A stretch of DNA of 50,040 nt, from assembly GCA_009103225.1 (NCBI GenBank), contig RHPI01003369.1:1935779-1985818 (forward strand), read 5' to 3'. The notes beneath the pieces are model-generated. The model did not search any database. It was not told the origin of the DNA and worked only from the letters and a program-made list of their open reading frames with translations. The position numbers and the translations under genes were made by a program. Of this stretch, positions 1 to 50,040 are shown in pieces; positions within the stretch are counted from its first letter, which is position 1, and the number at the start of each line of letters is the position of its first letter. This DNA is from Chlorokybus atmophyticus (Eukaryota > Plantae > Mesostigma and Chlorokybus algae).

Positions 1-46
<46 letters not shown>
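1..46. repeat. (CT)n microsatellite, inside an intron of the sulfotransferase gene
   Basis: Pure tc run from the window start to about 46. Confidence 0.95.
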
Positions 47-52
<6 letters not shown>

Positions 53-78
53 CATGACATGTGTTGTGTCACACACAG

Positions 79-743
79 GTACGCTTTCAAGATCCCTTGC
101 GAGGTGTCTTTCAGCCAGTGGGTTGCGAGGGAGGTGGCGAGGGTGACGCAGTGCGTGCGCAAAAATAGCGGACCTCCCAGCAAGGACGCGCGCCAGGTTG
201 GTTGTTTCAGTGCTCGAGCATGAGTATACATACTCTCTTCTCTCAAGCATGATGTCCGTGCATTTGCTCACAATCTGTGCTGTGATTGTCAGATTGTGTA
301 CCGGTGTCTCCCGCCTGCATTCTGGCAAGCGGCGTACGCGTGGCAGCTGAGCAGCTGGTTGCTGGCCTTCGAACCCTCGCAGTTCCACATCATAGACAAC
401 CATGACTTGATAGACAGCCACACAGACACCCTGAGAGAGGTAAGCTTCCTCATCCACTGTTGATGGGGGAACAGACGCACGATCACATTCACACACGCAT
501 GTGCACGTACAGGTGCTGCAGTTCTTGGACTTGCCTGTGCCGGAGAACTTGGACCGTCTTCCCGAGGTGGTTCGCGGGAAGTCCGAGGACATGCAGCATG
601 TCTGCGAGGTGGAGCGCTCCATCGACCGCAACACGGAAGAGCTGTTGCGAGGCTTCTTCTCACCTCTCAACGCGCATCTGTCTGACCTGCTGGCCGCTAG
701 AAGACTCGACCACTTCACCCCGCAGTTCACCACCGAGTACTAA
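79..743 (+). CDS. Sulfotransferase (Sulfotransfer_1 / heparan-sulfate O-sulfotransferase-like), last three exons: 79-196, 293-439, 513-743
   Basis: AG/GT-bounded exons join in frame: YAFKIPCEVSFSQWVAREV...Q / IVYRCLPPAFWQAAYAWQLSSWLLAFEPSQFHIIDNHDL...TLRE / VLQFLDLP...IDRNTEELLRGFFSPLNAHLSDLL...EY*. The pattern Y..QL..WL..F...QF.I...DL.....TL..V..FL.L....EELLR.FF.P.N..L..LL matches the C-terminal half of PAPS-dependent sulfotransferases. The 5' part lies outside the window. Confidence 0.75.
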
Positions 744-1552
744 CCACATGTGTACATTGACTGGTGCTAGATGTGCTAGACAGCAAATAGACCACATTGC
801 AACTATCTGTGATGACTCCCACTATGGAACTGTCGACCACATTTGCTGCTGGCAGAGGATAGTAATCTGTTCTTTCTCACGTGCTAATGGCCTGATGCAC
901 ACGCTTCCATGCGCCTTGCATGCATCGCTGAGCGGTAGGCTTATCAAGAATAGAATAGGGCTAGCCGCATGACACTGGTTGGGGTAACCAATCGAGATCG
1001 CTGGTATGGCATATACAATGACTGATGAACATTTCTTGCTGCTATGTCACGCCCTTGCAGCGCTAACAACTTCCAAAAGGCTTTGGAATGAAGTTGAGGC
1101 CATGCCGGGTGGTGGGCATGCAAACGTTCACAGTGTGCCCACCCATCACTTAACATTCGAAATGCCCAACACTTCAACACAAAGTTGCATGCTGATATGC
1201 ACTGAGTGCAATGATCATTGGCTTGCATAATTGATACACATACAGCATCGCATAATTTATGCAGCGCAATGCGCAAGTGTTCACTTTATAAATATATTAT
1301 TTGTTATGTATGACGCATCGTACACGTTGAGTGTGCAGATGTTAACGCCGACCAATATAATGCTTGAAAGTGACCTCTCTATACATGACTCTTATGTAAA
1401 CGTCGGATGCAATGCTTTGTAAATATGTTGCATGCATTCATACATATAAGTCTATATGAGTTTTATGCATGTAATACGATGACCTGCATTTCTGTTGTAT
1501 GTACATCTAGGTGGGCATTGCAGGAGACTATCTAGCAATTGCAATCACATTG

Positions 1553-1555
<3 letters not shown>

Positions 1556-1591
<36 letters not shown>
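1556..1591. repeat. (TA)n microsatellite
   Basis: Direct reading. Confidence 0.95.
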
Positions 1592-1593
<2 letters not shown>

Positions 1594-1706
1594 CATTACA
1601 GCTATCATTTGTGCGCGGCGGGTGTATGTGCATGACTTGAGAAGCTTAAGTTGAACATGCGCGCGCAAACATGCAATTGATGGCAAGTTTCACCACAACT
1701 GCCAAT

Positions 1707-1708
<2 letters not shown>

Positions 1709-1763
<55 letters not shown>
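1709..1763. repeat. (GT)n microsatellite
   Basis: Direct reading. Confidence 0.95.
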
Positions 1764-1767
<4 letters not shown>

Positions 1768-4700
1768 TGACGAATGGTTGCCAATTCGTGTTGTCAAATC
1801 ATGGTGCGGAGTCATAAAGCAACTCAATGTGGTCGTGTAATAAAGGGGGTTCCGACCACTAGGGTATGGTAGCAAAAGCGCTATCATGAGTGAGGTCTGT
1901 GACAATTTATACTAAATTCGTTACAGATCCGCATGCGATATTGTGCACATTATGAATGATGATCCATTATGCGCAGAGGTGACGCATGTCTTAAGCTCTA
2001 TATATGCATCCCATTGCGCCCTGAAGAATACGTCAACATAGTCATAAAGCACGTAGCCACATGGTTACGTGCTTTGTAATGTGCACATTTTTCTATCTAT
2101 GCCACGTCACACTTCAAGTAGCATAACCGTTATGATTACGACTGGCGGCAACAATACACCATGTATGTACTGCAAGTGAGTTGCAGCATGCTATATGGCA
2201 GTGTAATGAAGTGCGGTGGCGGTACGGCGGCGCAGCCGACGGCTTATGTTTTTTCTTTTGCTAGTTTCCAAAGCAATAATGTAACAATGTTACAATTTAA
2301 AACTTGAGCACTTTTACGAGCGCAATGCATTATAATGGCCGGAGGAGTATCCATTCATCATATCGATTGCGAATTTAAAGCTTTGAATATGCAATCGACA
2401 TATCCGCTCTTGATGCCATGCATAGATGTGTATTCTTGCCACATTCTCTGTGACGGTGCTCGTGCCTTGTCACCTGTGAGTTGGTCCAATCCACAACCCT
2501 CTTTCCAAGACACGGTATTCACACCGGAACCTTGCCCCCTCTGCCAAGCACACACGCGCGCCCCGCCACTCGCGTACGCACGCGCATGCGCTTGAAGCTA
2601 CACACCGACTTGTGTAGCGCCTTGGATCGTCACACAAGCAAGCACACACACCGGTGGACACACGCTAGCAACCCCTGCTAACCACCACCAAGCTTGCACA
2701 CAAGAAACTAGGGAGCTAAAGGTTGTATTGCAAATTGTAGAATGTCACTTTTATACCTACCAGTCTGCACATGCTACTGTCTAGACGACTCTAGCGCTAG
2801 ACGGAACTAGAAGCTAAGATATTCTTGCAAAATCTTGTAGTACACTTCTAGACCTTTCCAACGCACCAAAGATCTCCTCATTTGCTGCTCATATGGTAAA
2901 GTTATACTACTTGGCGCCAGGCCCTTCCGACAATCTGGTCGAGCCCTTCTCGACTGGCCCTCCGTTTTCTGGCGGCTTCCAGACTGGTCTTGGGGCCCCG
3001 GTCGATATCCGCGGCAGACTCATAAATCGCCGATATCCGCACATGTCATGAAAAACATGTACCTTACAAATAAAGCCCAAAATGGCCATGAAAATCACGA
3101 AATTTGGCCTTGACTGTTACATTCTCTTTCCTAATGCTTATCCTTGATCGATTAACTCAATCCATCGGAGTACTAATGTGTTGCTATTATACGATGGTTT
3201 TATTGGTTGAAAAAGTGGGCCTTTCGTGTGTGTGTGTGTGTATATGCGTGCGTGCGTGCGTGCGATGTTCAATCAAGGGTAATAATTTAATTGTGAGTAT
3301 ATTCTTATATTTTTTTAAATATTTATACTAAAATGAGTGACACAAAACAATTAACAAATTAATGATGACAACATGCACAAGAGAAACTTAAAACATCGCT
3401 TGCTTCATTTACTTATACTTTTTGTTGTGTGTGAACTGTGACGCAATGTATATTGTGATGCAGTCTTTCCTTGTAGAAAAACTTTGCCTCATCACACCAA
3501 CGCTTCTTCGTTTATAAGACACACATGTAGTATTGCAAGCATTCTATGATTCGCTTTGCATTATATACCATGCGAGCAAACATGAATCGCGAAAAGAACA
3601 TTAATTAAAGATTGCTGAATGTAATCCTAAAGCGAAGGCGTTTTAAGTTAAGGTTTTTGCTGAGGTTAATACCGCGGTCGAACAAAGTTGTTGTGACTCA
3701 CTAATCGTTATAACGATGACTATGATATAATTAGACTTTTCACTTATACATGCAGTTGATGTATCATGATATAACGAAATTATGAAAATGCTAGCCACGC
3801 CATTTCATATTGACATGAGCTTGTCCACATGCGCATACCCTCATTTGTAACAAAAGTACTCTAGAGAAGTTTTCAAGTTCATCAACAGTGAAAAGAGCAC
3901 TATATTCTGCAGTACCAGAACACACCGTTGGTCGAGTCAAATTGTTGTTTAATACATGTAGGTCCCAAGTCGGGACCTCCCAACCCTAACGGTGGTCTGA
4001 ACACGGGGGAGGACTGCTAGCTGCATGCAGCTTGGTACCACCGTCAAAGCTGTTGTCGTTGGTTGTCAGTGATAATACTTATCACTGACCATCGCTCGTG
4101 CTTATCGGTTGGCAACGATAAGCGCGGACGGACGGACTAGAGCTGGTCTCAGCAAATCGGATGACATGCAGCCCGCCGATCGACGGCTTGTATGTAACAG
4201 GCCATCCATCCTGAACTGTTGCGATCTGACGGCGTGGTGCAGCAGCCCACTCGATAAGTACGGATGTAGCAAGCAGCAGCTGCAGCGTTGCATGGAGTAG
4301 TAGTTGAGGGCGCACTCTGCAAAGGCAGCCTCTGTCTTGGCGGCGGCGGCGGCGGGGCGGTCAGTGGTGGAGAGCGCACTGCGCTGCGCTGCGCTGCTGA
4401 AGGTTCCGTGCATGAGTGTATGCGGCAGGTCTAGGGTGGCACCTTGGGTGGTTGGGTGGTTCAAGGAGTGCTTTGGGTGAGCGCACGGTGCGTGTAAGTT
4501 AGTGAGTGAGTGTCACCCACAGCAGTCGCAGAAGGTGGACAGAGAGATGGCTGCAGCTTCTGCTCGCTTGGGCTTGACTATGAGGGTGGCAGCCATATGC
4601 AACAACCGTTGCTTGAACGGCAGCCTGAGGCATGCACCACGCAGGTCTGTTGTGAGAGGCCGGAGGCCAGCAAGTGATAAGCTCTGGTAGTTACGTGTCC

Positions 4701-4976
4701 TTGCGATCATATCTCACAAGAATGTGCCTGTCTGCAAGTTCTGTTGAGCCAACGGCTTCACTGATACATGCATGCGTCGTGTCTCTACACTATGTCACGC
4801 TGACAAGTGACCTGAATCTGGTAAGGTGAGAGGTGCCAAGAGATTTGTTACCAACGTGCTCTTGTGCACACACAATATGGTTTCAAACTTGGTTCAGCGG
4901 TGTGTCACGTACAGTAAAGAAGCCGTGCGTGCGCAGACACAGCAAGGCAGCGCACACGCGCGTGCGCACAATGTGC

Positions 4977-6358
4977 ATGGGTGAAACCGGCGCGTGGGGT
5001 GTCATCTGGTTCACGCCAGCAAAAGCAAAAGGACAGAAGGGCGAGAAAGGCAACAACAACAGTGGCACACTCATACCCATCAGGTTTGAGGAGCCCTTGA
5101 AGGCCAACATGCTCGACGTGCGCGAGCGTGCGGCGGACATCGTGTCCGTCTTTCGCGCGTGGGACCCCTGGGAGCTGGAGGTAGGTTGATAGGTATGCCT
5201 ACTATTCAGTCATACACTGTTGCTGATGCTGTTACCAATACTGCAAAACTTTTCGCAAACGTTCGCAACATTACTATACTATGTGTGCTTTGGTGGCGTG
5301 CTAGGTGACAGACGGCGCCGGCGAAGCACTAGAATGGGTTCATAGCTACACTGACCTGATGGAGCGAGGTGGGAGCACATCTTTCATCTTTGTGAGAAAC
5401 CCTTGCCTTGTCATTGCACTTTGGTGGTGGCTGCGCAGCATGTGCGTGCATCACCAGTGCCTGCAGTCTTTGGTACAAGTGCAGTGCAACTGATAAGCTC
5501 TCTCTCTCCCTCTCTCTCCCTCTCTCTCCCTCTCTCTCCAAGGGTACGGGAGCAAATCGAACCCATTGGTAATCAAGCCACCGGACTCAGCCAAGCTAAT
5601 CTATATCATTATACGCAGCGGTACGTGGCACATGGAGCATCCAGTGACGAGTGCAATCAGTACAAACCGCAGCAAATCTCTGAGTACAGCTCAATTGTGT
5701 ACTGGCTAAAAACTCCGTTGAGACCTGTTAATGTGCAGGTTCGAATCAACCAAGCCCCTTGAGGATTCGCTCACAGAGGGACTTTGACGAGGTGTGTTGA
5801 CCGCAGTCTGGTGGTGCTGAACTCGCTTGCACGTTCTTCTTCGTGCTCGTGGCTGTTGTTTTGATGAATTCTGGGCTCTTACAAAAGCTGTGAGGCCGCA
5901 TGCGCGAGCACACACATGCACTCTCGCTCTCTTCCGCACACGTGCATGCCGGCGACCATATAACTGTCAAGTTACGTCACAGAGACAGGGTAAACCCCTC
6001 TCGGTCACCCGGGTGGCAAGCAACTGGACACCTCTCACTCTCTGCCGAACATGGCAACCCTTTTACACAGCTTACTGCGCTTCTGCCTCTGCTTCAGGTG
6101 TGCATGCAGCTGGGCACTATGGGACTGTGGAGATACCAAGACAAGTGTGTCCGGCAGTTTGTTGAGCTACGTGAGGGCGAATGGTACGTATGCATGCGCC
6201 CACTCATGCACACACGCGTTCTTGCGTGCATGTTGCATGAGGTGACGGCAGTGTTGTTGCGTTGCATTCCGATTCCCATGACCTGCAGGTACAACGTCTA
6301 TGAGACCGAAAGCCGTGTTACAGCTGATGTCCGCCAGCGGGTCCCGCTAAAATACTAA
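4977..6358 (+). CDS. Spliced gene of unknown function, about 184 aa. Exons 4977-5180, 5305-5368, 5543-5620, 5739-5791, 6098-6183, 6289-6358 (start codon uncertain, alternative ATG at 4971)
   Basis: All five introns are GT-AG and the phases (0,1,1,0,2) are mutually consistent. The open product is MGETGAWGVIWF...FEEPLKANMLDVRERAADIVSVFRAWDPWELE-VTDGAGEALEWVHSYTDLMER-GYGSKSNPLVIKPPDSAKLIYIIIRS-GSNQPSPLRIRSQRDFDE-VCMQLGTMGLWRYQDKCVRQFVELREGE-WYNVYETESRVTADVRQRVPLKY*. Confidence 0.7.
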
Positions 6359-8653
6359 GGCCAGTGCATACGCCATCATGGACAAGCGGTCATGGCCTTG
6401 TTGACTTGCTTCAAGCAACATTGTACAGGCTTTCTGGACGTACAGGCTGTCTTTGTGCTGTTGTTGGGGATGGTAGAGGTGGCCAACCACAGGCCCGCAG
6501 GGTGAGGGAGTCTGTGGTTGCCGCTGCGTGCAGTGACCGTGAGCGCTGTGACGCATTCAGACACAGCGCTTCACACTGCTTTGAGATGGGGTTCCCAAGC
6601 TAGGGTAACGCATACATCAACCAACTCAATCTTACGTCAAGGAGTAGTGTTGCCCTTCTGTTGTGGACTCGCCAATGGTTTTCTCATGGTGCATGTGCAT
6701 GCATGGTTGATTGAGAGAGTCTGCCAATCAGCTGCAGAAGCAATGCTCTAGCACAATTGCAATGTCCTGAACTCACAAACGTGCACTCAATTTAGTGATC
6801 AGTCTGTCACAAGCGCTGATGCGTTCGCTCAAGAGCTGCGGAATGCATGACTCGACGTGCCTTGGCACTGCACCAAAATGTGCATTTGATGGCTGAGCAA
6901 CTCATCCTGAGCACCCTTGCTGGTTGATATGGGGTTGGCATGCGTATGTTACGATCAAAACATGGGCGTTGTCGCTCCTTGAGGAGCAAGTTAGGATGGC
7001 ACGGCATTGTAGAACCTGTGCATGTCGGGATCAATGCATGTGAAGTGGAGCAGCGTCCTACAAGGAAGTGTGAGCATGTGGTTTATCCCCGGCGTTGCAG
7101 ACTGCGTGCAGGTACGCACCAGCTTGAGGTCGCTTTCCTCACGGTTTACGATGTGTCTATGTGTGAGGAAGTCCATACAATCTCCCCAACCAGGAAGGTG
7201 CTGTCATTGCAGTAGTAAAGCCAGCACGAGCAATGAGAGCTTACAGAAGCGATCTCTGGCAACCGCCTCCTGCTACTTGAACAACAGAAGCAGGCGCATA
7301 ACAATGGCAAACGTTAGGGGTAATGTACCAATTAGTGATCAGTGATGTTCAATAGTGTCCGGTTGGACTATGCCATAGCTAAGTAGCGGCTCTACTTAGC
7401 TGGTGCCTGCGATTGTGCACTGCAGCATCGCACACGCATTAGCCAACCGTCATCTTAGACATTCTGCAAACACCGTGGCGGTATGAAACATGCACAGAGT
7501 GCGCCATTGTGCCTCTCCATGCCCCCACTGCTCTGTGCACGCAGTACGTTGCAGTGTAACGCAGCGCATGATTTAGTGCTGGACCAGACGCATGAAGTGG
7601 TGAAGAATGCACTGCGTTTGCGCAGTAAGGCAGCAAAAATACTCCGTGCTTGCTTGCTACCATGCTCACGGCTGAAATCCGTGTTCATAGCTATGTGCCA
7701 AGTCATTCAGTGAAGGACAACGTGCGTGCATGTGTGCATACGTGAATGCACATGGCACTACGAGCTTGCCAACAACAGAAGGGACGTTTCTTAGGGGAAC
7801 TAATATGAAGATGTATCAAAGAAGCACAGGCAAGAGTTCAGGTGCTAGTACAAGAGCTTGTAGTACACAACATAGCTAGGAGCTGAGATGCAAAGCTAGG
7901 TACCAGCAAGAGAACGAAGAAGAAGGGGAACAAAAGGAGCAGAGAGTAGGAAGAGCAAGAGAACGGACAACAGAAGGGATTTGACTCAATCACGCGCGGT
8001 CCCGGTTTGAACGACATAATCGCCACACACAATCACCAGCTCCACCACCATGATGTTAGCAGAACTGCTGCCAGTCATTCACCAGAGAGAGGTTGCTGGC
8101 ATACACACGCGGTATGCTCAGAGCACACAGCTCTACACATGCATATGCAAGCACACAGCAAGCTAACATTGACAAGTGCAACCACATTACATTACGCAAA
8201 AGTTACAAGTCGCACTGTGGCACAGCAGCAGGTAGACCTCAACACTCGTATGGCTCCCAGTTCAGAGTCGATCTCAGTGGCGGCTGCAGTCTACCTGAAT
8301 GTTAACACATCCCCATTGGTTTGCTGCACACGGTGGCGTTGACATCCAGCATCGCTTCGCGGGCTAACCGTGAAACCAGCCTCGTGTGGCTGTTATTGTG
8401 CGGGTGTGCTCACGGTACGAGTAGTGTGTTAGATGTAAGGGCCAGTGTATGCGTTCCGCTGTGGCGGGACACTGTTTGATGTTGGCGACTGCTGCACATA
8501 CCCATACCTCTGAAGTACAAGCGTCCACGTTGGTAGTGTGCGTCTCTGTTGAGCCTTGCGACGGTTCGCGTGCTACTGTGCGAAGATGATACCATGCGCA
8601 TGTCGTGCATGCCTCCACTCACGCGCACCCCATGCATATGCACACGCCGCATA

Positions 8654-8654
<1 letters not shown>

Positions 8655-8708
<54 letters not shown>
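8655..8708. repeat. (CA)n microsatellite
   Basis: Direct reading. Confidence 0.95.
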
Positions 8709-8710
<2 letters not shown>

Positions 8711-9707
8711 CACATGCGCGCATGTGCATGTGCATGTGCACAGACACACTCCATGTGCCACGCCAAGTGTGTCACACGGCTTGTGCTATGATGCTCATTA
8801 GCACACGCAATACGCATATGCCTCAAAGCCATACACAAAATGCAATGCTACCATATGATGTTTGGTTGTGATTGATTGCTCAAGGGGGTTACTCTAGAGA
8901 GCGAACAGTGCAACGTCCATGCAACCATTAGAGTTGTGTAACCGTTGCAACCACCAAACAGCTCTCATGCAGCTACACATCTTGTCAGCAGCTTGTAACA
9001 ATGCTTGTTGAGTGGTTCAACACTATGCAGCTCAGCGTAGTACTGATGCATGCATCATGCTCGTAATGTTGAGCATGGAATGAGAAACAGTTTTCTTCGA
9101 CACTGCGTCGCATTATTCTCGACAACAGCGCTTGGTTCTGACACCTATCCACATACAGTATCCTTATCACGAGGATTCCTAAGCGCACTTTGCTTGGACC
9201 ATTAAACCTTTTCACAAATCGACATACTCTAACAATAGACGACAAAAGAAGCTCACACGAGGCGCTGCTAATGAATGCAGTGCAGTATCAACTCCCGCAG
9301 CAGGCGCTGCGTTACTATGCAGTTGACGTTGTCACTTTCGTCCGACTCAAGCTCAAACATGTAGTAATGTACACGTCGCAATCAACGGCGCCCACCAACC
9401 AAGATTGCGCGAATAACCCAACTCCACCAATCTGTGATAATGCACACGTATTTCTTCACATGTGCGTGCGTGCGTGTGCGAGTGTGTCTGGGTTCGTTTG
9501 CCTGCCTGAGCGCGTGCGTGCGTCAAGTTGACTTCTTGACGTGCTTGCAAACCAGAAGATCAGCGTCCCATGTGCATCCAGGCATGCACTATCTATGGAC
9601 CACGTGCACGAAGCTCATTCCTTTCAGCTATGTGCACATCCAGCTTTGCACACACATACACGTGCATGCGTTGATACACACGAAACAAGGACATAGCCAC
9701 CCACCTG

Positions 9708-10182
9708 TTACACAGCAGAGCCTGGAGCCTGTCCCTCCTCCGGCAGCTTCACGTACTCCCCATTATTGCCGACCCTCTCCTCCTCCTCCTCCTCATTGAG
9801 CAGCCCCTTCCCTTCCCTCAGCCTGGCTATGTCCATCCCAGCCTTGAGACACAGCAGCATGGCGATGCAGGCGAGCTCCAGCAGCTGGGGATAGAACACG
9901 GGCCACAGGCTGAAGTGGAAAGCGTAGAGCTCGTACAACACCATGCCCGTGAAGAAGATGAGCAGCCAGGCGTAGCTGAGGTCATCGGCGCGGCGGGTGC
10001 GCACAACCTGGGAGGGGCCCATTGTGCAGGCGACTCGGTATGCCAAAACACGAAGCAGTAGTCACACACACAATGTACAAACGCACCCACCCACCCACCT
10101 TGTATATCTGCGGCAGCAGTGCGGAGGACACAACGAAGCCGCCAATGTATGCGAGGCGGTCGTACCACACATCGTCCAGCAT
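9708..10182 (-). CDS. PQ-loop / MtN3-saliva (SemiSWEET-like) small membrane transporter, 127 aa. Exons 10182-10099 and 10007-9708
   Basis: MLDDVWYDRLAYIGGFVVSSALLPQIYK|VVRTRRADDLSYAWLLIFFTGMVLYELYAFHFSLWPVFYPQLLELACIAMLLCLK...: LPQ motif, the K..R.R...DLS segment and three hydrophobic helices. Phase-0 GT-AG intron. A probable 5'-UTR exon has a donor (gag/gtgagg) near 10490. Confidence 0.85.
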
Positions 10183-11431
10183 GGTGTGTGGCACTTGTGC
10201 TGGTGACAACCCTGTTTGCTGGTGGGGTTGTTGTTACTTGTTAACAAGCGACCATGGGGGGAAGGGGAGAGGGGCGCAGTCGGTGCCTGTTGAGGAATCC
10301 TTCTTGCATGCGATAGCAGTTGCACACAAACGGGACACTGCACTCGATACCACCATGTAAGCACGCTCCAGTGTGCACGCGCATATGAGGGGGAGGGGAG
10401 GGGGGGGGGGGNTGTATTGGTGCTGGTGCTGACGAAACAGTGCGTGCATGCAAACACGGACTGCATGCGCAGACGGACACGCGCCTCACCTCTCCTTAGG
10501 CACAGGCACCAGCAGCAGACCACGCACGCCGCCTGATCGAATCGCCAATGGTTTGTTGGTTGATTGGGCCCTCACCCGTGTTGCTCACCACACTGCCACA
10601 GCACACAAAGACACGACCGACTCCCTGATGCTTCCGCCGCCGCCGCCTGGTGTGAGGGGGTGCGCGTGTGCGCGTGTGGAGTCTGCGCCTTTTGCTTTGC
10701 GCAAGCGTCGGCGGCGTCACGCGCTACGAGCGCGTCGCGCAAACAGGTGTCACGGGGCACGGTTGTGCGCACGCACAACGCAGGTGTGCTCGCGACGTGA
10801 ACCACGTGACGCCGTGCAACGTTCGTTCCGTTGATGAGCAACTTGGTGCGCACATAACCAACGAGACTCGCGATTAGTAACCTGATGTGCGAGTCACATC
10901 AGTCTCAAACTACTTGCTGTGCCCGTGTGCACGTGGAACTTGGGACGTGCGCCACACTTAGGCGCCATACACATGGCCTTGATTCTGTCCTCTATGTGTA
11001 AATGGATGCATACAAAGTGTGTACATTATATGGAACGCGAGTTGCGTGGAGAGTGCGCACCTCCTCACCGCTTGCAGGTGCTAGCTCCAAGGCGCACATA
11101 AAGCACACATCATGGGTGTTGTGGTTGGTTGGGTGCGCCACTGTACTACTACAGCCTACCACACAAGAGTGCGGTGCTGCTACTCATGCATTGTGTAATG
11201 TGGGGTCTCATCATCGCATTAAGAGCTATGGTATGAGGAGGGAGTCTATTTTTGCTCTCGCGCTACCTTGTGCAGCCTGTTGTTGTCAAGTTAATGTCAG
11301 TTGTCATGGACTGATAGCGGTATCTTATTGAAGCAGTCAGTCAAGTGAAACTGAGTGCAATGCCATTGTTATTGCATATTGACTGATAACAGTACCTTGT
11401 AGCAATTAGGCCAGTGAAATTGAGTGCAATG

Positions 11432-11668
11432 TGTCGGGTCGGGGGAAGTCGAGCGTTACATTGTCTCGGGCCGCTGCAGGGAAAGTCATGCGTGCTGGTC
11501 CTGGTGCTGCAACATGTTACAACATGTGGCAAAAGTAAAAGGTAACCCAGCTTGTATGGCGAGGATTGCTTGGTGGAGCCGCTCCACTATTGCTGAACAC
11601 GGACATGTGGAGGCGGTGTCTTCCTTAGTATACATGCTGTGCTGTAGGACACACAGTCAACAAGCCAC
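11432..11668 (-). repeat. E1 terminal repeat B2 (237 bp)
   Basis: Matches 12262-12498 with 11 mismatches by hand count (about 95%). Confidence 0.95.
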
Positions 11669-12259
11669 TACTATAGGTAGTGCTGTTTACACAGTTCTTT
11701 GCGTGAGCGGAAGATGTGTTAAACTGTTAAGTGAGATGAATGAGCAAGCAACACGTGGATACTATGCCCTGACTGATGCCAACAAGCACACTACAACAAG
11801 GCACACCAGGCCCACAGTGATGACAAGCACGATGCACACGCGAGCATGCACAGGCTCTCACACAGTGAGGGGGTTCTTGGTAACCGGGATGGCGTGTTCG
11901 TAGTTCAAGTCGTTTCACAAGCTCTTAGCTTTCTCACTCACAGTGTCATCAGCTGTTCCGGTGAACACTGTGACTACTTATACAAGTCAAATCATGATTG
12001 TTCAGAACAAAAGCTAACGGTCATATCGAGGCTATTTCCACAGCGATTGTCACTCGATATATAACACAACTTATAGCTGAACTCACAACTGAACAACTAC
12101 GCGCGGTGCCTATGTGGGCTGTGGTCGTGAGCTACCCTGAAGTCATAACCTAGCTAATGGTCAGGGACGCGCGCGCATTGGTATGTCGATAGGCCGGGCG
12201 ACGGTTTTGATGCAGACATGCCCGATGAAGGCTGGTATGTGTGGGCACCGGGCATGACA
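11669..12259 (-). repeat. E1 terminal repeat A2 (about 590 bp)
   Basis: Matches 22186-22772 with about 35 substitutions and 3 indels by hand count (about 93-94%). Confidence 0.95.
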
Positions 12260-12261
12260 GC

Positions 12262-12498
12262 TGTCGGGTCGGGGGAAGTCGAGGGTCACACTGTCTCGGG
12301 CCGCTGCAGGGAAAGTCATGCGTGCTAGTCCTGGTGCTGCAACATGTTATAACATGTGGCAAAAGTAAAAGGTAACCCAGCTTGTACGGCGAGGAGTGCT
12401 TGGTGGAGCCGCTCCACTGTTGCTGAACACGGACATGTGGAGGCGGTGTCTTCCTTACCATACATGCTGTGCTGTAGAACACACAGTCAACAAGCCAC
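12262..12498 (-). repeat. E1 terminal repeat B1 (237 bp), directly after a G7 purine tract
   Basis: Second copy of 11432-11668. On the minus strand it starts TGGCTTG right after ...AGAAGCTCAGGGGGGG and ends ...CCCGACA. Confidence 0.95.
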
Positions 12499-12542
12499 CC
12501 CCCCTGAGCTTCTGGGGAGGTTCCGGCTCCAGAGCTCAGTTG

Positions 12543-12704
12543 CTAACGCAGGTGAGCAGGGCCGTTGGCGCGGCAATCATCGCATCATTACTTCATGGGT
12601 ATTGCGTCCAATGGGGGCTCCAGACTGTAGCAGTGCAGGCCCTTGGTACAGCCATCGCAGAGCATCATGAGTGCGTCATCGCCGGCGCTGCCGCAGCGTT
12701 CACA
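12543..12704 (-). pseudogene. PHD finger at the C-terminus of the E1 integrase
   Basis: CERCGSAGDDALMMLCDGCTKGLHCYSLEPPLDAIPMK**CDDC fits the C4HC3 PHD spacing, with one Cys changed to Ser and two stops where W-x is expected. Confidence 0.85.
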
Positions 12705-13900
12705 GCGTGTGCTGCGGGCGGGGCGAGGGTGCTGGATGCGCGCGAAGCCTGCTACATAGGGGAGGTGACATGGCGCGCAATTCACCATGTTGTCTTTCAA
12801 CCTCTCGCCATTCTGACCAAGAAGGTCCAGCACTCCTGTGGGGTACACCTTGAGTACCTTGTAGACGGTGCGGCCCACGGAGGTGTCGAGCGTGTCCTTG
12901 GTGGCTGCCATGCGGTAGGCACAGTCACCTGCTTAAAACCGCCGTTGGCGCTCCTTGTGGAAGCCGCTTCGCACGCGCTCGTAGCGCAGGGTGTCACGGT
13001 GCTGTGCAATGCGCAGGTTGTGAAAGGCCATTGGGACGGTGTGCTCGAACAGCGTGGCACGTGTGGTGATGTCGTGGTGCATCGAGTCGGGATCGTCGAG
13101 GTTGTCCACCACACGGTCCACTTTCTGCTGTGCATGAAAGGGGAGCAACGGCAGACGCCCGAACAGCAAGTAGTATGGGCTGTACTCGCGCAGCGCCGCC
13201 TGCTTTGACGATCGGTAGCCAAGAGCCACCCACAGAAGGTGGTCGTCCCAGGTGTTCTTCTCATAATCCAGCACGTACTTGCGGAGTGCCTTCTTGATAG
13301 TCTGCACCGTCCGCTCGGCTAGACCGTCGGCTTGAGGGTGGTCGCACGAAGTACGGCGATGATCGATGTAGCATCTGTCCAGCAGGGTGTCGAACTCCCC
13401 TCTGAACCCAGTGCCCTTGTCGGTGATGACCTCAGCGCAGCTGCCGAACCGGCTAAGGACATGGGAGAGGAAAGCTTGAGCCACCCCCCTGCTGCTCTTG
13501 TCGCGTAATGGCACCAGCTCCACCCATTTGGAGAAGTGCTCGATCATGATCAGGATTTAGCGGTTGCCCCGCGCCGAGGGTGCCAAGTCTCCCAAGATGT
13601 CGAGTCCCCAGCGGTAGAACAGCCCAGAGATGGGGAGAGGGTGCAAGGTGGCGCTGCGTGTGTAGAGGCTGGCACGTACCATGTCACACTGCTGGCAGCG
13701 ACTTACGAACCCTTAAACCTGTTTGGACAGCCCACCAATATTGCGCCCTTACTAAGCTGACGGTACGCTTGACGCTGAAGTGCCCAAGCTCCGTGTGGAG
13801 GGCAGCGATAATGCCCTCTCGCGTGGCTGGTGTTGGCACCTCCTTGTCCTCGTCTAGGACGCGGCGGTACACTTTGTCACTCGCCCACCGGTAGTGGTGG
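12705..13900 (-). pseudogene. E1 DDE integrase (rve core with HHCC remnant), frameshifted
   Basis: HTELGHFSVKRT...YWW; RWGLDILG (D1), VITDKG (D2), HPQADGLAERTVQTIK (E); WDDHL..VALGYR...YSPYYLLFGR. Confidence 0.92.
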
Positions 13901-14269
13901 GTGCGCTGACTGACACGATCTTTCTCTCGTGCACTCATATTGGAGGGAAGCTGGCCACTTTGAAGGAAGGAGAGTGATGGCTTGTCCATACCTATGTTCT
14001 GCCTGGTGTCGATGGGTGCCAGCTCGGTGTCGTTAACTTCGATGTCGACCGCGTGGACGTCTCCTAGTGGTGTGGTCACTGCGGGGTCGGTAGCCTCAAG
14101 GGCCGGAACCTCCTTTGTCGTTGAGGTGGTGTTGATCTGGCGCCCTGACCGTAACGCGGCAGCAGCAAACATGGCTGCCATTATGGCTGCCATGATGGTG
14201 GGAGCTGCTGCTGCGGGGCTGAGCTCGTGCCGAGCTCCGGTTTCATCGCTGGTACTACGGTGAGGGTTG

Positions 14270-16040
14270 CGACTGAGACCATCAGCGCCGTGAATGGTGA
14301 GGCTGGCGAGGTGGTCGATCTCGAAGTCATACTCTTGCAGCAACAGGGCCCAGCGAGCAAGTTTCTCTGTCAGATGTTTGTTGGTCATGAACCACTTGGG
14401 TGGCTGATGATCGGTAATCAGCTGGAATTGTCGACCAAAAAGGAAAGGTCTGAAGAAGGAAATAGCCCATACTGCGGCGAGGCACTCCCCCTCGTAGCTG
14501 CTGTAGTTGGCCTCAGCGCATGTTGTTGCTCCGGCTGGCGTATGACACAATCCGCTCCTTCTTGTTCTCATCGTACTGTACCAGCACAGCCCCCATCCCA
14601 AGTTTGCTTCAGTCGGTGTGGAGGATGAAGGGCTTGTTGTAGTCAGGCCGTGACAGGATGGGAGCGGTGGTGAGCCTGCTCTTTAGCTCCTCAAACGTCT
14701 GCTGTTGTGGCCCCTTCCACGCAAACACCACCTCCTTCGTTAGGAGCTCGTTGAGGGGTCACGCGATCTTTGCGAAGTCTTTCACGAACAGACGATAGTA
14801 CTTGGCAAGGCCCAGAAAGGTGTTGAAGGACTAGCATGCACATGTAGCTGAGGCAAGCATAGACACACAGAGACAGAGCTACCGCCACCAGAGCATACAC
14901 AAGTCACATCACATTCATCTATTACAAATTGTCTGCTGGTTCTTATATCAGCCAGTTACACACACGTCTACGTTTGCAAGCACTGCGTAAGCTATACTCA
15001 GCCTTTTAACGCGCTCTAAGCTGTGTTGTCTTTATACAATCAGAGCTGTCCAACAAGCTCTTACACGCCTAATATGAGTAAGTATACGCGGAGATATGAA
15101 GCAGTAAGTAAGGCTCCAGTCTGGAGTCTGGAGTCTGGTCCGACGACGCCACCTTGCTAAGTCCGGACCTAGTGCTCGTCCTTACGACCTTCTACTCCTG
15201 TGTGGAGGGTCGATGCTGATCGTATGTAAGAATACTCTCAACAAAAGGCACGCAGACGCGTAAGGTCTGTGGGAGCAAGGGATAGCCGCCAAAGCCTCCA
15301 CCTTTGCCTGTTGTACGTACACACCGTGAGACACAATCATGTGCCCTAGGTAGGGTACCTTGCAAGTGAAGAAGGTGCACTTGTCGGGGTGCACTGTCAT
15401 CCCCACCCCCTTGAGTCTCTCCAGCACTTCCTCGATGTGCTGCAGGAACTCGTCGTTACTGCGATTAAAAATGAGAATGTCGTCGATGTAGCATCGCGCG
15501 AAGCCAGCCCCTTCAAGGCTTTGTCCATGACGCGCTGGAACTTGGCAGGAGCGTTCTTCAGTCCGAAGGGCACGACCTTCCACTGGTACAGCTGCCGTTT
15601 GCCCCAGAAAGAGGTCTTGTGCTTGTCCTCCTCCTTGATGGCGATCTCGTTGTACCCTTGTCGCATATCTAGGATGCTAAAGACGGTGCAGTATCCTACA
15701 TCATAAAAGATACCCTCTGCAGTAGGCATTGGAAACTTGTTTTGTTTAGTCTTGTTGTTGAGGGGGCGATAGTCGCCGCACATGCGCCGGTCTGTCTAAT
15801 TGCCTGCTGAATCCTTTTTTAGGGGCATGACGGTCGCAGCCGCAAAGTCCGACGTGGACTCCTCAATCAGGCCTGCATTCAGCAGAGCCTTGCACCTCTG
15901 CTCGACCAAGTCTTCTTCCAACTTAAAGAGTTGGTACTGTCGCCGAGACACCGACTCGGTGTCCACCAACTCGATGGCCATCTGATAAACTGAGCAAACA
16001 CCCAGTTCCCTTACGCTAAAACTGAACTGGCTTCTCCACT
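14270..16040 (-). pseudogene. E1 reverse transcriptase and RNase H, interrupted by a solo LTR
   Basis: RRMCGDYRPLN, FSILDMRQGYNEI, VPFGLKNAPAKFQRVM, YIDDILIF, PYLGH, FLGLAKYYR, PFILHTD, NYSSYEGECLAAVWAI, ITDHQP, ARWALLLQEYDF. Confidence 0.95.
14821..15243. mobile_element. Solo LTR (423 bp) nested in the E1 RT
   Basis: Starts TGTTGA and ends TCAACA, with the 5-bp duplication AAAGG at 14816-14820 and 15244-15248. Removing it restores ...RLRAFLGLAKYY. Confidence 0.92.
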
Positions 16041-16269
16041 TGTCGAAGAGAGCCTCCAGTTCTCGCGTCGGGCCTGTAGCCAGTGGTCCAATGGCATGGG
16101 ATCAAGAGGTAGCGTTGGCGACCACTGGGATGTCCTCCACAGTGACTGCTGCCTGCTCCTCCATATGGGCAATTTCGAGGGCGGTGTGTGCCGCTTTGGT
16201 CTCTTGCACGCGATCGGCCCACCCCCCTGCCAGGTGTTCAAGCTCCTGGAAGGACACATGGCGGTCTTG

Positions 16270-17240
16270 GAGAGCAAAGCACATTTTTAATAACCATACC
16301 ATGTTGTTCTGATCCATGGCGCGTCCCAATAATTGGCATTTGCTGATTGTCGGTCAGCGTGGAACATGTGATACTGCCTGGAGAGAAGCCCATGGCGCGT
16401 TCGCGCTCACGTGCGTTGGGTTCCTCCAGCTGGCCTGTGTTTGAACCCAACACCATGCCTGCGCCGCGGTCGCGGAAGGCGTACGATCCTAGGTAGGACA
16501 CCAGCGTGGGGAGCGCACGACGTGATTGCCCAGGCTGGTTGCACTGGTAGAAGTGGTGGTGATCGCGACGGGTGACTGGTTGTGCTGATCAGAGTTTAAG
16601 ATAGCGTCGACTGTCAGATAGCGTGGACGACTGCTGTGCAAATATTCAGCAGCAAAGAGATCTTCGACTGTTGCCAGGTTGGTCCACTTGGCGCGGACGC
16701 GATGATCACGGGAGCTATGTCGCGCTACGTTGATTCTGAGAGGATGCCCCAATAAGGAACACACCTATCGGAAGCTGTTGGCCTCGTGATGGCGCTTATC
16801 GTCCTCAGAGTGCACATTTTCGATGATGTATTCTGGAGGCCTGGACAGCTGGTTGCTCTGCAAAATTTTAATGCCACGCATCAGTTCCCAGAACAGTTGT
16901 GAGCGAGGATCAGTGAGCCCTTGCCCGCTGCCTGCTCTGAAGTGTCCTTGACACTCCTATCCTGCTATCAGCAGGTCGATGTTGCCCACCGTTGGGAGGT
17001 GATCCGCAATGATTAAACGGATGTTCTGTGGCAGTGCCTTCAGACTGCCTTGCAGTGCCGATAGCGAAAGTCGCTGCGGGTAGCATTTGTGTAGGTGGCG
17101 CAGGTGGTGTTTCAGGGCAATCTGTGCGTGTGGATCAGGGTCACAGTAGAATTACTTAATGACCGTCGCGCCGGTATTGAGGACAGTGGCGAGGCCACTA
17201 CCTATTCCTCTGAATAGTTCATTCGCGGTGATGCCTTGTT
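16270..17240 (-). pseudogene. E1 C5 cytosine DNA methyltransferase (DNMT3-like catalytic domain), disrupted
   Basis: Motif I ELFRGIGSG, motif IV IAG*ECQGHFRAG, motif VI YIIENV, motif VIII SRDHRVRAKWTNL, motif IX RERAMGF, motif X LLGRAMD. Confidence 0.9.
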
Positions 17241-17649
17241 GTTGCCGGAATAAGTGAGACTCCACTACTCCAGTGGCCATCTGGTGTTGTTCCTGGACAG
17301 CAGCTTGGTCCTTGTAGAGAGAGAACCGTGAAGTGAGCCGCGGTCTGGTCGGTAGCAGATGTGCGACCACCTGTGCGCGCCAGCGGCGTTCCGCTGGTTG
17401 CTGGTGGGCCACTTCCTCAGTGGCATCTTCCTAAGACTCGTCGTATGGGATAGGAAAGTCTTGGTCCGAGTTGTGGGTGACCACCGCAAATGATCTGTCA
17501 GTGGTTGTCGAGCCTGACTTGTGGGTCGCTGTCGCAGCTGACGTGTCAGTGTTGCCGACAACGATCTGTAGGTGGCTGTTGCAGCTGACCTTGGGTGGGA
17601 ACGAGTGCGGGCCACCAACTCGAAAGGCAGATATCCTTGAACCTCTCCG

Positions 17650-18030
17650 TCCTCCTCATCCCAATGAGGACGAAACCAGGCCTTTTCTGTTTAGCAGTCC
17701 AGCCCCATGCCAACGGGGAAGTTGAAGTCCTGTCCCAACAACAGGTCGAAGGATCCTGCGTCGGTGACCACACACTTCTGTATGATCTCGGTGCTGTGGG
17801 ACGGGTCCACTCCTATTAAGCGAATGCAGAGGGCTTGCTTGGTGATACCGATCACCTTGTCACGGCTGCGCTGTCAAGCACGTATGGGCATGGCATCAGC
17901 TCAGCGCTGGTGATGCCAAGGTCACGTGCGAGGTAACATCCGATAATGACAGGCTGGGCTCCAGAGTTCAGCATCACTTGCTTGGCTGCTTGCTCATTGA
18001 TTGTGACATGCTTGCCTTGGTTGGCGATCA
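17650..18030 (-). pseudogene. E1 retroviral-type aspartic protease
   Basis: VMLNSGAQPVIIG (decayed DSG/DTG) and FDLLLGQDF. Aligns with E2 VLLDTGAHPVILG...FDVLIGKEA. Confidence 0.8.
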
Positions 18031-18049
18031 TGGCCGCGTTGGCATGGAT

Positions 18050-20234
18050 GCGCAGTCGCTTGAATCGTCGGTAGCGTGTGCGTGGGGTGTCTGCTGCTGC
18101 AGTCTCCTCCGGTGGTATCAAGCGCAGTGCGGCAAGCGCCCCTTTGCCCAGCTGAGTCTTGCGCACTTCCTTGACCGCGGCCTGGCCCGAACCGTCCTTG
18201 CCTTGGCTGTTCATGAACACGCTGTGGCTTGGGTGCCGGCAGTGCTGCCTGCGGCTGTCCTGGTGGTGGCGCCGGGGGATTGCGTCTCTGTGTGGCCGGG
18301 GTCATTCCTGGCGGCGTGGCCAGTGACTGTTGGGGAAACCCTGAAAGACCGGGTGTTTGTGGGCCCGCCTCCCGTGCAACCTGATTTTCCACATAAGTCC
18401 AGCATACTGCATGAGCTGCCTCCCTGACCAGTATACCTTCCCATGTGGCTGTTGTGTTGTTAATCACGTCACTCCAGCGATGATTCTGAGGCATGGGCTG
18501 GAAGTACACTGCGCGCAGAAGCCGCGCTCGTATGGCGTGGGTGATGGTGGGGACCCTTATGATCCCTGCCATGTAGGCATCCCATCTGCCATTGACCACT
18601 CCCACCTTCAACACCGTTGTTGCTCGCGCCCGCACAGTGAGGTAAATCTCTGGCTGTTGGACATGCTGCTCGTAGGCAGCTGAGATGTGTCTGCGTTGCC
18701 GCGCTGCTTCCACCCCTGGTCACCTCTATGGCCTCTTGTACTCCTTCTAAGGTGTCGGTGGATGTCGAGGCAACCTCGTCACGGGCTTGCCGTAGTGACT
18801 GCAGGAAGGCGTCCACCCAGAGCAATCTGGTGCTGAAGGCGAGCAGGGGGACTGCGGGGTGGTTGGTGACTAGCCTAGTTACCAGTCTTGCTCGAGCTGC
18901 GTTACCACCGTCTAGCATCCCCAGCATCCGCCTCAGGCCGATGCCTTCTTGTCGGTGCAGCATGGTTGCTTGTTGCAACATGGCAGTACGTAGTTGCTGT
19001 TCCCCGATTGAACCCGCTCCATCTCGTTGTGTCCACCCTTGCGGTGTGAGGTAGCCTCTCCTTGGATCCCGTTGATCTCCAGGCAAGTCTTCCAACAAGG
19101 CGGGTAGCAGCGGGGCGATCACCCCCCTGATTTGTTAGACTAGCGCCCTCGTATGGTCACCGTTGGGCTCAATGACGAGAGGTGTTGTACTGGATGATGG
19201 GCCACCGACTGTTGGCTAAAAAATGTCACTGCGAGAATCGGCAAGGGCGTGCGCTCTTGCGTCGATTGCCGCCGCTTGATCTTGTCGCCAGGTGAATGCC
19301 GGTTCCAGCGCGGTGTAGCGCTCATGACGTCGAACGGTATCGAGGGGCCTCAGTGCTTCATTGTCACCCACAGGCATGTCGGCTGTATCAGCGATGTGCT
19401 GCTGTACGTTGGGTTGCCCTTCCCTATACGTGTCCAGTGGGCTGGGCTCAAAGGGTTCATGACGGATTGGTGCGGGTTGGCGTGGCGCCATCTGCATATC
19501 GTCATGCAGAGTCTAGAACAACTACACTGCCAGCTCCAGTACAATAGGCGTTCTGACAACGAAGCCACGGTCTCGCATGGGAGGTGCCGTGGCGGCGAGG
19601 ATTTCATCCTCCAGCTGTCGCTGAGTTTGTTTTGGCAGCGTGTGAGATTCAGGCAGTGGGAAGACTCAATCACTGCGTTCAACGCGTGTTGTGCGCTCCC
19701 CTCTGCGCCCAAAAGCAATGGTAGTGGGATCTGCCCCACGCATGATGGTCTCTCAAGCACGCTTAGCTTGCTGACCTCGCGGGGCAGCCTGAGTGAGGTC
19801 GTGGGCGGGCAATGTAGCTGAGCGTGTTGCTGCAGCGGCAGCAAGCTCGACGATGGCACTGTCGATGGTGGCGAGAGTGCCGCTGAATGGCGCGAGAGTG
19901 GTCTCAAAGCCTGTTGGCACAAGTGGTTCTGCGATTGGAGCGGGATCGGTGCGACCTACTGCTGCAGGGTCGGTGATAGCGGTGGCTGTGGCCTGCTCAC
20001 CAGTGTGGGCGCAACGGTGCTCACCAGTAGACCAGTTTCTGGTGAGATTGGAGCAGTTACTGCTAGCGCTGACGAAATTGACGTCGTAGCCAATGTAACC
20101 ACTGCGGCTGGTGTAGTACCACTGGTGGCTTCAAAGGAGGTGGCTGCTGACGATGTTGCGGCTTCCCCTCGAACTCGCCGGGATGGTTGAATACGTGACG
20201 GAGTGCTGGTGTCTCTCGTGCGCTTTGGAGCCAT
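18050..20234 (-). pseudogene. E1 large uncharacterised coding region between Gag and protease (about 700 codons)
   Basis: Chain of overlapping minus-strand ORFs (19956-20234, 19350-19922, 19216-19497, 18469-19122, 17994-18713) with protein-like composition. No domain recognised. Confidence 0.55.
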
Positions 20235-20270
20235 CAGTGCCCACCGGGCAGAGTAACAGGCGCGGTAGTC

Positions 20271-21752
20271 CTACTCCTTGTCTTCCTCCAAGCGTGCCAT
20301 ACATGCCATGAGGGCAGCCATATGGTCATTACCTGGCGGTTGGGCTGGAGCCTTGGCGGCAACAGCAGCAGCGCGCGGACGTTCTTCCAGTCCCTTACGC
20401 TAAGGAGGACAATTCTTCCCCCTGTAGCCTTGCTCTTCCTTGCGAGCGTTGGCGTATTTGTTGGTGTGGTTATGGCCTCCTGTGTGATTGCTGTTGTAGC
20501 CACCAGAGTTGTTGCCGTTGTGGCCTCCAGTGTTGTTGCTGTTGTAGTTGTTGATGGGTCTCAACTCGGGGAATTTGAGCCAGCAGACTGACTTCAAGTG
20601 GCCTGTCTTGTGACAGTAGTCGCGGGCCAGAGTGAGTACTCTTCGGTGCACTTCTTTTGGTAGTGCCCATGCCGTCCACAGCGATGACACAGCTCAGGGG
20701 CAAACAAAGCAGCATACGCTGATCGTTTCCCTTTGTCGCGTGCTGGTGGAGCGTCGCGGCCACGTTCGCGGCGCGGAGGCTCGACAGTTGTGCTGGCTAC
20801 AGGCCGTGAGGCGCTGCGGTTGGTGTCCAGCACTGCCTTCTCATACACCAAGCGCTTATGAATGGCTTGTGCAGTCTCGAAAGCTTCCTCGAGCGTGTAG
20901 CCAAGGGGCCTGCTGTAGTTCAGGGTCAGGCGCGTCAACACGCTGAGGGTGGCATCCAACTCATTGACTTATACCACTGCAGCCGCCTCATCACTGACGA
21001 TCTTGTAGTCAGTGTCCTTCAACAGTCCTTCTAGTCTGGAGTACAGGCGTTAGGGGTCCTCATTGGGCTTGCGCCGGAACCGCCTCAACTCCTCCACTTT
21101 GCTAGTGGTCTGCGGTGGGAAGGTGCGACGAAGTGCAGCGTATAGAGATTTGCGTGGAGAGTCTGAGATGGCAGCACCTATAGTGATGGCTGGTGCACGC
21201 AGTGCAATTGACCCGAGGGTGAAAGCACTGCCTCCTGCACGAGAGCTAGGTGTTGCCATAGGTAGGGGCGTGCCCACCTCAACGGCTGCAGTTCGTTGTT
21301 CTTCAAGGATGGTGGCAGAACGGTCCAGGATCCGGGCCCGTCGCGCGGCCGTCTTTATCTCAATCTCTGCAAGTCAGGTTGACAATCACCAACTTCGGTT
21401 CCTCCTCCTCTGCTCTATTAATGGCTGCCGCTATAAACAACCCGGAAACTGCAGCGGGAGTGGCAGGTGGAAAGACGGCTGCTGGACGGTGCAGTGATGC
21501 AGGTGCTATGGTACTGGCAAGCTCGCCATAACCATCAACTCGATGCAATTCAGCAACAGCCTTTCAAACATCATGTGCTTCATGGTCCAGATACTGAGCT
21601 GCAATGTGAAAAGAGATCTCATCGGACCAGTCTTTGTTCTTCAGAGCCTGCTGTCGCATCTTGGAGTGGAACTTGATGATGAATTTGTACAGAGAGGTAG
21701 TGCCAGCACGTCCGGAGAAGCGCAGGGACGTGGTTGAGCTGGAAGACTCCAT
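20271..21752 (-). pseudogene. E1 Gag with two CCHC zinc knuckles
   Basis: RFSGRAG...WSDEISFHIAAQYLDHEA; CHRCGRHGHYQKKC; DYCHKTGHLKSVC; N/G-rich tail. Confidence 0.85.
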
Positions 21753-22185
21753 CTCGTAGTCGTCACTGTCAGCTGAGCGTGGGGAAGCTCGATGCCGTGG
21801 AGTGGACAGGATTGGAGTGAAGTCAGAGATAGCACGTGAGCCTCTGCTGCTACAATCGTTGCTCCCGTCGCTGGTCCGCTCGTAGGTGAGGTTGGAGGTT
21901 GGGCTCCACCTGCTGAGGTCACCCTCGTCTATTGGAGAGAACGGGATGGGCCTGCTCTTACAGCTAGTCCAAAGGTGAAAGTGTATGCATGGTAGAGTGT
22001 TTGTGCTCTTCCGCCTGTCGCGATGCCGCTACCACTCACCACACTAGTGCTTACGTGCGCACTATGTAATGACAGAGATAATGAATGCCCAGGGATGTGT
22101 CCCCAGATACAGATTGCACTATCTGATGCAGAATGCAATGCACTCACTTGAGCAAAGAGGGTGACACTGTGAGTCGATAAGCCAC

Positions 22186-22772
22186 TACTACAAGTAGTGC
22201 TGTTTACACAGTTCTTGCATGAGCGGAAAATGTGTTGCACTGTTAAGTGAGGTGAATGAGCAAGCAACACGTGGATACTATGCACTGACTGATGCCAACA
22301 AGCACACTGCAACCAGGCACACCAGGCCCACAGTGATGACAAGCACGATGCACACGCGAGCATGCACAGGCCCTCACACAGTGAGGGGGTTCTTGGTAAC
22401 CGGGGATGTCATGTTCGTAGTTCAAGTCGTTTTACAAGCTTTTAGCTTTCTCACAGTGTCATCAGCTGATCCGGTGAACATTGTGACTACTTATACAAGT
22501 CAAATCATGACTGTTCAGAACATAAGCTAACGGTCATATCGAGGCTATTTTCACAGCGATTGTCACTCGATTTAGAACACAACTTATTACTGAACTCACA
22601 ACTGAACAGCTACGCGCAGTGCCTATGTGGGCTATGGTCGTGAGCTACCCTAAAGTCATGACCTAGCTACTGGTCAAGGACGCGCGCGCGTTGGTATGTC
22701 GATAGGCCGGGCGACGGTTTTGATGTAGACATGCCAGATGAAGGCTGGTATGTGTGGGCACCAGGCATGACA
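22186..22772 (-). repeat. E1 terminal repeat A1 (587 bp)
   Basis: Second copy of 11669-12259. On the minus strand it starts TGTCATGCC. Confidence 0.95.
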
Positions 22773-23332
22773 AATGCCATTGTCGCTTCACTGGCTAAAG
22801 CTTTCTTCTATGGCTCTCACGGTAGGTGCTTAAAATGTGTATGACAATGTGGCATTGCTGGCTCACTCCGTTGCTTACTTTAATTGTTGATAACACAGTG
22901 TTGTAATGTTATAATTTAGAACTCACTTGCCATAATGTGTGCAGGTACTCACCGTGTGGCTAATTGCATGCGAACGTTGAATGCTAGCTGTATTACTACC
23001 TTCTTGCTTGCTTGTGGATGAAGGTAGCGGGCAAATTGTGCTATTGCATTTGACACACCATGCACAAATTTATAAGTTATAAGTGCAGCCGTGGCTGTGT
23101 GTGCATGCGACGCATGCCTTCTCTTTAGTGAACAATCAAGCTGTTAAGGAAAAATCCCCGTTGGTGAGCTCATCCTATTGAAGCATATTGAGTACACAAG
23201 CATGCAATCAACTAAATGAAAATTGTGCGCAGCCAACAAGTAAACAGCACCAAGGGGTTCACGCAACGGGGCGCCACAAACAACCAGAGGCTACCCACTT
23301 AATAGGGTTCATCACTCGTACTGTCACATATC

Positions 23333-24200
23333 ATGGCATCAGCAAAGGTGTTTGGCACTCCGGACCTGCTAGGCAACACTTTTGCGTACTTGCACTCCGT
23401 GAACAATGGGTTGTTATACAAGCTTGCGCTGAATACTTTGCAAAATGTGTATCGCACCAATCCGGCGGGCAGCTTGAAAGGGGTTGATTACTCTGCTGAT
23501 GAGGGGAGTTCAGGAGGGGAGGGGCAATGAGTGGCTGTCTTGTGTTGCGCTGTGCACGTCCTGAAAGAGCCCATCCGGAGCGTACGCAATATTAACCATA
23601 ATGGCGCCTTTTTTGACAAAGTTGTTTGCTAACTTCTTGGAGGACATACTAGGCAACGAGTGCAATCCGCTTTGCAATGCACTCCTCAACGACACGCTCA
23701 GCATGTTCCGCCAGCTGTAACGCTTGAAGATAATGTAGGAGGGACAATTCGACAAGTTGCACAGGCCTTTGATCATGTCTGCATTGCCGGCGCTGCGCAA
23801 CTTGGTCAACATGAAGCTGAACGTGCTGAGTATGGAGGGGGAGACGTGGCAGTCGTTTCACCGCGTGATGGTCTATGGCTCCCTGCGAGTAGCGCACCTG
23901 CGGGTGCGCTTTGACTGGACGTGTGGCACACGTGATCACACTCATCCGATGCTTACCGGTTCAACTGGCCACAAAGCAAGCTACATACCCTTTCCATCTC
24001 CTTTTTGCCCCAACTGGACCATGATGATGCAAGCCACAATGCAATTGGCCTGAATCAGATCGCAACATTACGGAAGTTGTCAGTGGAAGGTCACGCCCTG
24101 ACCATGTCGGGATTGCCCCATGCCCTGGATGAGCTCCACCTTACTGGAGCCTTGTACAAGCTGAGGTCTTCCCATAGTTGCCCAGACTATTTGTAGACAC
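23333..24200 (+). pseudogene. Probable F-box-like / leucine-rich-repeat pseudogene
   Basis: MASAKVFGTPDLLGNTFAYL resembles an F-box start. LRR-like segments (TLSMFRQL*RLKIM, LPALRNLVNMKLNVL, LNQIATLRKLSVEG, LPHALDELHL) are spread over different frames with stops. Confidence 0.4.
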
Positions 24201-25926
24201 AAAGGCATTGATTAGGTGCACTCCGCCGCGGTACACGTATCTCATATCCGACGTCGGTAGTGCACAAGCTAATGAGTAATTCGCAACAACACTTCCCTTC
24301 ACAAAGATTGTAGGCCTTAGGCTTGACAAGAATAAAACGCCGCGCAACTGCGTGTGTTGCTACCTGCATAATTGTGAGGTTGATGAGTCGGTGCGTCAAG
24401 GAGGTTGTCGAGCTTTTCAATTGCTACCACTATTTGATGATATATAACACCGAGGGGAATCAATTTGCTATATACAATTGTTGACAAAGCAATACTACGC
24501 AGATCTTTGAGCATTTAAAACAGGTGTTGTCATTGCAAGCGTAATATGTCTTTAAGATATGGTTGAACAGATGTAATAAACGACTAGCTCGCTATACACT
24601 CCTAACACATGTTGATGAGTAGTGCATGTAGGACACAACAGATTGCTGCTGTTGCATGTGTGTGTTAGGGCCGTTGTTGCACTTGCATTGTGAACGCAAG
24701 AGTAATAATCTCTACTGTCATTAATACAGGTTTGCAAGAGTTAGACACAAGAAACAACAACCACAATTGTTTCAATCAGCATGCTGCTGTAGCTGCATAA
24801 GCATGATTGCAATAAACACGGAGTGCTTGTACAAACCTGGCACAAAACGCAATGCCAATCATGCCTCGATGCATGACCGCCTATGATGCATACTTTATGC
24901 AGCAATTGCTCTTCTGCTGCTTTGCATCTCAAACAAAAGCCAATGACTTGATACACAACGAGCAGGCATCCCATGCTGTTTCCACACTTTGTGAGCTTGT
25001 GTAGTACCGCTGCATGACATGTGCTTAAGCTTGCCAGCAATGCTTTGCAATGCAAGCACACCGACCGCACAGCGGATGAGCGAGTACGCTGCTTTAATTG
25101 TGCATTCAGCAAGTGTGAGGAAGTGGCACGCCTGTTGAGCATATTGCATTGTTGTGTATATACGTAATCGTTAAAACACGCATTTGTTGGGGTGCACATT
25201 AGCCAGCACGAGGCTGATCGGTGCCATATGCTGCATCACTTGTGAAGTGTCAATGCTGTGACATTGGGGCCGCATACGTGCTGCAAGTGGCAAAGCGCAA
25301 GTCATGCAATTTGCAAATATGACGTGTTTGAACAAGCACAGGTGCGATTTTGGTAGTTCGCAAATCCGAGGTTGATGGCATGTGATGGGACATGTCATAT
25401 GTTGGACGTTGTCAATGTGTGCTGACAAGTCAGCACACAGTGACAAGGCCTTGGGCCTTGACAATCATGTAGGCCAGGTTAGGAGAGCGGCAAGTGGTAT
25501 ATATGCTTAGTAGCATACTTCAGTAGGGATCGGAGTGGGTTCACCACTTAAGGGCCACTTGTGCGTGGGGTGCCTGGTTGTAGTTGTTGAAGAGGCTCTC
25601 CCCCTCGTCCCTTGTGGGGTGTGTGTGCCATTGGTGGGTGAGGACTGCACCTGTGTGTGTGTGGGAGCTGGTAGGGCTGGCGGTCATCCTCTCCTACCCG
25701 ACCCTGGTGCTACGTCTCCCATGCACAGTGTAGGCCATTTTGCGCGCTGATTTCTGCAGCGTTCGAGCGCGTTTTGCTGCGTCTTGCTGCATGCACATCT
25801 GCACTTGCGCGTGTGAGTGCGTGCAGCTGCATTTTGCTGCATCTTGCTGCATACACGTCTGCACTTGCGTGTGGTTGAATTCACGCTCATTTCATGCTTA
25901 TGCACTAGCTGCAGAAACCATCGACC

Positions 25927-27300
25927 ATGACTGACGGGGCTGTCAACGTTGCCAACCCGCTCGCGACTCAAGTTACGGAGCTGCGAAGCCAGATCCAGGC
26001 CATGTTGGCGGCCAACACGTTCATGAAGGAGCAGCACGACCAGCAGCTAGCCTAGTTGGTTGTAGCAAACGCCCATAAGACGACGGCTCGCCTTGAGTTG
26101 TTCTCTGGCACCCACGAGGGAAAGGCAAAGATCTTGGCGTGGCCGTGCGTGATTGGCTATCTGGCTGTAAGCGTGTGTTGCATGCCGCTGAGGTGTTGCC
26201 TATGCATGAGGCCAAAGCGGTGTCGCTTTTGGCATCCTACTTGCGCGGCAGTGCTACCCGTATGTGGGAGGGGGCTTTTGGGAGTCCACGTCCACAGGCT
26301 GTTGGCAAAGATGTCACGAGCTTTGATGTGTTCAAGAGTGTTATGTTGCAGGCCTATGAGGGTGTGAACCCCTCCTACAAGGCGCGTGACAAGCTGCATC
26401 GCTAAAAGTCAAGCCCGACTAGTCCATTGAAGACTTCACTGACTACTTCGAGTCGGTGTGTTGGCCCCGACATGCCTCTGTCAATAGTTGCACCATACGG
26501 CATACGGGTTTGCATTGCAAGTCCATGTATACGGGTATATACGGGTATGCAGTATGGGCCATCGATGCATACGGTAATAATATGTGCACATAATGCTGTT
26601 GAACTAGTGGTGATCCACGCTTTTTGCACTGCCCCACCGCGAGAACAATGCCCCTTTCCCCGAGGTTAGGGCCATTGCGCACCGCGCGCCATCGGCAATT
26701 CACAACTTGGTGACGCGCGGTGCAGAACAGCATGCAAATTGGGGCACAGGCATTGTTCTGGAGGTGGAACAAAAGGCCTTAACATACGCGCATGCAATAA
26801 GTATGCATTACAGTTTATATAATACGCGTATATACGCGTATGAAACGGACTTTGGAGCCGTATAGTGCAATTGTGCCTCTGTTTTAGGTGGAGAAGATGG
26901 ACAAGTATAAGGCCGCCCTTACGGAGGATACGGCAAAGCAACTAACCTTCAAGGAGGGAGTCGAGTCCTTTGTGCATGCCGACTTCGACTTGGTGAAGTA
27001 CACGGCCGTTTAAATATAACAACCAGAGCATGATCTACTAGGCCAAGAAGTTGACCATTATCAGCAACAATCAGCCCTCCTCGTCCACTCCCTCGGTGGG
27101 AGGTGGCAGTCGCAACAGCCGCAAGTGCGGCCGTCCTAACGGTAGAGGCAAGCAGCCCGCGCAGCCGGTCAACAAGAAGCGTGCACTCAGCATCCTGGGT
27201 GTCACCGCGGAGCTCAAGGGCGCTTGCTTCAAGGCCGGCTTGTGCCTCAAGTGTGGGGAGCTGGCCACCGTGTGCCATTCCGCCCCAATCCCTCCTCCGA
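25927..27300 (+). pseudogene. E3 Gag (Retrotrans_gag-like, decayed zinc knuckle)
   Basis: VRDWLSGCKRVL...AVSLLASYLRGSATRMW...KARDKLHR...EKMDKYKAAL; CFKAGLCLKCGE. Confidence 0.85.
26482..26873. mobile_element. Non-autonomous TIR element (MITE, 392 bp) in the E3 gag
   Basis: 9-bp duplication TGCCTCTGT (26473-26481, 26874-26882). Imperfect TIRs caa(tag)ttgcaccatacggc / gccgtatagtgcaattg. Excision restores GPDMPL..VEKMDKY. Confidence 0.88.
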
Positions 27301-27789
27301 CAAGCTTGTCGCATAGGAATTCGGGGTGGAGAACCGTTGAGGTAGCCCTGACTTGCGGTTTGCCAACTCCAAGTTGTTTTCTTGAAACTGATGACTGTTG
27401 GCAATTTGCAAGTTTCCCTGCTTTTATGTAATGTTGCTGTATGGGAAAACGATGTGGGTGTGCCTGTCGACGCCAAATTCTTAATGCATGACTGCGCAAG
27501 CAAGCAAGTGCTGCTCAACTCATGGACAAGTTGTTAACCGTTCTTAACTACTATGCTAAGTGCTCGCGAACGGTTGATAACTTGAGCAGGAGTGCGCATA
27601 ACACAAAGTGCATGTGTCATTGTGCCCAAGTATAGGGGACCATGGTCGTCCCCATATTAAGCTCATGCAAGTGTTGCATAAGATTGACAAGTCACACTCA
27701 GGCATAGTGTGTTCGCTGTGAGTCATGCATGACCCGCCGATTCTTCACCCGGGTAACCACTTGGACCTTATATGATTGTTCAGAGCGCT

Positions 27790-28040
27790 TGTCGCTCATA
27801 TAGCAGCTACTCCGGAACACCAGAGAACTTCATGCGTGAGTCTTTGGTGCGGCGCCTTGGCATCCATGTTAACGAAGCAAGCAAGGCGGTAGCCACGTTG
27901 GATGAGGGTGAGATCTCCGTACGTGGGTCTATGCTTTTGCCTCTGCGTGTGCAAAGCTATCGCGTCCAACTCATATATTAGGTTGTTGCAGTAGAGATAC
28001 CAGGCATTGATGTCATTTTCGGTGCTCGTTAGGAGCGTGC
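27790..28040 (+). pseudogene. E3 aspartic protease remnant
   Basis: YSGTPENFMRESLVRRLGI ... IPGIDVIFG. Confidence 0.65.
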
Positions 28041-28349
28041 TGATAGTCTACGCACTGGCCTTTGCAGCGTACGCAAAGGGCGAGGGCGTGTGACCTTGCG
28101 GGCAGATGGGTGTAATGCAACACCCCCTCCCATTGACGCATCATGTGATGTGTTCCCCCTTTTATTAACTTTCAAGCAGGTGAAAAGAGTTGTGCGGAAG
28201 GGTGCTGAGCCTTTTCAGGTCCTGGTTGAGCCATTTGCCACACAAGCGGATTCCACTTCTGCTGGTGAGTCTGTACTCAAATTCAAACAGCAGGATATTG
28301 CACTACATGCTCTGCTGCATGAGTATTCTGATGTGTTCGGAGCCGAGTT

Positions 28350-29640
28350 GCCTTAGTTGCCATCGAAGCGGGAAGTGTGGCACATCATCCATCTCGCCTT
28401 GGATGGATAACCTTCATTTCAATATGTGTATAGGTTGAGGGAGACCAGCAAAGTTTGCGGACATGGAGAGGCGGATTATGGCCTTGCTTGAGAAGGGATA
28501 GAGCCAAGTAGCTCTCCCTTCGGAACACCTATCCTATGTGTACCTGAGAAGGCTACGCATGTGCATGGATTATAAGGCCTTCAACAAGCTGATCAGTAAA
28601 ATTAGGTATCCGCTATCAAAGATAGATGATTTACTTTATCAACTGAGCGGAGCCCCGGTGTTCAATTCCTAGGATTGGATCAGTGGGTATCATAAGATCC
28701 ATATTACACCGAAAGATGTGCAAAAAACAGCGCTTCGTACGCCGTTTGGCCACTTTCAATACAAAGCGCAACCTTTTGGGCTGACGAATGCGCCAGCCAT
28801 GCTTTAAGCTATGATGAACCGTGTGTTTCACAAGCTCATCGGGAAGATATTACTTGTATACTTGGATGACATCATGGTCTTTAGTAAACCCAAAGTCGCA
28901 TGTTGCACATGTACGTGAATTGTTGGAAACGCTGCGTGCGAACCAAGTTTTTGCTTACATGCCCAAATGTGAGTTTGGGAAAACGGAACTTGAGTTCTTG
29001 GGGCACATCGTAAGCCAGAAGGACGTGCGCCTGGATTTCAATAAAGTTGCCAAGGTTAAAGAGCGGCCGGCTCCTCGAAATGTGCATGAGGTACGTGCAT
29101 TCTTGGGGTCGAGCAATTATATCCGTAAATACATCCTTGGATACTCATCACGGGTTGCTCCACTCACAAACTTGATGCGTGACAAAATCGTGTGGCGGTG
29201 GGCACAAAGGCAGGAGGACGCTTTGAAGTGTATTAAAGAGGCGTTAGTGACGGCACCAATGTTACAGCTGCCGGACTTCATTACACCCTTTAAAGTAATC
29301 TCAGATGCATTCATGGTTGGCACTGGTGCTGTAATGCTCCAGAATGGGCACGCGCAGCAAGAAAGTCTCTCCAATCGAGAGAAATTTTATAACAACTGAG
29401 TAAAAGTCGTTGGGGGTAGTCCATGCGCTACAGGAGTGGCGCTGCTATCCAGAGGGGGTTTACAATGGTCATGGACACCAACCCCCTTGATTTCTTTCAA
29501 ACCCAACCAACCTTGTCGCGGAGGCAATCGAGGAGGGGTGAGTTCTTATCGCGTTTCAACTTGACTCAGGTGTACAGACTAGATAGGGTGAACGTGGCAG
29601 ACCCCTTGAGCCGCATACCGTTATTACTGGCAGCGACAAC
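28350..29640 (+). pseudogene. E3 RT and RNase H
   Basis: RMCMDYKAFNK, PFGLTNAPA, VYLDDIMVFS, EFLGHIV, VRAFLG, PFKVISDA, NVADPLSR. Confidence 0.92.
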
Positions 29641-29899
29641 ACGTGCACGCATCTAAGGATGGGCACAGTCAAGTTTTAGTGATGCTAGTACTTGCGAGTT
29701 GCCAACTGCGCTTGAAAGAGCTGTGAATGAGTCACTAGTGGCAATCCATGAGCCTGTGGCTTGCAATATGCTAACTGCATGCGAAGCAGCAAGCAGTGGC
29801 ACATCAATGGCAGTTCGCAATGCAAGTGGGGAGGACCCACTGGACGTTGATGTAGAGGACATCATTAAACGTCTACCGCAAGCCTATGCACTTGACAAC

Positions 29900-31100
29900 T
29901 AGGTTGTTGGGTTTTTGAAGCAAGCGGACGACAAGATCAGCTGCCATAAGGATTATGGCAGCTGATCTTGTGCTCCGAAGGCAAAATGATAGTGCCAAAT
30001 GCACTCAGCCTTATGTAAGAGTGTCTACACGAGGCAGTATGCAGTGGTCACATGGGCATGATCAAGACCATCAAGCTACTGCAGCGACAACAATACTGAC
30101 GGCCGACTTTAATTGCTGACGCAACCAAGTAAGTCCAGTGTTGTAACACTTGTTAATGTGACAAGGTCTCACACCGCAAGCCAACAGGCTTGTTGAAGCC
30201 GCTAGCTATCCCAAGTTACCAATCGGAGAGTGTGAGCAGGAATTCAATTACAGATCTATTAGAGACCTAGCAAAGGCATGATGCTATTATTGTGTTTGTC
30301 AATCAATAGACCAAGATGGTTCGGTTTGCACCGTATCGCACAAACATAAACGCGTAAAAGTTTGCGTACGCTTATATGAACACCATATTTAAATTACGTG
30401 GCGTGCCGAAAGACTTGGTGTCCGACCGTGATCCCGAGTTCACCTGTCAGTGTTAGCTAGCCGTGTGCCACTGCTTGGGAACCAAGCAGTGCTTGGGAAC
30501 CAAGCAGAGCTTGGGCACCAAGCAGAGCTTGGGCAATGCTTATCACCTGCAGAGTAATGAACAGACGGTGCGCGCAAACAAGGTGCTGAAGGACGTACTT
30601 CGTCACTACACTTTACTCAGGTTTGATAATTGGGATGTGCACCTAGCATTAGCAGACTTTGTTGTGAACAATGCATGGCAAGAGTCATTGCACAGCACTC
30701 CATTTCGTGTAAACTATGGCCGTCATCTGTTGACTCCCGTGTCTCTGAAAGTTCAGGCGTTCAGCAAAGTGCAAACGGCTAGAGACTTCACTGAGTAAAT
30801 GCATGATGCATTAGCAGTGCAACTTAATGTCTGAGAGCAGCCCAATATTGGCAGAAGATGAATGCCGATTGGCAGGGCAGCCCCTGATATGGTCTCGCAA
30901 TTGGGGATAAAGTCTTGCTAAGTTTAAAAAAGAACATTATACTTAAGACGAGCGGTGTCCGCAAGTTGCTACCTAGGTTGCTGTGGCCGTATACAATCTG
31001 CGCCGCTGTTGGTGAGCATGGCTTTTGGCTCAAGTTGCCAAAGGGTATGGGCGTGCACAATGTGTGTCATGAAGCACTGTTGAAGCCATACAAAAGTGAG
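29900..31100 (+). pseudogene. E3 integrase
   Basis: KPTGLLKPL, GVPKDLVSDRDPEF, GNAYHLQSNEQTVRAN, FVVNNAWQESLHSTPFRVNYG, KLLPRLLWPY, VHNVCHEALLKPY. Confidence 0.9.
30473..30535 (+). repeat. 18-bp tandem repeat (3.5 copies) within the E3 integrase
   Basis: gcttggg(a/c)accaagcag(t/a) units that translate as LGTKQC/LGTKQS. Confidence 0.9.
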
Positions 31101-31151
31101 GGCCCAGTGCAGGCGCCTCCACCTCCAGTTAAGGTAGAGGGTGACCTTGAA

Positions 31152-31290
31152 TACGAGGTCGAGGCTGTGGTTGGCAAGCGGTTTTGAAAGTACAAGAAAA
31201 TCTTTCGGGCTAAATATCTTGTCAAGTGGCTTGGTTACGCCGAAGTGCATGACACCTGGGAGCCAAATAAAAACTTGACAACCTGTGCTG
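31152..31290 (+). pseudogene. E3 chromodomain
   Basis: YEVEAVVGKR...KYLVKWLGYAEVHDTWEPNKNL. Confidence 0.92.
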
Positions 31291-33706
31291 TTAAGTTGGG
31301 CGAGTTTGAGAGTGAACTCACATCCACGGATGCCATTTGAGAGCATGTGCTCGGTTGCAACACATTCATGTGCAAATTTTTCTTTTTATGTGACATGCCA
31401 ACAAGCGCGCACTGGTACCTAGTGTCAGAGTTAGTTGTCACTCTAACGACTTGCGTTTTGTCTTATGTGTAGTGTGCGATAGTTCAGTAGGGCTGCCACC
31501 GTAGCTGGCCATTATCGTGCGGGACATAAGTCCCAGTCTTTGCATGGAAGTTGCAATGCACATGGGGAGCATTGTAACGCCAAAGGGCTGGCGAAAGTCA
31601 CTTTCAGTTTCTTACTTATGTGGTAAGTAAGAGGGACCAAGTGAGGATTTCGCATGCCTTGGCATGTGTGCCCCATATTTATAATGCTATTCGTATTTTA
31701 AACGGCACAACCTTTTAAGGAAAGAAAGAGCGGCGCTAAGATAAGTACATGATGGTTACATATACTCTTTGATGTAACATGTAGGCGATGATAGATACGC
31801 AAACAGACACGTGTATAGAATGATTACTTAATGACTTTACACATAGCATTATATTTGCATTGTAACACCGGCAAACGCAATCTTGTTAAAAACATGCTAG
31901 CGTTTATGTAGAGAAATGTACACGAGCTTTAAGTATGAAGGCTGCATATACATGTATATGTACCATGTTCAATAAAGCTGTCACAACTTGAACATGTGTG
32001 TCTTATAATACACACTGGTATACTTGCAAGCACAGACGCACTTTTCACTGCCGCTTTATGGCACCACGCATGATACGACAATATGGATTTATGCATAGCA
32101 ACGATGTCGCTGATGCGTCGGGGCATGTTCATTACCAACATGCTCTATCGCATTATAGTTGATCATTGATAATCAGAGATGATTACAAACGATGCGCATC
32201 ACGGATGATCACACACACATATGATGCGCACCTGTTGCGCTTGCATATTCTGTTCACTATGTTTCTTCAGGCTGCGAGCCCAAATGAAGTGTATTGCGTG
32301 TATCATGTCTTGCAATGGCAAATTTCATTAAGATATATGCACTATTTGTGTTATGCTAGATACATCACATAAAGACAATTGATCATATTATGGCTGCACA
32401 ACAGACACCGACGTTTGAATAACGCATTTTGCTTGTGAGGATATTGCAATAAATGGCATTATCGCTCTTGTAACTGGTTGTGGTTTGAGTATCATGTGCA
32501 GGGTGAAGCACCACATTATTTATTAACACCCCAAAAGGTATGTGACTTGCGTAATAGCTATATTATACTATTGTGGACTCTAATTGACAGCTGGTAGTGT
32601 GCTACATAAGTATCCATGTGCACCCTAATAGACAATGACGGCTCTCACACCATATAAATTGGTAAGGAGACATGTCATAACGGAACAGTGTTTTAATGTA
32701 TTATAAAAGTTTATGAAGCCTTCCGTTGTCATAAAAAGTTTATGAAACCATTGAGTGTATCAAAAAGTGACGAGATTAAGACCGTAAAAGCACTACATGC
32801 AATGAGACAGTCTGCTGCTTCTAAGTTGAACTTAAACGGGCGTGTTGTTGCAAATGATGTATGACACAAATATTAAGAGTGTCTTCCCATATTTCTCACC
32901 ATATTCTTTGAGCAGCATCATGCAAGCGGATATAGCTAAACCAAGTTGCTGGCACAATCATTACGACAATAACAGTTAAGTGATGAACTACTCGAGCAGC
33001 ATCACGTCTTTGGTTGGCGTGTCTTGCCGGGCATCCAATGAATATGACGTCTTAAATTCAACAGCGGTAATGCATACCTGCGTGAACGTGGCATGGGATA
33101 GCTTCACATGGATAAGAGAGCAGTTACAGCGCTTGCAAGACTACGCGGTAAAATGTAAATACCCCCGCTGTGCACGTTGTCACGCAATGCAATGAGCACG
33201 TCATCAGCAACGTTACAAACGTGTTCTTGTTTGTTGTTTTGCAAACGGCAATGTGACGTGCTGCTTATTGACCGTCAACATGCGCATGCAAACATATAAT
33301 TAGATGACTCACGCGGTGCTCACAAAAGTGCATGCTACGTGCCATTGCCGGTAAACCATTTGGAAGGTTTATGTTGAACATGTGACAAATCCTAACTAGA
33401 AAGGCAGATTTTGGGTAACATGACTGGTCATGTGCACACCAAGTTAAGGGTACCACTTTTGCTTGCACGTAAACAATATGCAACTGTTTACTTTGTCGTG
33501 CAAGCAGGCCTCGACTGAGGGGTGGGTATCGCAGTGGGTTGCGTACGCGGATGTGTACAAATGTCAAGAATGATGAATGGGCAGCTTGCAAGTGGTCAAG
33601 CCAACGACACCGAAGCTGTGTGTAGCAGCGAGTACGGGGGACAGTGGGGAGGAAAACCAATTGTGTGATACCCTGAGCTTGACCGGGGTGGTAGTTACTC
33701 AACAAG

Positions 33707-34560
33707 CTCCGGCGCTTATCCCTACGCTGCGCGGCCTGAAATTTGGCCAGGGCAGAGGGTACCGCAGCTCTGAGCAGGTTGGCGCGGGCTGTCAGCACTT
33801 CCATCATGTGGGTGGGTTTGTTAATGATGTCCTCAATTGCTGTAGCATGGCGGACGCGGAAAGGGAGCAACGGCTCCCTGCCGTACATGAGGAAGTACGG
33901 GCTGAAGGAGCGTAGTGCCGCCTGCCGGGTGCAACGGTAGCCGAGGGCAAGCCAAGGCAGGAATTCGTCCCACTCATCCTGCGGATGGGTGACACAATAG
34001 CGCCGGAGTGCCTTCTTAACTGTCTGTACCATTTGTTTTGCAAGCCCGTTAGCTTGAGGGTGATCGCGGCTAGTGCGGCGGTGATCGATTAACGAGCAAT
34101 TGAGGTAGACGTCGAATTCTCCCTGGAATTCAGTCGAATTCTACCCTGGTCGGTGAGGAGTTCGGCACAGGCGCCGAACCTGCTGAGTATGATCAAGGAA
34201 GACCTGCGTCACGGTTGCGGCCGACTTGTCGGGCAGGGGGATGAGTTTGACCCACTTGCTGAAGTGCTCAATGGCAACGAGGATGTATACGTTACCACGG
34301 CGGGTAATGGGCAGCTCGCCTGCCAAGTTCATGCTCCAACGATAACAAAGGCCCATGATGGGCAGCGGGTGAAGCTGGAGATGGCGATGCGAGAAGCTGG
34401 CACGGATACGGTCACATGACTTGCATTGCCGGAGCACGTCAGCGACATTGCGTGTGAGCCCGTCCCACCAGTAATCGCTGCGCACCATGTTGGCTGTGCG
34501 CTTCATTCCGAAGTGGCTTTGGTGGTGGTGGAGGTTGGCGATGATGGATGCTCGTCGATG
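33707..34560 (-). pseudogene. E2 integrase, C-terminus deleted
   Basis: HHHQSHFGMKRT...YWW...CKSC, RWSMNLAG, IEHFSKW, TDQGREF, HPQANGLAKQMVQT, FSPYFLMYGR. Homology stops abruptly after AQRRDKRR. Confidence 0.92.
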
Positions 34561-34899
34561 AGGCTGGGGTACCTCCTTGCGCTGACCGTCGTTCATAATG
34601 CGCCAAAGGGTGTCGTTACTCCAGGTGTAGTTATTGGCCCGATGCTGTGCACGATCGACTTCCTTGTGGTCGAGCCCACCGGGTAAGGTCCCTGTCTTCA
34701 CCAGCTGTAGAGTAGGGGCATCGGTACAAATATCTCCCTCAGATGCAGGAGGTAGGGTGGCACGGAGCACGGGGTTGCGTGCTTCTGCGCGCATACCAGC
34801 TGCCACAATTAGCACGGAGTGCTGGTGGGGAGTGTCACCGTCGTATCGGGCGCCGGTGATGTCCACAATGTCGGGGTTGGGGTTGCGACTCAAGCCGTC

Positions 34900-36200
34900 G
34901 GCATCGGTGTTGATGACGCCAGGCTTGTGCGTGATGGTGAAATCATACTCTTGTAGCAGCAAGGCCCAACGGGCGTGCTTATCAGTCAACTTCTTGCTGG
35001 CGAGGAGCCATTAAAGAGGTTGATGGTCCGTTACCAATTTGAACTGGTAACCGAAGAGGAATGGCCGGAATAACTGAATGGCCCAGACCGCTGCAAGCTG
35101 CTCCCCTCTGTAGCTGCTATAGTTGGCTTTAGCAGCGTTATTGCTCCGACTGACGTAAGCAATAACTTGTTCCTTGCCCTCGTCATTCTTCTGACATAAC
35201 ACAGCTCCTAGCCCAAGTCGACTCCAGTCGGTGTGGAGGATGAATGGCTTGCTGTAGTCGGGGCGTGCCAATACGGGGGCGGACTGAAGATGGCTCTTGA
35301 GTGCCTTAAACGCCTGCTGCTCAGCTTCGCCCCAGTGCCAAGTGATTGCCTTCTTTAGCAGGTCGTTGAGGGGCTTGGCTATCCTCGAGAAGCTCAGCAC
35401 GAACCTATAATAGTAGTTGGCCAGGCCAAGGAAAGCGCATAGCCGCGAAATGTCGGTAGCGGGTGGCACCTTCAGTAATGCGTCCACTTTTGCCCGCTGC
35501 ACCATAACATCGTTAGGGACGATGAGGTGGCCGAGGTAAGGGATCTTGTCGGCGAAGAAGGTGCATTTCTCAGGGTGGGCCATGAGATTGTGTGCCTTCA
35601 GTCGCTTTAACACCTCCTTGATGTGCTGTAGGTGGGACTCTGCAGTGTGGCTGAAGATGAGAATATCAGCAATGTAGCACTTGGAGTGGTCCAGCCCGCG
35701 TAGGGTGCGGTTCATGACGCGTTGGAAGACAGCTGGTGCGTTCTTCAGCCCGAACGGCATAACCTTCCACTGGTAGAGGGTCCAATTGCCCCAGAAGGCG
35801 GTCTTGCACTTGTGGTCATCCCGCATGCCGAATTGGTGGAAACCAGAGCGCATGTCGAGGACTGAGAAGTATCTGCAAGTTCCAACGCTGTCGAAGATTT
35901 CGTCTGGCGTGTACATGCGGTAGCGGTCAAGCACCGTGTGGGTGTCAAGGTTGCGGTAATCTCCGCACATACGGCGTTGTGTCCACTGCCCGTGCTCGTC
36001 CTTTTTCAATGGCATGACGGTGGCCGCAGCGTACCGAGTGCTAGGGGCTGCTTCCTTGATAAGGCTGGCGTCCAGCAGCTTCTTGCAGTTGGTCTCGATA
36101 AGTTCGGTTTCCACCTTGGCCAGAGAGTGCTACTTGCTGAAGATGGGGCTGGTGGTGTCCAGCTCTATGGTGAAGTCGTGGAAATTACACTTGCCCAAGT
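34900..36200 (-). pseudogene. E2 RT and RNase H (367-aa open stretch 36114-35011)
   Basis: RRMCGDYRNL, FSVLDMRSGFHQ, MPFGLKNAPAVFQRVM, YIADILIF (YIDD decayed), PYLGH, PFILHTDWSRLGLGAVL, TDHQPL, ARWALLLQEYDF. Confidence 0.95.
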
Positions 36201-36479
36201 CCTTGAGGGAGTGTGCGAACTGCGACTTGTGATCTTGCAAGAGGGTTTTCAACTGATCCGCGATGTTGCCAGAGGCCATACAGCCGATTCTCCACCCTTC
36301 CTGCTCGGGCTCATCCGTGTGAGGGATGTCCAATGCTTCCTCAAAAGCCTCAAGTTCGGTGCTGTGGATCGCCATGGAGACGAATGACGGGTCCCTGATT
36401 TCAACGGACTCTCCCCCCCCAGGTTATGCCTGGGGCTGAGTCTTGGCTAGTAGCTGTCCTGCAGGGCCAAGAAGGTCTC

Positions 36480-37420
36480 CAATAGCCAAACCATGCTGTT
36501 CTAATCAATGGCGCAACCAAGGAGGTCGCGACAATCGCGTTCCGCTAGCTTGGGTGCCTGCGTGATGGCGCCGGGACGGAAGCCCATGGCTAACTCGCAT
36601 TCGGTGGCGAGTAGTTCGCGTAGACAATGTAGATGGGCATCCCGATGTTGCCATTGCGGAAGGAGTGGGAGCCAGGAAAAGCCATAAACGTGGGCAAGGC
36701 AGCCATAGGCTGGCCCACCTGGATGCTTTGGTGAAAGCTTGTGTGGTCTGGCTTGGACACTGGTTGCGAGGTGCTGCCGACAGCCAAGATGTCGGCCACA
36801 AGGAGGCTTGAAGGGCGTACGTACAACAACTGGGCAGCAACTAGGTCTTGTGGTTTGGCGAGGTTGGTCCACTTGCTGCGTAAGCGCTGTGCACGGGAGC
36901 CGTGAGCCGATGCGTCAGCGACCACTGGCTCACCGAGGACGGTACAAACGCATTTGTAGTCTGAGCGAACATTGGCGCGATGGTCATCCCTGGAGCATAC
37001 ATTTTCCAGAATGTATGCGGGCGGCCTGGAAGGTTGCTGTTGCTGGAGGGTGCGGATGATGCGAACCAACTCCCAGAGCAGCTGAGACCGTGGGTCTTGA
37101 AGGCCTAGGCCTTTGCCAGCTCGAGAATGCCCTTGACATTCCCATCCAGCAACAATGATGTCGACACCACTTAATGCTTGCAGGTGTTCGCCTGTGACAA
37201 GGTGAATGTCTTGAGGCAATGCTCGTAGACTGCCGGCCGCTGCGCATGGGTCCATGTGCGGGTGGTGTCTGCGCAGCTGTGCCAGGTGGTGGAACACCGC
37301 TGTCTGTGCTTGAGGGCTGCGGTCACAATAAAAATACTTGCTGACTGGTAAGCCGACATTTAAAATGGCTGCCAAGCCGCTGCCGACGCCGCCGAAAACT
37401 TCTAAAACTGTTAGGCCTTG
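36480..37420 (-). pseudogene. E2 C5 cytosine DNA methyltransferase (DNMT3-like catalytic domain), motifs I-VIII in one open frame
   Basis: LTVLEVFGGVGSG (I), VDIIVAGWECQGHSRAG (IV), YILENV (VI), GSRAQRLRSKWTNL (VIII), then after a frameshift ECELAMGF (IX) and DLLGCAID (X). Confidence 0.93.
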
Positions 37421-37753
37421 GTGGCGATGACGTGGTGACAGATGAATGGTGGACAAGTCAAGCGTGCGAAGAGGGTCGTTGGCGTTTGGTGGCAGTGTGA
37501 GCGGCGTGGTTGCCACGCGCAATGCCACTGTATGTGCGTATTGTCGGCGGAAGTTGGGGTTCTGCTTGGCAATTTCGCAAGGACTGCCAGCGGGTGGAGG
37601 ACATATTTTACCACGTGCTTCAATACGTGGGTTACTTGTTGGATGCGCAGCAGTTGCAACTCCTCTTGCGTTAAAATGCACATCGCCCCTTGAGGGCGAG
37701 CGCGCGGACGCCATAACCCGCACGGAAAATCACTATCTACCCTATCTGTCTCC

Positions 37754-37806
37754 TCCCCCCCCCCCCCCCCCCNNNNNNNNNNTCCCCCCCCCCCCCCCCC
37801 CCCCCC
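37754..37806. other. Poly-C tract with assembly gap (N at 37773-37782) in the E2 protease-DNMT linker
   Basis: Direct reading. The true length across the gap is unknown. Confidence 0.95.
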
Positions 37807-37979
37807 TTCCTCCTACAGGCAGTATTGGCCAACGGCTTGAGCGGCAATGGTGACGTCAAGGCGTGCGAAAATCCGCTGCGGGAGCATGTGGGTGATGACG
37901 CTTCGGAGTGGTTGTGTCAGGGACAGGGCTGGCTGTAAGGGGATAATGGTATAACCAGCGGAATGGCAGCGGGGGTGCC

Positions 37980-38330
37980 ATTGCCTTGGCGCCAACGCGG
38001 CCGAAAGATGGCATGCTCGGTCCACGTGTCGACTGCTGCTCCGATGGAGAACAGTGCCTCCTTGCCGATGAGAACATCGAACATCTCCGAGTTGGAGATG
38101 AGACAGAAGACGTGGAGGACGGTGGTTTCTTTCCGGTGATAGCCAGTAAAACGCAGAGGTATGCGTTGGCGTGCTTCACCACGGGTGTGGTCAAACGCGC
38201 CTTAGGCAGTGCGTATCTCGTAAGACGTGCTATTAAGGTCTTGATCGCTGATATCCAAGCGTTCAGCTGCACGTCTGCCCAGGATAACGGGGTGCGCCCC
38301 TGTGTCAAGTAGGACGTGACGTGGAGCCCA
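37980..38330 (-). pseudogene. E2 aspartic protease
   Basis: HVLLDTGAHPVILGRRAAERLDI ... MFDVLIGKEALFSIGAAVDTWTE. Confidence 0.9.
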
Positions 38331-38399
38331 AGGGTGATGGCTGAAGGTGACATGGTGTTGTTAATTTTTGACCATGCCAATGTTGGGCCGATACCGAAG

Positions 38400-41300
38400 C
38401 CTCTTCAGTATGCGAGAAGGCCCGCAAAGGTTTGGTGGGCAAGGGAAGACCGTGTCATCCCAACCGGTGTCAGCAGTAATGTTATCCAGCAATGCAACGG
38501 ATGCAGTTGGAGAGCTACCTGCCCTGCCAGTGGATGGTGGCGAGGGTGGTGCAGGGTTAGAGGTGCTGGGCTGACTGGGATCAAGCGTCTCGGCAGGTGG
38601 AAGGTACCGGGTGGCAGCTTCCAGGGCTAGTTGAAGCGCTTCCGCAGTGATGGCACGCTCCCAGTGGTGCCTGCGACGGTCCCCATACGTGGTGATTGGT
38701 AAGATGGGCAGTAATCTGACATAAACGATCATGAGAGCTGTCTCCGCGTCCGTCAGGGGGTGGGGTACACACTGTCGTGCAGCGTATCTGCTAGTGCCCC
38801 AGTACCCTCGAGAAGCTACGCTTCCACCAATTGACGAAGGTCCTTAGTTTCTTCATCATCCACGTAGTGCTGCGTGGCATGGTGGAGTTGCTGATCATTG
38901 CACTGGTTTTCTCAATGGAACAGCCTTAAACTTGTCAGCGAGGTGTTGCTTGGTGGCGGTAGTTCGCTAGTAGGCTGTCATGGTAGGAGGCAGAGCCTCC
39001 CAGTAATGCACGGCTCGGGTGAGTAAGCGCAGCATCCGGACAGTGACGAGGTCTTCGATCCATGTTTCGGGGCTAACGAACAGCCGAGGGGCTATCGAGT
39101 AACTGCAGTTGGCCAGCCACAGCAGGAGATTCTTGAGGTCGTTGTCGGGGATGCTCCGGCCTAGTGGCGCTAGGTCATTCCAGGGTCCTGCCCGATTAGC
39201 TAGCTGCCCCTGAAGTTTTTGCAGACGGGCGAGCGCACTTCCATGAGAAGCTGGCCGTCTTGCACATACCATACTGGAGTAGTCCTCCAGTATGGTCGTG
39301 GCCTGGAGGAAGGTGGGAGTTGTCGTGAAAGCCTTTTCAGATCGAAACGGTGTGGGCTGGGGTTGCTTGACCCTCGGCCTGGGTACCCCATGCGAGGTGT
39401 GAGCGTATAAAGCAAGGTATCTTGCTGTATGCGTTCCTCCGAGTTGCGGGGAGTAGCGCCTTGGAGCAACTGGGTTTAACGGAACAGCCAGAGTTCACGC
39501 TGAATGCGATGCTCTCGCTGTAACCACGCAGTTGCTGCTACAGCCGGGTCGGCTGTGGCGGTATCGCCGTATTGCTTGCGATGTGCGCCACGGGCTGCCA
39601 ACAGGAGAGCTTCATGGAAATCCTCTTCTTGAGGGGTGACCGGGCCTCCGATGGGCAGGTACGTTATGTTGGTTTGTCGACCGCGTGCGGCATCCACAGT
39701 GTGCACAGGCGTAGCCTGCTGAGGACCTGGTTGACGTGCGGCCTCCGGTGCGAAGCCAGGTTCTGGCATTGCCAACCATGACGCTTCACCCAGGAAACGT
39801 TCGGGTGTACCGTCCTGTAGCTGCGAAAGGCGGTGAAGTCGGATGCAAGCGCGTGATCGGGCGCGCTCGCGTACGTAGCGCGACGGGGTTACAACACCAT
39901 TGTGGACGGCATGCCACAAGTTAGCTTGGTGATACATCTGTTGAGCGTACGCACCGAACTCGGCGGCATTAGTGGGCATGTCACCGACTACCTACTGAAG
40001 AAGCGTGGCGTCTGCAGGTAGAGGGAGGTTGGCGACTGCTGGTGTATGCCGAGGTGGCGATGGTGGGAGCAGCACTTTCGGGTGGTGCGCAACTGCTCGA
40101 GCTTGTGCGTTAGGCTAGGCGTCTTCTTCCAGCAATGGGGTTGTAAAGTCCATGCGTGGTTGAAGAGCCAGGGGCTGACCATCCAAAAGGTCGTAGGCCA
40201 TTGTGCCGCGGTTGGCCAGGGTGATGAGCCATTGTTGCGATGGACCGTGGAGGCGCCCCCGGGGTTCGTGGTTCCTGTGCTGCCAGTCATAGATACCTTC
40301 AAGCACATCTCGGATGATGCGCTCGGCATCCCCAAGAGTGCGTAGCCGTTGCTGCAGGTGTGCAGTGAGTTGGGCGTCGTCGGGGACGAGGTGAACTCGC
40401 TGCGCCATCTCTCGCACCCTGGCGGTGACCAGATACTCCAATCCTGCCAAATCCTCCGCGGGCAAGACGGGATCCAGGACATCTGCCAAGAATGGGTTAC
40501 GCTGGGTGGCCTCTAGGGTTTGAAGTGCCCAGCGCTCCACGTTCTTTGGGGATGGCCATACGCGCGGCCATGGTGCCTCCTGGAGTTCGTATCGCAGCCG
40601 GGCTCAAAACTCTTGCTCCCGTGTTGCAATTGTAGGAACTGGTCCGCCCGTTGCAACCTGGTGATGTTCCAACAGGAGGGTTGCGTAGATCCTCGTAGCG
40701 GTCAACGGCTGCGTCCCACCGTTGTTGCGCGTCACGCTCCTCCTGGGTGAGAGGGAGGTATCTAGTGTTGAGGTGGGGTGGCCGCAGCGGCTAAAGAAAA
40801 GGAGAGGTGCGTGGCCACCTGGTGGCCACGCGCGCCAAAGCCAGACGATGCTGGGCAAGTCGCCGCGACCAGTTCATTTCATCCCTCGTCCACTGTCCAG
40901 CTTCAGTGTAGTCAGCCAAGCTGAGCATCCAATAAAGGGCGCTAGCCAAGGTGAAGGGAGGCACGTGGTTGGGCAGCTGTTCCATGCGGTCGCGTAAGGG
41001 TTGCTCCCCTGTTGTGTCCGTCGGGTTCGGTGGCGCGAGCACCACTTCCTGAATAAGAAGCGTAAGGTGCTCGCTGATCCAAGCCAGCTGTTTCGCCTAC
41101 TCGCTTGGTTCCGGAGGGGTCCTGCAGTAGGCCCGTGCCAACTCTGTGGCGAACGTGAGGGGGCGGGCCAAGTGTTTATCTTCCTGGGGCAATTCCCATG
41201 CTTGTTGTTGCATACGTCCGGAGGGCAACCTGTAGGGTCTGGCAAGCGCTTGCCAGCATGACTGCATGAGTCCCCAGCAGTGAGCGTTGCCTTCCACGCC

Positions 41301-41460
41301 AAACCGGAGCAGATCTGCCAACGTTGGTTGTGCGTGTGCCGCTGGGTCAATAACCGGGGGTGCCTCTATGGGCTCCAACCGCGGACGCCTTGCAGGCGGG
41401 GATCTGGATTTATCACGCTCCGGGGTTGCCCTACGGCCCGAGCGGGTGGTGGTACCCACG
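38400..41460 (-). pseudogene. E2 large uncharacterised coding region between Gag and protease (about 1000 codons)
   Basis: Chain of minus-strand ORFs (41097-41459, 40791-41045, 40115-40540, 39476-39979, 39200-39469, 38967-39272, 38361-38732) that read as one decayed helical protein. Confidence 0.6.
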
Positions 41461-41469
41461 AACCTTCGT

Positions 41470-42948
41470 GACTGCGCGGAGCATGCGATTAGGTTTTCGC
41501 AGTTGAGGAGATCCTCCAGCTCGTCTCAACGGCTGCAAAGGCCCTCAATCTGAGCGAGGAGGTCGTCCTTCTCGCCCTGCAGGTCATGTGCGCCTCTGAT
41601 GACGGAGGCTACCTTAACGGCTTTGCCTTTCTGCTTGATGTTGCTGGCATGGCCGGCTTTCTCCTTCCCCTTGTGGTTGTTGTAATCGGTTTTGTTGGTG
41701 TAGTTGTGGTTGTTGCCGCCAGATGGGGAGAGGCTCCTCTTCAGGGCTTCCCGGAATTCCAAGTGCAACGTGTAACAAACTACCTCGAGGTGTCCCTTCA
41801 TGCCGCAGTGGTTACAGTGAACATCATTGCGTGGCATAGGGCATACTCTCATGATGTGTCCTTCCTTGCCGCACTTGTGGCAAATCAGATGGGGATTGTT
41901 TTCGACGCGCATGGCGGCGTGGGCTGCGCGCGTGTACTTGGGCGGTGCGGTAGTCGGAGCAGGGGTGGTGCTGCTGCTTCGGCGTGCCAGGCCGCTGATT
42001 TTCAAGGCAACCATCTCCTCTTGCCAGTGTACTGCGCTCGTGTAAGCCTGCCACAGCGAGTAGCCGGGGGTGCCGGCCAGGGCAGTCTTCACGTGCCTGC
42101 GGAGGTTTTCTGCGAAATTCTCCATGTACATAATAGCCACATGCTGAACATTGAGCAGTGGCATGCCGCCCAAGGTGGTCTCGTCGACCAGCCTAACAAC
42201 GCGCTCGTAGAATTGAACAGCAGTTTCTCGGGTCCTCCGCCTGAGACGAATGAGCTCCTGGGCCTTCTCTGCGGTGTAAGCAGGGAAGCGATGGTTAAGA
42301 CGTGTTATAAGGTCTTCCTAGGGTGTCAGCGATGGCGCTGTCTCAAACATGTCCTCAACAACCGGTGGTTGACGGGCCGCTGAAGGAGCGGAAGTGTTGA
42401 CTGCTGTGGTCAACGCCAGGGCGTAGGCCGTGCAGGCTGCTTGGCACCTGGTAATGTAGTCTGCTGGGGTCTCACCGTCCAGCATAGTGGGTGCCACGAA
42501 AGGCCTGGTGACGGCAATGGTAGTACCTGATGCGCTGCTCCCGGTGTCGGTGACCTCGGTTGGGGCAAGCATGGTTTCTTGCAGAGGGCGTGCGGCCACT
42601 CTGGGCGCCGCAATTAGCGCGCGAGGGGCGCCCAACCTTTCCGCGGCTGAGATGGTCGGACCAAGGCCAGAGCTGGCATGGAGGAGCCTCATCTTCAAGA
42701 AGGTCGTGTGCGGTGACGGCTTTATGCCACACGGCCGCGGCGACGTCATCTAGGTAATCAGCAGCAAAGCGGAACTTCTGGTGGTCGTTCCAACTGTGGT
42801 TGGCTCGAATCTTCACGGTGAGGACAATGGAGTTCAAATGGTTGATCCATTCCCTCAGAGAGATGGATTACGCTGCTCCAGTAAAGACGAGCTTCCTGTC
42901 GCCACTACTGCTCCCTCCGTGGTTGCGGTTGCCATCTGTGGCAGTCAT
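41470..42948 (-). pseudogene. E2 Gag with two CCHC zinc knuckles
   Basis: WNDHQKFRFAADYLDDVAAAVW; CHKCGKEGHIMRVC; CNHCGMKGHLEVVC; N-rich tail and coiled-coil end. Confidence 0.88.
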
Positions 42949-44178
42949 GTCTTCTTTGCTGTCAGAACTGAGATCGAAGAGGGAGGGGAGATAGTAACTT
43001 GCGGACGTAAGTGGTTTTACGAGGCCTACTTCGTCAGTTGCTGGAGAGGAAGAATCCGGGGTGGCGTCCGCTAGTAATATAGCCGACTCGACCCGCCTCA
43101 AGCTTCCGAATGACCTTGCTCTACGTGCTCCCCAGCTGAGTCCTTGACTCCTGTGAGGCATGCACACCGCACGCAGAGAGCGCAAGCAAGGCAAATGCGA
43201 GTACACACAACGAAAGCGATGACTCGGCGCTATGGATTGAGTTGCAAGTCAACAGCTCCTGGACAAGGATGCTTGGGAAATGCACACAGCTTGTCAAGCA
43301 GTGTATGTGGGTATAAGGTGTTATAGCTAAGTAAGACGTGATGACAAACTGCAAGCACCGAGTGCGCAAAGGCAAGCAAGGACAGTCACAATCGAACAGT
43401 GAGTGAGGTGTGTGCAAGCATTGCGGCAGTGTGAGAGTGATGCAGTGTGCAGGTAGCAGATGCGATGGCCACTAGCATGGGAGCAAGAGTGTACACTTAC
43501 AGGCATACGGGTAAGGCAGGTCCGGCAAGAACACGGTTTGTCAGGATAATAAGTATGCTTAACAACACACAAACAGCTTTTGCTGAATTAACGATGCTAC
43601 GAAGATCTACTTCACTGAGCCTCGGGTGCTCATCGACCCTAAGGTGGGCCACTGGTCAGTCTCGGGCAATGCCACCGCCGCTTCCGCTTCAGTCCGTCTA
43701 TTTGCAACTCAATGCCGACGCTTCCGGCGGGAGTTGCCGGCGGAAGTCTGCTGTCAACGAGGCCCGCCGTCATAGGGACTGCATTCCTATTGGTGGAGGC
43801 CGGTGCTGGCAGTCGGCTGCCACGCGGCCCGTTGACATGACGGGGCCGCACCCTGATTGGCGGTCTGAGGCCTACTGGTTGAATCTGGGTCGGTTGATCC
43901 AGATGTTAGTGAACCAACCCTGATGCGTGGTAGGCTGCGAGAGGGAGATGCGCGTCGAGGGTTATCATCGTGAGAACTTTAATGTGGCGTGTGCTATTAA
44001 ACACGTGCAAGCAAGTATTATATCAAGACAAAGTACTTAAAATACTCAAAAAACGTATATCAAGAAGTGTTTGCACGTCAGCGCACTCAATCCGCAGTAG
44101 CTCCATTAAAATGCCACCAATTTGCTGCAGCTTGCGGACGATATGTCATTCAATGCTTACAATGTTAATAAGCGGCTT

Positions 44179-44200
44179 CACACACACACACACACACACA

Positions 44201-44252
<52 letters not shown>

Positions 44253-44262
44253 CACACACACA
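44179..44262. repeat. Compound (CA)n(CGCA)n(CA)n microsatellite
   Basis: Direct reading. Confidence 0.95.
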
Positions 44263-44349
44263 GTTCGCTTGTACGTTCATGCATAAATGTTGACACTTGG
44301 CAATGTATTTGACAAGATGTAAGTTTTTTCATCGTGACTCGGATATTCG

Positions 44350-44520
44350 AGCATGCTTTGATTCTATCTCGGTGGTCGGGCATACGCCTGCTGTAGCGCT
44401 GCAAAGTCGGCCCGCCAGCAAGTGTTCAATAACACGGAAACGTCTCATAATAGGGCACATTACCCTACATCGTGCATCGATTGGCCTGTCCAGGCAAACA
44501 ACACAGTCTCGTGCAAACTT
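44350..44520 (-). pseudogene. Possible decayed RING-HC finger
   Basis: DCVVCLDRPIDA followed, in a shifted frame, by FPCY* and PDHRDRIK (compare CPxCRxxI). Several ligands are missing. Confidence 0.3.
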
Positions 44521-46190
44521 TCGAAGGCTCATACGAGCCGTCGATGACGGCTGTGCTGAGCGTTGGATCGTTTAGATCGTGTCATGATGACAAAACAGCC
44601 GCGGGCCCTAATCCTGGCGGAGTCTATGCAAAAGTGTGCGACAACAGTCGCAGCTTTGATGCGGCTGGTCTAATCTGCTAACAAATTGTTGCGCGGTTAG
44701 CGCTATACCATTATGATGGGCTGCAGGCTGCGCGCCATGGTCGGCGGCGTTGGGATGGGGGCTGCTAATCTGGACACGATGGATGGCGTCTAGCACAACC
44801 TAAGTAGTCCTCCACCGCCGCCCCTTCAAGAATTTGCAGGCTAGATAGGACTCTGGTACACACAACTGCCGTGTACCAGCAGCGTTGAGTCTCCGACCAC
44901 ATATTAGCACTTACTCAGCAAAGTATCCGAAGTCATGCCGCAATGGGACAACATGCCTGCGTGAATTATGTAAACACTGCTGCGGGAGCAACACGGGAGT
45001 GCGACAGGTCACGCACAGGTCATGCGCACATCAGACGCGCTGTGCGCCTCATCGCTAATTCTGTCCACTCGATCGAAACACAATCGAACGCCCTTGAAGC
45101 CTGCCGTAGAAGCGTGTTGTGCTTGTGATTGTGGCTGCGCAAGCACCATCTTGCCGTACATTGCGCATGTCATACTGCAAGTGCTTGACAAATGCGAAAA
45201 AGGCAGCACGTAATGCTCTGCGTAATGTATGGCTGATCAGCACTGGTACTGCCAGGCTGGCCGGCGAGGACGAATATACATCTGCCGTATTGCGGCTTCC
45301 GTGTCCTGTCCGCTTAAGGGGATTTGCTTGCCAACGCTCTAGGCCCGTGGGCAATATTATTCTCTCAATGCTAAATCTCAATAACAAACAGCAGCGTTTA
45401 CTGATACGCTGCAAGTGCAACTAACCCCAAAGCGCAGCAACATGAAAATGGGCAGTAGCGGCCCCGCCAGGGTGAACCGTATGCTGTAACTGGGTCCTCT
45501 CCGCTTAATGCGTGACGCAGGTGCAAGTAAGCCACGCGCGAGGACAGTTATCGATCGAAGCACGCCGGCCAATTGTTATCACACACATACACATGAGCTG
45601 GCGCATGTCTGTCCGCGCATGTGCACTCAGGCTGGTGCTGCACTGTGCGTTGGCGCTAGCCCCCGAGACACTGGCGCTTGCTGGGCACAGTACTGACGGC
45701 TTTAACAACACGTAAGTATACATGCACATCTGCTTCGGCCAGCTGGCACTCACTGCTAGCACATACACATGGGCAGCTGGCTCATGTCTCCGCCTGTGCA
45801 CTCTTGCAGCTGTTTGTTGGACAGGCACGTGTATGTATGTGCGTGCGCTCTGTGCTTGTTGGCAGTTCTGGTAAAGTTCACACACATACACTGTGCAGCC
45901 GTGGTTCAATTCATGATCAGGCGACCAATCATCAACAGCTATGACGTTCAAGCCCCGGGTCAGTTCTCTCCGTGCTCAAGTCATCAAAGCGACTGGTCCT
46001 TGCCAGAAACCGCGCTTGCGCAAGCCTAGTTATAACGCAACTCAATAACCAGATAGATTGTCTGTTGCTTGTCTGGGGTGCTTCCACACACTTGTGTGTT
46101 ATGTTTGCACCAGCGAGATTGCAGACGATGCAGCCACTCTGAGCGCACTCGCATCCACACGTACACATCAGTAGTCGGTGAACAGCAAGC

Positions 46191-47963
46191 ATGGCGCTGC
46201 TGCAGTTGCTGTTGCCTGCATGGCTGCGCGCCGTGCTGCTTTCGCTTGGCACTGCCGCCACGCTGTTGGTGCTGCTGTCCACCCCGCCCGTTGTGCTCCT
46301 TGGACGCAACTGGCAGCTGGCGAAGACCTGCGCATGCGGCACCCCCGCATTGCAGCACGCCACACACGAGAGCAGCAACTCCGTTCTGCACATGCCGTGG
46401 CAGGGGAGCGATGCCAATAATGACGATGACAACCATGATGATGGTTGGGACCTCAGCCCGGAGACACGAGCCAGGTGATTGCACGCCGCGTTCAGGGGCT
46501 GAACAAAGTCACGAGTCCAACTTTACTGCATTGCGCATCACGATGCATGATGCACGAGCATGCACACAAACATGCACACACACACACATACACCTGCGTG
46601 CGCGCATGCGCACACACGCATGCACAAGCACACGTACACGCACATGCGTACACACGCACACATCAACACACATGCACGATGCAGGCGGGCGAAGTTTCTT
46701 CCCGCATGTGAGCCGAGCGCTCTTCCTGGCACGGGCTGGGGCCTGCGTCGCACTCTGGGCAGCGTGCGCGGGGGGATCAAGTCCACACGCGATGTCGGGC
46801 AAGCGCTCCCAAGGGGATTCACCACAGATTATGTCAAGGTGTGTGTGATTGGTGCGTGCGTGCGCGCGTACGTGCGTGCGTGTGTCCCTACAGTGGTGAG
46901 ACTCATGCGCACGTGCAGGACGGGCCGCCGATGTCGGCTGTGCTCAACAACGTATGCGTGGAGAATGACGGGCGCGAGTGGACATATGTCTTTGTTGGGA
47001 GAGATGAGGTTAGCACGTTGTTGGCTGCAATGCAACACAAACACAACGTGTGGCAACATGTATACCACATGCAGTCGTGGGTGGAGGAGGATCCGGAGAA
47101 GAAGCTTCGCGGGCAGGAATGGGAGTACATGTATGAGAATGCGGGGGCGGTGCCAAAGGTGCGCTTCGTCGCTTCGCACGCGGAGGGCGTGCCTGCGAAC
47201 TCCGTGTGGGTGGCGGGCGTGAGCATGCGGGTGGCCGTGCAAGGTCACAACGCCGGGCACCACATCATGGAAAACATCCTTCATGAGGCGGCCGTCCAGC
47301 TGCCGGAGTTCAGGTTCGTATGATCAGTCAAGCGCTAGTATATGACAATGAAATTGATTGTCGTCAAGTCCTATGAACGAAAACCTATGATTCTGTTGTG
47401 GGCAGGGAGAGGATTGGCAAGATCAACCATTTTGTGGCCGAGGCACGCGTGATGCGGTTTGAGGGACCCAAGTTCACGCTGGCTGCTCACCTCACACGCG
47501 CCGTCATAGAGATAACCCCTGAGGTTGGTGGCCGTGCGTATGCGTGTGCGTGTGTACACGCATACGCATGCGTGCGAACACGCACATGTGCGTGTGCGCG
47601 CGTGCACTGTGTATCTACCACTTTATCATCATCATCACCCAGCTTAACTGCGTGACGTTGTGATCGCTCTACACAGGCAGACCTTCTCACCATCCCCAAG
47701 GGCGGCGGCATGACGTGCTTTGAAACGCTAATAGTGAACCAGATGTGGATGTGGACGATCCCAGAGGCGCAGACCCCGCGCGCTCCGGGCCACAAGTACA
47801 CCCAGGATCAGGTTGACGCCGCGCTCGCACTGTTCCGCGAGGCCACATTCAAGTACCTACAAATGCAACCGCCGCGACTGTCACTGCCTCTACAAGGCGA
47901 GGAAGTACGCGTGAGGTACATGACAACAACACAGCTGCCTTGTAACTAACACCCCAACTCATA

Positions 47964-48019
<56 letters not shown>

Positions 48020-48235
48020 NNNNNNNNNNNNNNNNNNNNNNNNNNNNNNNNNNNNNNNNNNNNNNNNNNNNNNNNNNNNNNNNNNNNNNNNNNNNNNNNN
48101 NNNNNNNNNNNNNNNNNNNNNNNNNNNNNNNNNNNNNNNNNNNNNNNNNNNNNNNNNNNNNNNNNNNNNNNNNNNNNNNNNNNNNNNNNNNNNNNNNNNN
48201 NNNNNNNNNNNNNNNNNNNNNNNNNNNNNNNNNNN

Positions 48236-48268
<33 letters not shown>

Positions 48269-49287
48269 CTCTCTCGCTCTCTCGTTCGCTCTCTCGCTCT
48301 CTCGCTCTTTCTCGCTCTCTCGCTCTCTCTCTCTCTCTCGCGCGCGCAGCGTGTATGGGCGCAAGTACGTGTATCATCGCACGCTGCTCAACATGAATGA
48401 GGTTGGGGAGGCCGCGGCGAGAGCCGTGCGCGTTACTGCTGCCAAATATGGCCAGCCTGGCGTTCGCACACGTATCACTAGCCTGGATGATCTGGAGGGA
48501 GCCCACATCCTCTGCCCAACAGGTACAGCTGTAGCTCTTTTATTGTTGTAATTGCGGACTTTGCTGCCCAATAGTTTACCGATATGACTTATCTTCAGAC
48601 CCAAAGAACCAGCCCGAGTTCAGGGATCAGGTACATATATCCTGCATGCCCTTGCGCGCGCATGCTGCAACTGCTACATGTATACGCACGCAGGTTAAAC
48701 CGGTTTGTGTGTCTTGATAAGGTGCTGGCTTTTGCGCACACCGATGTGTATGTGGGTTCACATGGCGCCAACGGCGCGCTTGCTCTCTTTCTCCCGCGCT
48801 GCGCCACCTTCTTGGAGGTGGGTCTGCGCTGACATGACACTCGCACGTCACAACACCATGCAATGCAATGCATGTGCATGCACGCTCAAACACTTAAACT
48901 TCTCCTGTTGTGCACATCGCGAAGATTGCGTCTGAGTGCTCGCAGGGGTTGTGGTCCGCAGCGCCAACCCACGCGGAAGCCATCAGCGTTCGCTGCGCAT
49001 TCATTAACGGCCTGCACCGTCAGACGGACACCGCGGAGCGACCCAATATCAAGGTCACATTGGTTGAGAAGGACTACTCAGACCACTTTGGCTTTCCAGC
49101 CGGCAGCAACTTGTCTTCGACGTGCCAGGGACTGCGCAAGGGGCTCGGTTACATGGGCTACAAGCTTTCACCAGACTATGTCGCTGATGTGGAAGGTGTG
49201 GCTGCGTGGGTCGCCACAGCTGTCCAAGACATGGTGGATCCCGATGTGGCAACACAAGAACGATTGCGTAACACTTGCAAAGGGTGA
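46191..49287 (+). CDS. GT61-family (DUF563) glycosyltransferase, type II membrane protein. Exons 46191-46474, 46685-46838, 46919-47008, 47075-47313, 47406-47523, 47677-47915, 48350-48522, 48599-48630, 48722-48817, 48925-49287
   Basis: All intron phases are consistent. N-terminal hydrophobic anchor (MALLQLLLPAWLRAVLLSLGTAATLLVLL), GHNAGHHIMENI, and the GT61 signature FRDQVLAFAHTDVYVGSHGANGALALFLPRCATFLE. Two of the acceptors are AAG and therefore less certain. Confidence 0.85.
47967..48339. repeat. (CT)n tract with assembly gap (N at 48020-48235) in GT61 intron 6
   Basis: Direct reading. Confidence 0.95.
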
Positions 49288-49639
49288 TATGGGTTCATGC
49301 CTGCAGTAGGTACGTTAGATTCTGCACAGTTTCCTCTCCTCTAGTTCTTCAGCATTGCTCTCTCTTCTATATGATATTGCGGACTTGCTGTGGCGTGTCA
49401 TAAGTTGAAGTAGATTTCGCTCGCTAGTTGATAGGTATATCAACAATTCAAAGCAAGGGCTTTTGTTTTGATAAAGAAAGAGGATTATTTCAATAAGCTC
49501 TCGTGACGTGTTGCAGAGTGCAATCGGTTTATAGTAACTTTGCTTGCTTGCACACAAGAACCAAAACATGCATTAAGCATCAACAGAGCTATTGTAAAAG
49601 GCTAGCAAAGGAATGTCAAACAAGGAGAAAAGCTAAGCG

Positions 49640-50040
49640 CTAGCTACCGTAGTTCATAAGGAAGGGAGTGACACCTGTGCTTGCATTGTGGTGGTGGTTG
49701 ATCGCAAACTCAACCAACTCAAGCAGCTCCTTCCAATTGTCTTGTCGCGCGTTAACGTAGCAACGCAGCATGTCCTCGATCACACGGTTGGCCCGCTCCG
49801 TTTGCCCATCAGTTTGCGGGTGGAATGCCGTGCTAAACTTCAGTGTGGTACCCAGTGCACTATGCAGCGCCTCCCAAAACTTACTTGTAAAGCGCGGATC
49901 GCGATCACTCACAATGCTTCGTGGTAATCCATGAGAACGAAATACATGCTTCACAAACAAGCGTGCTGCCTCCGGTGCCGTGCAAGACTCACTACACGGT
50001 GCCAAGCGTACCATTTTGCTGGTTTTATCGACGAACACAA
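49640..50040 (-). mobile_element. Ty3/Gypsy (chromovirus-like) integrase core fragment, running off the window edge
   Basis: FVDKTSKMVRLAP...HGLPRSIVSDRDPRFTSKFW...STAFHPQTDGQTERANR...VEFAINHHHNASTGVTPFLMNYG, truncated after NYG. Confidence 0.95.

Follow-up and report, generated by a model that had tools for sequence, protein, structure and literature searches.

Direct repeats split in the order A1-internal-B1-A2-B2 have been treated as a mark of tyrosine-recombinase retroelements. In a 50,040-nucleotide stretch of the genome of the streptophyte alga Chlorokybus atmophyticus (contig RHPI01003369.1; hereafter the window), such repeats are found together with a DDE integrase, TG...CA termini and a target duplication. 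What kind of element is this, and by what route could an integrase have produced such a layout?

The unit occupies positions 11432-22772 and is read on the minus strand in the order A1, internal region, G-run, B1, GC, A2, B2. Its 5′ terminal repeat, A1 (22186-22772, minus strand), starts TGTCATG and is shown by repeat comparison to be preceded by host flank rather than by B; the other A copy, A2, lies at 11669-12259 (minus strand). The internal B copy, B1 (12262-12498, minus strand), is found directly downstream of the G-run and is separated from A2 by a GC dinucleotide (12260-12261), and the terminal repeat B2 (11432-11668, minus strand), which carries the right-hand integrase end, finishes ...CCCGACA in the coding sense, giving the unit TG...CA termini. 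The four bases AATG (plus strand) are duplicated on either side (11428-11431 and 22773-22776). Repeat comparison thus confirms the order, ends and duplication proposed in a first-pass annotation of the window. The repeats follow the split direct order A1-B1-A2-B2 of DIRS elements, and the integrated copy does not have two equal LTRs at its ends: the left end is A alone and the right end B-GC-A-B. The first 14 bases of B, designated x (GTGGCTTrTyGACT), recur between A1 and the primer site described below (22172-22185, minus strand); x is present three times in the unit, including directly after A1, and forms a 14-bp overlap of the two repeat types where A2 meets B2. A1 and A2 are 92.9% identical (606 aligned columns, 14 extra bases among them) and B1 and B2 95.4% identical over 237, and the similar divergence of the two pairs that had been claimed earlier holds, the difference not being significant (chi-square ~1.7 on alignment counts). 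We assume that all four repeats were made in a single event. There are no assembly gaps or Ns within 11432-22772, the Ns of the window being located at 10412, 37773-37782 and 48020-48235. Self-comparison of the window also revealed a second, distant element in which recognisable ends are absent.

All of the domains identified in the unit are encoded on the minus strand, in the order zf-CCHC, protease, C5 DNA methylase, RVT_1, RNase H, integrase zinc finger, rve and PHD, and every reading frame is interrupted by stops or frameshifts. The match to the gag CCHC zinc knuckle (20642-20689; PF00098, E = 0.0047) is below Pfam's cut-off, its position agreeing with that in the second window element and in L002, an intact relative encoding gag-CCHC, protease, DNA methylase, RT, RNase H and a zinc-finger plus rve integrase. 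The aspartic protease region (17107-17861) was located by tblastn with the L002 protease ORF, which itself matches PF13650, and the broken C5 cytosine DNA methyltransferase (16325-17043) by alignment and tblastn (E = 2e-49); the motifs ECQGH...ENV are still readable, and PF00145 is matched in the homologous ORF of the second window element. The reverse transcriptase (15281-16083; PF00078 and tblastn) has a frameshift near 15496 and is separated by a non-coding insert of ~440 bp (14822-15280) from the RNase H and RT connection (14329-14821; PF17917, E = 6e-20, and tblastn) and beyond. The integrase, broken by frameshifts, spans 12753-14517 in tblastn comparison with the intact RNase H-integrase protein of L002 (E = 9e-149) and includes an H2C2 zinc finger (13732-13830; PF17921) and an rve core (13350-13553; PF00665), with a PHD finger at its C-terminus (12606-12704; PF00628, E = 4e-6). 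This is the pol order of Ty3/Gypsy elements (protease-RT-RNase H-integrase, with rve) with a methyltransferase inserted between protease and RT, and the best solved-structure match is to Ty3 Gag-Pol (7q5b, E = 3e-38), followed by PFV integrase. Pfam searches of the window element, the second element and intact L002 gave no match to a tyrosine recombinase (Phage_integrase) and none to a chromodomain, the window element having its PHD finger instead. The window unit is a degenerate, dead copy of a Ty3/Gypsy element carrying a DNA methyltransferase. The domain searches agree with the earlier reading of a Gypsy-type element with an rve integrase and no recombinase, and the domain that was then of unknown nature, in which a tyrosine recombinase might have been found, consists of the protease and a Dnmt-type C5 methyltransferase.

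The same layout is seen at other loci. Four relatives have the arrangement B1-GC/AT-A2-B2: the full elements L075 and L023, the 3′ end L078 and a locus in Closterium sp. NIES-68. L075 reads aagg|A1-int-G6-B1-GC-A2-A-B2|aagg, L023 is a full element with its own 4-bp duplication (tctc|...|tctc) and L078 reads B1-AT-A2-B2 followed by flank; L069/L066 read B1(60)-GC-A2(587)-B2, and L083/L115, from Closterium sp. NIES-68/67, B1-GC-A2-B2. Two equal terminal LTRs are likewise lacking in L075, L023, L078 and L083. TG...CA termini with a 4-bp duplication, within the 4-5 bp of Ty3/Gypsy elements, are present in all five complete elements (AATG in the window, AAGG in L075, TCTC in L023, CACA in L062 and TACA in L068). 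In the moss-metagenome family, 12 of 12 independent 5′ ends start flank|TGTCATG, with B-GC upstream in none. Since independent relatives repeat the order together with TG...CA ends and 4-bp duplications, the split layout is supported as a property of the lineage and not of the window locus alone. The moss-metagenome family also includes short copies that end G-run-B|flank without A2-B2 (L022, L025, L026/29, L028 and L048), and L068 is a complete A-internal-B element; these may be either primary products or B1 × B2 deletions.

Some loci were set aside. L024, L037, L038, L041 and L002 are circularly permuted or doubled contigs, and were excluded as evidence on chromosomal ends; L002 comprises two head-to-tail units of 7.94 kb. 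No locus was recognised as unintegrated DNA, since L002 and the permuted contigs L037/L038/L041 may just as well result from collapsed or tandem assembly. The 3′ end of Closterium sp. Yama58-4 L116 is interrupted by apparently copia-like sequence and L084 ends after the integrase, so that neither was used as evidence of layout. No further copy of the window family was found by self-comparison of the window, and an exact 20-mer of A was unmatched in the JGI metagenomes. Protein searches yielded no close relative of the window element, the best matches being 40-65% identical over parts; the nearest named matches are from Closterium and liverworts, with no K. nitens sequence among the matches, and the protein clusters matched bear the names of a pseudoscorpion and Closterium or are unnamed metagenome proteins, none being from Klebsormidium. 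The flanking ORFs have no Pfam match, and a methyltransferase profile scan of viral contigs returned weak, phage-like matches only.

The architecture had been thought undescribed, and on this point the first-pass annotation does not stand: DIRS-like repeats with Gypsy domains have been reported for KnitGypsy-Dnmt3 of Klebsormidium nitens (de Mendoza et al. 2018, Nat Commun 9:1341, PMC5890265). That element also has a Gypsy pol with an inserted C5 DNA methyltransferase and a streptophyte algal host, and its repeats are ‘the same as that of a DIRS retrotransposon’ (A-coding-B-A-B), a likeness that is one of description only. The methyltransferase inside the Gypsy pol of the window element is recognised here at the level of the C5 domain. 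By domain content and repeat order, the window element is of the kind described as KnitGypsy-Dnmt3, although, unlike that element as described, it has a PHD finger after the integrase. The layout was therefore already known; the paper mentions it in a single legend sentence and is silent on target duplications, TG...CA ends, the palindromic junction, primer sites and mechanism (PMC5890265). A PHD finger beside the integrase is also listed for Gypsy-7a_cRei, a large green-algal Gypsy element of Chlamydomonas that is active in strains kept in the laboratory, but this is described with ordinary LTRs and a methyltransferase is not listed in that description (Craig et al. 2022, PMC9940879).

Where B1 meets A2, the integrase ends are joined head to tail in a 10-bp palindrome, GACAGCTGTC (12256-12265), made up of the end of B1, GC and the start of A2. 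This junction (GACA-GC-TGTC) occurs only once in the 50-kb window. Fourteen metagenome and ENA loci (L002, L008, L012, L024, L032, L038, L041, L045, L047, L051, L060, L066, L069 and L075) carry the identical 10-mer downstream of pol, as do the Closterium loci L083/L115. Each element has one copy of GACAGCTGTC, or of the likewise palindromic GACAATTGTC, with the methyltransferase lying 2.4-6.6 kb (mostly 4-5 kb) upstream of it, and the lineages that share this single palindrome are only 35-50% identical in protein.

Landmarks of reverse transcription give a different definition of the LTR from that given by the integrase ends. A polypurine-like tract ending in G7, AGAAGCTCAGGGGGGG in the coding sense (12499-12514, minus strand), is the putative plus-strand primer, its last G, base 12498, being the first base of B1. 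A G-run lies directly upstream of B1 in all families checked, and at the equivalent position in L002, L008, L012, L024, L032, L045, L060, L069 and L075. Directly after A1 and x is a putative self-primer binding site, CTCACAGTGTCA (22162-22173, minus strand), a perfect 12-nt complement of positions 22450-22461 in A1 (minus strand), where TGACACTGTGAG is the predicted transcript 5′ end and self-primer; TGACACTGTGAG is also found in A2. A TATAAG sequence (22490-22495) lies ~34 nt upstream of TGACACTGTGAG in A1, and TATA-like boxes are found 28-34 nt upstream of the predicted self-primer site in the window element, L002 and L038. For the window element, complementarity of 12 nt was reached by 4 of 5000 shuffles, and the 16 nt over which post-A1 sequence is complementary to a site inside A in both L075 and L049 by none of 5000; the corresponding lengths are 16 nt in L002, 15 nt in L038 and 10 nt in L024. 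Overall, self-primer complementarity is significant in five families, with the transcript start, the poly(A) site and the use of the primer predicted from sequence alone; the transcript would end within A2. A tRNA-type primer site was also considered, but the sequence after A1 does not fit a tRNA 3′ end whereas the self-primer fits.

Self-priming of the kind predicted here, in which the primer site pairs with the first part of the element's RNA and not with a tRNA, is known from Tf1/Sushi and the plant Tcn1 chromoviruses (PMC6317226), which share with the window element the order protease-RT-RNase H-integrase, TG...CA ends and a short duplication. In these elements, however, both LTRs are ordinary, a chromodomain is present and a methyltransferase is absent, in contrast to the permuted LTR and PHD finger of the window element. 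Because the purine/G-run lies just before B1 and the Tf1-like self-primer site just after A1, we infer that the LTR of reverse transcription is B-GC-A, with B1-GC-A2 forming a complete U3-R-U5 and the integrase ends back to back inside it. The positions of the two primer sites agree here with the earlier proposal of an LTR B-gc-A opened inside one LTR. The A2|B2 boundary corresponds to a U5 end and a U3 start, as set by the G-run and the primer-site complementarity, and varies between copies: one shared x in the window, one extra A in L075 and L078 and a 21-nt filler in L023.

We consider it reasonably probable that these elements are permuted-LTR Gypsy elements in which reverse transcription defines the LTR as B-GC-A, the cDNA ends become joined and integrase opens the joined molecule at the palindrome. 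The two definitions of the terminal repeat, by reverse transcription and by integrase, would then be out of register throughout the lineage. U3 would begin after the purine/G-run that precedes B1, transcription inside A, ~30 nt past the TATA box, and U5 would finish at the self-primer site right after A1. The integrase would recognise TGTC... at the start of A and ...GACA at the end of B, back to back in the middle of the LTR as GACA-GC-TGTC. Joining of the U5 end to the U3 start, in the window via the 14-bp terminal redundancy x, would produce the A2|B2 junction, and integrase would then open the joined molecule, a circle or concatemer (we assume the former), at the palindrome in its 5′ LTR and insert it, duplicating 4 bp of the target. 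With the integrase ends back to back inside the LTR of reverse transcription, the integrated copy would be a circular permutation of the cDNA. Its A1 would provide promoter, R and U5; B1-GC-A2, as a complete 3′ LTR, would supply U3 and R of the next RNA; and B2 would be a leftover that had carried the right-hand integrase end.

A derivation of B2 from standard strong-stop transfers was also attempted, and no model worked through gives B after A2 with the observed primer sites. Some observations weigh against the scheme. The independent copies L075 and L078 have the same one-base junction, which suggests that the joining step is templated or highly regular and that ends are not ligated at random. 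A two-LTR circle would contain two identical palindromes, from which the other permutation and solo A-B units would be expected; the alternative permutation, A-B-GC-A-internal-B, is not present among 13 5′ ends, a sample of modest statistical weight.

There is a precedent for the cleavage step in retroviruses such as PFV and HIV-1, whose integrases can cut the palindrome (CA-NN-TG) formed where integrase ends meet head to tail at the LTR-LTR junction of 2-LTR circles, yielding ends competent for integration (PMC1180852, PMC1905944, PMC4372172). The retroviral palindrome exists only in the circle, as a side route, whereas in the window lineage it is permanent in every LTR and integrated copy, so that cutting it would be obligatory. 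We suggest, tentatively and at somewhat less than even odds, that in this lineage both integrase ends have moved to the middle of the LTR as a fixed palindrome, that integration proceeds obligatorily by joining of the cDNA ends, into a circle or concatemer, and cutting of the joined molecule, and that the split repeats have an independent origin. If true, the integrase must cut an internal site instead of trimming DNA ends, and a layout so far tied to tyrosine-recombinase elements would have arisen a second time independently.

Could the same copies be made without a circle? Integrase might process a linear B-GC-A...B-GC-A cDNA at its internal palindromes, with the short A-internal-B form as the primary product and the long form arising when the right-end plus strand switches template to the left-end B before processing, in the window via x. 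We regard this as unlikely, though well worth keeping in mind. In the moss-metagenome family short forms are no rarer than long forms, and L068 is a short form with a TACA duplication; x is terminally redundant in the predicted cDNA and could steer the switch, the identical junctions of L075 and L078 would fit a regular templated step and one-sided extension would account for the single permutation seen. The short forms can be explained equally well as B1 × B2 deletions, however, and no x-like overlap is found in the moss-metagenome family. Moreover, the 3′ end of the short form lacks an R repeat, which would bar reverse transcription in the standard way, and a sterile main product would be odd. 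We know of no case in which an integrase of this family trims hundreds of bases from the end of a DNA molecule.

The remaining explanations deny either that the layout is general or that the enzyme and LTR are as described. A one-off event at the window locus (a rearrangement, insertion into a tandem LTR pair or misassembly of a two-LTR Gypsy), raised as an alternative from the outset, could point to the single available copy of the window's particular family and to x, which flanks the internal part and could pass for a duplication arising from insertion into an A-x-B unit. It is already contradicted by the recurrence of order, palindrome and 4-bp duplications in unrelated loci and Closterium, by the absence of Ns from the unit and by the agreement of the published KnitGypsy-Dnmt3 description (PMC5890265), and we consider it very improbable. 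Just as improbable is a tyrosine-recombinase element of DIRS/PAT/Ngaro type, or a Gypsy element that owes its mobility to a recombinase of this sort acting in trans. The order A1-internal-B1-A2-B2, in which the enzymes precede the internal pair, defines PAT/TOC1/kangaroo, Ngaro and VIPER (PMC4157794), and DIRS elements with a DNMT exist in Symbiodinium, but those groups encode a tyrosine recombinase and no DDE integrase; the window element has instead a zinc-finger plus rve integrase and no Phage_integrase match, like the second element and L002, and all five complete elements bear the TG...CA ends and 4-bp duplications by which the action of a DDE integrase is recognised. Hardly credible at all is a conventional element with A-B as its true LTR, the 5′ LTR regularly losing B after insertion and a spare B arising by duplication close to the 3′ LTR. 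In its favour, A-B makes up a tidy 828-bp unit that runs from TG to CA and has inverted ends (TGTC/GACA), yet the primer-binding complementarity starts directly after A1 (plus x) and not after B, the G-run lies ahead of B1 and not A2, and all 12 independent 5′ ends are without B; two precise deletions would be needed repeatedly, in every copy.

With split repeats occurring alongside a DDE integrase, layout alone cannot classify an element, and LTR finders that seek two equal terminal repeats will miss or mis-annotate the lineage. It also becomes testable whether a retroelement integrase can work obligatorily from an internal palindromic site, a mode of action that in retroviruses is confined to a side reaction on 2-LTR circles. 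Members of the lineage are found in Closterium and in moss-associated and other metagenomes, and are reported from Klebsormidium. Carrying its own cytosine methyltransferase and widespread in environmental sequence data, the lineage is useful for the study of epigenetic conflict between transposons and their hosts.

The main element lies on the minus strand and reads, in the coding sense, A1 (22186-22772), internal region, B1 (12262-12498), a two-base spacer (GC), A2 (11669-12259) and B2 (11432-11668). These coordinates, which repeat finding and self-BLAST reproduced from the first-pass annotation, give 92.9% identity between A1 and A2 over 606 aligned columns and 95.4% between B1 and B2 over 237. 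The 5′ part of the unit runs cattTGTCATG...(A1)...GTAGTA, then GTGGCTTATCGACT, then CACAGTG...internal; the 3′ part runs GCTCAGGGGGG, GTGGCTTGTTGACT...(B1)...CCCGACA, GC, TGTCATG...(A2)...ATAGTA, GTGGCTTGTTGACT...(B2)...CCCGACA, catt. The first 14 bases of B (x) are present in an additional copy directly 3′ of A1, making three copies in the unit. The TG...CA termini and 4-bp duplication reported earlier at the unit ends are real in the sequence, and the unit contains no Ns. This copy is dead, as it carries many stops and frameshifts.

Minus-strand frame pieces match zf-CCHC, RVT_1, RT_RNaseH, Integrase_H2C2, rve and PHD, with 4.8 kb between gag and RT lacking any match in the initial domain search. 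Alignment with a second element in the window revealed a broken C5 cytosine DNA methylase domain in which the motifs ECQGH and ENV are readable, and local tblastn with L002, an intact relative, placed a protease at 17107-17861 and the methyltransferase at 16325-17043 (both minus strand), followed by RT, RNase H and integrase. The domain that the first-pass annotation could not name, and in which a tyrosine recombinase might have lain, is therefore accounted for by protease and methyltransferase; domain searches of the window pieces, of the second element and of L002 found no such recombinase, in keeping with the earlier assignment to a Gypsy element with an rve integrase. Among solved structures, that of Ty3 is nearest to the L002 integrase. 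The RT of the main element is split by ~440 bp of non-coding sequence (14822-15280), perhaps a small insertion or conceivably an intron; in the second element only 44 bp separate the same two blocks. The gag region contains a 24-bp tandem repeat (2.5 copies, 20488-20547) just downstream of the zinc knuckle.

The second element (33685-42200, minus strand) is a distantly related methyltransferase-Gypsy remnant, with 50-60% protein identity and longer ORFs than the main element. It comprises a gag CCHC (~41.8 kb), a C5 cytosine DNA methylase ORF (PF00145, 36590-37723) and RT-RNase H (35011-36114), all on the minus strand; terminal repeats and palindrome are both absent, and its 3′ side peters out beyond a G5 at 33162-33166. 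A plus-strand fragment at 28556-29396 derives from the RT/RNase H of a different Gypsy-like element (~30% identity to the other two). Long (CT)n, (GT)n and (CACG)n microsatellites are found at 1-70, 1700-1763, 8655-8728, 44170-44270 and 47960-48350, an assembly gap of 216 N (48020-48235) falls within a (CT)n run, and no part of the window was recognised as a host gene.

The end of B, the GC spacer and the start of A form a perfect 10-mer palindrome, GACAGCTGTC, found a single time in the window. With a methyltransferase-domain profile, 80 metagenome loci (35-42% identity) were retrieved, 13 of which carry the palindrome once per element downstream of the methyltransferase, as do the ENA contig L002 and the Closterium loci L083 and L115; the distance is 2.4-6.6 kb, mostly 4-5 kb. 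One sub-family has a variant, GACAATTGTC, that is likewise palindromic: in L023 (10495-10496) and L078 (7719-7720) the spacer is AT rather than GC and the site is still perfect, which may reflect a symmetric constraint on the site or deamination of both strands of a CHG site. Another locus, L035, carries CGTCAGCTGACG.

The repeat order itself recurs. L075 reproduces it in full: aagg, A1 (1679-2017), internal region, GGGGGGCGAG, B1 (10238-10350), GC, A2 (10353-10691), A, B2 (10693-10805), aagg. L023 has the same order with a TCTC duplication, L078 shows B1-AT-A2-B2 followed by flank, L069/L066 have B1 (60), GC, A2 (587) and B2, and L008 has flank/A1 at its 5′ end and B1-GC-A2 running to the contig end. 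In Closterium sp. NIES-68 (L083) and its NIES-67 counterpart (L115), B1 (18073-18208), GC, A2 and B2 (18676-18815) follow protease-methylase-RT-RNase H-integrase; gag and A1 are missing and the locus is common to both strains. The same satellite-like tandem repeat lies on both sides of this copy (L083 12026-12519 and 18816-19286; L115 likewise). In a moss-metagenome family, flank/TGTCATG is seen at 12 of 12 independent 5′ ends, with B-GC upstream in none. The layout is thus conserved within a Gypsy lineage, as the first-pass annotation had proposed, and this lineage carries a methyltransferase; the recurrence of the layout, in L075 and L023 with their own 4-bp duplications, leads us to reject a one-off rearrangement or a misassembly. 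Two loci with the same palindrome downstream, L060 and L051, have the order RT-RNase H-methylase-integrase rather than protease-methylase-RT-RNase H-integrase, the methyltransferase having been either relocated or acquired twice.

The architecture, thought at first to be undescribed, is already in print in one sentence: KnitGypsy-Dnmt3 of Klebsormidium nitens is, like the main element, of the Gypsy type and carries a methyltransferase in pol, and its repeats are stated to be DIRS-like (de Mendoza et al. 2018, PMC5890265). In the literature searched we found no further paper using this name and no account of the element's ends, duplications or mechanism. The layout is known, therefore, but barely described; as far as could be found, no description exists of the conserved palindrome, the self-primer sites, the duplications or the shift in register between RT-made LTR and integrase ends.

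Directly 5′ of B1, both the window element and every family with a delimitable B1 show a purine tract with a terminal G-run. The bases 3′ of A1 are unlike a tRNA primer site and instead show complementarity to a stretch within A: over 12 nt in the window (22162-22173 against 22450-22461; 4/5000 shuffles; TATAAG ~34 nt upstream), 16 nt in L075 and in the locus L049 (0/5000 shuffles; TATA-like box not clear), 16 nt in L002 (TATAAA 28 nt upstream), 15 nt in L038 (TATTTAA 31 nt upstream) and 10 nt in L024 (no TATA-like box seen). To judge from sequence, this is a signature of self-priming. By the usual rules, the polypurine tract marks the beginning of U3 and the primer site the end of U5, so that the LTR produced by reverse transcription would be B-GC-A, and the predicted transcript of an integrated copy would run from inside A1 to inside A2, an ordinary R-U5...U3-R genome. 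The predicted self-primer site next to the 5′ repeat resembles those of Tf1/Sushi and plant Tcn1 elements, for which self-priming is known (PMC6317226).

The duplications show that the element integrates by its A start and its B end, which would be the two halves of the palindrome in the middle of the RT-made LTR. The A2/B2 boundary coincides with the predicted U5 end and U3 start, so the integrated long form (A-internal-B-GC-A-B) matches a cDNA that was first joined end to end and afterwards cut open at the 5′-LTR palindrome. The join is one shared x in the window (14 bp of terminal redundancy in the predicted cDNA), one extra A in L075 and L078 and a 21-nt filler in L023. The geometry fits the 2-LTR circle (LTR = B-GC-A) opened within one LTR that the first-pass annotation envisaged, the route itself being one that we infer. 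Retroviral integrases are known to cut 2-LTR circles at the palindrome where the two LTRs meet (PMC1180852, PMC1905944, PMC4372172), a precedent for the cutting proposed here.

Several observations do not yet fit this route. A 2-LTR circle would hold two identical palindromes; the other permutation appears at none of 13 5′ ends, which hints at a polar step. L075 and L078 share an identical one-base A2/B2 junction despite independent insertions. Moss-family 3′ ends in L022, L025, L026/L029, L028 and L048 read G-run-B/flank without A2-B2, and L068 (6012-14651), of the same family and with long unbroken matches to integrase and methylase, represents the short form (A-internal-B) in full, flanked by a TACA duplication. 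Such forms could arise directly, either through cuts at both palindromes or from a 1-LTR circle; they could come from linear cDNA processed by integrase at internal palindromes, with no circle, which is the leading rival to the route above; or they could be later B1 × B2 deletions. Lacking a 3′ R, they would be unable to replicate under the standard scheme. L002 (ENA ERZ25070695, 15922 bp) consists of two head-to-tail 7.94-kb units, 98.6% alike and with intact ORFs, and a single 16.2-kb unit, its B measuring only 13 bp, appears in circularly permuted forms as L037, L038 and L041; extrachromosomal circles, tandem arrays and collapsed assemblies explain these equally well. Separately from these points, a miniature derivative (L062 13199-13480, also L064 5538-5819) comprises the last 153 bp of A, nine primer-site bases, a pre-B tract remnant and B; in L062 the rearranged element that it terminates on the 3′ side retains a CACA duplication.

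The integrated copy would take its promoter, R and U5 from A1, while B1-GC-A2 would provide the U3 and R of the next RNA and B2 would carry only the right-hand integrase end. The proposed integration route would be testable by ordinary experiments.
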